Shown: piece by piece, positions 1-64,000 of the stretch
Numbering within the stretch: position 1 is the stretch's first letter
Layout of the letters: each line of letters starts with the position of its first letter
Origin: Candidatus Latescibacterota bacterium
GTDB lineage: Bacteria > Latescibacterota > UBA2968 > UBA8231
Assembly (NCBI GenBank): GCA_965217585.1
Contig: OZ244561.1
Location: forward strand, 1,344,001 to 1,408,000
Direction: 5' to 3'
Length of the DNA: 64,000 nt
Position numbers and translations under genes: made by a program
The notes under the pieces: generated by a model
Told to the model about the DNA's origin: nothing
The model's database searches: none
The model's input: the letters and a program-made list of their open reading frames with translations, nothing else

Positions 1-1
1 T

Positions 2-916
2 CATGCCGTCGTCGGCGACCCAGGAGTGATGCGAGGCCTGCGACACGGCCGAACTGGCGATGCGGGCGTTGACACGGACATAACCCCGATCGGCTGCGGC
101 CCAATCTTCGTCCGGCAGGATAGTGCCGTTGTCTGGATCGAATTTGACCCGCCACACACCGCTGCCCCGCGCCACGTCAAACTGGGCGTTGTTGGTGATA
201 TAGGCGACGTTGGGATCGGCTGGGTCGGGCTGGTAGGAACTGATGTCCCAGTACTGGATTTCCTGACCGTGGCGCTCGTTCATCCAAGGAATCAGGAAGC
301 TTTCATAGGCCTCGGGGTTTTGGAAGTAGTCGAGGCCGAGTTCACCGCGGCGGATCTCCCACTCCGCCCCTTGGTTGGAGGTCCAGACCACGGGCGGATC
401 GACATTGAGATCGACCCGGTTGGTCATCCAGTACGAATGCGAGCTGCCCGGGCCAACCCAGGTGGGATTGGAGATATTGTCCAGAGCGAAGAGGTAGTAC
501 GTATAGGTGCCGGCCCCGACCTCGTTGCCATTGAAGTCCCGGCCATCCCAAGTGATGGAGTTGGCCCCTTCGCTGAAGGTCTGGCCGCCAGTGATGCTGA
601 GCAAGGTGTCGAGCCCAGCGGCGCGCAACATGGAATTGCCCACGCCACCTTCGCCAAAGGCCGCACCATCGTACTGGGGATTGGCGTCCCGGGAGTACAC
701 CGCCAAGTGCACTTCGGCCGGACCGCCGTTGAGCGTGAAGGGCAGCTCGACCGGACTGCCGTCAAAGGAAACATCGCGGGAGTCGAGCGTGAGGACATTG
801 GGCGTGCCGCTGCGCCAATCGTTGGCGCGATCGAAATTCGGATTGCCGGCCGTGCCCGACTGGGCCAAGGCAGTGCCGACAAAGACCAGAGAAAAGAGCA
901 CAGATAACATCTTCAT
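2..916 (-). CDS. Secreted protein with FlgD-type Ig-like domain, 5' part only (runs off the left window edge)
   Basis: Not in the ORF track. ATG at 916 with SD AGGAGG; reads MKMLSVLFSLVFVGTALAQ (signal peptide) ... EGANSITWDGRDFNGNEVGAGTYTYYL (FlgD-Ig-like motif); frame continues to position 2. Confidence 0.75.
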   Translation of the reverse strand, partial: MKMLSVLFSLVFVGTALAQSGTAGNPNFDRANDWRSGTPNVLTLDSRDVSFDGSPVELPFTLNGGPAEVHLAVYSRDANPQYDGAAFGEGGVGNSMLRAAGLDTLLSITGGQTFSEGANSITWDGRDFNGNEVGAGTYTYYLFALDNISNPTWVGPGSSHSYWMTNRVDLNVDPPVVWTSNQGAEWEIRRGELGLDYFQNPEAYESFLIPWMNERHGQEIQYWDISSYQPDPADPNVAYITNNAQFDVARGSGVWRVKFDPDNGTILPDEDWAAADRGYVRVNARIASSAVSQASHHSWVADDGM

Positions 917-1034
917 GAAACGGCCTCCTGGCCTAAGGGATTAGTGTCTGCGAAATGGACGAAATGTTGAAACGACTCTCAGTTCCACGAATCCGCCTTC
1001 TATGGCATTCATCGAATGGACAACGTTAGCGCAC

Positions 1035-1063
1035 AGCATATAAAAATTAAAGAAGGATGTCAA
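1035..1063 (-). promoter_or_regulatory. Sigma70-type promoter for the leftmost gene
   Basis: Minus strand TTGACA-17 nt-TATGCT. Confidence 0.7.
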
Positions 1064-1107
1064 AATAAAAACTCGGCCTCTAAAAAGTCCCTGTTGGCGC
1101 AGCTCGC

Positions 1108-2685
1108 TTATGGGGTCTGCTTGGAACGGACTAGGTCTAGAAAGGGCCGGATGCGCGGATAATCGGGCTGCAACTCGAGTACCTGTTCAAAGGCGGCCTC
1201 GGCTTCTGGGTAGCGCTGCAGATCAATCCAAGCCAAACCGAGTCCAAAACGAGCGTGGACGTGCCCGGGGTCGGTTGCTAGGACTTGCTCAAAGAGCGGC
1301 ACGGCCTGGGCGGGGCGCAGCCCGCGCACGTGGAGCATGCCCAATTCGAATCGCGCCTTGGTCCACCCAGGCTCGAGGACCAAAGCCTTCGTAAAGGCCG
1401 CGGTGGCCCGCTCATCGCCTCCGGCCTTGGCATGGGCCTGACCCAGGCGCAGATGGAAGCGCGCCGAATCCGGGGCTAGGGCCACGGCCCTTTCTAGGGC
1501 GGCAATGGCTTGGTCCGTCCGCCCCTGCCGGTCGTAGACCAAGCCTAGATCGGCGAGGATCCCAGCCATGCCCGGCTCGAGGGCCAAGGCTTTTTTGAAC
1601 TCTTCGATGGCCCGCTCGTACCGGCCGGCTTCGGTATAGGCCACGGCCAAGGCGCGGCGTTCTAGCGCTCCTTCGGGTTGTCGCTGGACCCGCAGTTGGG
1701 CCATATAGAGCGAGTCTTGCTCGCCTTCTTCGAGGGCGACAAAGCGCTCCTGAGCGCGCTGGCTAGCGGCGGTGCGGCCCAAAAGTTGGTAGGACTTGGC
1801 CAAGTTGTAGTAAGCCTGCCGGTAGCGCGGTTCGAGGGCGATGGCGCGCTCGTACGCCTCCACGGCTCTGGAGGGCGATCCCCGTTGATCTAGAACCCTC
1901 CCCAGGTTGTAGAACGCTTCGGCATCCGTGGAGTCGAGCCCGATGGCCGCCTGCAACGAGACGGCCGCTTTGTCCAAGTCGCCTTTTTCCAGATAGATGG
2001 CACCCAAGCGGCGATGCGCTGCCACTAGGCCTGTATCGAGTTCTAGGGAACGTTTATACGCAACTACAGCTTGGGAGGATAGATTCCGCAATTCGTAGGT
2101 GCGGCCCAGATTGTAGTGGAAATAGGCATTGGTCGGCTCGAGATCCACGGCCCTGTTCAGGGAGGCAATGGCCGCGTCGAGATCGGTGTAGCTAAGATTG
2201 GTGGGTTTATCCGTGGCCGTGGGTGCGCGCCGCGCATAGGCCACCCCGAGGTGAAAATGGGCCTCGGCGAATTCCGGGGCCAAGGCCGCGCTCTGCCGCC
2301 AGTGCTGGATGGCGTCGTTGTACTTGCCGATCCGAGCGTACACTTGTCCCAAGCCAAAGTGGGCCCGCACGCTGGCGGGGTGATTTTCCAGGACGACTTG
2401 GTAGAGCGCCACAGCGCGGGCGTATTCAGCCTGCTGGGCCAAGGCCGCGGCCAGATCGCAGTACATATCGGGATCGGCTCGGCCTTCCCGTATGGCCGCC
2501 TCTAGAGCACCGAGCGGCAGGGCCGACCGGGGACCGGAGCCATAGCGGGCGCGCAACTGATCCTGGCGTGCGGATGCCAGCTCGTATCTCTCGTCGGTGC
2601 AGCCACTGAGCGAGATGACCGCTAGCGCGAGCAAGAGCCGATAAGGCTGAGACCTATCACTGCGCCTGCAGGGCTCTATCCGCAT
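1108..2685 (-). CDS. TPR-repeat lipoprotein
   Basis: Many TPR units (AHFGLGQVY, AYYNLAKSY); lipobox ISLSGC; start at ATG 2685 after GGAG. Confidence 0.85.
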   Translation of the reverse strand: MRIEPCRRSDRSQPYRLLLALAVISLSGCTDERYELASARQDQLRARYGSGPRSALPLGALEAAIREGRADPDMYCDLAAALAQQAEYARAVALYQVVLENHPASVRAHFGLGQVYARIGKYNDAIQHWRQSAALAPEFAEAHFHLGVAYARRAPTATDKPTNLSYTDLDAAIASLNRAVDLEPTNAYFHYNLGRTYELRNLSSQAVVAYKRSLELDTGLVAAHRRLGAIYLEKGDLDKAAVSLQAAIGLDSTDAEAFYNLGRVLDQRGSPSRAVEAYERAIALEPRYRQAYYNLAKSYQLLGRTAASQRAQERFVALEEGEQDSLYMAQLRVQRQPEGALERRALAVAYTEAGRYERAIEEFKKALALEPGMAGILADLGLVYDRQGRTDQAIAALERAVALAPDSARFHLRLGQAHAKAGGDERATAAFTKALVLEPGWTKARFELGMLHVRGLRPAQAVPLFEQVLATDPGHVHARFGLGLAWIDLQRYPEAEAAFEQVLELQPDYPRIRPFLDLVRSKQTP

Positions 2686-3145
2686 ACTCCCGATCCTCGG
2701 GGAAGTCGACAAAGGGATGGGCACCAATTGAAATCAGCTTGGTAGCCGGATTCACGGTCAACCGAGCGTATTTTCCAAAGGGACGCCAGCGTTTCGCCTG
2801 GCTTTTGTCTATCTTCCTCGGCTCGTTCTTCGGCGGGTCAAGGCCAATGGTGCGGAAAGCCTCGGCTTCGTCAAAGGGCTCCATGGCGGCGAAATTATAA
2901 GTGACATAGACAATTTTGCCCTTTTTGATGACCGCGAACAGTTTCACTCCCCCAACATCCTCCCAGCGCATAAAACCCATGCGCTTTTCGGTTTCCTCTC
3001 TATACTGCTTCGGTTCTCCCAAGCGCACCTGCACCGCCGCGGGAGTGCTAGCCAGCAGAGCGTGGGCGTCCAGGGGTTTTTCCGGGGCACAGGCTGGGCC
3101 GAGAAGCAGGACTGCGACCCATAGGCAAAAGCCGGACCATTTCAT
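2657..3145 (-). CDS. Hypothetical lipoprotein
   Basis: MKWSGFCLWVAVLLLGPAC lipoprotein signal; overlaps the start of the TPR gene. Confidence 0.7.
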   Translation of the reverse strand: MKWSGFCLWVAVLLLGPACAPEKPLDAHALLASTPAAVQVRLGEPKQYREETEKRMGFMRWEDVGGVKLFAVIKKGKIVYVTYNFAAMEPFDEAEAFRTIGLDPPKNEPRKIDKSQAKRWRPFGKYARLTVNPATKLISIGAHPFVDFPEDREYADRALQAQ

Positions 3146-3278
3146 AGGGGGATTTTTTCGCTGTGATGCTCGGTGTCTTCTCGCCGAATTGGCGCAAGAA
3201 TAGGCGAGTTGGCCGGCTGCGTCAAGGTTTGCCGCGCGCTTGACAAATGCAGGGGCGCACTTCAGTTTCGGCCAAACC

Positions 3279-5213
3279 ATGGGCAACCAGTCAAAGGGTT
3301 TTTTCATCGCCTGCATTGGGCTGCTGACAAGCGCCAGTATCCACATGGGGTGCGGCGAACTCCGGCAAAAGCCCAATGTCGTGGTATTGCTGGTCGACAC
3401 GTTGCGCGCCGACCATCTCAAGTGCTACGGGTACCACAGGAACACGGCCCCGTTCCTCGAGGGACTAGCCCGCCGCGGCGCGATCTTCACCCAGTGTTAT
3501 GCTCCCTCCGACTATACCCCGGCTTCTACTGCCTCCTTGTTCACGGGGCAGTACCCGCTAGCGCACGGGTATCTCAACTCGCACTACGTCCTCGCCGAGA
3601 CCCACACCACCATGGCCGAAATCTTCCAGCGGCAGGGATATACCACGGCGGGATTTATCGCCAATGGCTTGGCCGGCGGGAAGTACCAGATGGACCAGGG
3701 GTTTGACCACTACTTTGAAAAGAACAGGGCCTCGGCCGCGGAACTGGTCGCCGCGGCATCCGCCTTCATTGAGCAACAGGCCGACGAACCCTTTTTCGCG
3801 TACCTGCATTTTCTCGATGTCCACGATCCCCACCGGATTCCCGGGGAATACCACGGCCGCTTCGCCGATCCGGCGGACTTTGCCTACGATATGCAAGACA
3901 CCCTCCAACTCGACAAATTCGTCATGCGGGCCTGGTGGGAGGCGGCGCAAGGATGGCGCGATCAGACTGTGGGATCCGAGCAGGTTGCGGCTTATTTTGC
4001 CGACTACGTCCAGCTCTACGATGCATCCATTTCTTACTGGGACGAGCACTTGGGGGCCTTGCTCGACCTTCTCGCCGTTCGGGGAATTGATCAGCGGACG
4101 ATCATCGTGGTGACCTCGGATCACGGGGAGCAGTTTCTCGAGCACGGCTATTTCGGACACGGCAATTCAGGCTATCAGGTCGGCTTGCACATCCCCTTTA
4201 TTATCTGCGATCCGCTGCACCCGAACATCGCCGGTTTGCAAATTGACAATCTGGTCAATGCCGTCGATATCCTGCCCACCTTGCTGGCCCGGCTCAATTG
4301 GCAAATTGCTCCGGCCGTGCAGGGCCAGGAGCGCTGGTCTTTGCTCGCGTCCGACGCGCCGGACGAGGTCGCCGAAAGCATTTATACAGAGGGGACCTTC
4401 ATGGCCAACCGGCCTTTCAGCACCTTGATCCAGACCTACCGGGAAGGGGAATGGAAGCTGCTGCTCGATCGCCTGCGGGATACCAAGGAACTCTACCATT
4501 TAAAAGAAGATCCGGGCGAACTTTGCGACCGCTTTGCCGAGCAGCCGGAAATCGCCGCCCAACTCTACGGCAAAATCCGCCAGTACTACAATGGCAACTT
4601 GCAGCTCTTCGCGCGACAACAACAGTCGCAAATGCCGTTGGCAGAGCAAAAATTGCAGGAGTTGCGAGCCTTGGGTTACATTACAGGGCGAGCCGGATTG
4701 CAGAGGCCGGCGGCGGAGTTTTTCCCTATGAAGCCGGTCCGCCTAAAAAGATTCGGCCCCTTTGGGGACGAAGAGGATTTGGGCAGGTTTTCCCCTGCGA
4801 TCGATTTTTTTCGCGGCCAAGTCGCTTGGGGACAAGTCATTGGCGGGTACAGCGATAGGGTGGGCCAACGGGATTCGGCCGGGGTTTGGTTCGATCGGCG
4901 GGCGACTTTTCTCATGCCCAACCAGCCCGTTGGGCAACGGGTGGTCGTCGAGCTGACCATTGATCCTATGGGAGGGGCTGACAATCCGACCCGGATCGAA
5001 GTCAAATTCAACGATAAACCCAGCGGAGCTTGGGCTCTCAATGGGGTCGGGCCCTATCGGCTCGAAGCGGCACTTCCCGCCTTTTTGCAGCAGAGCGCTT
5101 TCTTTTATCTGACCATTGAGGCCGACAACCGCTTCGTCATCCGCAAAGCAACATCGGTTCGCGACGATATATATGGGGCCATGCGAATTCGTAGATTGTA
5201 TCTGGAGGGATAA
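3279..5213 (+). CDS. Sulfatase-like hydrolase (alkaline phosphatase superfamily) with C-terminal extension
   Basis: PNVVVLLVDTLRADHL, SLFTGQYP, HFLDVHDP, TSDHGE, LRALGY motifs; N-terminal signal ending in Cys. Confidence 0.85.
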   Translation: MGNQSKGFFIACIGLLTSASIHMGCGELRQKPNVVVLLVDTLRADHLKCYGYHRNTAPFLEGLARRGAIFTQCYAPSDYTPASTASLFTGQYPLAHGYLNSHYVLAETHTTMAEIFQRQGYTTAGFIANGLAGGKYQMDQGFDHYFEKNRASAAELVAAASAFIEQQADEPFFAYLHFLDVHDPHRIPGEYHGRFADPADFAYDMQDTLQLDKFVMRAWWEAAQGWRDQTVGSEQVAAYFADYVQLYDASISYWDEHLGALLDLLAVRGIDQRTIIVVTSDHGEQFLEHGYFGHGNSGYQVGLHIPFIICDPLHPNIAGLQIDNLVNAVDILPTLLARLNWQIAPAVQGQERWSLLASDAPDEVAESIYTEGTFMANRPFSTLIQTYREGEWKLLLDRLRDTKELYHLKEDPGELCDRFAEQPEIAAQLYGKIRQYYNGNLQLFARQQQSQMPLAEQKLQELRALGYITGRAGLQRPAAEFFPMKPVRLKRFGPFGDEEDLGRFSPAIDFFRGQVAWGQVIGGYSDRVGQRDSAGVWFDRRATFLMPNQPVGQRVVVELTIDPMGGADNPTRIEVKFNDKPSGAWALNGVGPYRLEAALPAFLQQSAFFYLTIEADNRFVIRKATSVRDDIYGAMRIRRLYLEG

Positions 5214-5222
5214 GTTGAGTCT

Positions 5223-5912
5223 GTGGATCTCGTAAGCGAACTCTGGTACTCTATGGCCTTCACTGGCAAGGCCGTGGTGGTGATCTTGGCCGGCCTGTCC
5301 ATTTATTCCTATGCGGTCATGGTGGACCGCGGCTTAACTTTGCGCTGGACCCGGCAGCGTTCGGCCGCTTTTGCCCGTGAAATTGAGGAGGGCGGTCTGA
5401 TGCTAGGGGCAGTCGAAGCGGTGCAGGAATGCGCCCGTCGAGCCGAGCAAGACGGACATTGCCCCCTAGCGGGGGTGATCTCAGCCGCTCTGGCGGAGTA
5501 CGAGCTATTGGCGGAGGAAGGACAGGTCGATGCCGTGGTGCTGGAGGCCGTGGACGATGCGCTCGGCCGCTCGCTGGACAGCGTGGTCGCCAATCTGCGG
5601 GTCCGGCTCTCCGGCATGGCCACCATTGTGGGGGTCGCGCCCTTCTTGGGGCTTTTTGGCACAGTGACTGGATTGATCGCCGCTTTTCGCGGCATTGCCA
5701 CCGCAGGGGGCGGGGGCCTAGCCGAGGTATCGGGCGGGATCTCCGAAGCCCTCGTCACCACGGTTATCGGCCTGTTTGTCGCCATGCCCGCGCTGTGGGC
5801 GTACAATTTTTTTACCAACCGCATTGAGGCAATGTCGCTCGGGCTGGAAAACAACGCGGCCCGCATCGTCGGCCACGTGGTGCGGCGCGCGCTCAAGGCC
5901 AATCGCGCCTAG
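5223..5912 (+). CDS. exbB: MotA/TolQ/ExbB proton channel protein
   Basis: APFLGLFGTVTGLI and GISEALVTT motifs. Confidence 0.9.
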   Translation: MDLVSELWYSMAFTGKAVVVILAGLSIYSYAVMVDRGLTLRWTRQRSAAFAREIEEGGLMLGAVEAVQECARRAEQDGHCPLAGVISAALAEYELLAEEGQVDAVVLEAVDDALGRSLDSVVANLRVRLSGMATIVGVAPFLGLFGTVTGLIAAFRGIATAGGGGLAEVSGGISEALVTTVIGLFVAMPALWAYNFFTNRIEAMSLGLENNAARIVGHVVRRALKANRA

Positions 5913-5921
5913 TCAATAATC

Positions 5922-6350
5922 ATGGCCAGACGAAGCAAGCGCCGAACTCGCCACACCGAAGTGCGGCGCAGCCCCATGCCCGATATCACGCCCATCGTCA
6001 ATGTGGCGCTGGTGCTGTTGATTGTCTTCATGGTGGTCATGCCGCTCATTCAAGAGGGCATCTTGGTAGAAACGCCCGCAGCCCGCAATGCCCAAGAGAT
6101 CGTCGAGCAACTCGGCGCAGAGAGTTTGATTCTCTCCATTAAGGAAGACGGTTCCCTGTACATAAATTTGCACCAAGTGGCGCGGGCCGACCTCAAAAGC
6201 GAACTGGCCAGGGCCTACCACGGCAAGGAGGGCGAGCCCATCATCGTCAAAGGCTCCAAGAATCTACCCTATCGCGAAATACTCGACTTGATGGAAATCT
6301 GTCAGGAGATCGGGGCACCGGGAGTGGATTTAATGGTCAAAAAACCGTAA
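5922..6350 (+). CDS. exbD: ExbD/TolR family protein
   Basis: DITPIVNVALVLLIVFMV transmembrane motif. Confidence 0.85.
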   Translation: MARRSKRRTRHTEVRRSPMPDITPIVNVALVLLIVFMVVMPLIQEGILVETPAARNAQEIVEQLGAESLILSIKEDGSLYINLHQVARADLKSELARAYHGKEGEPIIVKGSKNLPYREILDLMEICQEIGAPGVDLMVKKP

Positions 6351-6367
6351 GCCAGCCTTACACTTCC

Positions 6368-6769
6368 ATGGCGCGACGGCACAGCAGGAAATTCGCCCGG
6401 GTAGAATCATCCATGAACGCGACCCCACTGGCGGACGTATCCCTTTCCTTGCTGCTGGGTTTCTTGGTGATCACCCCGATTATTCTGCAAACCTTGGCGA
6501 CCAAACTGCCCCAAGCGGGCGGGGTCGCTTCGGGGCAAGTTCGCCAAGATCCGAGGGTCGTTCTCACGGCAGAGGGCGAAATCCTGATCAACGACCAAGA
6601 GGTGAGCGAGGAAGAATTGCCGGCTAGGCTGGAAGAACTCTTTCCGCCTGAAGCCGATGTGGAGCGTCGAGTCGTGTTTACGGGATCAGGGGAAGTCCCG
6701 TACCGAGATGTGATCGGCCTACTCGATCTGCTCAAGGAAAACGGCGTCGAAACCATCGGCATCCGTTGA
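6368..6769 (+). CDS. exbD: ExbD/TolR family protein
   Basis: NATPLADVSLSLLLGFLVITP motif. Confidence 0.85.
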   Translation: MARRHSRKFARVESSMNATPLADVSLSLLLGFLVITPIILQTLATKLPQAGGVASGQVRQDPRVVLTAEGEILINDQEVSEEELPARLEELFPPEADVERRVVFTGSGEVPYRDVIGLLDLLKENGVETIGIR

Positions 6770-6771
6770 GC

Positions 6772-8826
6772 CTAGCTACCGCGCACGTAGTCAATCCGCA
6801 CCACGCGAGCGTCGTCGTTGTCGCCCCAGAAGCCACTGCCCCATTCCAACACGTACAGCGAGCCGTCGGGGCCAAACTGCATGGAGATGGGATGGATGAA
6901 TTCCATACTGTCCAAAAAGGGATTGATTTTGAGGATGTGCCCGTCCTCGTCCAGCTTGACCTCTTTAATCCAATTGCTGGCCCAGTCGTACATAAAGAGC
7001 GTGCCGTCGTAGTACGCCGGCAGCTTCTTGTTGCCCGCTGCGGCATCGTAGTAGTACACCGGACCGGCCAGCGCCGTGCGGCCACCGTCAGCGGTGATTG
7101 CCGGGAACGAGGACGAGGTGTCATACGGATACCAGACCCACGCCGCCTGCGCCGGGGGCAGCGCTTGCGACCCGGTATTGTTGGGCGACAGGTTTCTCGG
7201 TGCCCCGCAATCGAAGGGCATACCGGAACGTCCGGTGGTAAAATCGTAGGCCACGTAGGGCTGGTTGTCGCCAATACAGTAGGGCCAGCCAAAATTGCCC
7301 GCCGCCCGCGCCTCGTTCCACTCGTCCAAGCCAATCGGCCCCCGCTGCGGATCGGCTTGGCGGGCGTCGGGGCCGACATCGCCCCAGTAGAGCCAGCCGC
7401 GCTTGCGGTCAACCGACAGCCGGAAGGGGTTCCGCACGCCCATGACGTAAATCTCGGGCCGGCCTTCTTCGGCTGCGGCGAACAAATTGCCCGAGGGAAT
7501 GCTGTAGCTGCCGTCGGCCTGGGGTTTGATGCGCAGGATCTTGCCGCGCAGATCGGCGCTGTTGGCCGATGTGCGCTGGGCGTCCCAATCGCGCCGGCCC
7601 GGACGCTCGTCCAACGGACTGAACCCGTCCGAAGCAAAGGGGTTGGTATTATCGCCGACGCCGATATACAGGCTACCGTCCGGGCCAAATGCCAGCGCCC
7701 CTCCCGAGTGACAGCATTCGCGCCGTTGGGTGGGAATTTCCAGCAACACAACTTCGGAATCCAAGACCAGTTCATCGCCATCTAATTCAAAACGGGATAC
7801 ATGCTGCTTGGCTACTTCGCCGTGCGGCGAGTAAAACAGGTAGAGCCAATTATTGCGGACAAAATCTGGATCTAGGGCGATGCCCAGCAGGCCGTCTTCA
7901 AAGCCGGTCGATACCGCTAGCTGCCCGACCAGCCGGGTCAATCCTAGGTCGGGCCGATACACGTTCAGCCTCCCCTTGCGCTCGATGAAGAACACGCGCC
8001 CGTCGGGAGCCACCGCCAAGTCGATGGGATTTTCAGCCTCGTCATCGAGGACGACTTTTGCAAAATTGACATCCAACGTGGCTCCGCAATCGGCCGTGGT
8101 CACTCCTGTGGCGTACTCGATGCCGCCGAGGATATGCTGCATAAACAAGGGCTCGCCGTAGCTTTCGCGGGTGTGACCGCCGCCAGTGTACCAAGAGCGG
8201 CCGCCATCGTAGTCGTGGCACCAAGCAATGGGGTGGTCAAAACCGAGATTGCCGCCGTCGTAGCTGCTTTCGTCCAAGGTCGCCAAGACATGGACTCGCC
8301 CACGGGGATTGCGGCGGTAATTGTACCACTCGTCGCGCCGCTGCCAATGGGCGGACAAATGGTCCGTGGCCGGATGAACCCGGTCGGCCACTTGGACCTG
8401 GGCCTGTTGGATGGCCGGATGGCTATCGAAATAGGCCCCCACCAAGTCGCCGTACCAGGCCCAATCGTACTCGGTATCGGCCGCGGAGTGGATGCCGACA
8501 AAACCGCTGCCGCCGCGAATGTAGCGTTCGAAAGCCCGTTCTTGCTCAGCGGCCAGTACATCGCCAGTAGTATTGAGAAAGATTACCGCCCGGTAAGGAG
8601 CCAAACCCTCGTCAGTGAAACGCCCCGCGTCCTCGGTGGCCTCGACGGCAAAACCGTTTTCCCGCCCCAAGGCTTGGATGGCGGCAATGCCGTCGGCAAT
8701 GGAGTCGTGGCGGAAACCAGCGGTTTTGGTGAAGACTAGGACAGTTACATGCTGGTCGTCAAAGGGTCCCGCAAGGGCGCTAAAGGCGACGAGCAACAGC
8801 GCAAAAGGCCAACGTGTAGCTTTCAA
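6772..8826 (-). CDS. Secreted ThuA-domain / PQQ-dependent glucose-sorbosone dehydrogenase (GSDH) fusion
   Basis: VLVFTKTAGFRHDSI and RSWYTGGGH (ThuA); CCHSGGALAFGPDG, MGVRNPFR, NFGWPY (GSDH propeller). Confidence 0.85.
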   Translation of the reverse strand: MKATRWPFALLLVAFSALAGPFDDQHVTVLVFTKTAGFRHDSIADGIAAIQALGRENGFAVEATEDAGRFTDEGLAPYRAVIFLNTTGDVLAAEQERAFERYIRGGSGFVGIHSAADTEYDWAWYGDLVGAYFDSHPAIQQAQVQVADRVHPATDHLSAHWQRRDEWYNYRRNPRGRVHVLATLDESSYDGGNLGFDHPIAWCHDYDGGRSWYTGGGHTRESYGEPLFMQHILGGIEYATGVTTADCGATLDVNFAKVVLDDEAENPIDLAVAPDGRVFFIERKGRLNVYRPDLGLTRLVGQLAVSTGFEDGLLGIALDPDFVRNNWLYLFYSPHGEVAKQHVSRFELDGDELVLDSEVVLLEIPTQRRECCHSGGALAFGPDGSLYIGVGDNTNPFASDGFSPLDERPGRRDWDAQRTSANSADLRGKILRIKPQADGSYSIPSGNLFAAAEEGRPEIYVMGVRNPFRLSVDRKRGWLYWGDVGPDARQADPQRGPIGLDEWNEARAAGNFGWPYCIGDNQPYVAYDFTTGRSGMPFDCGAPRNLSPNNTGSQALPPAQAAWVWYPYDTSSSFPAITADGGRTALAGPVYYYDAAAGNKKLPAYYDGTLFMYDWASNWIKEVKLDEDGHILKINPFLDSMEFIHPISMQFGPDGSLYVLEWGSGFWGDNDDARVVRIDYVRGS

Positions 8827-10799
8827 AACATCCGAATCCTATTCCCGGTCATCCCCGTAAACCCATCGACGACCATCCAGAACCCTCCGGCGACGAACTG
8901 CCCCAGCACCATGCCGAGGAAAAACCACCGCGTCGCCTTGTACCCATTCGGCCCAGTGTACTTCAGCACGAGTGCCTTGACCAGCCACGCAAGGAAGATG
9001 CTGAACCAAACGCTATTGAGGATCCAAGTGCCGCTGGCCAGATAGCCCAGTGGATGGAAGGGCCACCACAAAAGATGGTGCCGCGCCCAGATCAACAGCG
9101 CCATAATCGCCGCGCCGACTCCGTTCCACAGCCAGCCATCCCAATTGGGGCCAGTCGGATTGAGCGCGAAGTTTTGCGCGACGCGAAACGGCTCCTTGGC
9201 AAACCACGCCCACGAGCCGTGGTAGTTATTCGCGCCGTAGTGGTAGCTCAGCACGAGAATCGTGCAAACCCCGCCCATCAGGCCAATGGCCATGGCCAGC
9301 CCGATCATCGCGAGGATGCGGTGCTTGTAGCGGCTCAGACCGTGCAACATGCGAATGCCATTGGCGCAGGGGGCCATCATAAAGACCAGCAGATCGCCGG
9401 CCCAAGCGAGGGTCATGCCCGTGGCCAGCACCCCAGCCACCCCGAGGGACGAGGAGCCAACGCTGGAAATGAGAAAGCCGCAGCCCGACATGCCCTGGAC
9501 GGCCGCGGCCAAACCAGCTTCGACGATCATCCGCGTCAGAGCCAAAAAGATGACAAACGCCCCGAACAGATAGACGAAAACCGCCCACAGCGGCAGGCCG
9601 GAGCGCCACAGCCACAGCGACATAACCGCCAAGCCCAGCGCAACCCCGAGGACCGCCGTGCGATAGGACAGCAACTCCTCGCCATCGGACCGCCCCTCCC
9701 GCCGCCAAAGGTGCTGCACCACGTGCCATATATGGACGCGCGCCGTCCACAGCCCCAAAATCACCATGACGATCATCGCGCCCATGGTCTGATGGCTCAG
9801 CAGGCCCATGGTCGGCCCATCAAAGGTGTGGCTGAAGATGTCGAGGTTTTCAGTACTCAAGATGCCGATGCGAGTGAAGATCACCTCCTCGGCTTTGACC
9901 AATAAATAGAAGAACCACAGACTGAAGGTGATATTGGCGTTGACCAGATAGGCCAGTCCCATCCACATGCAGTCGAAGCGCAGGTAAAACCGCACGGCGT
10001 CGTGGGCCAGCGGCAGTGAGTACGCAAAGTTGATGCGGCCGATAAACTCGTAGTAGTGGCTCAAGGCATTAACCCCGTGCAAGACAAACGGCACGGCCAG
10101 CCCCAGCCACATTGAGGGATTCTTCAGGAAGGGTTTGATTCGCGCAGGTGTCGCTTCGTCCTCGACCATGCCCAGCGGCACCTGCGTCAGCGGGTAGAGC
10201 AGTCGCTCGTGGTCCATCCACTGCCGCCGCAAGATGACCATCGAGCATACGACGACCACGTAGAACGCAGCCATAAACAGCAGCCACCACAAAAGCGGCT
10301 CCACCCAAACGCCCCAAGGGATCGCCGCACCTTCCGGCAGGCCCTCGTAAAAACCTTGAATGGCCTGGGCATCGTAGGGAATGAGCCAAGTGGGGACATG
10401 CGGGAGGAGCAACTCCTCCCAGTTGTTCTCCGGGCTGGCAAAGTAGAAGATGCCGGTCAGAATCGGCACGGCAATGCTGATAAACCCTCGCGCGGCAATG
10501 GCGGTAGTAATCATCATCATCACCGCAATGCTCAACAATTCGGCGCGGCTGAAAAGCCAGTCCTGCCGCACCAGGCCGAGCAGCGGCTGCACGAAGGCCA
10601 CGAGCAAAAAGAGCAAGAAAAAGGCGGCTGGCGTCGAGGAATTCAGCCCGAGTTGGGTGCCGTTGAGGACGAATTCCCCGTACGGCAGGCCCACGGCAAT
10701 CGCGCCGCACAGCACGGCCCCCACGAGCATGGCGCGCACGCTGATTCCGGCGCGGTCCGCGGATTTTCTTGAAGCGTCCATAGAGGGCTGCTCGCTCAA
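8823..10799 (-). CDS. Polytopic membrane protein, DUF6785/DUF6784-like putative transporter
   Basis: Many TM helices; RRQWMDHERLLYPL and WWPFHPLGY motifs. Confidence 0.75.
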   Translation of the reverse strand: MSEQPSMDASRKSADRAGISVRAMLVGAVLCGAIAVGLPYGEFVLNGTQLGLNSSTPAAFFLLFLLVAFVQPLLGLVRQDWLFSRAELLSIAVMMMITTAIAARGFISIAVPILTGIFYFASPENNWEELLLPHVPTWLIPYDAQAIQGFYEGLPEGAAIPWGVWVEPLLWWLLFMAAFYVVVVCSMVILRRQWMDHERLLYPLTQVPLGMVEDEATPARIKPFLKNPSMWLGLAVPFVLHGVNALSHYYEFIGRINFAYSLPLAHDAVRFYLRFDCMWMGLAYLVNANITFSLWFFYLLVKAEEVIFTRIGILSTENLDIFSHTFDGPTMGLLSHQTMGAMIVMVILGLWTARVHIWHVVQHLWRREGRSDGEELLSYRTAVLGVALGLAVMSLWLWRSGLPLWAVFVYLFGAFVIFLALTRMIVEAGLAAAVQGMSGCGFLISSVGSSSLGVAGVLATGMTLAWAGDLLVFMMAPCANGIRMLHGLSRYKHRILAMIGLAMAIGLMGGVCTILVLSYHYGANNYHGSWAWFAKEPFRVAQNFALNPTGPNWDGWLWNGVGAAIMALLIWARHHLLWWPFHPLGYLASGTWILNSVWFSIFLAWLVKALVLKYTGPNGYKATRWFFLGMVLGQFVAGGFWMVVDGFTGMTGNRIRMF

Positions 10800-11764
10800 C
10801 TTAGCGCGACTCGCCGCCCCTCCGCCGCAGCCACCTCTGCGCCCAGCCCAATGCGGATGGCTTCAAGGGCCGTATCCAAGTCGGCGCGCCAGCCGTGCCC
10901 ACCGCGCACTTCCTCTAGAAATAGGCTCTCCAGCGAGTACTCGTCGTCGCCGGGCGGAGGCAGCGGCTCTGCGCCAGCCGCCGTCGAGCGGCACCAACCG
11001 CCGGCTTCGTACACCAGCGTCCCCCCCTCTAGAACCAAGTGCTCGTACTGCTCGGCGCGGCTAATGGCAATACCTCCAGCCCAAGTCCACTGCGCCGTGC
11101 CGCCCCCGGCAAAACCCACCACCGCGCGGCTGACAAAGCGCTCGTACGCGCCGTCGGCATTCAGGCCGTTGTAGTGGGCATAGCCCTCGACCCAAGCAGC
11201 CGGGCCGAACAAATCGACCAGCGGATAGACATGATAGACGAAAAACAAAGTCGGTGGCCCAGAAACGTGCAGGTTGAACAGCACCTCGGGGCGCACCCCT
11301 CGTCCCGGGGTCAAGCGCGTAAACAAGGCGACCAATAAGTTGCCGAGGGAATCCACCGCCTCTTTGAGCTGCCGATGCTCGGCCGATACCACTTCAGGAT
11401 GGGCTACGCGCAGCACCTTGCCGGTCGCCCGCGCCAAGTCCACCAAGGCTTCCCCTTCGTCGAGGCGGCGCGCCAAGGGGTATTCCAAGAAGACGTGTTT
11501 GCCCGCTTTTAGGGCAGCTGCGGCAATGGGGGCGTGGCTGTCGTTGTTGGTGCAGATTGCCACCGCGTCTATATCGGCTCTCTCGATCAGGGCCTGCCAA
11601 TGGCCCAGCAACTCCACCTCGTGCCGCTGGGCCAGTTCGGCCGCGGTGCGCACGTTGCGGGAGGCTAGGGCTGCTAGCTTACAGCCCTCCATGGCCGCAA
11701 AAGCGGCAGCCCGGCTTCGGGCCATGCCACCCGATCCGACTAAACCCAAGCGAATAGCTTCCAT
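10796..11764 (-). CDS. Gfo/Idh/MocA oxidoreductase
   Basis: GLVGSGGMA Rossmann motif; GKHVFLEYP. Confidence 0.9.
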   Translation of the reverse strand: MEAIRLGLVGSGGMARSRAAAFAAMEGCKLAALASRNVRTAAELAQRHEVELLGHWQALIERADIDAVAICTNNDSHAPIAAAALKAGKHVFLEYPLARRLDEGEALVDLARATGKVLRVAHPEVVSAEHRQLKEAVDSLGNLLVALFTRLTPGRGVRPEVLFNLHVSGPPTLFFVYHVYPLVDLFGPAAWVEGYAHYNGLNADGAYERFVSRAVVGFAGGGTAQWTWAGGIAISRAEQYEHLVLEGGTLVYEAGGWCRSTAAGAEPLPPPGDDEYSLESLFLEEVRGGHGWRADLDTALEAIRIGLGAEVAAAEGRRVALS

Positions 11765-12052
11765 TTGCCAAATTCCCTTGCCAAATTCTCGGATTCTAAC
11801 TGTGAGTTAAGTATGTCTCTTGGCCATCACCGTGTCCACTTTGGCCCCCAAATTGCGATTAATCGTCAAAACAGGCAGCCACACGTGCGCGTCTCTTCCC
11901 TCGACGACGCCTAATCGCCGAGTTGGAAATGTCGAGCTACAAATCGATCCTAAAGACGCGGTCGTCCAGAAGTACGTTCACGTCGTATATTAGCTCAGGG
12001 TCTATGTAGCACTAAAAGCGATACATCGGAAGTATCAAACGAAAGGAAAAAC

Positions 12053-12268
12053 GTGAAGATCAACTACTTTGAAGATACGGACACCGCTTTTATCGAATTC
12101 ACTTCAGAACGTGTCGCTGAGACTCGGGAATTGTGCGAGAACATCCATATAGACCTCGACAAGCATGGGAACCTCGTCTCCATGAAGGTTGAGCACGCCA
12201 AGAAGAGTGCCAACATCCTAGAATTGACCTTCGAGCGTCAAGAAAAAAGTCCTGATCAATCGGTCTAA
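12053..12268 (+). CDS. DUF2283 family protein (putative antitoxin, orphan)
   Basis: KINYFEDTDTAFIEF...IDLDKHGNLVSM pattern; AAAGGA SD; no intact toxin adjacent. Confidence 0.8.
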   Translation: MKINYFEDTDTAFIEFTSERVAETRELCENIHIDLDKHGNLVSMKVEHAKKSANILELTFERQEKSPDQSV

Positions 12269-12286
12269 AGCCAGCATTCACAAACC

Positions 12287-12423
12287 CTACAACGCCCCCC
12301 GATGCTCCCTGCGAATGGCCTCGCACAAGCGCATGGTATGCACGGCATCATCCAAGTTCGACCACGGAGTGCGGTCCTCCAGAATACAATCGACAAAGTG
12401 GACTACCTCGTTGAAACCGGCCC
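12287..12423 (-). repeat. Displaced copy of the 3' end of the oxidoreductase gene (direct repeat of 17306-17442)
   Basis: 130/137 identical by manual alignment, including the TAG stop. Confidence 0.95.
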
Positions 12424-12477
12424 GTATCCACTTTAGCCCCAATCTTGTCGACGCCACGCAATCGAAAAATCAGCATG

Positions 12478-12521
12478 CGTCGGGTTGAGCCCGCAAGAAT
12501 CAAAATCGCCCTTCCTGTATA
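12478..12521 (-). repeat. 44-bp inverted repeat, left copy (pairs with 16561-16604)
   Basis: Reverse complement TATACAGGAAGGGCGATTTTGATTCTTGCGGGCTCAACCCGACG versus TATAAAGGAAGGGTGATTTTGATTCTTGCGGGCGCAATCCGGCG; 39/44. Confidence 0.9.
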
Positions 12522-12687
12522 AAGCCGCTATATAGATCGCGCATTCTTTGAATGCCTCGCCTTCTTGGGTAGTCCGAGGGAACCCGACCCAACAGAGTTC
12601 GCGCCACTAGGTTGCCCCAGCATCCAGAAGCACGGTGATGACAAGAGCTATGGTCGTGCTGCACTGAAATGTCCAATTTTTATCATT

Positions 12688-12788
12688 CATAAATTAGACT
12701 AAAATCTATTATATCCTAATTTATGCTATATTTTGTATGGATACATGAAAATTAGTTCTTGACAAACCGTTGAATATAAGCGTATTTT
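12688..12788 (+). promoter_or_regulatory. Operator-like inverted repeat and probable promoter of the XRE gene
   Basis: CATAAATTAG-N18-CTAATTTATG (12688-12725); TTGACA(12759)-18 nt-TATTTT. Confidence 0.5.
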
Positions 12789-12834
12789 GAAGCCCTAATG
12801 ACTGGCACCCATGCAAACTTCAAGGAGCTTAGCC

Positions 12835-14118
12835 ATGCAAATTGATCCTGTTCGCCTCCGCACCCTACGCAAAGAGAGAAGCGGGTCCCGCCTCCAGCTT
12901 GCAAAACAATCTGGAATCAACGCGAGGACGATCCAACGCTTAGAAAAAGAACCGCAGCCATCCCGAAAGAGCACCCTGACTAGCTTAGCCAAGGCACTCG
13001 GCGTCGAACCGGGTGTGCTCACCGGCGAGTTGCCGCTTCCCGAGTTCGATAAGGTACCCGCCTCCGCCTCCAAGCAGGTCCAAATCAGTGCACAGATCAC
13101 GTCGAAGGCCCGGCTCGAATACGACCTCATCAAACACCTATATGGCGTCAGTGCCACAGAGCTCATCAATATGGCACCACTCTTCTTCGCACTTTTGGCC
13201 GAGGGAAGTCTTGCTTGGCGACGCGAGAGATTGAAAGAGCCGAAAGACGCGATTGATCGTTTGAGGCAAGCTAGCTGGAATGTGAGTTGCATTTCTGGCG
13301 CGTATGTCGCGAACGGAGGGGTCGCGGCAGAAGAAAATTCTATCTCCAAGACTGATCTATTCGGTGAACATCTGCTCAGTGATATCGATGACAAATTTTT
13401 ATTAGATGAATATGACGTCATTTACCTTTCCATATACAATCCGTTCGCCAGCTATTTGTGGAAATTGGAAAAGGAACTGGCCATCCCTGGCGTCATTGAT
13501 GTGGACAGTTACTCGATCAATGGGTATCCTGGCCTCGAACCGCCGTTAAAATTCCCCACCTACAACATCTGCCGCGACGAATTCGACGGCATAGCCAACG
13601 GTTCTAACTACGCCAAGATGGCTCTTAAAACCGGCCATGTGCGGATCTCCGAGATTCCCGAAGAACTAATGGCGGAAGATGCCGGTGAGGAGCGCGCGAA
13701 GTGGCTCGAAAAAAGAATGCCGGGTGTCATCAAGGATACGAACGAGGAGATAGAGGGCATACTTAGAGAATTTAACGTCAAGGATGACGATTATGCTCTT
13801 ATAATGAGGGAAGTAACTCAGTCTGGTAGCCTCGACGAATTAAAGCAGCTAGCATCCGGTCTTAGAAGCATCGAAGTGTCCGACGGTCTCTCAAAGGAGC
13901 GCAGAGAGGAGCTGGCAGAGAAGCTGATTACCCTAGGGACGTATCGAGAGGTGCTGGTCCGCAACGGCATTTTGGACCCGGAAGGCGACTTAAGGAAGCG
14001 CATAGAAGAGCATGACATAACCGACGAGGAATTGGATAGGCTGCTCGCAGATGAACCAGAAGAGGCGGACTCTCAAGAGACCAATTCCGACATTGAAGAA
14101 GGAGACGACGACCAATGA
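12835..14118 (+). CDS. XRE-family HTH protein with large unknown C-terminal region
   Basis: RLRTLRKER...QLAKQSGINARTIQRLE...LAKALGV HTH; AAGGAG SD before ATG 12835. Confidence 0.85.
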   Translation: MQIDPVRLRTLRKERSGSRLQLAKQSGINARTIQRLEKEPQPSRKSTLTSLAKALGVEPGVLTGELPLPEFDKVPASASKQVQISAQITSKARLEYDLIKHLYGVSATELINMAPLFFALLAEGSLAWRRERLKEPKDAIDRLRQASWNVSCISGAYVANGGVAAEENSISKTDLFGEHLLSDIDDKFLLDEYDVIYLSIYNPFASYLWKLEKELAIPGVIDVDSYSINGYPGLEPPLKFPTYNICRDEFDGIANGSNYAKMALKTGHVRISEIPEELMAEDAGEERAKWLEKRMPGVIKDTNEEIEGILREFNVKDDDYALIMREVTQSGSLDELKQLASGLRSIEVSDGLSKERREELAEKLITLGTYREVLVRNGILDPEGDLRKRIEEHDITDEELDRLLADEPEEADSQETNSDIEEGDDDQ

Positions 14119-14417
14119 ACAACGTCAGCTATACCCACCACGCTGAGACGCGTATGCAGCAGCGAGGCATTCGCGAAAAGGACATTCCACTCATTATCGC
14201 GCTGGGAACGCAGATTGACAACGAGACTTGGTTTATGCGCAATCGGGATGTTACCCGTGAGATCGAGAACCTCAAGAAGGAGATACACCGATTGGAACGC
14301 CTTGCGAACCGCAAGGTTGTGGTACGCAGCGGGCAGGTCATCACGGCCTATCTCTCACGACCAGCGGATCAGAAACGTACACTACGCCGCGGACGGCAGA
14401 AGGGGGTGGCAAAATGA
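14115..14417 (+). CDS. DUF4258 family putative RNase toxin
   Basis: YTHHAETRMQQRGI ... VITAY; ATGA overlap with the XRE gene. Confidence 0.75.
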   Translation: MNNVSYTHHAETRMQQRGIREKDIPLIIALGTQIDNETWFMRNRDVTREIENLKKEIHRLERLANRKVVVRSGQVITAYLSRPADQKRTLRRGRQKGVAK

Positions 14418-14470
14418 GCACGCCAATACTTATTTCCTTATCTCAATCGAAGCATAAAGGAGGAATATAG

Positions 14471-15097
14471 ATGGTTGAAAAATTAACTACCGGCACAGTG
14501 AAGCGGATGCTTGAGTGGTCCTACGATCAGGCTCTCTCAAGTCATGGACCCATCGATGGGGCGGTAGATCTAGCCGAGAGCTATAAAGGCCAGTATGGGG
14601 CCTTGAGAGAAGACGCGAATGCCCTAATTCGATGGCAAAACGTCAAAGCAGGAACTTCGGGTTTTATCGCGGGGGTTCCGGGCCTCACGGCGATGCCAAT
14701 TTCGCTCCCTGCGAATTTGACTAGCGTACTGTTCATCCAAATTCGCATGATTGCAGCCATAGCTCACTTAGGGGGCTATGACCTTAGAGATGACCGCGTA
14801 AAGGCGCTCTGTTTCGTTTGTCTTTGTGGTAATGGAGCGAGGACTATACTGAAAAACGTGGGAATAGAGATGGGCAGAAAGATGGCTACCGCGGCTCTCA
14901 AGCGGTTGCCTGGAAGGATTTTTATTGAAATCAACAAGAAAGTCGGCACCAGACTTCTGACCAAATTTGGAGAGAAGGGCATTATCAACGTAGGCAGGGC
15001 GATCCCGTTCATGGGAGGCTTCATTGGCGGCACGGTGGATTTGGCATGGACTAATGTCGTTGGCAACCAAGCCAGAGACACCTTCACTCCTGATTGA
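14471..15097 (+). CDS. EcsC family protein
   Basis: AGTSGFIAG, QIRMIAAIAHLGGYD, GRAIPFMGGFIGG motifs; AGGAGG SD. Confidence 0.8.
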   Translation: MVEKLTTGTVKRMLEWSYDQALSSHGPIDGAVDLAESYKGQYGALREDANALIRWQNVKAGTSGFIAGVPGLTAMPISLPANLTSVLFIQIRMIAAIAHLGGYDLRDDRVKALCFVCLCGNGARTILKNVGIEMGRKMATAALKRLPGRIFIEINKKVGTRLLTKFGEKGIINVGRAIPFMGGFIGGTVDLAWTNVVGNQARDTFTPD

Positions 15098-15445
15098 TGA
15101 ATACTCTACCAAGGATTGATCTTATGAATTAGATCGAGCTTGCTCACTTTGGCTCCTTTCTGGCCACCGGCTTGACATGTAGGGCGCTCTAAGCTACAGG
15201 CCGCATACATGGCCATAAAACAGTGGTTGTGTTGGCTACGCTCGCATTTTTTGGACTTCCGGGTCGGCATAGTCCCTAAAGGGTCTCATCCATGTGTTGC
15301 GCCCGATACAGTCGAACCCCGCACATCCCCGTCCTCCCCGCTGTGCTGCCGCCTTGGCATGGATATTGCAATTACGAATGGCCCCAACCGTCCCCTCCGG
15401 TTCGGACGGCTTGGCACGCTCTAATTCCTAATTCTCAATTCCTAA

Positions 15446-15649
15446 CTGACGTTACGCAGACTTATGTAGTGTCTGCCGCCTTGTTGCCCTGCCTGTCGTC
15501 ATTCCCGCGAAAGCGGGAATCCAGCCCAGCGCCCTAGCCTCAAACGGCCTTTCTGGATGCCTGCTTTCGCAGGCATGACACCGGGACCGCACAGGCACCA
15601 AGCGGGCGGAAGAGGCTGCCCTAAGAAGACAGAGGCTGCGTAACATCAG
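15446..15649. mobile_element. MITE, 204 bp, 14-bp TIRs, flanked by TTCCTAA direct repeats
   Basis: CTGACGTTACGCAG (15446-15459) and CTGCGTAACATCAG (15636-15649), 13/14; TTCCTAA at 15439-15445 and 15650-15656. Confidence 0.75.
15498..15579. repeat. REP/dRS3-like palindrome doublet in inverted orientation
   Basis: GTCATTCCCGCGAAAGCGGGAATCCAG ... CTGGATGCCTGCTTTCGCAGGCATGAC; the first matches ATTCCC-N8-GGGAAT. Confidence 0.85.
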
Positions 15650-15672
15650 TTCCTAATTCCCGATGGATCGCC

Positions 15673-16536
15673 ATGGCCGAATTTGACACTATCTCCAAAC
15701 ACCTCATTCACACCTACCCCCACGACTTCGCCCGCTTTGCCCTTCAGCACGACGACCTTGAGGTACTCGACGTCATCGACACCGAGCAACCCACCGTCGA
15801 AGCCCACCGCACCGATAGCCTCATCCGCGTGCGCGTCGGCGACGAGGAGGCGTTGGTCCATCACGAATTTCAAACCACCGACAGCACCCCGCCGATGCCG
15901 CGCCGGATGGTCGGCTACATCGGGCGCGGCATTGAGCAGCACGGCCTGCCGATCTACTCCAGCGTCATCTATCTACGTCCAGCGGCCGGCCGAACCGATC
16001 CGGGGCACCATATCCAAGAGCGGCACGGCTTCCGCGTGCTGGTGCAATACCAAGTGATTCGGCTGATAGAAATAGACGGCCAACGCATCCTCGACGCGGG
16101 GCACTCGGGCTTGCTGCCGTTTGCGCCGTTGATGCAGCGGCCGACGGGGGTGGATGCGGCGGCGTGGTTGCGCCAGTGTGTGAACCGGGCGCAGCAGGTG
16201 CCGATAGACGAGACTCTCAAGGCGAATTATCTGGCCGATCTTGCCATTTTGAGCGGGTTGGTGTATAAATTAGAAACGATTATGGCCATCATCGCGGAGG
16301 AGACCATGTACGAATCGTCGGTAGTGCAGTATTTCACGGAAAAGGGCATTGAGCAGGGAGGCCGAGAATTTCTCCTCGACGTGTTGGCCCTTCGCTTTCA
16401 GCCGGAGGATGTGCAACGGTTGACCAGCCGCATTGAGGCCATCGGGGATGTGCAGCGCCTCAAGCAGTTACATCGGGCGGCCATACAGGTCCCCAGCCTC
16501 GAAGCCTTTAGGCACCTGTTAGACGCCGACGAGTAG
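15673..16536 (+). CDS. Rpn/YhgA-like PD-(D/E)XK nuclease (putative transposase family)
   Basis: FDTISKHL, RTDSLI, HHEFQT, MPRRM..Y, EKGIEQG motifs. Confidence 0.85.
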   Translation: MAEFDTISKHLIHTYPHDFARFALQHDDLEVLDVIDTEQPTVEAHRTDSLIRVRVGDEEALVHHEFQTTDSTPPMPRRMVGYIGRGIEQHGLPIYSSVIYLRPAAGRTDPGHHIQERHGFRVLVQYQVIRLIEIDGQRILDAGHSGLLPFAPLMQRPTGVDAAAWLRQCVNRAQQVPIDETLKANYLADLAILSGLVYKLETIMAIIAEETMYESSVVQYFTEKGIEQGGREFLLDVLALRFQPEDVQRLTSRIEAIGDVQRLKQLHRAAIQVPSLEAFRHLLDADE

Positions 16537-16560
16537 GCCCGCCGCGCAACATCACTCATA

Positions 16561-16604
16561 TATAAAGGAAGGGTGATTTTGATTCTTGCGGGCGCAATCC
16601 GGCG
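16561..16604 (+). repeat. 44-bp inverted repeat, right copy
   Basis: Pairs with 12478-12521; begins 24 nt after the rpn stop codon. Confidence 0.9.
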
Positions 16605-16750
16605 ACCAAGCCTAGAGCTAGAAGAATAATCCTTGTAAGTGGGTCGCCCCCGCCATAAGCTATGTGTAGATACCCGCCGGCAGCGTGCTGTCGGCTCAAG
16701 GGCCGCTCTTCGGAGTGGCCCTTGCCCTATCTGCCCTTGCGGAGATTCCC

Positions 16751-17299
16751 ATGACGACCACCGATTTGATAACCGCCAACGAGTTATTGCAGATGAAGGA
16801 CGATGGCTTCCGCTATGAACTGGTCCGAGGAGAATTGATAAAAAGGAGTCCAGCCGGCCACCAACACGGTAGAATCGCGCTCAATTTCACCACGCCCTTG
16901 GACCAGTTCGTCCGGGCCAACCAACTAGGTGCCGTCTATGCGGCCGAAACCGGCTTCAAACTGGCCGAGGATCCCGATGTGGTGCGGGCCCCAGACGCGG
17001 CCTTCATCCGGCGCGAGCGGGTCGAGGTGGAGGGCCAAACCGAGGGCTTTTGGCCCGGTGCTCCCGACCTAGCGGCCGAGGTTGTCTCACCGGGCGATAC
17101 CTACGCCGAGGTCCAGGACAAGATCGCCGATTGGCTCGACGCTGGCACCCGCTTGGTCGTGGTCGTCAATCCAAGCACCCAAACGGTCGCTCTGCACCAC
17201 TCGCGGAGCGACATCCGCATCCTGACCACCGACGACGTACTCGACGGCGGCGAAGTGGTGCCGAACTGGACCCTGCCGGTGCGAGATATATTCATCTAA
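16751..17299 (+). CDS. Uma2 family endonuclease
   Basis: RYELVRGEL, VRAPDAAF, APDLAAEVVSP, WLDAGTRLV; GGAG SD. Confidence 0.9.
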   Translation: MTTTDLITANELLQMKDDGFRYELVRGELIKRSPAGHQHGRIALNFTTPLDQFVRANQLGAVYAAETGFKLAEDPDVVRAPDAAFIRRERVEVEGQTEGFWPGAPDLAAEVVSPGDTYAEVQDKIADWLDAGTRLVVVVNPSTQTVALHHSRSDIRILTTDDVLDGGEVVPNWTLPVRDIFI

Positions 17300-17305
17300 A
17301 TACCT

Positions 17306-18268
17306 CTACAAAGCCCCCCGATGCCCCCTGCGAATGGCCTCGCACAAGCGCATGGTATGCACGGCATCGTCCAAGTTCGACCACGGCGTGCGGTCCTCCA
17401 GAATGCAATCGACAAAGTGGACGACCTCGTTGAAGCCGGCCCCGCCCATTGCTTCGATCTCCTCGGCTTCTACGGTAAAGGGCTCCCTCTTGTCATAGCC
17501 CTCCACCTGCGGCCCCCGAGTCATATTCAGATAGATCGACAAATCCTCGCCGTGTACCTCGGCCCGCTGAATGCGGTAACCCACACCGTAGTGGCTCATC
17601 ATGGTGCCGAAAGTGCCCGTATCGAAACGCACCACGGCGTTGTGCCGGTGGCACCCAGGCCGCTCGCCGTCTTGCACCATCCCTTGCACCTCCACCGGAA
17701 TAGCCGCTTGCTCGGCGCTGGGGCCAGCCAGCCAGCGCAGCAGATCGACGTGGTGAATGGCGTCGCATATCACCGGATCGGGCGCCACCGGCCCCAACAG
17801 AGTCACCGGCTTATTGTACGTGGCGGCGCAATGCACCGCGCCCCCAGCCGCCTCGATGCGCTGCCGCACGGCTAGCACTTGAGGAAAGTAACGCCGATTA
17901 AAAGACACCAGCGCCTTGCCTTGGCTCTGCTGGGCCGCTTGGGCCATTTGTGCGGTCTCGGCCGCGGTCATGCCCGGCGCTTTCTCCACGGAGGTGTGCA
18001 GCCCGCGCTCCAAGCAATCGACCACGATGGGAAGCAAGTGGCCGGGCATGGTGACCACATGCACGACCTCCGGCTGGCAGACATCGAGCATCTCCCGGTA
18101 GTCGGCAAAGGCGTGTTCCGGCCCCCATTCGCCTTGGTTTTTGCGCCGCCGCTCTTCGTCGAGCTCGGCAATGCCCACCAAGCGCAGGCGCAGCTCGGCG
18201 GCAATCATGCGGAAGTGCGACTGAGCGTGGCCGCCGCAGCCGATGACCGCTACTTTTAAATCTGCCAT
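17306..18268 (-). CDS. Gfo/Idh/MocA oxidoreductase (island target gene)
   Basis: VAVIGCGGHA, VEKAP, FNRRY, DAIHHVD. Confidence 0.9.
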   Translation of the reverse strand: MADLKVAVIGCGGHAQSHFRMIAAELRLRLVGIAELDEERRRKNQGEWGPEHAFADYREMLDVCQPEVVHVVTMPGHLLPIVVDCLERGLHTSVEKAPGMTAAETAQMAQAAQQSQGKALVSFNRRYFPQVLAVRQRIEAAGGAVHCAATYNKPVTLLGPVAPDPVICDAIHHVDLLRWLAGPSAEQAAIPVEVQGMVQDGERPGCHRHNAVVRFDTGTFGTMMSHYGVGYRIQRAEVHGEDLSIYLNMTRGPQVEGYDKREPFTVEAEEIEAMGGAGFNEVVHFVDCILEDRTPWSNLDDAVHTMRLCEAIRRGHRGAL

Positions 18269-18363
18269 AGGGCTTCCTTTCCAAGGGGTTGATTACTAAA
18301 GCCTAAAAATAATTGCCAATATACAGTGCTGCTTACTCCTATGCTCGTTCTTCGTTGACAAAT

Positions 18364-18392
18364 TTGACAGGGGATTGTAGGGCCAGTATAGT
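18364..18392 (+). promoter_or_regulatory. Sigma70-type promoter
   Basis: TTGACA-17 nt-TATAGT upstream of the 18431 ORF. Confidence 0.7.
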
Positions 18393-18430
18393 GTTTCAAC
18401 TCGGTTCACAATATTCCAAAGGATCTTCTC

Positions 18431-19048
18431 ATGCGCGTCATTGCCGTTGGCTGCGAATACTCAGGCGTTAGCACCCTCATCGCGCAGGTGCATCAATGGG
18501 GGCTGAGTCGCGGAATTAGCCACCATCTCGACGATCATTTTACCATCCCCGACGCCTATCACCTCAGCGACGAGGAGCAGCTAGCCATGCTGGCCATGCT
18601 GCCGGCCATCAAGGAGCGCTTCCAGCGCTTCCAGATCGTCTATCACGTGCGCTTGCTGCACCGCTATCGAGACATCTTGTTGGGTGGTTTCCACATAGAG
18701 GAAAAGGTGTACGGCCCCAAATACTACTACCCGGACATCGACATCGACATCCGCGAATACGAGCCAGACATGCCCGATGACACCATACTCGTCCACCTGG
18801 ACGCCGCGCCCGCAACAATCCGCGCCCGCATGGCCGCAGCCCCACATCCGCACTCATTGGTCCCCACCGAAGACGTTCCAGAAATACTAGATCGTTTCCA
18901 GCAAGAGGTGCGGGCCTCTTGGATCCGCCGCAAATTCGCCATTGATACCACCGACCTAACGCCTATCCAACTCCTCGAAACCTTCCTCAACCGCTCCATC
19001 CCCCACCTCAATCCCGGCGACGCCGCCACGCGGCTTTTGACCCGCTAG
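18431..19048 (+). CDS. NMP-kinase-like P-loop fold protein
   Basis: N-terminal GCEYSGVST, ILVHLDA...IRARM lid-like motif, IDTT C-terminus. Confidence 0.65.
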   Translation: MRVIAVGCEYSGVSTLIAQVHQWGLSRGISHHLDDHFTIPDAYHLSDEEQLAMLAMLPAIKERFQRFQIVYHVRLLHRYRDILLGGFHIEEKVYGPKYYYPDIDIDIREYEPDMPDDTILVHLDAAPATIRARMAAAPHPHSLVPTEDVPEILDRFQQEVRASWIRRKFAIDTTDLTPIQLLETFLNRSIPHLNPGDAATRLLTR

Positions 19049-19066
19049 CCTGACATAGCTTCTACC

Positions 19067-19267
19067 ATGACTAATCGCAACACGCAAAGGACGGAAATGG
19101 TAGATTCGAGAAGGGACTTTTTTAGCAAGGCGAACAACCTCACGCTCGGTACGGCGACTACCGTACCGCCGGGTTATCCCGGAGCGGTGCACATTTGTCC
19201 GAACATATACACGACACCCTATGAACTGGATCTATTCGTCGCCGCGATGAAAGAACTGGCCGCCTAG
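19067..19267 (+). pseudogene. Relic of a Tat-exported class V aminotransferase-like gene (N- and C-termini only)
   Basis: SRRDFF twin-arginine motif joined directly to GAVHICPNIYTTPYELDLFVAAMKELA. Confidence 0.55.
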
Positions 19268-19280
19268 TCCCCTTTCTGCG

Positions 19281-20705
19281 CTACATTAGCTCCGCCGTCC
19301 AATACGCCTGCGGGTCTCTCGCGCTATTGCCCACGCGCCGCACCAAGCCCCGGGATGTCAATGCGTACAGATTCCTCAACACCACCGGACGCGAATAGCC
19401 AGTCAACGCCACCAACTCGCCGGTCCTCAACCGGCCAACCAGCGCGATCTGCTCAAATAAATGGCGCGCGGCCTCGGGCATCCCTCGCAGTTCATCCGGC
19501 TGGACCATCGCACCGGACAGCGCTATTTCGACGCCGCCCGCCATCTGCCTGACCACCGGACGCTGCCGCCCACTCGCTTCCATCACGGCCACCATGCGGC
19601 GCAACCCTTCCCCCAATTCCTGACCATACGACAAGTCGGTCATCACCCGCGCAATGCGGGGGTTGCGAGCAAACCGCCGCACCTCCAGCAAGTCGCCTAG
19701 GGCAGTTATTCCGGGGAATCGGCCCGGACTCGACACCTCGACCTTATCGTCGAACACCGCTAACCGGATGTGGTCGCCGAAGTTGCTGTACGCGCGATGG
19801 ATGACCGCGTTCACTAGTGCTTCCAGCCAAACTTCTTCCGGCACGATGCCAAACCAGCCAAAACGTCCATCCGGCCCCAAAGACCTGCGCTTGGGCATTG
19901 CCTCGCGCATGGCCTGACGCGCCGCGTCGATCTGCTGCGGCAACCGCCCCGCGCAGCGGATGTCGCTGATCAGATTCTGCTCGCTGCCCGTGCGCCGCTC
20001 GCGCCCGGCGTATTTCAGCACCCTGACAAAGGCCTGGGGGAACGCCCTTTGCGGATCGGCCGCAAACAGCAATGCACCCGCCGTGCGCATTTCACCATCT
20101 GGCCCGACCAAATCTCGCGCCTGCAACAGCCGCTGCGGATCCGGATGCCCCACCTGTTCGGCGTAGGCGGCTACGCTGTCTGCGTCGAGTGGAGAAGGCC
20201 CGTACGTACTTGCGGGCGTAATTTCAAAACTGGTATCCCCTCGGTCGTATTGAAATTCAATGCGCTGCTCAAAGGACAACCGGCGGTTTTCATCGCCGGT
20301 GCGCAGGAAAACCTCGTCGCGGGTCGTGCTATGCACCTGACTGCTCGGAGGTATGGCTATCAACAGCGCGTGGTCCGCCGCGCACCGGGCATTGATGCAC
20401 TGCAACAGGATCGGCTCAAAGCGCACCGGCGGCAGCGTCAAATTAACCCCGGCCTGCCGCCACTCATTCTGCGCCTGCGGGCGGTCGTCAATCCCCTCAC
20501 AAGTGCCGGCGCGAAAGCCGACGACAATAACTCCACCCTCGGCATTCGCCATTGCCACCAGCGTTTCGGCCAAGCTACGGGCTGAAATACGCGCACTTTT
20601 GCGGTCAAACCATTGCCCTTCCGGCTCGGCCAACAGAAGCTCAGTTACTGCATCCGGCGGCATGGCTAACAGATTCTCAATCGGCGGCAACATACTTGGT
20701 CGCAT
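19281..20705 (-). CDS. Schlafen/AlbA_2 + HATPase_c_4 + wHTH protein (RecG-C-like ATP-binding protein)
   Basis: EGQWFDRKS, AMANAEGG; EALVNAVIHRAY, SPG, RNPRIA, ELGEG; C-terminal wHTH. Confidence 0.85.
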   Translation of the reverse strand: MRPSMLPPIENLLAMPPDAVTELLLAEPEGQWFDRKSARISARSLAETLVAMANAEGGVIVVGFRAGTCEGIDDRPQAQNEWRQAGVNLTLPPVRFEPILLQCINARCAADHALLIAIPPSSQVHSTTRDEVFLRTGDENRRLSFEQRIEFQYDRGDTSFEITPASTYGPSPLDADSVAAYAEQVGHPDPQRLLQARDLVGPDGEMRTAGALLFAADPQRAFPQAFVRVLKYAGRERRTGSEQNLISDIRCAGRLPQQIDAARQAMREAMPKRRSLGPDGRFGWFGIVPEEVWLEALVNAVIHRAYSNFGDHIRLAVFDDKVEVSSPGRFPGITALGDLLEVRRFARNPRIARVMTDLSYGQELGEGLRRMVAVMEASGRQRPVVRQMAGGVEIALSGAMVQPDELRGMPEAARHLFEQIALVGRLRTGELVALTGYSRPVVLRNLYALTSRGLVRRVGNSARDPQAYWTAELM

Positions 20706-20834
20706 GGATAAGGCGGTTGACGAAGGCGAAACATTTCAGGGCGGGGCCTCTATAGGCCGTAAATTTGTGCTGACGACGCCCCCTAGATGCGCGGGCGTCC
20801 CTACGTAATCTCCATTTTGAACATTACTATATCA

Positions 20835-20855
20835 TACTATAAATAATTTATAGTA
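20835..20855. promoter_or_regulatory. AT-rich perfect palindrome, putative operator
   Basis: TACTATAAAT-A-ATTTATAGTA upstream of the AlbA_2 gene. Confidence 0.55.
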
Positions 20856-20864
20856 AAAAGTCCC

Positions 20865-22064
20865 CTATTCCCCCCTCGCCCCCGCCTCCAACCCCCGGGC
20901 GATATCCAAATTTTCGCGGAAGCCTTGGTCATCCGGGGCCAAGCGCACCGCGCTGGCAAAAGCCGCGGCTGCGGCCGCAAAGTCCCGGCGCATCAGGTGC
21001 AGGTTGCCGAGGCTATTGTACGCGTTGGCGTGGGTCGAATCCGCGGCGAGCGCTTGGGCAAAAAGCCGCTGGGCCGCAGCGAATCGCTCCTCGCGCAAAT
21101 AGATGTTGCCCAAGTTCACATAGGCCGCCGCAAAGCTCGAGTCGAGCGCGAGAGCACGGCGGTAGCGCGCCGCGGCCTTGGCAAATTGGCGACGCTGGCC
21201 ATAGAGCACTCCCAAGTCGTAGTGGCGGCGCGCGTCCTCGGCCTCGCTCAAGAGCGTAAACTCCAAACTCTTGACCATCTTTTCCTCTTCTTCGAGGCGC
21301 GCAAATCGCTCCAATACCTCGCGGCCCTTTTGCCGCTTGCCTAAGCGCATATAAACCTGCCCCAAGTCGTAGTGGGGGCGCGCCCAAAACGGGCGCAGCG
21401 CGACGGCCCGCAGCAAAAGATCCTCGGCCTCCTCATAGCGCTGCTCCTCCACATAGAGGGCACCCAAGCCCGCGTACGCACCCGCTTGGGTCGTGTCCGT
21501 GCGAATCGCCTGGGCAAACGCCGTTTTCGCCGCTTCGCGCTCGCCGCGCTTGACGTGGACTTGGCCGAGATGGTACCAAAGTTCATAGTGCGTCGAATCC
21601 ACTTGCAAGGCGCGCTCGTACAGGGCGGCGGCCTCTTGGTATGCGCCCTGCCGGATGTGCAGCAGGCCCAAGGCATTGTAGGCGGAAATGTACCCGGGGT
21701 CGCTTTCCAATGCCTTGCGGAGCGGCGCGTAGGCCGCCTCGTACTTTTTTTGCCGGATGTACACAGCGCCGAGCTGGTAATACGCGTCCGCATAGTCGGG
21801 CTTGAGTGCTATGGCTTTTTGGTACGCGGCCTCAGCTTGGTCGAGGGCATCGGTCAGAAAATAGGCATTGGCCAGATTGTAATGGACTTGGGGCGCGTCG
21901 GGCATCTGCGCGGCCGCTTGCTTGTACGCGGCAATGGCTGCGTGGAAACGCCCGCGTTGAGCGTGCTCAAGCCCCTGCTGGAAATACGCGCGCCCGGTAG
22001 CCGAGGGCGGCTCCGGCTCTTGGCAGCCGATGAGCAGCAGCGCTAGGCACGAGGCCCTAATCAT
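20865..22064 (-). CDS. TPR-repeat lipoprotein
   Basis: LLLIGC lipobox; tandem TPRs. Confidence 0.9.
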   Translation of the reverse strand: MIRASCLALLLIGCQEPEPPSATGRAYFQQGLEHAQRGRFHAAIAAYKQAAAQMPDAPQVHYNLANAYFLTDALDQAEAAYQKAIALKPDYADAYYQLGAVYIRQKKYEAAYAPLRKALESDPGYISAYNALGLLHIRQGAYQEAAALYERALQVDSTHYELWYHLGQVHVKRGEREAAKTAFAQAIRTDTTQAGAYAGLGALYVEEQRYEEAEDLLLRAVALRPFWARPHYDLGQVYMRLGKRQKGREVLERFARLEEEEKMVKSLEFTLLSEAEDARRHYDLGVLYGQRRQFAKAAARYRRALALDSSFAAAYVNLGNIYLREERFAAAQRLFAQALAADSTHANAYNSLGNLHLMRRDFAAAAAAFASAVRLAPDDQGFRENLDIARGLEAGARGE

Positions 22065-23647
22065 CGCGGTTCCTCCGCGATCAACACTTGTCCGGCCAGC
22101 ACTCCATCGAGCCGCTGCACCTTGCCGCTAGGCCAGCGAATCTCCACTTCGTCGGCCTGCGCGCTGGCACCGAGACCAAAAAAGACGCGCGGATCGTGGC
22201 TCGACAGATAGCTGCCGCCGCGGCGCACCTCCCGCACTTGCACCCGAGGCCCGGTGCGCACGCGGATGCGAGCGCCAACGCCGTCGCGGTTGCTCTCCAC
22301 GCCTACCGTGCGGACGGCCAAGTAGTTGCGCTCGCCGCCCATGTCGTTGCGCAGGAGCGAAGGGCGCGCATTGATGTGGGCCACTGCAATATCGAGGTCA
22401 CCGTCGTTGTCGCAATCGCCCAAGGCCATCCCCCGGCTCGACTGCACAGCACCAAGCCCGGCCGCGGCGCTGACCTCGGCAAACCCAGCCGCGCCGTCGT
22501 TTCTGAACAATTGATTGGGCTGCGCGTACGTGGTCTCGGCGAAAAATTCTACGTTGTCGTCGATGTGACCATTGGCCACGAAGAGATCCTCATCGCCGTC
22601 GAGATCCCAGTCGAAGAAAGCCGTGCCCCAAGCCAAGTACGCCAGCGAAGGCTTGCCCAGTTTGGCGTCCGTCGTCCGGTCGCGGAAAAACCCCTCGCCC
22701 TCGTTGTGGTACAAGGTATTGGTCTCCAAGTAAAAATTGGTCACGAAAAAATCAAAGGCCCCGTCGTTGTCATAGTCGCCCGCGGCCACGCCCATGCCGG
22801 CTTCGGATTGTCCCTGTCTATTGTGGGAAACTCCGGCGATTAAACCCACTTCCGCGAAATGGCCGCCCTCGTTTTGGTAGAGCAAATTGGGCGTGCCATC
22901 GCCTGCGACAAACAGGTCGAGGTCGCCGTCGAGATCCCAATCGGAAAAAACCGCGCCTAACTCCCGCGCCTGGCCTAGAGCAAGACCCACTTCCGCACCG
23001 ACCTCGGCGAAGCGACCGCCGTCGTTGCGGTAGAAAGCATCCGCTTCGGGCGCATAGGTCCACGGTGCGCAATAGACCCGGACGCTATCTTGGCGAAAAC
23101 AAGCGCGGTCTGAGTCGGCGCGGAAGTCCAGATAATTGGCCACATACAAGTCCAAGTCGCCGTCGAGATCCCAGTCGCCGAAAGCCGCGCCCGTGCCGAA
23201 GCCCTCGTCGCCCACGCCGGCTGTGGCCGTGACATCGGCAAAGCGGCCATCGCCGCGATTGCGGTAGAAGATGTTCGCGCCGTAGCAGGTAATGTACAAG
23301 TCTGCATCACCGTCGTTGTCGTAGTCAGCGGCCACCACACCCATGCCGCACCCGGAATTTTCCACGCCGGCCGCTTGCGTCCGCTCGGCAAAACGGCCAT
23401 TTCCTTCGTTGTGGTAGAGCGCGGCTGGGGCGGCGACATTGACCCAATACAGGTCGAGCCAGCCGTCGTCGTCATAGTCAAAAAAGGCCACGCCCGACCC
23501 CATCGTCTCGGGCAACTGCTTCTGCCCCCTAGCCCCGTTGCGGTGCTCGAATTCAATGCCAGCAGCCGCGGCCACATCCACGTACCGAGGTTGAGCGACC
23601 GAGCCTCCTGCCCACAGGCCAATCAGCAGCGTAAAAACCCAGCGCAT
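22061..23647 (-). CDS. CRTAC1 family protein (FG-GAP repeats + ASPIC/UnbV)
   Basis: Repeated DYDNDGDxDL; [29 protein letters not shown]. Confidence 0.9.
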
Positions 23648-23734
23648 CTGTCCATCCTGTCCATCCATGTATTATTTTAGTCGCCCAAGATACCGACTCG
23701 GCAAACGACCTACAAGGCGGCAGAAAAAGCATCC

Positions 23735-23899
23735 ATGCGTCCAACAAATCCCTATCTGTGGCTCGGTCTGTTGTGGCTAGCTGCCCTAATCGGGGTGAGT
23801 GCCTTTACCTTCCACTACGGAGAGGGGCTGTCCTATTTCAGCACGAATCCGGATGCGTGTGCCAACTGCCACATCATGCGGCCCCAGCTAGATTCCTAA
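23735..23899 (+). pseudogene. nrfH: Cytochrome c nitrite reductase small subunit, truncated
   Basis: [25 protein letters not shown], then TAA; only the first CxxCH remains. Confidence 0.8.
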
Positions 23900-24727
23900 A
23901 AGCCATCGTCCTTTTGGCCTTAGTGGCTTTGGCCAGCGCACTCGTCACCGGGCTGCTGGTCAACATATACGAACGCAAGGCCGAAGCGCGGCGCGGCCCG
24001 GTGCGCCTCGTCGCGGTCGGGGAGGACGACACCGACCCGGCCCATTGGGGCATCAACTGGCCGCGGCAATACGACAGCTATAAGCGCACGGCCGAGGCGA
24101 CTCGCACGCGCTTCGGCGGACACGGCGGCAGCGAGGCCCTGCCAGCGCAGAAGATCGAACGCGACCCCTAGCTTCGGCGGATGTTCCTCGGGTACGCCTT
24201 CTCAATCGACTACCGCGACCGGCGCGGCCACGCCTACATGCTCTACGACCAAGAGCAAACCGAGCGGCAATCCAAGCCCCAGTCCGGCTCCTGCCTGCAC
24301 TGCCACGCCTCCATCATGCCCCTCTACCCACTGGGTGCGCAGCCCTCTGCTGAACATCAACCGCGCCTGTCAGGTCTGCCACTCTTTCTCCGAGGCCGAA
24401 CTCGCCGCCCGCGCCGACGCGATCCAGCAGCGCAATTTCGGCCTCCTGCAACGAGCCGGTGCCGCGCTCATGGATCAACTCGACGCCATGGCCGCGGCCC
24501 GCGCGGCCGGTGCCGAAGACGAGGACCTAGCAGCGGCCCTAGCCCTGCAGCGCAAGGCGCAGTGGCGGCTCGATTTCGTGGCCGCGGAAAATTCCATGGG
24601 CTTTCACGCTCCGCAGGAGGCCGCCCGCATTCTCGGCGAAGCAGCCGATTACGCCCGCCAAGGCCAGATCGCTGCTGTCGAGTGGTTGGTCGAGGCACAA
24701 AAACCTACGCAAAAGGACAAACCCTAG
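23899..24727 (+). pseudogene. nrfA: Ammonia-forming cytochrome c nitrite reductase, nonsense codon plus internal deletion/frameshift
   Basis: [42 protein letters not shown], then a jump to [18 protein letters not shown] ... [12 protein letters not shown]. Confidence 0.9.
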
Positions 24728-24731
24728 TTGC

Positions 24732-25160
24732 ATGGCAACCATACTACCTGTTTCGATCTTACTGATCCTGATCGCCATCGGCGTCCACTACGAGGCGCTC
24801 GCCTTTGGCTCGCGCTGGCTGGGGAAGCTGTCGATTGCCCCGCGCCTCCGAGTGTTGCTCGGCGTGCTCCTCACCCTCTGCGCCCACTTCGTCGAGGTCG
24901 TGCTTTTTGCCGTCGGCTGGTACTACCTACTCGCCATCGACATCGCGACCCTCTCCGGCGTGGTGTCCGGGCCGACCGACATCCTGTATTTCTCGCTGGC
25001 CACGTACACCTCGCTGGGGTACGGCGACATCGCGCCGTTGGGAGCGGCGCGGCTGTTGGCGGGTATTGAATCGCTGATCGGGCTGGGGCTAATTGCGTGG
25101 TCGGCGTCCTTTACGTACCTCGAAATGCAGCGCCACTGGTATGCGCACAACGGGGATTGA
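24732..25160 (+). CDS. Potassium-channel-family (Ion_trans_2) membrane protein
   Basis: [14 protein letters not shown] pore signature. Confidence 0.85.
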
Positions 25161-25223
25161 GGCAGTTCATAGTTTGAGGGGGCAAATCGAAACTCCTCCA
25201 GTCGCTAATTGGACAGAGCTTTT

Positions 25224-25445
25224 CTAGGCTGCATAGGCGATGACTTCAAGCTCAGCCGCTTCACCCGTCTGCTCAAGTAAGTTCTCAACCTTTTCCATAA
25301 CCGGATCCTCGATAGAGAATTCCGTGCAATTGGTGCATTCCAGCACAGGTAGCTTCTTGATCACGACAATACTAGTCGGCCCAAGGCAGAAGGGAAGGTC
25401 TGAAATGGTCGGCTCTAAGCGTCCTCCACAAACATGGCACTTCAC
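25224..25445 (-). CDS. YgiT/MqsA-type zinc-finger putative antitoxin
   Basis: KCHVCGG ... ECTNCTE; GTG start after GGAGGAG. Confidence 0.8.
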   Translation of the reverse strand: MKCHVCGGRLEPTISDLPFCLGPTSIVVIKKLPVLECTNCTEFSIEDPVMEKVENLLEQTGEAAELEVIAYAA

Positions 25446-25638
25446 GATGATCTCCTCCGTGTTTTTGAGTCTGATAACCATTCTAGTTCACTCGGTGTAC
25501 ACGTTCAAGAAGTCCGCAGATCGCGGACAACCATTTGACTGCATCATAGGCAGTCTGGCGCAGGGCTGGCTTTGAGCCATGGGTATCTCCCATCGCACGG
25601 CGGAGTATTTGGAGGGCGTGTGCTCCTGAGATAATGGC
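25442..25638 (-). pseudogene. Fragments: DUF4258-like toxin tail and Abi_C-like C-terminus
   Basis: Minus frames read ..PSELEWLSDSKTRRRSS* (overlapping the antitoxin start) and ..LRRAMGDTHGSKPALRQTAYDAVKW..*. Confidence 0.4.
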
Positions 25639-25730
25639 ATGGTGTTCCTACTATGGTATTAGCTCACTAGTCCTGTCTCAATTTCCTGAATCGTGCCCTC
25701 CTTGCACTTCGGGCAGATTCTGAGTGCATC

Positions 25731-27335
25731 CTACGGCTCCTCCCGATGCTCAGGCACATTCGCCACCTCAAACGCCGCGACGTTACGGCTCTCCCGGCTG
25801 AACTCCACCGCGATTAGGTGGATCGGCTCGCCCCGGGCGCGGTACTTGTCTGCGTACCGCCGGTCCTTCAATTGCGCCATCGCCACGCCCTCGGGCACCA
25901 ACTCCACCACTTTGAATTCGAATAGGTACACGTTGCTATTGAACAACACCGCCATGTCCAGACGACCGTGGCTGCTGCTGTCCTCCACAACGATGTCCAA
26001 TCCCACCGACGCGAAGTAGGAGTAGAACACGCTGGCGTAATAGCCTTCATAGTTCGCTATGTCATTTTTGGTGTGCCACTGGTAGGGAATGCTGGCGAAG
26101 AACGCCTTGAACAGGCTCTCCATACCGGCGAAGTCGTTGGCTAGCAACAGGTCGTACAGCAGGGCACTGTGCTCCGCCTGCCGTCCCGGGCTTCCGGTCA
26201 AGTGGTTCAGTAAACTTTCGTTCAGGCTCTGGCGCACTTCCTGGTTCGGGTAGCTCAGACGGTAGTAGATCCTGCTGCCGCGCGGTTCGGTACGGCGAAT
26301 GGTGAGGTAGCCGGTCTGGAACAGCAGGGCTTCGGTGGCGATGTGGTCAACGTCGAAGGATGACAGCAAGTCGTCGCTGCCCAGCATGTTGTCCAAGCTC
26401 AACGCACCGACTCCGCGCGAGATCAGCGTCTCAACCAAGAACGTCGGCGTACCCGTCTCGAACCACCACGCGCCGAAACGGCGGCTGTCGAAGAGCAGGA
26501 GAATGTCGAACGGATTGTAAACCTTCTCCTCTCCCAGCCAGCTATAGCCGTTGTACCAGCGGCGTATCTCGTCCCGGTCCAAGCCGGGAAGTTCCGGCGC
26601 GAACACCGTGTCCAAATCCACATCAGTGTAGCCGCAGATGGCTGAGTAGCGAGGATCCAGCGTGACGTCCTTGAGATTATTGAGGCCGGAAAAGAGGCTG
26701 ACCTTGGAGAATTTGCTCACCCCGGTGAGAAACGTGAACTTGATGTGCGCGTCGCTATCCTTGATCGTCGCGTACAGGCCGCGCAGAAAGTCGCGGTTGG
26801 CGCGTGCGACCTCTGGCACCTCGAGCGCGTCCAGAATCGGCTTATCGTACTCGTCGATCAGCACCGCCACCGGCTGTCCGGTACGCTCGCGCAGTACCTC
26901 AATCAGATAGGCAAAACGCTCGGGTGCGCTGGCGTATTCGGACTTCACATCCTCCCGCCGTTCAACCGCGTCCAGTTGCGCCATTAGATTCGTATGCAGG
27001 TAGCCCGGCTCTTTGAAATTACCGCTGCCAAAGCTCAAGCGCACCACCGGATGGCGAACCGACCAGTCCCAACGGTCGTGGATGTGAAGTCCCTCGAATA
27101 GCGGTTCGTTGCCCTCGAACAGTTCTTTCAACGTGTCCAGAAACAGGCTTTTGCCAAAGCGCCGCGGGCGCGATAGAAAATAATGCTTGCCCTCGTCTAT
27201 CATCCGACGAATGTAAGCGGTCTTATCCACGTAGTAGCAGTTCTCCTCGCGAATCTCACGGAAGGTCTGAATGCCGATGGGCAGCTTGCATCTATCTGTG
27301 CGCTCCGCCGGTATGTTCGGACGCGGATTGCTCAT
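25731..27335 (-). CDS. AAA-ATPase-like + PD-(D/E)XK (PDDEXK_9-type) nuclease
   Basis: LPIGIQTF, YYVDKT, SRPRRFGKS, LIDEYDKP; EGYY, GRLDM, FEFK. Confidence 0.9.
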   Translation of the reverse strand: MSNPRPNIPAERTDRCKLPIGIQTFREIREENCYYVDKTAYIRRMIDEGKHYFLSRPRRFGKSLFLDTLKELFEGNEPLFEGLHIHDRWDWSVRHPVVRLSFGSGNFKEPGYLHTNLMAQLDAVERREDVKSEYASAPERFAYLIEVLRERTGQPVAVLIDEYDKPILDALEVPEVARANRDFLRGLYATIKDSDAHIKFTFLTGVSKFSKVSLFSGLNNLKDVTLDPRYSAICGYTDVDLDTVFAPELPGLDRDEIRRWYNGYSWLGEEKVYNPFDILLLFDSRRFGAWWFETGTPTFLVETLISRGVGALSLDNMLGSDDLLSSFDVDHIATEALLFQTGYLTIRRTEPRGSRIYYRLSYPNQEVRQSLNESLLNHLTGSPGRQAEHSALLYDLLLANDFAGMESLFKAFFASIPYQWHTKNDIANYEGYYASVFYSYFASVGLDIVVEDSSSHGRLDMAVLFNSNVYLFEFKVVELVPEGVAMAQLKDRRYADKYRARGEPIHLIAVEFSRESRNVAAFEVANVPEHREEP

Positions 27336-27460
27336 AATTTTACCTAGCTAATCTTATCTCGGCGTGTGATTATATCTTCACTCAATAGGCCCTCTAGCAT
27401 GTCGATAAACGACCGCGCCATCTTGTGTTCACCCGGAGGCTTGGCTTTGGCCCCGCCGCG

Positions 27461-27721
27461 TCAGACTTGATGCAGGTTCGAGAAGTGTTCAACGGGAATT
27501 TGAACCTCTTTGCTCGCTTTCTGCCCATGTACATGGAGTTCGTTGAATCTCTTTTCTATATCTCTCAATACGAGACCTTCAAAGTACTGTTCGCCACAGT
27601 ACGCGCATTGGAGACAGGGCACGTCATCCACAATGAGAAATTGGCCATTGTGCCGATAAATGTACTGGGTTTGACGAGACTGAAGTTCCTTATGACCACA
27701 AAAAGAACAGCCTGTTTTCAT
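27461..27721 (-). CDS. YgiT-type zinc-finger putative antitoxin (orphan)
   Basis: CSFCG ... DVPCLQCAYCGEQYF. Confidence 0.8.
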   Translation of the reverse strand: MKTGCSFCGHKELQSRQTQYIYRHNGQFLIVDDVPCLQCAYCGEQYFEGLVLRDIEKRFNELHVHGQKASKEVQIPVEHFSNLHQV

Positions 27722-27759
27722 CAGGCACCTCTTTGTGTTGCTTAACGTGGTGCCCTCCA

Positions 27760-28848
27760 TCACTTCCAATCGTCGAACGGATTCGCCGTACTCGCCAGCG
27801 GCAGCCCTACCCGCGCTCCGGCCCTATGCGAGGCGTGGGCCATCATCGCCATCTCTAGATAGAGCCGCGCATTCTCCAACTCTACCAGATCCCACTCCGG
27901 GTCCCGGCCTTCGATCATGTCGATCATGGACCGCGCCATGCGGCGGTGCGCGTTGAGCCATTTGTGCTCATCCGGCGGCGGCGACGAGGGCACGACCTCC
28001 CAGCGCGGGTCGCCGATCAGCCCGGGGTTGACCAGCGGGTGGTAGTAAATATCCGGCAGATTGACCATCGGCCCAGGCAGCGACAAGGTCCCCTCTGTCC
28101 CGTGGATGTCGATGCGATAAGGATTCTCCTTCCCGTCCCCCCGGTAGGACTCAAAATCAGCAGCCACGCCACCCGGAAACTCGTAGTACGCCTTGATCCC
28201 GTCTCCGGCCACCAAGCCCATCCCTTCAACGCCTTCCTGTACATCCGCCGGCGTCGCGCTGCGCCCATCCTGCGTCAGATGCGCATGACACCACAGCGGC
28301 GCACCAAACGACTGCCAGAGAAAGTCAAAGAAATGCGGATACAAGTCCAAAAACAGTTGATCTCCGCCGTGCGCGCCGCCCATCCCATAGATCCGGCACA
28401 GCCGCGGCTGGCCGATCTTCCCCGCCTTAATCGCCGGAATCGCCACCCTCTGGATCGGCGGATGCCCCCGCCAAGGATGCGCCACCACCACCGTCACCCC
28501 GGCCTTATCACGCGCTGCGATCATCTGGTCAACTTGGGCGACCGAAGCCGCCACTGGCTTTTCGAGGTACACATGCGCCCCGCGCTCCACGCAATTGAGC
28601 ACCAACGCCAAGTGGTCGCCGATCTCCCGCGATGCCACCACCGCAATATCCGGCTTCTCCTCCTCTAACATCTGCACGTAATCGGCGTATCCCTTGGGTG
28701 CTCCGGTCTTGGCAACGGCAGCTTGGCGTCCCGCCTCGTCGGGATCGGCCAGCGCCACAATCTCCGCGCCTTCTACCCCGACAAAGGCCATGTCGAGATA
28801 GTGGCCGTAGTTGCCGCGGCCGGTGTGTCCAATAATGCCAACGCGCAT
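27760..28848 (-). CDS. Gfo/Idh/MocA oxidoreductase
   Basis: VGIIGHTGRGNYGH, HVYLEKP. Confidence 0.9.
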   Translation of the reverse strand: MRVGIIGHTGRGNYGHYLDMAFVGVEGAEIVALADPDEAGRQAAVAKTGAPKGYADYVQMLEEEKPDIAVVASREIGDHLALVLNCVERGAHVYLEKPVAASVAQVDQMIAARDKAGVTVVVAHPWRGHPPIQRVAIPAIKAGKIGQPRLCRIYGMGGAHGGDQLFLDLYPHFFDFLWQSFGAPLWCHAHLTQDGRSATPADVQEGVEGMGLVAGDGIKAYYEFPGGVAADFESYRGDGKENPYRIDIHGTEGTLSLPGPMVNLPDIYYHPLVNPGLIGDPRWEVVPSSPPPDEHKWLNAHRRMARSMIDMIEGRDPEWDLVELENARLYLEMAMMAHASHRAGARVGLPLASTANPFDDWK

Positions 28849-28942
28849 GATTCGTCCTTTCTTTCGTTGAAGAGCAGATTCTAGATTAAGGGCAACCACA
28901 AAGGGGAGGCGGATGAAGGTCGTACGTCCAGATCAGATGGTA

Positions 28943-29944
28943 TTACAATTCCACCGCCCGCCCCGTCTCCATAGACTCCTTCACCGCGTCTAACACCCGC
29001 ATCTGCGCGACGCTGTGTTCCGGCGAGATCCGATGCTCCCGCTCCTCGGCCAAGCACTCGCACAGGTGCTGCAACTGCAATGCAAATTGAAAGCAGGGCG
29101 GGAATTCGACAACCTCCACCCCGCTCGGCGTGCGATGCTCTATGGTGACGGCTCGATTCTCGTTGTTCCACACGTGGTCTAGCCGCAGCATCCCGCGATG
29201 CCCGGAAATTTCCGCGTACTGCGAGCTGAACGTATTAAACCCCACGGCGATCTGCGCGGTGCGGCCCCCGGAAAAGACCAGCACAATCGACGCGGCATCG
29301 TCGGTCTCTATGCCTAGCTGCTGCGCGGCAAACACCCGCTCCGGCTCCTCGCCAAACGCGAACCGCGCGTGGTGAATGTTGTAACAGGCTAAGTCGTAGA
29401 TACTGCCGCCGCCTTTGGCCTTGTTGAAGCGCCAATTCGCCTCGGGCGAGCGCTCTTTGAGTGCACCTCCTGAACTGGTGCAAAACGTGCTCCGCACGCC
29501 GACTAAGTCGCCGATCTCACCGGCGTCGAGCATGGCCTTGGCCCGCAAGTGCATGGGGTGATGGCGAAACTTAAACGCCTCGGCCACGAGGACGCGGTTT
29601 TTCCTACCGGCCGCGGCAAAGGCCGCTGCTTCGGCGGCGTTTTGGGTGAAGGGCTTTTCGCAGAGCACGGCTTTTACCCGCCCCGAATCGCAGATCCGAA
29701 TCCCAGTCTCCGCGTGAAAAGCTCCCCAAGTGCAGATGATGGCAATGTCCAACTTGGCCTCGTGGAGCATGGCGTCGAGTTCGGTATAGCGCGCTGCAAC
29801 GCCGAACTCCTCTCCGTAGCGCGCTAGCTGCTCGGCGGACACGTCGCAGATGGCGACGAGTTCGGCTTCGGCGATCTGCTGGCAGGCCTTGCCGTGAGCG
29901 CGGGCGATTCCGCCCGTGCCCACGAGGCCGACGCGATAGACCAC
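28943..29944 (-). CDS. Gfo/Idh/MocA oxidoreductase
   Basis: VGLVGTGGIA, VLCEKP, GGGSIYDLACY. Confidence 0.9.
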   Translation of the reverse strand: MVYRVGLVGTGGIARAHGKACQQIAEAELVAICDVSAEQLARYGEEFGVAARYTELDAMLHEAKLDIAIICTWGAFHAETGIRICDSGRVKAVLCEKPFTQNAAEAAAFAAAGRKNRVLVAEAFKFRHHPMHLRAKAMLDAGEIGDLVGVRSTFCTSSGGALKERSPEANWRFNKAKGGGSIYDLACYNIHHARFAFGEEPERVFAAQQLGIETDDAASIVLVFSGGRTAQIAVGFNTFSSQYAEISGHRGMLRLDHVWNNENRAVTIEHRTPSGVEVVEFPPCFQFALQLQHLCECLAEEREHRISPEHSVAQMRVLDAVKESMETGRAVEL

Positions 29945-29971
29945 GGCACCCTCCTCGCGGTTAGTGGTTGG

Positions 29972-30442
29972 TTATATCTGTGGGCTTAGGTCTTTGGGTT
30001 CAAAGAGCCGCGGCCGCAAGTAGATGGGCGCTCCGAGACGCGTCACCAGCACCATGCCGTCGCTGGGCCGGCAATCGAGCACCCACTCGCCGGCTGCGGT
30101 CTCAATGTACAAGTTGGCGTGAAAGGTGTTGTCCTTGATGCTGTGGACGACGAGGTGCATCACCTCGCCTTGCAGCTTCTCCAGCATCGCTTCCAACAGA
30201 TCGTACGCGAGCGGACGCGGGAAATCCTCGTCCCGCATGGCCCCGACCAACGCCCGCGCCTCGCAGTGGCCGATGATGATGGGCAACGGCGGCACGTCGT
30301 CCCCTTTGAGCACGACAGCCACCCCATCGGCACCGAAGTCGCGCACATCGACAATTTGGGCGGGGATGAGGTCAACCGGGGGTTCTCGGCCACAGGCTGC
30401 CAGCGCAAGGGCCGCCAAGGCCACGAGGAGCTGTTTCATCAT
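29972..30442 (-). CDS. Bifunctional nuclease (DUF151/BFN) domain lipoprotein
   Basis: LPIIIG..EA, RPLAYDL, FHANL, DCRPSD; lipobox LAAC; AGGAG SD. Confidence 0.8.
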   Translation of the reverse strand: MMKQLLVALAALALAACGREPPVDLIPAQIVDVRDFGADGVAVVLKGDDVPPLPIIIGHCEARALVGAMRDEDFPRPLAYDLLEAMLEKLQGEVMHLVVHSIKDNTFHANLYIETAAGEWVLDCRPSDGMVLVTRLGAPIYLRPRLFEPKDLSPQI

Positions 30443-30644
30443 ATTGCTCCTGTTTCGCGATGTTTGGTTTTTTGCACACGGCCCAATTATAGGGGCTGTG
30501 GCCACGGCCTGCAAAAGTGAACGGGGCGCTTTACGGCATTCCCTCGGCAGCCTTGGCGCGAGCGGCAGCGGCAAAAAAATGAAAACGCACGGGAATGAAT
30601 AGAATCAATCAATGGTCTAATGGAGTGACTACTAATTCTGAATC

Positions 30645-30694
30645 AGAACTGACCAGTCAGTTCTATTGACAAAGATCGGAACCTCATCTATACT
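30645..30694 (+). promoter_or_regulatory. Operator palindrome and sigma70 promoter of the efflux operon
   Basis: AGAACTGAC-CA-GTCAGTTCT (30645-30664) just upstream of TTGACA(30666)-17 nt-TATACT. Confidence 0.8.
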
Positions 30695-30763
30695 CTCTTG
30701 GACGACACACGCCAAAGAAAGGAACCCCGTGGACAAAACACACACCACTAAGGCTTGCTCCAG

Positions 30764-32032
30764 ATGACAGCTCGCCAATATGCGCTGTACATCGGCAGCG
30801 TCTTGCTCCTCGCGCTAGGCTGCGGCGAGGAGGAAGTAGCACAGGGCGCCCAGCGCGGCGGTTGGGGCGGGCGCGAAGCGGCAGCCATTCCGGTCAAAGG
30901 CGAAAAGGTCACTCGCGGCGACATGAACGCCTACATTGAGACGTACTCCCGCCTCGAAGCCGAGCGCCGAGTCAGCGTCTTGGCGCGCACGACCGGCTTA
31001 CTCGAGGAGCTCGCGGCCGAAGAGGGCGACCAAGTGCGCCAAGGCCAAGTGATGATCCGCCTCAACAAGGATGAATTGAGCCTAAACTTGCGCCAAGCCG
31101 AACAGGCTTTTGCCGACGCCAGCACCAACTACGACCGCATCAAGACGCTATACGAGCGCAGCATGGTCAGCCAATCCGAATACGATACGGCTCACCTCCG
31201 CTTGGACAACGCCAAGATCTCCCTCGAAGAAGCCCAACTCAATCTCGCATACGCAGATGTTACCGCGCCGATTGCCGGCGTCGTCACCCAGCGGTTGGTC
31301 GAAGTGGGCGACCTAGTGCGCGGCAATCAAGAAGTTTTCGTCGTCGCTGACCTCCACCCGCTGCTGGTGAAAATTTTCGCGCCCGAGCAGCGCATGTACC
31401 AATTGCACCCAGGCCAAGAGGCCACTATCGCGGTCGAGGCCCTGCCCGACACGAGCTTCCGCGGCCGCATCCGCATGATTAGTCCAGAGGTCGATCCCGC
31501 CAGTGGCACCGTCAAGGTCACCCTCGAAGTCGCCAGCGCCGGCGTACTCAAACCGGGGATGTTCGCCACGGTGCGCATTATTACCGAGCGGCGGCCCCAG
31601 ACCTTGATCGTCCCCAAGAAGGCCCTAATCCTCGAAACCGACGAAGACGACGTCTTCCTGATCGAGGACAGCAAGGTGCGCCGGGTCTCCGTCGAACTGG
31701 GCTTTGTCGAGGGCGATCAAGTCGAGATCGTCTCCGGCCTCAAAGAAGGCGACCAAGTAGTGACCATTGGCCACGAGGGCCTCAAGGATGGTGCAGCCGT
31801 GCGGCTGGCCGGCGAGGGCCTAACGGTCCCGGCGGAATTGGCCTCACCCCCGGGCGAAGGCTCCCGCCCGCCCGAGGCTAGGGGTGGCCTGCCCGACAGC
31901 TTGCGCCAAGTCATAGCCGAGTACCGCCGCGCGGGCAAGCCCCTGCCCGACAGCTTGCGCCAACGCTTGCGCGCACTGCGCGAGCAGGGCGGCGGGCGGC
32001 CACCGCGGCGCGGGCAAGGTAGGGGCGAGTGA
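30764..32032 (+). CDS. RND efflux periplasmic adaptor (MFP)
   Basis: EEGDQVRQGQ, APIAGVV, LKPGMFA; lipobox LALGC. Confidence 0.9.
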   Translation: MTARQYALYIGSVLLLALGCGEEEVAQGAQRGGWGGREAAAIPVKGEKVTRGDMNAYIETYSRLEAERRVSVLARTTGLLEELAAEEGDQVRQGQVMIRLNKDELSLNLRQAEQAFADASTNYDRIKTLYERSMVSQSEYDTAHLRLDNAKISLEEAQLNLAYADVTAPIAGVVTQRLVEVGDLVRGNQEVFVVADLHPLLVKIFAPEQRMYQLHPGQEATIAVEALPDTSFRGRIRMISPEVDPASGTVKVTLEVASAGVLKPGMFATVRIITERRPQTLIVPKKALILETDEDDVFLIEDSKVRRVSVELGFVEGDQVEIVSGLKEGDQVVTIGHEGLKDGAAVRLAGEGLTVPAELASPPGEGSRPPEARGGLPDSLRQVIAEYRRAGKPLPDSLRQRLRALREQGGGRPPRRGQGRGE

Positions 32033-35000
32033 AACTAGTCGAATTTTCCACCCGCCGCCGCGTCACAGTGGCGATGCTGATGGTGGCGATCATCGCCTTT
32101 GGCGGTGTGGGTTTTTCGCGCCTAGCCGTCAATCTCCTCCCGGATATAACGTACCCGACGATCACCGTCCGCACCGAATACGAGGGCGTGGCCCCCCTCG
32201 AGATCGAGCGCCTCATTTCCGAGCCGGTCGAAGGCTTGGTCGGCGTGGTCAGCAACGTGGTCCGCGTCTCGTCGATTTCGCGGCCAGGCATCTCCGATGT
32301 GGTCGTCGAGTTCGGCTGGGGCACCAACATGGACTTTGCCTCGCTCGACATCCGCGAAAAGCTCGATTTGGCCAACCTGCCGCGCGACGCCGGCAAACCC
32401 ATTCTCTTGCGCTTCGACCCCTCGCTCGACCCCGTAATGCGCCTAGCGTTTTACGGCAAGTTGAGCCTGATGGAGATGCGGCGCGTCGCCGAAGAGCGGC
32501 TGCGCCCCGACCTCGAAAGTCTCGAAGGCGTAGCGGCCATCCGAATCAACGGCGGCCTAGAGGAAGAGATCCAAGTCGAAGTCGAAGCCCAACGCCTGGC
32601 CTACCTCGGCATCTCCATCAGCCAAGTCACCAACCGCCTCGCCGCGGAAAACGTCAACCTGACCGGCGGAATGCTCAAGGACGGCGAAGCCGAGTTCCTC
32701 GTCAGGACCCTCAACGAATTCCAAGGCATCGACGAGATCGGCGAAATCGTCATCGGCCAGATTGACCGCGCGCCGATCAAGCTCAAGGACGTCGGTCGCG
32801 TCTTCCGCGGCCATCGCGAGCGCGACCTCGTCACCCGCATTAACGGCCGCGAGGGCGTCGAGGTCTCGGTCTTCAAGGAAGGCGACGCCAACACCGTCCA
32901 AGTCAGCGCGGCGGTACAGGAGCGCTTAGACGAATTTCTCGCCGAAAACGCCTCGCTGCTCCAGGACAGCGGCATGGACGTGGTCTTCAACCAAGCGACC
33001 TTTATCCAGCAGGCCGTTGACGAGGTGCTCAACACCGCCATCATCGGCGGCATCCTCGCCATCATCGTGCTCTTTCTCTTCCTCCGCGACCTCAAAAGCA
33101 CGACCATCATCGGCCTCTCGATCCCCCTCTCAGTGGTGGCGACCTTTTTCCTGATGTTCGGCTCGGACGTAAGCCTCAATATCATGTCGCTGGGCGGGCT
33201 GGCGCTGGGAGTTGGGATGCTGGTTGACAACTCCATTGTGGTCTTGGAAAGCGTGCAGCGCTACCGCGCACAAGGGCTTAATGCCTTGGCAGCGGCCGTG
33301 CGCGGGGCTAGCGAGGTCGGCCGCGCCGTCATCGCCGCCACCACCACCACCATCTGCGTTTTTCTGCCCATCGTCTTCGTCGAGGGCGTCGCCGGCCAGC
33401 TCTTCCGCGATCAGGCACTGACCGTCACCTATTCGCTGGTCGCCTCCCTCGTGGTGGCGCTGATGCTGATCCCCATGCTCTCGTCGCTGAGCCTCGAGCG
33501 CATGATTGCCGAGGCCGACGAGACCGGCCCCAAACGCGGCGTCAAAGGCCCTGCGCTTCTCATCCGCCTGATCCGCGCCACAGCCAGCGGCGTCGGCCGC
33601 GTCTTCTCCACTCTACTCTTCCCGCTGTACTGGCTGTTCGACCTCGTCTTCAACGCACTCAACAAAACGTACCCGCTCTTCTTGAGCTGGGCGCTGCGCC
33701 GCCGCCTGCTGGTCCTGGCCATCTTTATCGCGCTGGGAGCCTTGGTCCTCGAACGGGCACGCGGCCTAGGGCTGGAGCTAATCCCGGAGATGAGCCAAGG
33801 CGAATTCCTCGTCGATTTGGAATGGCGTGCTGGCACCCCGCTGGAGCAGACCGCCGCTCAAGTCGCCGCCATTGACGGGCAGGTCCGCAGCCTCGATGGA
33901 ATCGCCTCGGTCTTTGCCCTCGTCGGCAGCAGTGGCCAGACCGGCGGCACGGCCGCCGATAAAAAGGAGCACACCGCCCACCTCCTCGTGCGGCTCGCAC
34001 CGGAGGCCGGCGAAGACGCGGCCATCGAAGCGGTGCGCGGCCTCCTCGGGGACATTCCCGACCTGAAGTTCAAATTCTCGCGGCCGACTTATTTTTCTTT
34101 TCGCACCCCCATAGAGGTGGAAATCAGCGGCTACAGTCTGAGCACCCTCGATCTGTTGGCCGACCAAGCGGTCGAGCGTCTGTACACCATCCCCGGGCTG
34201 ACCGACATCCGCTCGAGCACGGCCGGCGGACAACCCGAAGTCCAGATATTCTTCGACCGCCGGCGCGTCGCCGAACTGGGCACCACCGTGCAGAATATCG
34301 GCGAGCTGTTGCGCAACAAGCTGCAAGGCGATGTCGCCACCGAGTTAGCGCGCCGCGACCGCAAGGTCGATATCCGGGTGCGCGCCCTCGACGAGGAGCG
34401 CCAGACCGTCGCCGACCTCAAGCGCATGGTCGTCAGCCCGGCCTCCTATCCAGTGCCGGTCGCGCTCGAATCGGTCGCCGAAGTACAGGCCGTGGACGGC
34501 CCCACCGAGATCCGCCGCCTCGACCAAGAGCGCGTCGCCGTCATCTCGGCCAACCTCGACGGCCGCGATTTGGGCGGCGTAGTAGAGGAGATCGAAGCCA
34601 CCCTTGCCGACTTGCCCCTGCCCGAGGGCTTCACCGTGGCCATCGGTGGCCAGAACGAAGAAATGGTGCGCTCCTTCGACAGCATGCAATTCGCCCTGCT
34701 ACTGGCCGTATTCTTGGTCTATCTGGTAATGGCCTCGCAGTTTGAATCGCTTTTGCACCCGCTGGTCATCATGTTCACCATTCCCTTGGGGCTAATCGGC
34801 AGCGCCCTCGGCCTGCTCGCGACGGGCACCACCATCAGCGTGGTGGTGCTCATTGGCCTGATCATGCTCGCCGGCATTGTCGTCAACAACGCCATCGTCC
34901 TCGTCGATTATATCAATCATCTGCGCCGCAATGAGGGGATGGAAAAATTCGCCGCGGTGCTGCGCGCTGGCGAGGTGCGCTTCCGGCCGATCCTAATGAC

Positions 35001-35169
35001 GACCTCGACCACCGCCCTCGGGCTGTTGCCCATGGCCATAGGGCTGGGCGAGGGGGCCGAGATCCGCGCACCTATGGCCATTACCGTCATCGGCGGGCTT
35101 TTGGTATCCACCCTGCTGACCCTGGTGCTCATTCCCGTGGTCTATACCCTGATGGATCGCAGCGCTTAG
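32029..35169 (+). CDS. RND transporter permease subunit 1
   Basis: 1046 aa; GMLVDNSIVVLE, RFRPILMT. Confidence 0.95.
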   Translation: MKLVEFSTRRRVTVAMLMVAIIAFGGVGFSRLAVNLLPDITYPTITVRTEYEGVAPLEIERLISEPVEGLVGVVSNVVRVSSISRPGISDVVVEFGWGTNMDFASLDIREKLDLANLPRDAGKPILLRFDPSLDPVMRLAFYGKLSLMEMRRVAEERLRPDLESLEGVAAIRINGGLEEEIQVEVEAQRLAYLGISISQVTNRLAAENVNLTGGMLKDGEAEFLVRTLNEFQGIDEIGEIVIGQIDRAPIKLKDVGRVFRGHRERDLVTRINGREGVEVSVFKEGDANTVQVSAAVQERLDEFLAENASLLQDSGMDVVFNQATFIQQAVDEVLNTAIIGGILAIIVLFLFLRDLKSTTIIGLSIPLSVVATFFLMFGSDVSLNIMSLGGLALGVGMLVDNSIVVLESVQRYRAQGLNALAAAVRGASEVGRAVIAATTTTICVFLPIVFVEGVAGQLFRDQALTVTYSLVASLVVALMLIPMLSSLSLERMIAEADETGPKRGVKGPALLIRLIRATASGVGRVFSTLLFPLYWLFDLVFNALNKTYPLFLSWALRRRLLVLAIFIALGALVLERARGLGLELIPEMSQGEFLVDLEWRAGTPLEQTAAQVAAIDGQVRSLDGIASVFALVGSSGQTGGTAADKKEHTAHLLVRLAPEAGEDAAIEAVRGLLGDIPDLKFKFSRPTYFSFRTPIEVEISGYSLSTLDLLADQAVERLYTIPGLTDIRSSTAGGQPEVQIFFDRRRVAELGTTVQNIGELLRNKLQGDVATELARRDRKVDIRVRALDEERQTVADLKRMVVSPASYPVPVALESVAEVQAVDGPTEIRRLDQERVAVISANLDGRDLGGVVEEIEATLADLPLPEGFTVAIGGQNEEMVRSFDSMQFALLLAVFLVYLVMASQFESLLHPLVIMFTIPLGLIGSALGLLATGTTISVVVLIGLIMLAGIVVNNAIVLVDYINHLRRNEGMEKFAAVLRAGEVRFRPILMTTSTTALGLLPMAIGLGEGAEIRAPMAITVIGGLLVSTLLTLVLIPVVYTLMDRSA

Positions 35170-35177
35170 GAGGTTTT

Positions 35178-38100
35178 ATGTCCCTGTCTGAATTCTCGCT
35201 CAAACGGCCCGTGACCACGTTGATGCTCACCTTGTGCGCCTTGGTGGTGGGTGTCGTCGCCTTAGATCGCTTGCCCATGGAGCAGTTGCCGACCATTTCC
35301 TCTTCGGGGATCACGGCCCGAGTTCAGTACAACAATTCCTCTCCCGAAGAGATCGAGCGCTCGGTGACCTTGCCATTGGAGCAGACGCTGGGCACACTCA
35401 ACAATATCGACCGCATGAGTGCGAGCTCGGGGCACAATCGGGGCGAGGTGCGGGTGGACTTCAAGGCCGGCACCGACATGGATTTGGCCAACATGGAGAT
35501 GCGCGAAAAACTCGACCAAGCCCGCGCCCTCCTGCCCTCGGACGTCGATCGCGTCAGCCTGCGCCGCTGGCAATCCGACCAGCGCCCCACTGTGTACGCC
35601 AATCTGGCTTGGCTCGGCGACGGCGACCGCCTGCTCGACGTAATCCAAAAGGTCATCGAGCCGCGGCTATTGCGGCTCAACGGCGTCGCCAACGTGGTCA
35701 TCGACGACCTCGAAGAGAAACAGCTCATCGTCGAGCTCGACCAGGAGCGCCTGCAGACCCACAATATATCGCTGTCCTCGCTCGGCTGGCAGCTCAACGC
35801 GAACAACACCAACATTTCTTTGGGCCGGATCATGGATGGCGACCAGCGCTATATGGTCCGCGCCATCGGCGAGTTCACCCGCGCCGAGGATATTGCCAAT
35901 ATGCCGCTGTTGGGTGGTCAGTTTCGCCTCGGCGACATCGGCGAGATCAACTACGGCTTCCCCGAAAAGCGCAGCTACGAGCGGCTCAACGGCACCGACG
36001 CGCTACAACTGGAAGTTTTCAAAGCCTCCACCGCCAATGTCGTCGATGTCGGCGAGGTCATCGTCGCTGAGTTGGAGGCGATTGAAGCCGAATACGCGGG
36101 CCAACTCGAGGTTGCCATCGTCCGCAATCGCGCTGAGTCCGTGCTTAAGGACGCCGGCACCCTCCTCAACTCGGCGATGCTGGGCGCGTTTTTGGCGATG
36201 ATTATCATTTTTGTCTTTCTGCGCAATATCCGCTCGACCATCGTCATCGCCCTCGCCATCCCCATCTCGGCGCTGGGCGTCTTTATCGGCATGTACGTCG
36301 CCCGCGAGGTCTTTGAATCGACCATCACCCTCAACATGGTCTCGATGATGGGGCTGATGCTGGCAGTGGGGATGTTGGTCGATCCGGCGGTGGTGGTGCT
36401 GGAGAGCATCTTCCGCCGCCGCCAAGAAGACGGCCTCGAAGCCGAAGAGGCCGCCCGCGTCGGCAGCCGCGAAGTCGGTATGGCGGTTCTAGCCTCGGCA
36501 CTGACGACGATCTGCGTCTTCGTGCCCTTCTTCTTCCTCTCCGATGGCCGCTCGGCCACGTGGATGAAGGACGCTGGGATTGCGATATGCCTCGCCGTGG
36601 TGGTGTCGATGATCGTCTCGTTGTCGCTTATTCCGCTGGCTTCCTCCCGACTGCTCCGCGCTGGGATCGAGCGCTACGACCGCTGGCTCAAACTGCTGGT
36701 CGTCGCGGTCGTAGTCGGCATTGCCTACTGGCAGATCAGCCCCGTTGGCTGGAGCGGTTTGCAGTCTTGGTGGGTCCGTTGGTCCGGGCTGATTGCCACC
36801 TCAATCGGCGGGATGCAGTGGCAAACCATCGTCGGCTGCGCACTCACTGCGCTGGCCGGAGCCGCGCTCGGCTGGTACTGCTCCCGCCACGGCCTGCGCG
36901 CCTCGTACGGCCGCTTGCTCAACTGGACGCTCGACCACCGCTGGGTCGCGCTAGTGGCCACAATGGCGCTGACCGGCACCGGCTATTACCTCTACGACCA
37001 AATCGAACAGCGCGGCACTCCCTGGACCCCAGAGCGCCGGGTGGATATGTCGGTGATCATCGACCGCAGCTACAGCCTGGATGAGATCCGCGCGCACTTC
37101 GACCAGATCGAAGACATCCTCCTAGCGCAAAAGGACACGCTCGACCTCGAATCGCTGACCACGCGCTTCCGCCAACGCCGAGGCAGCATCCGCGCCTATC
37201 TCGTCGATGCCGACGCGGGCAAGCTCTCGACCATGGAGGCCGGCAATGCGATCAAGAACCTGCTGCCGGAGAAGGTCGGCTACACGTACAAAATGGGCCG
37301 CTCGCGCAGTTGGTCGGGCAATCAACTCGGCGTTGAGGTCCAGCTCCACGGCCGCAATCCAGAAGTCCTAGCAGTGCTAATGGAGGACGTCAAAGCCGGT
37401 CTCGAACAGCTACCCGGGGTCCAGGACGTCGATAGCAGCCTCGAAGACGGCGAGGAGGAAGTCCGCGTCGAAATCAACCGCGCCCAAGCACTCAGCTATG
37501 GGCTGTCGCCGCGCGAGGTAGCCCAGGGCATCTCCTCGGCCTTGGGCACCCGCCGCACCAGCGGCTTCAAAAGCGACGACCGCGAAATCGACATCGTCAT
37601 GCAGCTCAACGAGGGCGACCGCGCCACCCTAGACCAGCTCAAAAACAGCCGCTACGAGAGCCGCGACGGCAGTTCGGTCCAGCTCGCGTCGTTGGCCGAC
37701 TTCCAGCTTAGCCGCGGCCCCCGCGATCTCAGACGCGAGAATCGGGTCCTCAACGTCACCGTCTTCGCCAACACCGAAAACCGCAACGCAGCCCGCGCGC
37801 TGACGGAGCCGATCAGTCAAATGATGAACGGGATGCAGTTGCCCCCCGGCTATAGCTGGGATTTGGGCCGGGCGGCGCGCTGGCAGCAAGAGGAGGCCAG
37901 CGACAACCACTTCACCGCCATTTTTGCCATACTATTGATCTACCTGATCATGGCCTCGCTCTTCGAGTCCCTGATCCATCCCTTAACCATCATCTTCGCC
38001 ATCCCCTTCTCCCTGATCGGCGTGGCCTTGGGGCTGTATGTCCTCGACGTGCCCTTTGACAACAACGGTGTCTTGGGGCTTTTGATCCTCTTCGGCATCG

Positions 38101-38450
38101 TCGTCAACAACGGCATCGTGCTAATCGCCCATATCAACCACCTGCGGGCGAGCGGGCTGTCGCGGCGCGAGGCGATCTGCTTCGGCGGCCAGCACCGGCT
38201 CCGGCCCATCCTGATGACCGCCTTTACCACCATCCTCAACTTGATGCCGATCGTGCTGCCGATGGTCTATGGCACGTCCGAGGGCTTTGCCCGTCGCTGG
38301 GGACCGGTGGGCTTGGTCGTCGCCAGCGGCTTGGCCACCTCGACGTTGCTGACCCTGATGCTAGCCCCAACCCTCTACTCGCTGTTAGACGATCTAGCGC
38401 TGTGGTGCAAGCGCGTGGTGCGCACATCGCACAGAATGGCCCATGTATGA
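35178..38450 (+). CDS. RND transporter permease subunit 2
   Basis: 1090 aa; GMLVDPAVVVLE, RLRPILMT. Confidence 0.95.
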   Translation: MSLSEFSLKRPVTTLMLTLCALVVGVVALDRLPMEQLPTISSSGITARVQYNNSSPEEIERSVTLPLEQTLGTLNNIDRMSASSGHNRGEVRVDFKAGTDMDLANMEMREKLDQARALLPSDVDRVSLRRWQSDQRPTVYANLAWLGDGDRLLDVIQKVIEPRLLRLNGVANVVIDDLEEKQLIVELDQERLQTHNISLSSLGWQLNANNTNISLGRIMDGDQRYMVRAIGEFTRAEDIANMPLLGGQFRLGDIGEINYGFPEKRSYERLNGTDALQLEVFKASTANVVDVGEVIVAELEAIEAEYAGQLEVAIVRNRAESVLKDAGTLLNSAMLGAFLAMIIIFVFLRNIRSTIVIALAIPISALGVFIGMYVAREVFESTITLNMVSMMGLMLAVGMLVDPAVVVLESIFRRRQEDGLEAEEAARVGSREVGMAVLASALTTICVFVPFFFLSDGRSATWMKDAGIAICLAVVVSMIVSLSLIPLASSRLLRAGIERYDRWLKLLVVAVVVGIAYWQISPVGWSGLQSWWVRWSGLIATSIGGMQWQTIVGCALTALAGAALGWYCSRHGLRASYGRLLNWTLDHRWVALVATMALTGTGYYLYDQIEQRGTPWTPERRVDMSVIIDRSYSLDEIRAHFDQIEDILLAQKDTLDLESLTTRFRQRRGSIRAYLVDADAGKLSTMEAGNAIKNLLPEKVGYTYKMGRSRSWSGNQLGVEVQLHGRNPEVLAVLMEDVKAGLEQLPGVQDVDSSLEDGEEEVRVEINRAQALSYGLSPREVAQGISSALGTRRTSGFKSDDREIDIVMQLNEGDRATLDQLKNSRYESRDGSSVQLASLADFQLSRGPRDLRRENRVLNVTVFANTENRNAARALTEPISQMMNGMQLPPGYSWDLGRAARWQQEEASDNHFTAIFAILLIYLIMASLFESLIHPLTIIFAIPFSLIGVALGLYVLDVPFDNNGVLGLLILFGIVVNNGIVLIAHINHLRASGLSRREAICFGGQHRLRPILMTAFTTILNLMPIVLPMVYGTSEGFARRWGPVGLVVASGLATSTLLTLMLAPTLYSLLDDLALWCKRVVRTSHRMAHV

Positions 38451-40789
38451 ATAGGACTGAACGCAGAGAGGACGCTGTAGAGCCGCCTTTTCGCGCCACC
38501 GTGCCACCGCAGGTGCGGCGCGAACTGGCCGAGGTAGTAGGCCTCGACGAAGAGCTTCGCTTGGCGGTGGCTACCGATATCAAGCTCGACGGCCAGTACG
38601 GCGAGGCGTGGCTAATGGCCACCGACGACCATCTGGTGGCCTTCAGCCCCGACAGCGGTGGCCCGCCCGATATGGTCTGCCTGCCCCTAGCCGAGATAAA
38701 CGGGGTGGAGGTGCGCGAGGATTGGGGGACTGCAGCCCTCAAGGTCCGCACCGAGGAGCGGGGCGCGACCATGGCCGTATTCTCCAAGAGCCTAGTGCCA
38801 GCGCTGTCCGAACTGCCCAATCAGGTCGAGCGCCTAGTCAGACAAGCGCACTTGACAGAAGCCGAAGGCGAGGTGCTCCACGGGCGACTGGCCGGAGCGC
38901 GGGCTGGGCGCGAGCGCTGCGACCGTTGCGGCCAAGTCATTCCGCGCCACTACGGAGTATGCCCGGCCTGTCTGGAAAAGGGCAAGCTGCTGTTCCGGCT
39001 GTTGGGCTATGCCCAGCCGCATTGGAAGCTCATTACCCTGAGCCTGTTGCTCATGGTGGTGGCCACGACCATTGGCCTGAGCCAGCCGCTGCTGATGAGG
39101 GTTCTCATCGACGATGTCTTGAATGCCGGTGCCCTTTCGTCTATGGGCGATGAGGCGGACTTTGATCTGCTGGCTCTTTTGCCGGGGGCCAAGGGCGAGC
39201 CGGCCGCGGCGCTGGCTTGGCTGGTGGGCTTGTTGATATGGATAAACCTCACCGTCAGCGGCTTGTCGGGGCTGCGTGGCTACATCATGGCCCGCATCGG
39301 CCAGCGCGTTACCTACGGTCTGCGCAACGAAGTGTACACTCACCTCCACGCACTGTCGCTTAGTTATTACAACAAAAACGAGACTGGGCGCATCATGGCC
39401 AGCGTCACCCAAGACGTGGGCCGCTTGCAGGACTTTATCAGCGACGGTCTGCAAGAAGCCATCCGCGATGTGCTCACCTTGGTCATTATTTGCATCATCC
39501 TCTTTGCGCTCAATCCCGGGCTGGCAGCCCTAATTTTGCTGCCGACGCCTCTATTGGTGTGGGCGACGCTGCGCTTTGGCAAGCGGCTGCACGCCATCTA
39601 CCGGCCGTTGTGGCACCGCTGGGCGGGCCTTAGCGCCCTGCTGGCCGATACCATCCCGGGCGTGCGCGTGGTCAAGGCATTTGCCCAAGAACAGCGGGAA
39701 GTGGGCAAATTCAAGGGCCGCAGCCTAGATTTGCTGCAGGGCGAATTGCGGGTGGCGTGGATGCGCAGCCTGTTCGGCCCGGTCATGACCTTTATAACCT
39801 CCATCGGCACCATCATCATCTGGTGGGTCGGTGGCCGCGATATTTTGGCTGGTGAGCTGACGTTGGGGGACTTTGTCGCCTTTACCAGTTACATGTATCG
39901 CTTCTACGGGCCGGTGGAGAGCTTGTGCCGCCTCAATCACCGCTTCCAGCGCGCCGCCACCTCGGCCGAGCGCGTCTTTGAAGTACTCGATACCCACCCA
40001 GAGGTGATCGACCAGCCCGGGGCTATGACCATGCCGCCCATCGAGGGCCGGGTCGAATTCCGCGGCGTCCACTTCGGCTATGAGGAAGACAAGCCGGTCA
40101 TTGAGGATTTGAATTTCGTCGTCGAGCCGGGCGAGATGATCGGCTTGGCTGGGCACAGCGGCGCTGGCAAAAGTACCTTGATCAACCTCATCTGCCGCTT
40201 CTACGAGCCTCAGGAAGGGGCCATTCTCATCGACGGCCACGACGCCCGCCATGTGAACCTCAAATCGCTGCGCGAGCAGATTGGCGTAGTCTTGCAGGAT
40301 CCGTTCCTCTTCAACGGCACGGTGGCCGACAACATTGCCTACGGCCATCCCGCAGCTTCCCTCGAACAGATCGTCGCCGCCGCCAAGGCCGCCAATGCGC
40401 ACGACTTCATCATGAACATGGCCGACGGGTACGATACCTTGGTGGGCGAACGCGGCACCCGCGTATCCGGGGGCGAGCGGCAGCGGCTGTCCATTGCCCG
40501 GGCCATTTTGCGCGACCCGCGCATTCTCATCCTCGACGAAGCTACCTCCAACGTCGATACCGAGACCGAATCGCAGATTCAGGAGGCGTTGGAGCGGCTC
40601 GTCAAAGGGCGCACCACCTTTGCCATTGCCCATCGCTTATCCACCCTCAAAAACTCCCACCGCCTGCTCATTCTCGACAAAGGTAAACTCGCCGAGATCG
40701 GCACCCACGACGAATTGATTGAACAGGACGGCATCTACGCCAAGTTGTGCCGCATGCAGGCTGAAATGTCCAAACTGAGGGCCTGGTAA
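38447..40789 (+). CDS. ABC exporter (TMD+NBD) with N-terminal extension and zinc ribbon
   Basis: GHSGAGKS, VSGGERQR, ILDEATS; CDRC..CPAC; ATGA overlap with RND2. Confidence 0.9.
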   Translation: MNRTERREDAVEPPFRATVPPQVRRELAEVVGLDEELRLAVATDIKLDGQYGEAWLMATDDHLVAFSPDSGGPPDMVCLPLAEINGVEVREDWGTAALKVRTEERGATMAVFSKSLVPALSELPNQVERLVRQAHLTEAEGEVLHGRLAGARAGRERCDRCGQVIPRHYGVCPACLEKGKLLFRLLGYAQPHWKLITLSLLLMVVATTIGLSQPLLMRVLIDDVLNAGALSSMGDEADFDLLALLPGAKGEPAAALAWLVGLLIWINLTVSGLSGLRGYIMARIGQRVTYGLRNEVYTHLHALSLSYYNKNETGRIMASVTQDVGRLQDFISDGLQEAIRDVLTLVIICIILFALNPGLAALILLPTPLLVWATLRFGKRLHAIYRPLWHRWAGLSALLADTIPGVRVVKAFAQEQREVGKFKGRSLDLLQGELRVAWMRSLFGPVMTFITSIGTIIIWWVGGRDILAGELTLGDFVAFTSYMYRFYGPVESLCRLNHRFQRAATSAERVFEVLDTHPEVIDQPGAMTMPPIEGRVEFRGVHFGYEEDKPVIEDLNFVVEPGEMIGLAGHSGAGKSTLINLICRFYEPQEGAILIDGHDARHVNLKSLREQIGVVLQDPFLFNGTVADNIAYGHPAASLEQIVAAAKAANAHDFIMNMADGYDTLVGERGTRVSGGERQRLSIARAILRDPRILILDEATSNVDTETESQIQEALERLVKGRTTFAIAHRLSTLKNSHRLLILDKGKLAEIGTHDELIEQDGIYAKLCRMQAEMSKLRAW

Positions 40790-40793
40790 ACCC

Positions 40794-41303
40794 ATGCAGC
40801 ACGATACGTTAGCCGCTGAAGTCGCCTATCTCGACCCAGACAAAGCGCGGTTTTTTGTCGATGCTTTCGAGGACTTGAACCTAGAGTTGACCGGGGACCA
40901 GACCTATCCGAGGGTCCGGGTCAAACGGGCTTTTCCCCTGAGCTGCGACGACTGCTTTATCGTCGTCCAAGATCGCGAAGGCAAGGAGATTGGCTCGCTC
41001 GCCCGGCTCGACTCGCTAGATCGGGCCAGCCGTCAAGCCGTAGAAGGCGAATTGGAGCGGGCCTATTTCTCTCCGCACATCCAGCGCATCGTCAACGTGA
41101 CAGTGGCCAACCGAGTGCCGCGCTGGGAAGTAGAGACCGACCGGGGACCCCGCGCCTTTGAAATCTATTCCAGCCGCCGCGATATCCGCCATTTGGGCGG
41201 CGGGCGGGTACTGGTGCAAGACGCCGACGGCAACCGCTACGAAATCCCCGATTACCGGCTCTTGGAACCAGCCAGCCGGGCCTTGGTCGAGGAATTGCTG
41301 TGA
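40794..41303 (+). CDS. DUF1854 family protein
   Basis: RAFPLS, WEVETDRG, DADGNRYEI. Confidence 0.85.
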   Translation: MQHDTLAAEVAYLDPDKARFFVDAFEDLNLELTGDQTYPRVRVKRAFPLSCDDCFIVVQDREGKEIGSLARLDSLDRASRQAVEGELERAYFSPHIQRIVNVTVANRVPRWEVETDRGPRAFEIYSSRRDIRHLGGGRVLVQDADGNRYEIPDYRLLEPASRALVEELL

Positions 41304-41367
41304 GGGATCGGCCAAGTGCGCTACGGAGAATGGCTAACAGCATCACCACTAAGGAAAAGGAAAACGC

Positions 41368-42357
41368 ATGCGCCAAGGGATGTTCAAGTTGTCGATGACG
41401 CTGGGCAGAAGCCCACGAGAGCAACCCGAGCGGGTGAAGATCTGCCGGGAAATGGGCGTCACCGGCTGCGTAACCTCGCCACCCCTCGACGGGATAGGCC
41501 GCGATCAGTACGCGGCGGCCATGCGCCAGCAGAAGGAGGGATGGGCCGAGGCAGGGTTTTCGATCCCCGTGTACGAGACCATGACGCCCACCCGCTCCGA
41601 ACACATACGCCGAGGGACCCCGGGCCGCGATGAAGAACTGTTGGATTTTATCGCCGCTGTGGAGGCCATGGGCAAAGTCGGCATTCCCGTGCTGTGCTAC
41701 AACCTCGGCGCTGGCGGCTCCCGCACCGATTGGGTGCCCACGCGCGGCGGTGCCATTTCCTCGCAATTCGACTATGCGGAGTCGCACCAAGAGCCACCTT
41801 TTGCGGAGACCCAAACGGAGGAGGAACTCTGGAACAACCTGGCTTGGCTGCTCGAGCGCATCATTCCCGTCGCCGAGAAGGCCAATGTCCGCATGGGCTA
41901 TCACCCCAACGACCCGCCGATCTCGCCCTATCGGGGTTCCGCCCAAATCATGGTCAGCGCCGACGCGTACCGCCGCCTAATCAAGATCGCGCCGAGTCCT
42001 TGCAACGGCGTCACGTTCTGCCAAGGCAATTTCAAGGCTATGGGTGAGGATATCTACTCGGTGGCGCGGGAGCTCACCGAGCAGGGCAAGGTTCACTTTA
42101 TCCACTACCGCGACGTCGAGGGCACTGCGGGAACGCGGTTTACGGAAACCTTTCACGACGACGGGCCTACGGATATGGCCCGGATGCTGGAAATCTACTC
42201 CCGCGCCGGCTTCGTAGGACCCATTCGCCCCGACCATGCGCCGACGATGGGGGCCGAAGATGCGGAGACGACCCGTGGCTACGGCATGCTGGGGAAGATA
42301 TTCGCCTTCGGCTACATGATCGGCATGATGCAGGCGCAAAACCTAGCCTACGAATGA
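41368..42357 (+). CDS. uxuA: Mannonate dehydratase
   Basis: PVLCYN, HPNDPP, NGVTFCQG, HYRDV, RPDHAP. Confidence 0.85.
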   Translation: MRQGMFKLSMTLGRSPREQPERVKICREMGVTGCVTSPPLDGIGRDQYAAAMRQQKEGWAEAGFSIPVYETMTPTRSEHIRRGTPGRDEELLDFIAAVEAMGKVGIPVLCYNLGAGGSRTDWVPTRGGAISSQFDYAESHQEPPFAETQTEEELWNNLAWLLERIIPVAEKANVRMGYHPNDPPISPYRGSAQIMVSADAYRRLIKIAPSPCNGVTFCQGNFKAMGEDIYSVARELTEQGKVHFIHYRDVEGTAGTRFTETFHDDGPTDMARMLEIYSRAGFVGPIRPDHAPTMGAEDAETTRGYGMLGKIFAFGYMIGMMQAQNLAYE

Positions 42358-42529
42358 GGAAGAGCCAAGCGTGGACGCGGCCGTCACCGCCGGGTACTAC
42401 TGAGATAATTTCTACTCTTTTCTTCGGGTCACGCTTTCTCGATTTCGACTTTCCCACAGTCGTCGAAGTTTCGCTACCGCGCATCTTGGACTTTTTCGCC
42501 CAACACCACCGCTAAAGGCTGTAATAATC

Positions 42530-43279
42530 ATGGCAAATGATCTAGAATTTCTGCAAAAGTTGGACAATCCCGAGGATGGCCAATACACGCGATCGCTCAT
42601 TGACCTCATCGATGTGCAGACCGTCGATTTGGAATTGGCCGCCTTTTTCGCCTCCCATATCTGGCGTGGGGCTTCCTATATCACCGGTTCGGGCCCCGGC
42701 GGTATCGGCAAAACCACCACCATGCACGCGCTGCTCAGTTTTGTTGGAGCCGGCCTCCCCTTTGTCACCGCACTGCCGGGAGAGGTATCCTCTATTGGAG
42801 AAACCAAATCCTGTATCATCTCCAACGAATTGAGCGACCATGCGCCCCCGACCTATCTGTGGGGTGACGACCTGCGCGCTTTCTTTGCCTTAGGCAGAGC
42901 CGGTCATACTCTAGTGAGCAATGTCCACGCCGATAACCTCGATGAGATTCACCACCAAATTGTCGAAGTCAACCAAGTGCCCGCAGCGCAGTTTCGCGCT
43001 ATTAACCTGCTCGTTTTCATTTGTCTCGAAGGAGGCAATCCTCCTCAGCGGCGCATCAAGGATACGACCACGCGGCGCATAATCAACAAGATCTACTACA
43101 GCGACGGCAAAGAAGAACACCGCCTAATCTACGACCCACAGCAGGGCTTATTAGATCACGCGCCGCGCGATAGAGAACACGAGCAAAACTGTCGCGCTTT
43201 CTTAGCAGAAATGGTCGCGGGCAAGGAGCGCCGTCTCGCGGAGGTGCGCCATCGCTTTTTACAGTGGAATAAGGCGTGA
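42530..43279 (+). CDS. Small stand-alone P-loop ATPase (VirB11/TadA C-domain-like)
   Basis: GPGGIGKTT; IISNE; VHAD His-box-like motif. Confidence 0.65.
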   Translation: MANDLEFLQKLDNPEDGQYTRSLIDLIDVQTVDLELAAFFASHIWRGASYITGSGPGGIGKTTTMHALLSFVGAGLPFVTALPGEVSSIGETKSCIISNELSDHAPPTYLWGDDLRAFFALGRAGHTLVSNVHADNLDEIHHQIVEVNQVPAAQFRAINLLVFICLEGGNPPQRRIKDTTTRRIINKIYYSDGKEEHRLIYDPQQGLLDHAPRDREHEQNCRAFLAEMVAGKERRLAEVRHRFLQWNKA

Positions 43280-43337
43280 CTAACACTTTCCATGATGCGA
43301 ATTGTCGTAGTGAAACCTCATCTAATAGGAGATAATT

Positions 43338-44237
43338 ATGGAACGGAAAACCGCCGCTGAATACGATCCGCAACTGCTCAGCCTCTACGATCGCTATGTC
43401 CACGGCGATATTGACCGCCGCCAGTTTCTCGATGATGCGGCCCGCTTTGCCATCGGCGGCCTGACTGCTGCCGCGCTGTTGGACAGCCTCACTCCCAACT
43501 ACGCCTTTGCCCAGCAGGTGGCCGCAGATGACGAACGCATTGTCACCGAGTACGTGTCGTATCCTTCCCCGCAGGGACACGAAAAGACGCGCGCCGCCCT
43601 CATACGGCCCACGGCTGCTGAGGAAAGCAAAATCCCGGGCGTCCTCGTCATCCACGAAAACAGAGGGCTAAACCCCTATGTCGCAGACGTCGCCCGCCGC
43701 GTGGCTACGGCCGGTTTTCTCGCCTTGGCCCCAGACGCGCTAGAGCCGCTGGGCGGTTATCCAGGCACTGACGACGAAGGTCGGGCGCTGCAAAGACAAC
43801 TCGACGGGGAGAAAGTGACGGAAGACTTCATTGCGGCCGCCAAGTATCTCAAAGCGCATCCCGCCTGTAGCGGCAAAGTGGGCGTCGTCGGCTTCTGCTT
43901 TGGTGGCGGCATGTCCAATACGCTGGCCGTGCGCATACCAGAGGTAATCTCAGCGGCCGTGCCCTTTTACGGCCGGCAACCAGCGGCTGAAGATGTGCCC
44001 AAGATCAAGGCGCGGCTGAAGATCCACTATGCCGAACTGGATGAGAGAATCAATGCCGGCTGGCCGGCGTACGAAGCCGCGCTAAAAGAAGCTGAAATCG
44101 ACTATGCGATGCATATGTATTTAGGCGTCAACCACGGCTTCCACAACGACACCACGCCCCGCTATGACGAAGCAGCCGCCCAACTGGCTTGGGAACGCAC
44201 AATCAGTTTCTTCAACGAAACATTGAAAGCTGGATGA
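43338..44237 (+). CDS. Dienelactone hydrolase family protein (YghX-like)
   Basis: HENRGLN, GFCFGG, HGFHND; RRQFL Tat-like motif. Confidence 0.9.
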
Positions 44238-44296
44238 ATTATAACATTCACACCCATGACTCAAGTGGACATTTAGGATAGAAGAAGAGGCCCTTC

Positions 44297-46756
44297 GTGA
44301 AGCACAACACTTCATCTTTCTTCGCGTTAGTTTTTTCAAGTATTCTAGCGCTATCTCCAGCCGCTGTCTCCGCGGACACCGCACCTGTGCGCAGCACAAC
44401 GGCGCTGCGAATCGCGCCGCACCACCTCAAGCCGCCCAAGATCGACGGTCGCCTCGACGACGCTGTCTGGCAGCAGGTCCCTTTTACTTCTGACTTTCTC
44501 CAACTCGATCCGGTCGAAGGCGAAGCGGCCAGCGAAAAGACGACCGTGCAGGTCGCCTACGACGAAGAGGGACTCTACGTCGGCATCCGCTGTTATGACA
44601 GCGATCCCGCAGGCATTGTATCGCGGCTGACACGGCGCGACGGTGAGACAGAAGCCGACTGGGTGTCGATCAGTCTCGATCCGCATCTCGACCGCCAGAC
44701 CGGGCGTTTTTTTACGGTCTATGCCTCGGGCTCAGTCATCGACGGCATCTATGCCGACGACCGGGACAAGGACGAGACCTGGAACGACGTATGGGAGGTG
44801 GAGACCGCAATCGATGCTGAAGGATGGAGCGCCGAGTTGCACATACCCTATTACGTGTTGCGCTTTAGTCCACAGGACGAATACACGTGGGGCCTAAACG
44901 TCGAGCGCCATATTAGCCGCAAGCAGGAGCAGACCCATTGGAACTTGATGCGCAAGGGAGCACCTGGTCTGGTCTCCCAATTCGGCTATCTAGAGGGCAT
45001 CCGCGCCATAGACCCGCCGCTGCATCTGGAGTACATGCCTTATGCTATGGGACGCACGATCCTCGACGGCGGGGCGGATTATTTCGGCAACGCCGGGGTC
45101 GATATCCGTTATGGCATTACCTCAAGCCTGTCGCTCAACGCCACGGTCAATCCCGACTTCGGCCAAGTTGAGGCCGATCCGGCTCAGCTCAACCTGACGG
45201 CTTTCGAGGATTTCTTTGCAGAGCAACGCCCCTTTTTCGTCGAGGGAGCGTCGATTCTCCAGACGACCGGCGACTTCGGGGGAGGGCCGAGACTCCGCAC
45301 CGGCGATTACGACCTGTTCTACTCGCGGCGCATTGGCCGCACACCAGGATATTTCTCCCTGCCCGACGACGTGGTGGAGCAGGACCGGCCAGAGGCCACG
45401 ACGATCCTAGGAGCGCTCAAGCTGACGGGCAAGACCGCAGGCAAGACCGCTTTCGGCCTGCTCCAAGCGGTCACCGCACCCGAATACGCCCATATCGGCG
45501 CGGCGGCGCGGGAAGAATTCCGCGTCGAACCGCTAACCAATTATCTAGTAGGCCGCCTGCGCCAAGACGTGCTCGACGGCACCTCGGGCGTAGGGCTTTT
45601 CGCCAGTTCAGTGAACCGCCGCGATGGGCACAGCGCCTATGTCGGCGCAATGGATTGGGACTTGAAGTTCCGCAGGGATACCTACAATCTCACCGGCACC
45701 CTAGCGACCAGCCACGCCGGCGCGCTAGCCGACCGCAAGAGCGGTTATATCGCCCAAGTCGAGTTCGACAAGCGCGGTGGGTGGGTGGAAACCGAGGCAG
45801 GTTTTACTGCGCTGTCGCCCGACGTGGACATCAACGACCTCGGCTTTTTGCGGCGGGGCGATCTGCTCCAGAGCGAGGGGCAGGTACAGTTTTTCCGCTA
45901 TACACCGATGGGGCCGTTTAGGGAATTCGACGTCCGCCTGCAGGGCGAAGCACAGTGGAACTACGACCGCTTGCTGCTAAATCACAGCTACAACCTTTCC
46001 TATTGGGGGGATTTACACAACTACTGGCGCGTACACCTGCACTTTGGCCGCGAGCTAGCGGCGATGGACGACGACGATGTGCTGCGCGGCGGGCCGATAG
46101 TCAGGCGTCTAGCGGAGGCCTGGACTCACGCCCGCATCGAGACCGACCCGCGCAAGGCGCTCAGTTTCTACGTGCATCCCGATTGGCGCCGCCACGACGG
46201 CGGGCGCTCCTACATGCGCGGCCTGCGTTCGGGCGTGGAGTGGCGACCTCTGCCCAGTGTGCAACTCTCGATGGAGCCCCGCTACGAGCACAGGGTCACC
46301 GACGCCCAGTGGGTCGAAGCTATCGCTGGGTCCGACGGCGTCCACTACGTGTACGGAGAATTGGACAGTCGCACCCTCGATTTGACCACGCGCGCCGAAT
46401 TGGGCTTTGCACCGGGTCTGAGCCTAGAACTGTACCTCCAGCCTTTTATCGCCATCGGCAATTTCGGCGACTTCAAGGAACTAAACGCGCCGCAGAGCTA
46501 TGATTTCAGCCCCTACGTGCTAAACGAGAACCGCGACTTCCATCGGCGCTCGCTCAAGAGCAACCTAGTACTGCGCTGGGAGTTTTCGCCCGGCAGCACG
46601 CTCTTCGTCGTCTGGTCACAATCGCGCAACGCCCACCTCGACGATCCAACCGCCGAAGATTTGGAGTTTCGTCCCTTGAGCCGAGTTGGCAGCAGTTTCG
46701 CCGACGATGGGGATAATGTGTTGCTCATAAAGGCCAGCTACTGGGTCGGTAGGTGA
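44297..46756 (+). CDS. CBM9-like + DUF5916 outer-membrane/secreted protein
   Basis: IDGRLDDAVW, TVNPDFGQVEAD, RPFFVEG, LFYSRRIG. Confidence 0.8.
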   Translation: MKHNTSSFFALVFSSILALSPAAVSADTAPVRSTTALRIAPHHLKPPKIDGRLDDAVWQQVPFTSDFLQLDPVEGEAASEKTTVQVAYDEEGLYVGIRCYDSDPAGIVSRLTRRDGETEADWVSISLDPHLDRQTGRFFTVYASGSVIDGIYADDRDKDETWNDVWEVETAIDAEGWSAELHIPYYVLRFSPQDEYTWGLNVERHISRKQEQTHWNLMRKGAPGLVSQFGYLEGIRAIDPPLHLEYMPYAMGRTILDGGADYFGNAGVDIRYGITSSLSLNATVNPDFGQVEADPAQLNLTAFEDFFAEQRPFFVEGASILQTTGDFGGGPRLRTGDYDLFYSRRIGRTPGYFSLPDDVVEQDRPEATTILGALKLTGKTAGKTAFGLLQAVTAPEYAHIGAAAREEFRVEPLTNYLVGRLRQDVLDGTSGVGLFASSVNRRDGHSAYVGAMDWDLKFRRDTYNLTGTLATSHAGALADRKSGYIAQVEFDKRGGWVETEAGFTALSPDVDINDLGFLRRGDLLQSEGQVQFFRYTPMGPFREFDVRLQGEAQWNYDRLLLNHSYNLSYWGDLHNYWRVHLHFGRELAAMDDDDVLRGGPIVRRLAEAWTHARIETDPRKALSFYVHPDWRRHDGGRSYMRGLRSGVEWRPLPSVQLSMEPRYEHRVTDAQWVEAIAGSDGVHYVYGELDSRTLDLTTRAELGFAPGLSLELYLQPFIAIGNFGDFKELNAPQSYDFSPYVLNENRDFHRRSLKSNLVLRWEFSPGSTLFVVWSQSRNAHLDDPTAEDLEFRPLSRVGSSFADDGDNVLLIKASYWVGR

Positions 46757-46883
46757 GAATCGAGAAAGGGATATTCTATCGCCGCCGCGTGCAAAATCGA
46801 CCTGACGCTAGTCCGCCCCATCTACGGGCTAACCATTCCAGTATTTCTAGGGGCAGGACTTGGAAATCCATGGGTTTGCAACC

Positions 46884-47345
46884 ATGACTGTCGATAGTAA
46901 AAGAGACGGTGGAGCCATTTCCTTGCGACGGGGCATCCTGCTGATCTTTGTCCTAGGAACCATAGGGCTGAGCACCGAACTGCTGCTACTCGGACATTTT
47001 GAAGAATGGCGTCAACTGGTGCCCTTGGCGTTGTTGGCGTTCGGGTTGGTCTTGTTGGTGGCGCGGACGCTCTACCGGGGCGCGATTATTCTGCGCTTGT
47101 TCCGCTTGACTATGCTGGCTTTCGTCTTAGGCGGCATGGTCGGCCTTTGGTTTCATCTTAGTGCCAATATGGAGTTTGAATTGGAGATGTACCCGACGCT
47201 GAGCGGGTTAAAACTGCTGTCTAAGGCGTTGGGCGGCGCTATGCCGGCATTGGCACCTGGGGCGCTGGTCCAGCTAGGACTGATCGGGTTTCTTTACACG
47301 TACCAACACCCGGCGCTGAGCCGAGAAAGAACAAAGGAGAATTAA
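46884..47345 (+). CDS. Four-TM hypothetical membrane protein
   Basis: Four hydrophobic segments; 3 nt before the next gene. Confidence 0.7.
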   Translation: MTVDSKRDGGAISLRRGILLIFVLGTIGLSTELLLLGHFEEWRQLVPLALLAFGLVLLVARTLYRGAIILRLFRLTMLAFVLGGMVGLWFHLSANMEFELEMYPTLSGLKLLSKALGGAMPALAPGALVQLGLIGFLYTYQHPALSRERTKEN

Positions 47346-47348
47346 GCA

Positions 47349-47981
47349 ATGCAGCGAGTCATCTCAGCCGTGGTTTTAGCCGTCTGCCTCTATGGCAACA
47401 GTGCCCAAGGACAGGTGGGTAAAAACGAAACGGTCCTCAATCCCAACCGAGCTGGCACCGAACAACTGTTGGCCCTAGCGCAACTCGATTCGGCGTTGGT
47501 CGATGGGATTGTGGCGCGGCGGCCTTTTATCGGGATGGAAGCGTTCGACGCCTATTTGGATTCGACCTTGGCGGACTCGGTCCAAGCCGAACTGTACGTC
47601 AAGCTCTTCCTGCCGATCAACCTCAATACCGCCAGCGACGCCGAAATGAAACTGGTGCCGGGAGTTGGCAAGCGCATGGCGCACGAGTTTGACGAATACC
47701 GCCCTTACAAGAGCATGACCCAATGGCGACGAGAAATCGGCAAATACGTCGATGACGACGAACTGGCGCGGCTGGAGCAGTACGTCTTCGTGCCGCTCGA
47801 ACTCAACAGCGCCAGCGAGGCAGACTTCCTCACGATCCCAGGAGTTGGCAAGCGCATGGCGCACGAGTTTGACGAATATCGTCCTTACAAAAGCATGGAC
47901 CAATGGCGACGAGAAATCGGCAAATACGTCGATGACGACGAACTGGCGAGACTGGAACGGTATGTGTTTCTTCAAGAATAA
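47349..47981 (+). CDS. Secreted helix-hairpin-helix repeat protein
   Basis: INLNTAS..PGVGKRMA..EYRPY occurs twice; signal peptide. Confidence 0.8.
   Translation: MQRVISAVVLAVCLYGNSAQGQVGKNETVLNPNRAGTEQLLALAQLDSALVDGIVARRPFIGMEAFDAYLDSTLADSVQAELYVKLFLPINLNTASDAEMKLVPGVGKRMAHEFDEYRPYKSMTQWRREIGKYVDDDELARLEQYVFVPLELNSASEADFLTIPGVGKRMAHEFDEYRPYKSMDQWRREIGKYVDDDELARLERYVFLQE
47661..47948 (+). repeat. Intragenic tandem duplication, 180-bp period
   Basis: 47661-47768 nearly identical to 47841-47948. Confidence 0.9.
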
Positions 47982-48018
47982 GCCCTAGGGTCGCTTACCA
48001 CGGGAGACCTAGGAGCCG

Positions 48019-48306
48019 ATGGAACAACTCTTTGACGTGATTCGACAACTGGTCGCCGAGGAACGTTATGTCGTCGGTCAGCACGTCTCCGAGCGGTTGG
48101 AAGAGCGCGGTATCATGGAGTGGCAGGTGGTCGCAGGGGTGGAGGACGGCGAATTGATCGCCGAGCGGCCAGACGCGATGCCCAACCCGGCTGTCGAAAT
48201 GCGTGAATCATTGCCCGACGGTACGGAGTACAAGGCCGTTTGGTCTCATCTGCGTCAAACGGGTGTCGCCAAACTGGTAACCGTGCATTTTTTTGATGGA
48301 GGTTAA
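48019..48306 (+). CDS. DUF4258-like putative toxin
   Basis: HVSERLEERGI ... LVTVHF. Confidence 0.65.
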   Translation: MEQLFDVIRQLVAEERYVVGQHVSERLEERGIMEWQVVAGVEDGELIAERPDAMPNPAVEMRESLPDGTEYKAVWSHLRQTGVAKLVTVHFFDGG

Positions 48307-48309
48307 ACC

Positions 48310-48537
48310 ATGAGTATTCCCGGACAGCGAATCAAGCGAACGCGACTGATTCAGACTGATAAGTTTGTGGTTGCGGTAGAGGTCGAGATGGTCGTCCCAG
48401 CCGATGACCCGAATGAGCCGTGCTATGAATCTGAAACGATTCAACTCCTGCGGCAGATCAAGGAGCACGCCGAACGGGAAGATGTGGCTTGGTTGACCAA
48501 AAAAGGCAAAGTGTACGCTGCCGTGGATGCAGCGTAA
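48310..48537 (+). CDS. Small hypothetical protein, putative antitoxin
   Basis: 75 aa, 3 nt after the toxin-like gene, GGAGG SD. Confidence 0.6.
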   Translation: MSIPGQRIKRTRLIQTDKFVVAVEVEMVVPADDPNEPCYESETIQLLRQIKEHAEREDVAWLTKKGKVYAAVDAA

Positions 48538-48548
48538 GATTTTATACC

Positions 48549-49127
48549 ATGACCAAAACCGACCGCAAAAAACAAATCATCGAGCAGGCGACCCGCCTCT
48601 TCGCGTCCAAGCGCTTCGACGAAGTGCTGATGGACGACATCGCCCAACAAGCCGGCGTCGGCAAGGGGACGATCTACACGTACTTTGCCGACAAGGAGGG
48701 ACTCTACTTCGCGGTGGTCTTCGACGGAATCTCCCGCCTCAACGAGAAGCTCCAATCGCACACCGACCGCCAACAGGATCCCGAAGAGGAACTCCGGCGG
48801 ATGGTCCACGCCATCGTCTCCTTCTTCAGCCAGAACCGCTTCTTCTTCCGCCTGATGTCGCAGGAGGACGGCAAGAGCGAGGACGGCAGGGGCGAAAACC
48901 GCAAGCGCTGGCGCGAAGAACGGCACATCCAGTTCGCAGCGATCGAGACGGTCCTGCAAAAAGGTGCTGAAGAGGGTGTCTTCTCCGTCGAGCACCCGAA
49001 GGTCGAAGCCGCTATCCTCCGCGACATGGTGCGCTCGGTGATGATCCACGCGAGGGGCATGGGCGTCGAGGCGATGGTCGATACCATCATGCGGATCTTC
49101 CTCCAAGGCGTGCGCAAGACGCCCTGA
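48549..49127 (+). CDS. TetR/AcrR family regulator
   Basis: IAQQAGVGKGTIYTYFADKEGL. Confidence 0.9.
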   Translation: MTKTDRKKQIIEQATRLFASKRFDEVLMDDIAQQAGVGKGTIYTYFADKEGLYFAVVFDGISRLNEKLQSHTDRQQDPEEELRRMVHAIVSFFSQNRFFFRLMSQEDGKSEDGRGENRKRWREERHIQFAAIETVLQKGAEEGVFSVEHPKVEAAILRDMVRSVMIHARGMGVEAMVDTIMRIFLQGVRKTP

Positions 49128-49155
49128 GCGACGCTCGCGCTATCTCATAATCCCC

Positions 49156-50763
49156 TCAAAACTGCCGCTCGCCGTCGATAGCGGCGTCCCAGCGCTGCGA
49201 ATAGAGATAATCCATCGCAGCCTGCGTAGCTGTGGGCGAGCCAATCTGTTGCAGAGCACTGAGCGCGAACGCGCCCACGTGACCGCAGGGATCGTCGAGT
49301 GCCCTGAAGAGTTGGCCTTCTAACGGAGCTGCGGCTTGGCCGAGCTGGGCGCACGCTATCGCGGCGTTGGTCCGCACTTGGTCGCGGGGCACCCAGCGGC
49401 GGCCGGCTTCCTCCCGCCAGTCTGGGTGGTCGGCCAAGAGCATTCGCCCTAATGCTTCCACTGGTACGCCTTGCGCGATATTGCCCAGCGCGACGAGGAC
49501 CGTGCGCACCAAGCGATGCGAACCAGCTTCGAGGCTCCGCGTCAGCGCCGGGACTGCTGCCACCGCGTGCGAATCCATCTCGCCGAGGGCAAAGGCGGCG
49601 TTGACTTGAGTCCACTCACTTTCGTCGGTCAACAACGCGCAGAGCGCTTCGACCGCGGGTTCGCCGACCGCTGCCAGGGCTTGCGCCGCATCTTCCATGT
49701 TAGTCGCTCCCTCGTTCCAAGCGGGCGGGGCCTCGTGTTGGTCGGCCTCGCGACCTGCTGCGCGCAAGGCTTGGGCCAGCGGCGCGACCGCTGGCTCACC
49801 GATCGCGCCCAGCGCGTAGGTCGCTGCCGTGCGCATGGCCTGGTGATCGGTGCCCAAGCACTCTAAGAGCACTGGCACGGCCGCGGCCGCATCGACGCCC
49901 CAACCGGCCAACTGCTGTGCCGCCGCCAGCCGCTGCGCTAAATCCACCTCTGGATCGAGCTGAGCGATGAGCGCCGGCACATCCCCAGCGGCCTGTGGCC
50001 AGCTATCGTAGCGGTCTCGCTTGCCGCAGAGCCAGTCCCAAGTGTGCGCCCAAGCCAGTTCCAGACCGTAGGGAACCTCAATCCGTTGGGGCTTTTGCCA
50101 GTGCATGCTTTTGCAGTCCCAAGTCGGTGCCATCGGCTCGGAGGCCCGCATGTAGATGAATTTGATCATGTGCCGATGCATCGGCAGCAGGCTGACGCCG
50201 GCTGCGTGGCCCACATCGAAGTGCGTCAGCGACACCGTGCCAGCCCGGCCGGCCAATGGCAAGGCGCGCGCCCGGTCCTCGTCGGTCAGTCCGCGATTGA
50301 ACTGCGTACCCGGGATCACATGCGTCGGCCCCAATTCGACTGGCGAATCCTGCGGATAGTACATGATCCGCGCATAGCGCAGATAGTGCTGGCGCGGGTG
50401 GCCCATAGGCGTGTACCCATCCTGATGGCAATTGCGGCGCAGCCTTTCCTCGGCCGCGGCCGCGGGCACAGGTTCCTCCGTCGGCTTGAGCGGATGGCAG
50501 TAGCGGTGCGGATGCTCCAAGTAGTTCGGGCCTAAGACGCTAATGAGCGCGCCGCGCACCTCGGGCGAGTTGAGCACGTGGCGCATAGCGGGCACGCGCG
50601 GCAGGATATTGTTGCCCGGGTTTAGCTCAGAGTCGATGATTTGGTTGAGCCGCTCATAGCACGCTTCGTGCGTCCCCTCGGGCACGGTCGGCTCAAAAAC
50701 CAGATAGCCATTGACGATAAACTCGCGCATCTGCTCGTCGGTAAGCAGGATCGGGTCGGTCAT
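49156..50763 (-). CDS. PhyH-family dioxygenase fused to HEAT repeats
   Basis: HQDG and distal H; GPTHVIPG; AAFALGEM-type repeats. Confidence 0.85.
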   Translation of the reverse strand: MTDPILLTDEQMREFIVNGYLVFEPTVPEGTHEACYERLNQIIDSELNPGNNILPRVPAMRHVLNSPEVRGALISVLGPNYLEHPHRYCHPLKPTEEPVPAAAAEERLRRNCHQDGYTPMGHPRQHYLRYARIMYYPQDSPVELGPTHVIPGTQFNRGLTDEDRARALPLAGRAGTVSLTHFDVGHAAGVSLLPMHRHMIKFIYMRASEPMAPTWDCKSMHWQKPQRIEVPYGLELAWAHTWDWLCGKRDRYDSWPQAAGDVPALIAQLDPEVDLAQRLAAAQQLAGWGVDAAAAVPVLLECLGTDHQAMRTAATYALGAIGEPAVAPLAQALRAAGREADQHEAPPAWNEGATNMEDAAQALAAVGEPAVEALCALLTDESEWTQVNAAFALGEMDSHAVAAVPALTRSLEAGSHRLVRTVLVALGNIAQGVPVEALGRMLLADHPDWREEAGRRWVPRDQVRTNAAIACAQLGQAAAPLEGQLFRALDDPCGHVGAFALSALQQIGSPTATQAAMDYLYSQRWDAAIDGERQF

Positions 50764-50797
50764 AATGCAAACTCCTTTATGGAAGTGTCCATGCCAT

Positions 50798-52693
50798 TCA
50801 AATCCGCACCTTCAGGGCCTCGGCCTTTAGCTCTTCGCAGCGGCGCGGCGCGTAGGGGGGCTGTTGGGTCTCGCGCAAATCAAAGCCAAAGGCGCGCTTG
50901 CTCAAGACGATGACCGGCGGCGCTTGAATCCGCTTGAAGTAGTTGATCCGCACTTGGCGCTCCACCCATTCGAGATCTTCGATCCAACTGCGCGCATCCG
51001 GGAAGTACGCGCGAAAGCGCGCCACGTCGTCCCACCCCAACCGCTCTAGCAGCACGCCCTCTATAAACCACTGCAACAAATCGCTGCTGTGCCGCCGGTA
51101 TTCGATGAACTGCCGCAGCACGGCGTCGTGGTATCCGTACTTGATCGGGTCGCCCAAACCCTGCGTCACATCTTGGGCCGCAGACAGCTCGGCACTAGGC
51201 ACCACCGAGCCGTCGAGCAAATTCTCCGGCACCACGGCGCGGCCATAGACATCTTCGTTGAGAAAGCGCGCCAGCGCAAAGACCTGCACCTTGTACAGGT
51301 CGGCAATCGGAGCCACCGCACCGCTGACATCCCCGTAGAGCGTGGCGTAGCCCAAAGCGACCTCGGTCTTGTTGCCGTTGGACGTGAACACGAGTCCGTA
51401 TTTGGCCGCTAAGCCGGAGAGCACATCGGCAAAGCGGATGCGCGCCTGCACGTTCTCATCCACCAACCGAGTGTACTCGCCCCGACTCACGGAAAATTCC
51501 GCTCCCTGCACGAGCGCGGCTACGGCCTCGTACAGCGATTCGATCGGGCAGCATAGATAATCAACGCCCAGCGCAGCGCACAGCGAACGGGCATTGTCTT
51601 GGGTAACGGCGGCGTTGAAGCGCGTCGGCATGTTGACTGCAAACACGCGCTCCGGGCCAAAGGCGCGCTCCAGCAGACAGCAGACCACGCTGGAGTCCAC
51701 GCCGCCGCTCGCCGCAATGAGGAACTTGCTCTCTGCGCCGCGCACGTCGTCTAGGTGCCGCAGTCCGGTGAGGATGCCCGCGTACTGGGCTTCGATTTCG
51801 CTTTGGGGCGACGCGATCTCGGCGTGGCTGGTGAGCACGAGCTGTTCCCGCCACGGACGGGCGCGGCACGCAATGTGCCCGCTAGCCGCGTACGCAGTGC
51901 TGTCGCCGTCAAACACAATAATGTTCTTGCCGTTGTTTTGCGCCCCAACTTGGTTGACATAGAAGAAAGGCAGGGGCGAGCGCGCGAGGATCTGGCGCAC
52001 CACGCGGTTGCGCTTGTCGCTTTTCTGCCAAGTAAAGGGCGAGGACGAAAGGTTGAATACGGCTTCAGCGCCGCGACGGCGATATAGCGCCAGCGTGTCG
52101 AGAGGCTCACCGCGGCGGCAGTAGTCCTCGCACCACATGTCCTCGCACAGTTGCACGCCAAAGCCAAAGGACCGCCCGTCCTCGAGCCGCACCCTGTACG
52201 GATGCAGCCAGTCCTCCAGCGACCGGCCCTCAGCCTCAGCCAGATGGCGCAGCGAGAAGAAGTGCCGGTCGTCGTCAAAAAATCGGTAGTTGGGATGCAG
52301 GGTCTTGGGCTGGACGCCGCAGGGCAGCCCGGCGGGCACGGCTTCGCGCACTACGTATGCGCCGTTGGAGCACACATAGACGGCATTGTACTTGCGCCGC
52401 CGTCCATCCTGGCCCTTGTGAACTGGATCCACCGCCACGTTGCCAAAGACCACGGTTAGCCCGGTGCTGGCCCGGCAGATCTCGTCGCTGTACGCGGCAA
52501 AATCCTCGACATACGCGTCTAGCTCCCACAAGTCGCCGAGGATATAGCCACTAATGCACAGCTCGGAAAAGACCACGATCTCAGCGCCAGCCGCCCGCGC
52601 CTGCTCGATAAAGGCCAGCATCCGCTCGGCATTCAGGTCGGGTCGCCCGGGCTTGACCTCCATCTGCACCAAGGCGATTGCGGGCAGGCCCAT
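50798..52693 (-). CDS. nadE: Glutamine-dependent NAD+ synthetase
   Basis: Nitrilase triad (FSEL, PKT, CED); SGGVDS, ENVQAR, NKTE..GYATLYGD; start at ATG 52693. Confidence 0.9.
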   Translation of the reverse strand: MGLPAIALVQMEVKPGRPDLNAERMLAFIEQARAAGAEIVVFSELCISGYILGDLWELDAYVEDFAAYSDEICRASTGLTVVFGNVAVDPVHKGQDGRRRKYNAVYVCSNGAYVVREAVPAGLPCGVQPKTLHPNYRFFDDDRHFFSLRHLAEAEGRSLEDWLHPYRVRLEDGRSFGFGVQLCEDMWCEDYCRRGEPLDTLALYRRRGAEAVFNLSSSPFTWQKSDKRNRVVRQILARSPLPFFYVNQVGAQNNGKNIIVFDGDSTAYAASGHIACRARPWREQLVLTSHAEIASPQSEIEAQYAGILTGLRHLDDVRGAESKFLIAASGGVDSSVVCCLLERAFGPERVFAVNMPTRFNAAVTQDNARSLCAALGVDYLCCPIESLYEAVAALVQGAEFSVSRGEYTRLVDENVQARIRFADVLSGLAAKYGLVFTSNGNKTEVALGYATLYGDVSGAVAPIADLYKVQVFALARFLNEDVYGRAVVPENLLDGSVVPSAELSAAQDVTQGLGDPIKYGYHDAVLRQFIEYRRHSSDLLQWFIEGVLLERLGWDDVARFRAYFPDARSWIEDLEWVERQVRINYFKRIQAPPVIVLSKRAFGFDLRETQQPPYAPRRCEELKAEALKVRI

Positions 52694-53820
52694 CAAGCCA
52701 TCACGGGGACTCGCGCCTGGTGGATGCACTCGGCCAACAGCGGCACGCCCTCGCGGATGGCTTCCAGCGAGGCAAAGCCAAAGGCGAGGCGTATGGCCGG
52801 CACGTCCTCGCGCCGGATGTGGAAGCCCTGCCCTCGCGCCACCACAATGCCGCGCTCGGCGCACAGGGCCATCAGGCGATCGCGATCCACCTCTTCGGGG
52901 AACTCGATCCAGATGAACATGCCGCCCACGGGCCGCGACCACGTGCATAGATCGCCCGCGTTCTCTTCGAGACCGGCAAAGACTGCGTCGCGCTTTTCCT
53001 TGAGGATGGCGTTGGTCTCGGCCAAGTGCTGCCACAGCCGGTCGCGGAACAGGGCCGCGCAACTAGCGGCCGCCAGCAAGCTGTTGCCCCCGTCGTAGCG
53101 GCGGTCGAGGATCCGCCCCAGCATGGGCGGTCGGGCCAATAAATAGCCCATCCGCACCCCAGGACCCAAAATTTTGGACAGCGAGCCGATGTACAGGAGG
53201 TTGGGGCTGTAGTCGAGCGCGTAGAGCGCCGGCTCTTGCGGCCCCTCAAAATGCACATCGCCATAGCAGTTGTCTTCCACCACGATGGTCTCGTAGTACT
53301 GCGCCACTTCGAGCAGTTCGAGGCGGCGCTGCCGCGGCATGACCGAGCCGGTGGGGTTCTGGTAGGTCGCCAAGGTATAAATAAAGCGCGGCCGGGTGCC
53401 CTTGCGGCGCAAATCCGCCAAAACGTCGGCCAGCGCATCGACGCGCATGCCCTGCTCGTCGAGCGGCACCCCGACCAACTCGGCCCCCAACCGCTTGTAC
53501 GCGGCAATCGTCCCAGAATACGTCAATTCCTCGGTGACGATCACGTCCCCCGGACCTTCCATCAGCGCTTCGGCTATCAGTGTAACCGCCTGCATGGAGC
53601 CGTTCATCAGCGCGATGTGGTCGGCGGACACGTCTATGCCCTCGCGCTTGGATTCGCGCGCGGCCATGACTTCGCGCAAGCCCTGGTGGCCCATGTCGCC
53701 GGGATAGCGCACCAGGTCCGCGCCCAGTTCGCGCACGGCCTCGCTAGCGGCCTCGGCCAACGCCTCCGTCGGGAACGAGCCGGGATCCGTGCGTCCACTG
53801 CCAAAATCATATACGGGCAT
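52693..53820 (-). CDS. PLP-dependent class I aminotransferase (LysN/MocR-like, no HTH)
   Basis: YQNPTG, EDNCY, GSLSKILGPGVRMG. Confidence 0.9.
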   Translation of the reverse strand: MPVYDFGSGRTDPGSFPTEALAEAASEAVRELGADLVRYPGDMGHQGLREVMAARESKREGIDVSADHIALMNGSMQAVTLIAEALMEGPGDVIVTEELTYSGTIAAYKRLGAELVGVPLDEQGMRVDALADVLADLRRKGTRPRFIYTLATYQNPTGSVMPRQRRLELLEVAQYYETIVVEDNCYGDVHFEGPQEPALYALDYSPNLLYIGSLSKILGPGVRMGYLLARPPMLGRILDRRYDGGNSLLAAASCAALFRDRLWQHLAETNAILKEKRDAVFAGLEENAGDLCTWSRPVGGMFIWIEFPEEVDRDRLMALCAERGIVVARGQGFHIRREDVPAIRLAFGFASLEAIREGVPLLAECIHQARVPVMA

Positions 53821-53833
53821 AACATTCTCCTTA

Positions 53834-54835
53834 TTAGAGTTCCAATGGCTTGAGTCGGGGGTTTGCAGTAAGCCCCGGTATCCGTCCCCGCTTGGCCACG
53901 GGCCGGCCGTCTACTTCCTTGATGTCCGCGGTAAAATCGATCGCCGAGGCGGCGCTGATCGCGCTACCGACTCCAAAGGCATCCACCGGCGCTCCTGCCG
54001 CCCGGAAATAGCTGATGCGCTCGGCGTCTAAGCCGCCGGAGACCGCGATCTTTACATGGCTATGCCCGGCTTGGTCGAGCCGCGCACGCACCTCCGCGAC
54101 CAGTTCGGCCGTGACTCGCCCGCGCTCGCTCGGGGTGTCCAGCCGCACCCCCCACAGCTTCTCGCCCAAGGCTTCTGCCAGCCGCAGACTCTCTTCGGCT
54201 TCGTCCTTAAAAGTATCAACCAGCGCGATGCGCTCGACTTGGGCGTCGATGTGGCGGTCAAAGACCTCGGCCGTTTTGAGCGTGTCGCCGAGGCACAGGA
54301 TCAGGGCATGGGGCATGGTTCCGGTTGCCTCGATGCCGGCGAGGGCAGCCCCTTGCGGAGTGGCGCATCCAACACATCCCCCGACGATGGCCGCGTATTC
54401 CATCCGGGCACTGACCTCCGGGTGGATGTGCCGAGCGCCGAAGCTGATAATCGGTACCCCGTCGGCTGCTTCGACGCACTCCGCTGCGGCCGTGGCCCAC
54501 CCCGTCTCGCTGCTGAGCATCCCCAACAACGCCGTCTCGTACAGCCCGAACTGCCGGTAGGGCGCGCGGATCCGCAAGACGACCTCGCGCGGCTCGATCC
54601 AATCTCCTTCGTCCAAGCTCCACACCTCCGCCTCCTCGCCGAGTACCTGCCGCAAGAGGGCCTGCGCTTCGCGCAAGCCGCAAAGCAGGGCGCGCCGCCG
54701 GGTAAACACCTCCATCGCCACGACCGGATTGAGCTGTTCGGCCGCGAGGATGTCGCAACTGCGGCGGAAGTAAATATCCGCGTTGTCGCCCGCCAGCGTC
54801 GCAGCCGAGGGCGCGTATGGGTCGCGCTCTGCCAT
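53834..54835 (-). CDS. pncB: Nicotinate phosphoribosyltransferase (short type)
   Basis: ADIYF, FGARH, GTMPHA, VRLDTPS, SGG, FGVG. Confidence 0.9.
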   Translation of the reverse strand: MAERDPYAPSAATLAGDNADIYFRRSCDILAAEQLNPVVAMEVFTRRRALLCGLREAQALLRQVLGEEAEVWSLDEGDWIEPREVVLRIRAPYRQFGLYETALLGMLSSETGWATAAAECVEAADGVPIISFGARHIHPEVSARMEYAAIVGGCVGCATPQGAALAGIEATGTMPHALILCLGDTLKTAEVFDRHIDAQVERIALVDTFKDEAEESLRLAEALGEKLWGVRLDTPSERGRVTAELVAEVRARLDQAGHSHVKIAVSGGLDAERISYFRAAGAPVDAFGVGSAISAASAIDFTADIKEVDGRPVAKRGRIPGLTANPRLKPLEL

Positions 54836-55362
54836 CAGCGGTTGGTGACCTGTGCCCCGAGGATTTTTTCTATATGCCCCAAGGCCCATTCGTGTTGTTG
54901 GGGATCAAAGCTGGCGACGCAATCGGCCGGGACCTCGACCGGATAGTCGCGATTGCGCAGCCCGGCCACGGTGTGCAGAACGCAAATATCCGTGCAATCG
55001 CCCATCACCACGACCTTGTCTGGCGCGAGTTCATCCAACATCGCGGCCAACTCGGTCTCGAAAAAGGCACTGTAGCGCCGCTTTTTGACAATCTGCGCGT
55101 CTTGGGCCAACGGTGCTAGCTCGGCGACGATGTGCTCTTCTTCGCTGCCTTCGATGCAGTGGGGAGGGAACATCTCGAACTCGCGGTCGTTTGCGCTGTG
55201 GCTGTCCTGAGTAAAAAACAGCGCGGCCCCAGCGGCCTTTTCGCGTTCGACCCGCGCGGCGATTCGCGGGATGATCTCCCGCGCGTGGTCCCCGCAGTAG
55301 AGCGTCCCGTCTGGACGCATAAAGCCGTTCTGCATATCGACGACAATCACGGCATTAGCCAT
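54835..55362 (-). CDS. pncA: Nicotinamidase/isochorismatase family hydrolase
   Basis: VDMQNGF, DSH, PPHC, KRRYSAF, CTDICV; coupled to pncB. Confidence 0.85.
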   Translation of the reverse strand: MANAVIVVDMQNGFMRPDGTLYCGDHAREIIPRIAARVEREKAAGAALFFTQDSHSANDREFEMFPPHCIEGSEEEHIVAELAPLAQDAQIVKKRRYSAFFETELAAMLDELAPDKVVVMGDCTDICVLHTVAGLRNRDYPVEVPADCVASFDPQQHEWALGHIEKILGAQVTNR

Positions 55363-55407
55363 CGCCTAGTCCTCCTATTCGCAAAAATACAATCCGCACG
55401 GAGCAAT

Positions 55408-55833
55408 TCAAACCGGTTCAAGCCGTTCCCCCACCAGCCGCCGGTAGTAACACCCCGACCGCGCCCGACCGGCAGCGTCCAAAGTGTGGCAGGCCCCCTC
55501 CCCTTTGAGCCGGACGCGATACAGCAGCGAATTTTGCTCGCAGTTGACGCGGATTTCTACCAGTTCGAGCACATTGCCCGAGGTCGCGCCTTTGACCCAC
55601 AACTCGTTGCGCGATGTGCTCCAAAACGCGGCCAAGCCCTCGCGCCGCGTATAGTTCAGGGCCTCTTCATTGGCGTACCCCACGATCAACACCTCGCCGC
55701 TATCCACGTCCTGCGCCACCACCGGCACCAAACCCTCGCCACAGGCCGCAGCCCGCCGCAACTTGCCAAAATCCAAGGCCAACTGCTGGCCTTCCTCCAC
55801 TTCCTCGTGCGTCATATTCGCTCGTTCAACCAC
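55408..55833 (-). CDS. hisI: Phosphoribosyl-AMP cyclohydrolase
   Basis: FWSTSRNELWVKGATSG, NCEQ, GACHT..SGCYY. Confidence 0.9.
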   Translation of the reverse strand: MVERANMTHEEVEEGQQLALDFGKLRRAAACGEGLVPVVAQDVDSGEVLIVGYANEEALNYTRREGLAAFWSTSRNELWVKGATSGNVLELVEIRVNCEQNSLLYRVRLKGEGACHTLDAAGRARSGCYYRRLVGERLEPV

Positions 55834-55928
55834 GACGATCTCCCATAGTCAAATCCCTTTTAACTAGACCTTGCCTCCCCCTCCAAGTCAAGCCTATATT
55901 CCCCGCCCGAAAGGACGGAATAAATATC

Positions 55929-57203
55929 ATGCTTCTCGACACTGCTTACGAAATCGCCACCTCCAACATCCGCTTCGGCCCGGGCACCACCAAGGAGATC
56001 GGCATGGATCTCAAGGACCGGGGGCTGCAGCGGGTCATGGTATTGACCGACCCAAACTTGCGCGAGCAAGCGCCAGTGCAGACGGCCTTGGCGGCCATTG
56101 CGGAGGCGGGCGTCGAGTACGCGCTGTTCGACCAAGTGCGCGTCGAGCCGACCGACGCCTCGTTCAAGGCGGCGATTGCCTATGCCCAACAAGGGTTTGA
56201 CGGGTTCGTCGCCGTCGGCGGCGGGTCGGTGATGGACACGGCTAAAGCGGCCAACGTGTACACCACCTATCCGGCCGATTTCCTCACCTACGTCAACGCG
56301 CCCATTGGCCGGGGGGAGCCAGTGCCCGGCCCGCTCAAGCCGCTGATCGCCGTTCCCACCACCGCTGGCACCGGCAGCGAGACCACGGGCGTGGCGATTT
56401 TCGATTTCGTCGAGATGAAGGCCAAGACCGGCATGGCCCACCGCTACATGCGCCCGACCTTGGGCATCGTCGATCCAGACAACACGCGCTCCATGCCGCC
56501 GCAGGTGGCCGCTGCAACCGGCCTCGACGTGCTCTCACACGCCTTGGAGTCGTACACGGCCCTGCCGTTTGACCAGCGGCCCCGACCCGACCGACCCCAA
56601 CTGCGACCGGCCTATCAAGGCTCAAATCCCGTCAGTGACTTATGGGCGTTGGAGGCTTTGCGGTTGGTGGAGCAATTTCTGCCCCGCGCCGTAGCCGACC
56701 CAAGCGACGACGAGGCCCGCAGCGCGATGAGTTTGGCCGCGGCCCTCGCCGGCATTGGCTTTGGCAACGCCGGCGTCCACTTGCCGCACGGCATGTCCTA
56801 TCCGGTGGCTGGCATGGTGGAAGGCTATGTGCCCGAGGGATACGCTATCGATTACCCGCTGGTGCCGCACGGGTTTGCCGTGATCGTCAACTCGCCTGCG
56901 GTCTTCCGCTTCACCGCGCCGACTTGCCCCCAGCGGCATCTGCGGGCGGCTGTGGTCTTGGGGGCCGATTGCAGCGGGGCTAAAGATGAGGATGCGGGAG
57001 CGATTTTGGCCGACCACATCGTCTCGCTGATGCGCCAACTCGGCGCACCCAACGGCCTCAGCGCACTCGGCTACGACCGTCAGCATATCCCGGCGCTAGT
57101 CGAGGGTACTCTGCCGCAGCACCGAGTGACCAAGCTCTCGCCGCGAGCGGCTGACGCGGAGGAACTGGCGGGGATTTTTGAGGATGCGCTGAGTTACTGG
57201 TAG
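55929..57203 (+). CDS. Hydroxyacid-oxoacid transhydrogenase (iron-containing ADH family)
   Basis: GGGSVMDTAK, PTTAGTGSE, RPAYQGSNP, HLPHGMSYP. Confidence 0.9.
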   Translation: MLLDTAYEIATSNIRFGPGTTKEIGMDLKDRGLQRVMVLTDPNLREQAPVQTALAAIAEAGVEYALFDQVRVEPTDASFKAAIAYAQQGFDGFVAVGGGSVMDTAKAANVYTTYPADFLTYVNAPIGRGEPVPGPLKPLIAVPTTAGTGSETTGVAIFDFVEMKAKTGMAHRYMRPTLGIVDPDNTRSMPPQVAAATGLDVLSHALESYTALPFDQRPRPDRPQLRPAYQGSNPVSDLWALEALRLVEQFLPRAVADPSDDEARSAMSLAAALAGIGFGNAGVHLPHGMSYPVAGMVEGYVPEGYAIDYPLVPHGFAVIVNSPAVFRFTAPTCPQRHLRAAVVLGADCSGAKDEDAGAILADHIVSLMRQLGAPNGLSALGYDRQHIPALVEGTLPQHRVTKLSPRAADAEELAGIFEDALSYW

Positions 57204-57333
57204 GAAGCCGCCGCCAAGCAGAGAGTGGCGACTCTAGCTTTCCGCAGCGAAACCGCCACTAATCGACCTGAAAAACTCCATCGCACAGATAGGCCAGACA
57301 GTATCAAGGGTCAAATTGCGTTGCCTTGTGATT

Positions 57334-57413
57334 TTTTCAACAGATTTGTTGACAACAGATTTGTTGAATAATATCTTTTCAACAGATTTGTTGACAACGA
57401 TTTCGTTGAATAA
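57334..57413. repeat. Array of four CAAC-N6-GTTGA palindromes arranged as two 38-bp direct repeats
   Basis: TTTTCAACAGATTTGTTGACAACAGATTTGTTGAATAA (57334-57371) and TTTTCAACAGATTTGTTGACAACGATTTCGTTGAATAA (57376-57413). Confidence 0.9.
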
Positions 57414-57423
57414 GGGAGACGCC

Positions 57424-57573
57424 ATGAGATCATCGACCGGCCGCTGGGTAAGCGGCGGCGACTTTTTCAATCGCGAGCGCGAGTTGCGGATACTGGAGAC
57501 GCGGGTCCGCGACCACCACAGATCCCTCGAAGACCGCTGTTCTGAAGACGAATCACCGGGAGACGCGCAATGA
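57424..57573 (+). pseudogene. Collapsed ATP-binding protein gene (49 aa)
   Basis: GRWVSGGDFFNRERELRIL is a typical AAA/STAND N-terminus, but the ORF ends before any Walker A; SD and ATGA overlap retained. Confidence 0.6.
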
Positions 57574-59120
57574 ACAAATCCGACCAGCGGATTCGCAAGT
57601 TCAATCCGGGGACGTTCCAATCCGACGCTGAAGTGATAGAGCAGTTCGTGGTCAGGAAACACGAACTCGACATCGTGCTTGAGGTCCTCCGTGGGAACAT
57701 GGACTCACCATCGTGCCAGCACGTTCTAGTCGCCGCGCCTCGCGGTCGGGGAAAGACCATGTTGCTAACCCGCGTCGCGGCGGAGGTGAATACCGACGAC
57801 GAACTCTCCGAGTGTCTTTTGCCGGTCCGGTTTATGGAAGAGAGTCACGAGATATTTAATCTCGCCGACTTCTGGCTCGACACCTTGTTCTACCTTGCAC
57901 GAGAGAGCGCCAAGCACGATCCCGTACTCGCTGAGGAGTTGCGAGAGACGCACGCCGACCTGACCAATCGCTGGCACGAGGAAACGCTCGCGGATCGCGT
58001 CCGTGCCGCTGTCCTAGAGGCGGCGGACCGACTAGGCAAAAAACTCGTCCTCATGGTCGAGACCCTACAGGCGCTCTGCAGAAACGTGGACAAAGATTTC
58101 GGCTGGGAGCTGCGCGGCGTGCTGCAATCAGAACCCCAGATCATGCTACTTGCCACCGCCACTAGTCGCTTCGAGGGTCTGGACGACGCGGAGCAGCCGT
58201 TCTTCGAGCTATTTCGAATAGTCTCTTTGGAGCCGCTAGCCACCGAAGAATGCCGTCGTCTGTGGCAGGTCGTCAGCGGCGACGCGGTAAGCGAGCGCGA
58301 GATTAGGCCACTCGAAATCCTGACCGGCGGCAGCCCCCGCCTCTTAGTCATCGTCGCCGGTTTCGCGCAGCACCGTTCCTTGCACCAGTTGATGGAAGAA
58401 CTAGTGGAGTTAATTGACGAGCACACTGAGTACTTCCGTGGTCACTTAGAGGTATTGGCTAAGGGTGAACGCCGCGTGTATATCTCGGTGATTGACCTTT
58501 GGCGACCGTCGAGTACGGGCGAGATCGCGGCGCGGGCACGCATGGATGTCCGATCCGTATCGACCCTGCTCGGGCGGCTCGTCGAACGGGGTGCTGTCAT
58601 CGCGGAAGGGAGTGGCAAGAAGCGGCGGTACGCTGCAGCGGAACGTCTCTACAGCATCTACTACAAGCTGCGACGCGAGCGCGATGAGGCGGCTGTTGTA
58701 GAAAACCTGATCCGCTTCATGGTGACGTTTTACGGGAGGGGCGAATTGTACCAGATGTCTGAGCGGCTGACTTCGGAGGAGGCGGAGTCGAAGGTCATTC
58801 GCGAGGGAATAGAATATCCGGCCACCATGGAGGCGTTCCGCTCCGCGTATGCTGCGTTCCTACCTAACGACGAAATTACGGTGCACGAGATACTACGGCT
58901 TGTGCCTAACTTGATCGCAACCGGTGCGTCGGCGCATGAACTTGTCGATATCCTGTTGAGCGACAGGGACAAATCCGGCACGTTAGTACCCCTCATCGTT
59001 GCCCTGCGCCAGCATACCGGCGAGGAGGTTCGTGCGCCTGTGGAAATCCTTGAGGTCGCGGCGGATATTCGCGAACGCATCGAGGCAAGAGCGGCGAAAG
59101 GTGCTCCCGGGACTTCCTGA
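57570..59120 (+). CDS. STAND-like ATPase with winged-helix domain
   Basis: APRGRGKT Walker A, VLMVE Walker B, TGGSPR, wHTH (TGEIAARARMD...LVERG). Confidence 0.8.
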   Translation: MNKSDQRIRKFNPGTFQSDAEVIEQFVVRKHELDIVLEVLRGNMDSPSCQHVLVAAPRGRGKTMLLTRVAAEVNTDDELSECLLPVRFMEESHEIFNLADFWLDTLFYLARESAKHDPVLAEELRETHADLTNRWHEETLADRVRAAVLEAADRLGKKLVLMVETLQALCRNVDKDFGWELRGVLQSEPQIMLLATATSRFEGLDDAEQPFFELFRIVSLEPLATEECRRLWQVVSGDAVSEREIRPLEILTGGSPRLLVIVAGFAQHRSLHQLMEELVELIDEHTEYFRGHLEVLAKGERRVYISVIDLWRPSSTGEIAARARMDVRSVSTLLGRLVERGAVIAEGSGKKRRYAAAERLYSIYYKLRRERDEAAVVENLIRFMVTFYGRGELYQMSERLTSEEAESKVIREGIEYPATMEAFRSAYAAFLPNDEITVHEILRLVPNLIATGASAHELVDILLSDRDKSGTLVPLIVALRQHTGEEVRAPVEILEVAADIRERIEARAAKGAPGTS

Positions 59121-59315
59121 CCACCGTAGCCGGACGGCCCCGTTGGGATTCAGCCAAACAGATTTGATCGGAGAGAACGATGGCGGCGTGAATCTTTTGC
59201 TCTATCACAGAGGATTTACGTTTGGCTCAGATAGTATATAATTATTTGAAAACTCCTAATTTAGGGGGTTTTGAGTCTTTCTTAAGTTCACTTGGGTGCT
59301 AGGAGACAATCCGGC

Positions 59316-59953
59316 ATGAGCAGTGTTTTCATTTATTAGGACAACTCCAACACCTTCCACGAGGCACAACGGCTGGCGGAGGAACGACGCGAAGGTGCCA
59401 ATGCCCGTTACCGCGTGCGCGTCAACTTTGACAATATACTGCGCCTAGCGCACGCCTAGCGCACGCCTAGCGCACGCTGAAGAAGGCACTTGCCACCGGC
59501 TCCGTGCCGCCAGAAATGCGCCAGTTGTGGAATCGAATGGAAAACAAGGGGGTGGAAGTTCAACTGTTTGACCGAGGCAGCTCCGGGCGCGGCGAACAGG
59601 AAATGCCCGACCGAGTATTGCAGTTGCGTATGCTGGAAGATGCGCTGGATTACAACGGCAATCCCGGCATCGTGGTGTTGCTGACCGGCGACGGTGCTGG
59701 CTATCTCGAAGGCGCGAGTTTTCACAGTACTTTGGAGCGCATGCACAAGCGCGGGTGGCGGGTGGAAATCCTGTCATGGGCGCATTCTTGCAACCAGCGG
59801 ATGCGCAAATGGGCGCAAGAAAACGGCATATTTGTCGCGTTAGACGACTTCTACGAGGCCATTACGTTCATGGAACCGTCTAGGCCGGGAGCGGAGCTTG
59901 CGTCCGCACGCGATTCCGCGGAACTGGACCTGTCGCAGAGGCCGACGGCCTGA
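59316..59953 (+). pseudogene. NYN (LabA/DUF88) PIN-fold RNase, disrupted
   Basis: MSSVFIY*DNSN, frameshift at an 11-bp triplication, then EQEMPD, VLLTGDG, GWRVEILSW, FVALDD. Confidence 0.8.
59442..59477 (+). repeat. Tandem repeat (CGCCTAGCGCA)x3
   Basis: Three perfect 11-bp units plus CGC. Confidence 0.95.
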
Positions 59954-59958
59954 TTGCT

Positions 59959-60858
59959 ATGTCTGACCTATACCCAATCGTTGAGATAAAGCGAGAATCG
60001 GTCAGAGAGTCCGAGGATATGGGGAGCAAAGATAAGTTCTGGTATCTCCATCCGAAGGCGGAAGAAGGATATTGGCTCTTCAAATACCCCCGCTTTAACA
60101 CAGGGGAACACTGGGCGGAGAAGATTGCAGCCGAGATTGCGGACCTACTGGGAATTTCACATGCGAGGGTGGAATTGGCGATATTTGAAGAAAATAAAGG
60201 ATCCGTGACGAAATTGTTTGTCCAAGAGGGTCAGGAATTGGTCCACGGCAATCAGATGTTGAAGAGGGCTGTTCATGGCTACGATCCCGAGAAAGAATTT
60301 CGTCAATCGAGCCATGCCTTAGCGAATATCTGGCAGGTAATGGACAGTGTTTTTGGAGAGCCTGAACACGCAGAAAAGGCGAAGGGCCGCCTTGCAGAGT
60401 ACGTAGTCCTAGACGCGTTGATTGGTAACACGGATCGCCATCACGAGAACTGGGGCATACTACGATGGGAGCGAAGAGGGTACCGCCGGGTAGATTTGTT
60501 CGTAGCACCGTCGTTCGACCACGCCTCATCGTTAGGTCGGGAGCTTCAGGATACGCGACGCGACAGGATACTGGTAGAAGATCGCATAGGCGACTATGTT
60601 GCAAAAGGACGCGGCGCGATTTACTGGTCGGAGGACGATCAGCGCGGCCCTAGCCCACTGGAGTTGGTACGGCGGGCTACTCGCAAATATCCAAAACTTT
60701 TCTTTCCGGCGCTGACGAAACTCGAAAAATTGGACGAAGGCTCTGTGGATGACCTCGTAAACCGCGTACCCAGTGACTGGATGTCCCCTTCAGCTAGAAA
60801 ATTCGCGATTGCGCTGATGCACTATAATTTTGAACAATTGCAGGAGCTGCTCCGATGA
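59959..60858 (+). CDS. HipA-like (HipT/CtkA-type) Ser/Thr kinase
   Basis: GSKDKFW, LFKYP, WAEKIA, IGNTDRHHENW, APSFDH. Confidence 0.85.
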   Translation: MSDLYPIVEIKRESVRESEDMGSKDKFWYLHPKAEEGYWLFKYPRFNTGEHWAEKIAAEIADLLGISHARVELAIFEENKGSVTKLFVQEGQELVHGNQMLKRAVHGYDPEKEFRQSSHALANIWQVMDSVFGEPEHAEKAKGRLAEYVVLDALIGNTDRHHENWGILRWERRGYRRVDLFVAPSFDHASSLGRELQDTRRDRILVEDRIGDYVAKGRGAIYWSEDDQRGPSPLELVRRATRKYPKLFFPALTKLEKLDEGSVDDLVNRVPSDWMSPSARKFAIALMHYNFEQLQELLR

Positions 60859-61589
60859 GCACGAGAACTTTATTTCTAGCTTGGCAGGACAAAAAGCCCA
60901 GCAAGGCATGGTTTCCGGTGGGTCGGCTGGATGCTGATGTCGAACGTTCCTTCTATCGCTTTCGCTACATTGGCGGCGCAAAGCGAGCACAAGAGGAGGT
61001 GGGGTTTCCTCTGTTGATCGAGTTTCCCGATTTGAACGGAGATTATCAGTCCTCGGAACTGTTTCCGCTATTCCAAAACCGGGTTATGAATCGGGCAAGG
61101 CCGGACTTTACCGACTACCTTCACAGCCTTGATCTAACCGAGGAAGCTGACCCCATTGAGATTTTGTCCACCAATGGAGGCTACCGCGTAACGGACTCTT
61201 ACGAGGTTTTTCCAAAGATCGAGAAAGACGACACCGGGAGCTTCTCTTGTCGGTTCTTCCTGCGCGGCTGGCGACATATCGATAAAGCGGCTAAAGGTCG
61301 AATTGACCGCTTAGAGCAGGAAGAAGAACTGTATGTCACACTGGAATTGACCAATCCTGTGACCGAGTTGACCGTACAAATTCAGACGACGGACTACTGT
61401 ATGATCGGATGGGCACCGCGTTACTTGGTGGAAGCTTTGGTTGCAGCGATGGCCGAAGGGCTTGGTAGATACGAGGCGAAAGTGGTGCGGATTAACCGTC
61501 CGAAGCAGCGTGTATTGATTGAAATGCGTGGCTGCTGGAGTAAGCACGAACCAATGAGCAGCGAGGATTTTAAGCCCTTGGTCCCTTGA
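60855..61589 (+). CDS. HipS-like N-domain + HIRAN domain protein
   Basis: LAWQ..PVGRL..YRFRY, LFPLFQNRV..RPD; FFLRGWRH, ELTNP, IGWAPRY; ATGA overlap with the kinase. Confidence 0.75.
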   Translation: MSTRTLFLAWQDKKPSKAWFPVGRLDADVERSFYRFRYIGGAKRAQEEVGFPLLIEFPDLNGDYQSSELFPLFQNRVMNRARPDFTDYLHSLDLTEEADPIEILSTNGGYRVTDSYEVFPKIEKDDTGSFSCRFFLRGWRHIDKAAKGRIDRLEQEEELYVTLELTNPVTELTVQIQTTDYCMIGWAPRYLVEALVAAMAEGLGRYEAKVVRINRPKQRVLIEMRGCWSKHEPMSSEDFKPLVP

Positions 61590-61634
61590 TCGTTCAGCGG
61601 AGCTTCCGGCCAATTCTATCCCTCCTATGGCCGT

Positions 61635-62258
61635 TCACGGAGCACTTGCAGCTATCGTTTGTAGAAAATCGCGGACCGTGCTGAAGACGCTATGATCCAA
61701 ATCCCAGTAGTCATTCTTTGCTGCCACGCCTACGGAAAAATGAGGATTGGGCTTTGTGGTCAGATAGGCATGGGCACGGGCCTTGTCGGATCTCTCGATG
61801 GACACGCTCGGCAAAGATTTGACACACTTGAAAAAGTCATCTATGCAGTCCTCCACCGGCGTAGCTGCAAAGCTCTCGCAAAGTAGCGTCTCAAGCATCC
61901 CTTGGCGATTATCACCGGGCAGTATCAGCACCGCCACCGCCGGGCTATCACCAGTGCGCTCTGTGGGGCTGTCCGGCACAGGCAGCTTGGCTCTCTCCAA
62001 CGAAGACTGAACACTTTGGAATGCCCTCTCAGCGGATGTCTCTGCATCCCGAACGATGCCGAGACTCTGAACGGTCTGAAACCCGGTCGCGCTCACGAGT
62101 CCCTCTAGGAAATCGCGCAGTTGGCTGACCCCGCCAAAGTCCTGAATCTGGACATTGGTAATCGAGAGATGACTAGTGAATGCCTCAAAGAAATTGCGCT
62201 GATCATTGCCCTCGACGATAAGCTGGATTGCCGATTTGATTTCTTTTGGTTTTGGCAT
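61635..62258 (-). CDS. DUF3226-like TOPRIM-fold protein
   Basis: IVEGND, DFGG, GIVRDAE, GMLETL, KARAHAYL. Confidence 0.75.
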   Translation of the reverse strand: MPKPKEIKSAIQLIVEGNDQRNFFEAFTSHLSITNVQIQDFGGVSQLRDFLEGLVSATGFQTVQSLGIVRDAETSAERAFQSVQSSLERAKLPVPDSPTERTGDSPAVAVLILPGDNRQGMLETLLCESFAATPVEDCIDDFFKCVKSLPSVSIERSDKARAHAYLTTKPNPHFSVGVAAKNDYWDLDHSVFSTVRDFLQTIAASAP

Positions 62259-62260
62259 AC

Positions 62261-63322
62261 CTAGCGAACCTCAAGCCCGTGCCGAATCGCGGCACTGATT
62301 CCATTTGGCTTAAAGGTAACACAGCGATTTTCCGCGTCGCTGGCTTCGAGCCGGTGTAGGAGAAAGCCGTCAGGGCCAAGGGCTTGATGCGCCGCTTCTA
62401 TACATTCAAAACTATGCGTGGTCGCAAATATCTGTGTGTGGAACTGTTTGGCCGCTTCATCAATAGCTCGCCAGACATCGGGCAGTACCGAGTGGTGAAT
62501 GCCGTTTTCAACCTCATCTATCAGCACGATACCATCCGGCATGGAAGCTATGGCCAAAACGAGCCGGGCGATTTGGGTCATGCCTTCGCCCATTGCTGAC
62601 AGTGGCACCAGTTCGGACAACCCAATATCCCCCCAGATCATAGGTGTGCCGCTGGAGGAATTTTCCTCAATGCTTTGCAATCTCGGCTCGACAATCTGTA
62701 GCGCTTTTAATAGTAGAGATCCCTGTTTCTTCCTTCTCAATTGTCCCAGCCTTACGGCATCTCTGCGGATATTCCTAGTGCGAGACAAGAGAATTATCGC
62801 ACCAAGCGAGGCACTTGTAGTAGGCTGATTGACTTCAAACTCCTGTCCCTTCACACGTATCTGACTTTCGACGCGTTTCCCCAAAGGATCGCTATACTGA
62901 AATGCGAGTGAGAGTTCGCTGAAATAGTCTGGTACCGAAGTTTCTTCCATAAGATCAAGAGCAGTCTCAGGAGTGGCTTGTCGCTCCGATGTGATTTTCA
63001 AAGCCAATTGACCATGCGACGTATGCTCTCCCTCAATCTCAATGGCCCGTTCCATGTCCAGATCAGAAAAGAGCTGTTTCCACAAGGGCCCAATCATAGC
63101 TGGCGATACTCTATTATCCAGTTCCAAGCCACGAATAATGTTGACATTTTTTGCTAGACGTGCGTCTCCAGCTCCAACCAGCAGAGAAATTGCCTCAAGT
63201 AAACTGGTCTTGCCGGAATTATTCTTGCCGGCAATGAGATTAATGCTGCTCAATTGATCGATTTCAAGCGCGTTGAAGCCGCGAAAATTCCGTATCTGCA
63301 AGCGTTTCAACATGGCTTTCAC
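62261..63322 (-). CDS. AAA_15/AAA_21 ABC-type ATPase
   Basis: IRNFRGF, GKNNSGKT, MGEG, LIDEVENGIH, TTHS. Confidence 0.9.
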   Translation of the reverse strand: MKAMLKRLQIRNFRGFNALEIDQLSSINLIAGKNNSGKTSLLEAISLLVGAGDARLAKNVNIIRGLELDNRVSPAMIGPLWKQLFSDLDMERAIEIEGEHTSHGQLALKITSERQATPETALDLMEETSVPDYFSELSLAFQYSDPLGKRVESQIRVKGQEFEVNQPTTSASLGAIILLSRTRNIRRDAVRLGQLRRKKQGSLLLKALQIVEPRLQSIEENSSSGTPMIWGDIGLSELVPLSAMGEGMTQIARLVLAIASMPDGIVLIDEVENGIHHSVLPDVWRAIDEAAKQFHTQIFATTHSFECIEAAHQALGPDGFLLHRLEASDAENRCVTFKPNGISAAIRHGLEVR

Positions 63323-63418
63323 TCCTCGCTTATATCAGCAATCCTGAATGACTGAACGACTCGAGATGCGGATCGTCTTGTTTCTACCATTCTGCGTCCA
63401 TCTGCGGATCATAAAGTA

Positions 63419-63688
63419 TCACACGGCCTCAAGCGGCGATAAGTCCTCCTCTTTCATAGGAGAAAGATCAAGGCTGCGTAAAACCTCGTTGATCTGAGCC
63501 GCCGTCATCTGCTCTGGTGCTGTGATTTCTAAGCCAATAGGTTGACCTTCAGGGCCAAAATCCACTAATAAACCTGCGGCTCTCGGCTCTGTTCGTACAC
63601 TTCTCACACCCGAGGCACTCGATAAGTATAGGTATGCGGCTAATGGCCTCCCTTTACGGTAGGTAATTTCCAAATAATGTTCTCGCAT
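63419..63688 (-). CDS. DUF2283-like putative antitoxin
   Basis: AAYLYL ... LLVDFGPEGQPIGLEI. Confidence 0.75.
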   Translation of the reverse strand: MREHYLEITYRKGRPLAAYLYLSSASGVRSVRTEPRAAGLLVDFGPEGQPIGLEITAPEQMTAAQINEVLRSLDLSPMKEEDLSPLEAV

Positions 63689-63698
63689 GATTAGCTCC

Positions 63699-63947
63699 TC
63701 AAAGGGGGTAAGCAGTTATAACAACCAATGACCTTTCCAAAAGATCCGGTTCAACAACAACCTCCCAAGCGCGATGACGATGATGCGTTTCAATGATCCA
63801 GCGTCCCTCTATAAAATCAGGGTGATACCCAGTGGCTCGGTCCAGCATAATGCGTAGGTCAATCTCACTAAAATCGCGCTGGAGCATACGCTTTTCCAGA
63901 TGGGACGACAACTCCAACTCCCAATCCCACCACGCAGGCCAGTTCAT
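63699..63947 (-). CDS. DUF4258-like putative toxin
   Basis: SSHLEKRMLQR ... LVVITAYP. Confidence 0.75.
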   Translation of the reverse strand: MNWPAWWDWELELSSHLEKRMLQRDFSEIDLRIMLDRATGYHPDFIEGRWIIETHHRHRAWEVVVEPDLLERSLVVITAYPL

Positions 63948-64000
63948 GGTTGTCTAACTTACAACTGTTTCGGAAGAGCGGTTCAAAGCATAATATCCGG

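Follow-up and report, generated by a model that had tools for sequence, protein, structure and literature searches.

The window analysed here, a 64,000-nt stretch of a Candidatus Latescibacterota genome, carries at 17306-18268 (minus strand) an intact gene for a 320-aa Gfo/Idh/MocA-family oxidoreductase, here called oxA (ORF list; Pfam GFO_IDH_MocA, 2.2e-12, plus the GFO_IDH_MocA C-terminal domain), with orthologues of 89-95% protein identity in 24 genomes of the genus. The last 44 codons and the stop of oxA (17306-17442, the attached tail) recur at 12287-12423 as a fragment lying 18 nt from the stop of a DUF2283 gene. These two 137-nt copies (repeat family D1) are 95% identical and in the same orientation, both on the minus strand, with a start-to-start spacing of 5019; in pairwise alignment their similarity is bounded by the stop codon at one end and by 12423/17442 at the other. 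They differ at seven sites, six synonymous (GGC/GGT, GTC/GTA, TGC/TGT, ACG/ACT, GAC/GAT and GCT/GCG) and one non-synonymous (GGG/GAG, Gly>Glu), with counts by codon position of 0/1/6 (row 1356287 of the genome scan described below). Repeat search and alignment thus reproduced the tail repeat, its seven substitutions and the codon pairs as the earlier note, made from the letters alone, had described them. The only further match of the tail in the whole 7.32-Mb genome is 73% over 90 nt, at a paralogue with a 59% identical protein; the copy therefore fits no separate paralogue better, an objection the note had foreseen.

Between the copies lies an islet of defence-type genes. Convergent with oxA and 6 nt from its stop is the gene for a 204-aa Uma2-family putative endonuclease (16685-17299, plus strand; PF05685, E 3.7e-33; PADLOC PDC-S03, 1.3e-17), into which the attached tail directly runs on, the same as in 10 of 24 relatives. 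It is followed, moving away from oxA, by a gene for a 287-aa Rpn-like protein (p287; 15673-16536, plus strand) and by a MITE-like insertion (15443-15650) with 26-nt terminal inverted repeats (I2), of which the genome has other copies at 99.5% and 98.6% identity and which is missing from some contigs of public sequencing runs (joint 15441>15646). The next three genes, all on the plus strand, encode a 435-aa XRE-type HTH protein (12811-14118; HTH_3, E 4.2e-07), overlapping the start of the gene for a DUF4258-like protein of 100 aa (14115-14417; PF14076, E 7.5e-05, below the Pfam cut-off), and a 208-aa EcsC-family protein (14471-15097; PADLOC PDC-S29, 8.8e-79; Pfam EcsC, 1.5e-06, below cut-off), a candidate defence gene. 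The DUF4258-like protein, with homologues of 69-74% identity in six relatives, is the probable toxin partner of the XRE gene, where GC is 46-53% and whose product is only 50-59% identical to the relatives' versions. The XRE module is inverted with respect to all relatives that carry it, and also to the strain in run X23, where 12562 and 15170 are joined on opposite strands.

Next to the fragment, the novel joint holds 54 nt (12424-12477) without a match in the 24 relatives' loci or in 30 genomes of the genus; metagenome contigs gave nothing beyond two chance 20-mers. Then comes a 44-nt motif (12478-12521) that is an inverted copy (I1, 89% complementary) of 16561-16604 in the p287-Uma2 spacer. 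The spacer copy is the native one; it is kept in the same spacer of the relatives L047 (95% over 59 nt), L039 and L051. The motif has only these two copies in the genome and occurs also at unrelated loci of three relatives. On the other side of the fragment, the variable region ends at a conserved far border made up of a 57-aa ORF and the DUF2283 gene (11820-12268, plus strand; DUF2283, E 1.4e-15), which 18 of 24 relatives also have, 5-12 kb from oxA. Profile searches found no integrase or resolvase family among the islet ORFs, which bears out the earlier description of the islet as integrase-less, and no tRNA or Rfam family was detected between 8000 and 22000.

The identity of p287 was examined separately. 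It has no Pfam match even at E 10 and no NCBIfam match, and among 31 homologues one matches PDDEXK_2 (0.003) and one Transposase_31 (0.008). However, the nearest ESM Atlas clusters carry the name 'Rpn family recombination-promoting nuclease' (score 0.97), a homologue is listed in one source as 'predicted transposase YdaD', and alignments of the N-terminal domain of the AF2 model (pLDDT 90.6) reach Z 5.4-7.8 against NucS, Can2, McrC and restriction enzymes. p287 appears to be an Rpn-like protein with a PD-(D/E)XK-like N-terminal domain and a helical C-terminal part, and the 'Rpn' label holds as a lead, though not as an HMM match. The genome has about nine Rpn-like paralogues, counting p287.

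We compared the locus in 24 relatives. None has a second oxA tail within the 16.5 kb searched, even though the cargo is widespread: full-length Uma2 directly follows oxA in 10 of the 24, the Rpn-like gene occurs in 12 and XRE-DUF4258 in 6, all without the duplication, which is a donor-like state. Three of 22 relatives in the genus have no islet gene after oxA. The region as found in 22 relatives comprises 71 ORF families; 41 of these were scanned, and none of the 41 is a recombinase family. The tail duplication at oxA is therefore one event in this lineage and not a discrete element, since relatives hold Uma2, Rpn-like, XRE and DUF4258 genes without it; the idea that the 5-kb block is a cassette travelling with a piece of the host gene failed on this comparison.

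Which of the two tails is native was approached through their alleles. The fragment has six private or rare alleles, compared with one in the 137 nt of the attached tail and 2.5-3.0 per 100 nt in the gene body. All six fragment changes are GC>AT and five are synonymous, a proportion with P (at least 5 of 6) of 0.02-0.04 under a neutral GC>AT model. The lineage's own changes in the oxA body comprise 13 GC>AT, 3 AT>GC and 6 other (14 synonymous, 8 non-synonymous). Since the fragment changes resemble the lineage's coding-gene substitutions, the fragment is most likely the displaced native end of oxA, and the attached tail probably came with the cargo, a reading drawn from few sites. The putative imported tract has its left limit somewhere in gene positions 801-834, a range that takes in the duplication border (827). 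At four other loci, polarised with relatives, the fragment branch has 10 synonymous and 4 non-synonymous changes, or 15 to 5 (P about 6e-4) over five loci including oxA, in agreement with the proposal that both tails evolved as coding alleles rather than as a copy and its decayed twin. The dN/dS comparison proposed in the earlier note points the same way: over 30 pairs pooled (1149 codons; 66, 40 and 144 differences at first, second and third codon positions), pN/pS reaches 0.25, clearly less than the ~0.5 expected for neutral decay after local duplication. Pooled GC>AT versus AT>GC changes number 120 to 95, and there is thus no strong decay signal. No donor lineage stood out at four loci other than oxA.

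The pairs just pooled came from a scan of the whole genome. From 193 same-strand repeat pairs it gave 33 tail-class rows, of which 30 have the fragment downstream of the intact gene (binomial P = 1.4e-06), so the geometry recurs about 30 times, often around toxin-antitoxin, restriction-modification or defence genes. The repeats are 53 to 333 nt long and 0-15% diverged. Target genes include the oxidoreductase, rpoN, peptidase M20 and PhyH; the cargo, annotated for all but 7 of the 30 pairs, includes Hachiman, HepT-MNT, MazF, PIN pairs and methyltransferases. At least five duplications of gene 5′ ends also flank cargo, in a head class that is noisy (22 versus 12, P 0.12). Relatives provided precise empty sites at four other loci, the part of the empty-site expectation that was upheld, while at oxA itself none of the 24 relatives has a second tail. 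The rpoN cargo is present in 4 of 29 relatives, with the flank continuing from a single tail in 9; HepT-MNT in 2 of 21 (single tail in 19); Hachiman in 1 of 26 (continuous flank in 15); and MazF in none of 28.

Taken together, we regard homology-anchored import from relatives with displacement of the gene's tail, either by a process like homology-facilitated illegitimate recombination (HFIR) or by a single crossover of a circle, as the likely explanation. DNA from a related strain or species would enter the cell, carrying the last ~140 nt of oxA followed by Uma2, the Rpn-like gene and the low-GC XRE-DUF4258-EcsC module, and would join the chromosome through homology in the gene's tail, without a site-specific recombinase. 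The joining may use a one-sided homologous anchor and an illegitimate joint, as in HFIR, or a single, Campbell-like crossover of a circularised fragment. The incoming tail would then complete oxA, and the resident tail would be left as a dead remnant 5 kb downstream. Survival would be limited to products with an unbroken gene, which would explain why the stop codon is always part of the duplicated piece. The roughly 30 tail scars and the few 5′-end scars in the genome would go back to this same process. A congener is the presumed source of the DNA; neither the duplication nor the 54-nt joint sequence is present in any sampled relative, and the donor is unseen. More than one event, or a more complex one, is needed, because the XRE module is inverted and an inverted 44-nt motif lies beside the fragment.

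HFIR is described in PMC3240628 and PMC5361080 for transformable Acinetobacter, Streptococcus pneumoniae and Pseudomonas stutzeri and for E. coli conjugation; in it, as proposed here, foreign DNA is taken in by way of a single homologous anchor plus a non-homologous joint, with no recombinase gene in the cargo. The presence of ComEC and two copies of RecA in this genome fits such a route. In the present case the tail is duplicated because the joint is upstream of where the anchor ends. A difference is that the imported tract seems to begin at the repeat border, a limit unpredicted by linear HFIR with a long anchor and predicted by a circle; the circle route requires that the crossover took place within the first 7 of the 137 nt. 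Campbell-type integration, in which one crossover of a circle duplicates the homologous segment directly around the insert, and which can be reversed by recombination between the copies, has exactly the geometry observed here. No circular form of the islet was seen, and Ku was not found in the genome, so that classical end-joining is not available to circularise a fragment.

The 3′-end (C-terminal) displacement arrays of Rhs, CDI and T6SS effector-immunity loci, for which PMC5361080, in its treatment of these arrays, proposes an HFIR-like route, provide a second parallel. There, too, the module that enters supplies the gene with a new end and moves the old one downstream as an orphan, and repeated events stack orphans, as in the array of two displaced tails at one locus here (G000 2919449-2922440). 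However, in the arrays as that account presents them the host genes encode polymorphic toxins and the variable ends are themselves the cargo, whereas here the host genes are ordinary metabolic and housekeeping genes, near-identical alleles take the place of their ends, and the cargo forms a cassette of its own. With HFIR and displacement arrays already in print in these sources, calling the route undescribed was too strong; the oxA duplication is a scar of a known kind, unusually frequent in this genome.

Among the alternatives, we consider it unlikely that a dedicated integrase-free mobility exists, in which circles of one tail plus cargo pop out and re-enter the same gene in other cells by single crossover, perhaps helped by the Rpn-like PD-(D/E)XK nucleases. 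The recurrence, the stacked array, the patchy cargo and the precise empty sites would suit it, as would the HepT-MNT cargo, which G000 and G002 share together with its 97-nt repeat and which is absent from the empty site of the sister genome G001, and the coincidence of the left tract limit with the repeat border. One Rpn-like paralogue lies in the islet, a second has 106-nt direct repeats on either side and a third is beside another pair; these genes, however, accompany only 3 of about 30 pairs. Moreover, relatives hold the oxA-locus cargo without repeats, and nothing here distinguishes such mobility from repeated ordinary recombination.

A reading of the islet as the decayed, CIME-like remnant of a site-specific element, or as an element that depends on an integrase gene at another site, is improbable; the tails would then be attL and attR of a 3′-end-targeting island that brings a replacement tail. 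Genomic islands, IMEs and CIMEs integrate site-specifically into gene 3′ ends and restore the gene, with tandem accretion known (PMC5704250, in its sections on these elements and the CIME definition). The islet shares their direct repeats, including the gene's end and stop, around foreign low-GC cargo, and at one of the 30 pairs (13 kb) a tyrosine recombinase gene lies beyond the fragment, ~600 nt away. Unlike those elements as described there, no integrase was found in the islet or in the scanned families of the relatives' versions, and no att-like repeats accompany these genes where relatives hold them at this position. The repeats of the genome are long, of varying length and diverged, with no common joint motif by eye; the longest identical run between the oxA tails is 43 nt. 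About 30 different target genes would need many specificities, against five tyrosine recombinases in the genome, only one of them near a pair, and no serine recombinase found, which makes the integrase in trans envisaged by the earlier note unlikely.

Equally doubtful is a local duplication without import, through a rearrangement that inverted XRE-DUF4258-EcsC or through replication template switching, followed by decay of the fragment. The inverted module, the inverted 44-nt copy and the uniform GC>AT direction of the six fragment changes, as unselected DNA would show, speak for it, and two frameshifts in the rpoN fragment show that fragments do decay. In G008 both copies at the GHL10 locus carry private markers of that genome, as local duplication or gene conversion at that locus would leave. 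The GHL10 fragment also has two markers in common with the sister genome's single tail, which speaks for tail displacement. However, the lineage's coding changes are biased to GC>AT anyway, the synonymous excess at oxA and over the five loci and the pooled pN/pS, for which at least 0.5 would be expected, disagree with neutrality, and an inversion alone makes no direct repeat of a gene tail 5 kb away.

An assembly artefact joining gene ends of two strains is very hard to credit: despite a metagenome-type assembly with 6.9% estimated contamination and short-read contigs whose ends fall within the repeat (12320-12338), the whole genome forms a single 7.32-Mb contig, mismatch-free contigs of three public runs from one study (12320-13047, 12320-14080 and 12338-13047; not independent support, because the runs may be the source sample) cross the fragment-to-cargo joint with 104 nt of fragment on one side, another contig covers 17399-17618 across the other copy's inner border, and the ~30 analogous structures, several of them shared with relatives' independent assemblies, show the geometry to be biological. 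Under the favoured reading, homology-anchored import with tail displacement, the ~30 scars suggest that integrase-free import of small gene cassettes would be common in this genome.

The last part of the Gfo/Idh/MocA oxidoreductase gene (oxA; 17306-18268, minus strand) is present twice in the same orientation. A repeat search returned a 137-nt direct repeat, formed by the tail still attached to the gene (17306-17442) and a displaced copy (12287-12423, hereafter the fragment), that is 95% identical at a spacing of 5019 nt. Pairwise alignment placed its borders at the oxA stop codon, which is included in the repeat, and at 12423/17442. The copies differ at seven positions, six of them synonymous and the seventh a Gly>Glu change, and their longest identical run is 43 nt, confirming the duplication that the earlier note had described. 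The fragment does not fit a separate paralogue better: comparison with the whole 7.32-Mb single-contig genome revealed no third copy, and the sole further match to the tail (73% over 90 nt) lies in a paralogue with 59% protein identity. The joint between fragment and cargo was mismatch-free in contigs of three sequencing runs from one study, which may be of the source sample, and one further contig crossed the inner border of the attached tail. Contigs of four runs covering 11000-19000, which drop rare forms, contained no joint that skips the 5019 nt.

Polarising the seven differences with 22 relatives as the outgroup assigned six to the fragment and one to the attached tail. Private or rare alleles occur at 2.5-3.0 per 100 nt in the body of oxA, once in the 137 nt of the attached tail and six times in the 137 nt of the fragment. 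The attached tail is without the private alleles of this lineage, which set in again at gene position 801, a mere 26 nt upstream of where the repeat begins (827). All six changes of the fragment are GC>AT and five are synonymous (P 0.02-0.04 for at least five of six under a neutral GC>AT model), and the private changes of this lineage in the body of oxA comprise 13 GC>AT, 3 AT>GC and 6 others, with 14 synonymous and 8 non-synonymous. Given these allele counts and the bias of the changes towards GC>AT and synonymous sites, the fragment looks like the lineage's own former oxA end, and the attached tail like an allele from closer to the bulk of the genus.

Between the two tails lie a gene for a 435-aa XRE-type protein, a DUF4258-like gene that overlaps its stop, an EcsC-family gene, a gene for a 287-aa Rpn-like protein (p287) and a Uma2 gene. 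By their profile matches, the EcsC-family and Uma2 genes belong to the PADLOC candidate defence systems PDC-S29 (8.8e-79) and PDC-S03 (1.3e-17), respectively. Neither integrases nor resolvases were found with Pfam and NCBIfam among the ORFs of 11820-18268, the nearest PF00589 match in the genome is more than 100 kb from the islet, and 8000-22000 contains no tRNA and no Rfam family. Two genes upstream of oxA is a 474-aa protein with Schlafen/AlbA_2, HATPase_c_4 and HTH domains (19281-20705, minus strand), whose best PADLOC match is a pAgo-associated model (2.4e-23) and which has 12 tblastn matches in the genome.

The XRE-DUF4258-EcsC module has a GC content of 46-53%, against 57-65% in its surroundings, and its orientation is opposite to that in all relatives carrying it and in the strain seen in the public run X23, where 12562 and 15170 are connected on opposite strands within one contig. 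A 44-nt motif forms an inverted pair (12478-12521 and 16561-16604) on either side of 4 kb of the islet; the copy 55 nt from the fragment is the p287-Uma2 spacer sequence in inverted form. The inversion and this inverted copy show that the history of the islet includes at least one further step. In a search of 30 genomes of the genus for a donor of the joint sequence (12424-12560), only the 44-nt motif matched, and no source of the 54 nt directly at the joint (12424-12477) was found in the relatives' loci, the 30 genomes or metagenome contigs; 20-mer matches to the joint in two metagenome records were dismissed as chance, as these records have nothing else in common with the region. The 44-nt motif also occurs at unrelated loci of three relatives, all lacking the islet genes. 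Just upstream of the p287 gene is a MITE-like element of 208 nt (15443-15650) with 26-nt terminal inverted repeats, which has near-identical copies at 1716795-1717002 (99.5%) and 1109061-1109267 (98.6%) of the same genome and partial copies at 5837067 and 7177100. It is missing from contigs of two runs, which join 15441 to 15646, and the bin 15272-15538 reached a summed word depth of more than 10,000 in all four runs.

The name Rpn, which the earlier note had given to p287, is consistent with several leads that fall short of proof, and lacks a profile match. In the ESM Atlas, the clusters closest to p287 bear the name Rpn family (score 0.97), one source labels a homologue "predicted transposase YdaD", and the source names given to p287 homologues are Gemmatimonadota. 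The confident structure model (pLDDT 90.6) has an N-terminal domain that aligns with PD-(D/E)XK nucleases, among them NucS, Can2, McrC and restriction enzymes (Z 5.4-7.8), with Foldseek probabilities of 0.91-0.98 over 90-120 residues and no E-value at or below 0.001. Residues D48, E65 and Q67 are invariant across 31 homologues, two of which touch PDDEXK_2 or Transposase_31 weakly (E 0.003-0.008). p287 itself matched none of the Rpn/YhgA-like models (PF04754, PF12784, TIGR01784), nothing else in Pfam at E up to 10 or in NCBIfam, and no PDB sequence at E up to 1. The genome encodes nine paralogues of p287; one, 59% identical, at G000:C1:1562740-1563981, is flanked by 106-nt direct repeats that are 94% identical.

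Orthologues of oxA are present in 24 genomes of the genus (89-95% protein identity) and in two more genomes at 76%. Leaving out two genus orthologues on short contigs, we compared the 16.5 kb downstream of oxA in the remaining 22 and in the two at 76%. None of these 24 relatives has a second tail copy, making the duplication private to this genome among those compared. In ten, the oxA stop is immediately followed by a full-length Uma2 gene, with the same junction sequence, and these relatives thus show a donor-like state: oxA followed by Uma2, with no duplication. An Rpn-like gene is found in 12 and XRE-DUF4258 in six, and the same DUF2283 gene closes the variable region in 18, 5-12 kb away. 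Three of the 22 genus relatives have no islet genes after oxA. Fifteen of the 22 carry a block of TPR, FG-GAP-ASPIC, PPIase and 910-aa genes that is absent from the genome studied here; we rejected a move of this block to another place, as only paralogues of 48-68% identity are present. No recombinase was found in the 41 of 71 ORF families scanned from the regions of the 22 relatives. A Uma2 homologue stands on the upstream side of oxA in three relatives (L050, L053 and L057, in genomes G019, G005 and G008, respectively), where our genome has a gene for a 205-aa protein of unknown function (18431-19048). Compared across the relatives, the stretch is thus a variable region of the genus that is old and mosaic in make-up.

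To see the geometry at large, we compared the genome with itself and collected 193 same-strand repeat pairs (length 50-500 nt, identity at least 85%, spacing 0.3-60 kb), classified by criteria symmetric for a fragment upstream or downstream of the intact gene. Thirty-three rows consisted of a gene tail and a short fragment, and the fragment was downstream in 30 and upstream in three (P 1.4e-06). The repeats end at the stop codon or within about 17 nt of it. The earlier note's proposal of a recurrent, integrase-free route of accretion thus finds support in the genome at large, but not at the oxA locus itself, whose counterparts in relatives contain these genes and no repeats. Gene heads (5' ends) are also found duplicated around cargo, in a noisy class (22 against 12, P 0.12) that is contaminated by paralogue clusters and repeat proteins and of which five cases were inspected. 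In one head case (L195, G000:C1:5645400-5648800), two copies of 111 nt spanning the beginning of a Schlafen/AlbA_2-HATPase_c_4-Fic_C gene enclose a MazE-like and PIN pair; this locus adjoins a type I restriction S subunit gene.

We annotated the cargo of 20 loci (88 ORFs) and of one stacked locus, with seven of the 30 pairs left out. It includes Hachiman HamA with a helicase, HepT with an MNT-type nucleotidyltransferase, a PemK/MazF toxin, DUF433 with DUF5615, PIN-domain pairs, GNAT, a D12 methyltransferase with DUF7687, an N6_N4 methyltransferase, a 1675-aa AAA_22/AAA_16 protein and HATPase_c_4 proteins, as well as ordinary genes (a PD40 propeller, a Gfo/Idh/MocA enzyme, an MR_MLE enzyme and an ankyrin protein). 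In an all-against-all BLASTP of the ORFs around 29 pairs, only the Rpn-like family recurred (three loci), apart from paralogue clusters. In the stacked array (L194, G000:C1:2918000-2924000), two further copies of the tail of a PNPOx-like gene (2921931-2922440, minus strand) lie downstream of it, at 2920450-2920520 and 2919449-2919502, and both retain about 20 nt of original flanking sequence. Between the copies stand first an HTH_3-led cargo and then a PIN_3 and RHH/HicB-like pair. Inspection by eye of the 30 joints found no common motif or restriction-like site. The genome encodes five tyrosine recombinases, one of which adjoins a 13-kb pair, and serine recombinases were not found.

Relatives supply matched empty sites for several pairs. 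At rpoN, the cargo (L063, G000:C1:7500-11700) consists of exactly one HATPase_c_4 ORF from start to stop codon, whose ATG lies 7-11 nt after the rpoN stop and whose TGA lies 4 nt before a displaced tail of 224 nt carrying a 1-nt deletion and a 2-nt insertion. This cargo is present in four of 29 relatives, one of them holding it in part and one retaining only a fragment of roughly 45 nt; in nine of the 29, a single tail is followed immediately by the sequence that here lies beyond the fragment. At GHL10, two of 21 relatives have HepT-MNT together with the same repeat, and the other 19 have a single tail. Hachiman at PhyH is found only in the sister genome, and the flank is continuous with one tail in 15 of 26 relatives. 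The MazF cargo at peptidase M20 is found in none of 28.

If the fragments had started identical to the attached tails and then drifted neutrally, pN/pS would be about 0.5 or more. Over the 30 pairs pooled (1149 codons) it is 0.25, with 142 synonymous and 108 non-synonymous differences distributed 66/40/144 by codon position, a non-synonymous share far below the neutral one (P 5e-08; 5e-04 if synonymous sites are counted more generously). GC>AT differences only slightly outnumber AT>GC ones (120 to 95). Polarised with relatives, the fragment branches at four further loci carry 10 synonymous and 4 non-synonymous changes; together with oxA the five loci give 15 to 5 (P 6e-4). The earlier inference that both oxA tails had been working alleles is upheld by these counts (five of six synonymous on the fragment at oxA, 15 of 20 over the five loci), and the displaced copies thus have the feature of 3'-end displacement scars that the copy left behind was once a working gene end. 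The GHL10 fragment has two markers in common with the single tail of the sister genome. In genome G008, however, both GHL10 copies carry that genome's private markers, which counts against displaced alleles there. Fragments do decay later, as the two frameshifts of the rpoN fragment show. In tail distances to relatives at four loci the fragments were slightly more distant and no relative stood out as a donor, and the tract borders at the four other loci were mixed.

We propose that DNA from relatives would be imported and anchored by homology in the end of a gene, that the resident gene end would stay behind downstream of the cargo, and that selection would retain only those products with an intact gene. 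Two known routes yield such a product. In homology-facilitated illegitimate recombination (HFIR), a one-sided homologous anchor would be combined with an illegitimate joint, a route suggested in PMC5361080 for Rhs loci and for arrays of T6SS effector-immunity genes. In the other, a circular molecule would enter by a single crossover, and the coincidence of the tract's left limit with the repeat border favours such a circle. Ku was not found in the genome and a circle was not observed, which tempers this preference. RecA (two full-length genes, G000:C1:1631222-1631998 and 4297739-4298509) and ComEC are present.

A bolder version makes gene ends portable attachment sites. Two tails would recombine to release a circle with one tail and the cargo, which would enter the same gene in relatives by single crossover and regenerate the flanks, so that cargo could spread and stack without a recombinase of its own, perhaps promoted by the expanded Rpn-like PD-(D/E)XK nucleases of this lineage. 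We regard this as a long shot. If true, it would be a self-perpetuating mode of mobility and explain small defence genes in "hotspots" without visible mobile-element genes. A decayed site-specific element, or CIME in the sense of PMC5704250, is unlikely. The attL/attR-like geometry it predicts is present at oxA, with direct repeats at the borders, one of which completes the target gene, but homologous routes give the same product, so the repeats do not discriminate, and no integrase was found within or beside the element, either among the islet ORFs or in the relatives' scanned families. An integron gene cassette was rejected, as no tyrosine recombinase is near and the repeats are host gene tails that differ from site to site.

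Taken alone, the oxA locus is an ordinary recombination scar. This kind of scar is already known, and "undescribed", the earlier note's word for the route, goes too far; what is new is its frequency and its link to toxin-antitoxin and defence cargo in one genome. In the full-text literature searched, we came across no account of gene-tail duplications around toxin-antitoxin or defence cassettes on a genome-wide scale, which is not proof of absence. Toxin-antitoxin and anti-phage genes often lie without a nearby transposase or integrase, and how they arrive is an open question. This genome preserves about thirty dated scars of one route, in which a cassette comes in with a replacement gene end and displaces the old one, which stays behind. 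Such tail scars can be detected by a simple repeat scan, record the incoming allele and have matched empty sites in relatives. With scars and empty sites together, the route can be counted across genomes and put to the test in laboratory strains that are transformable.
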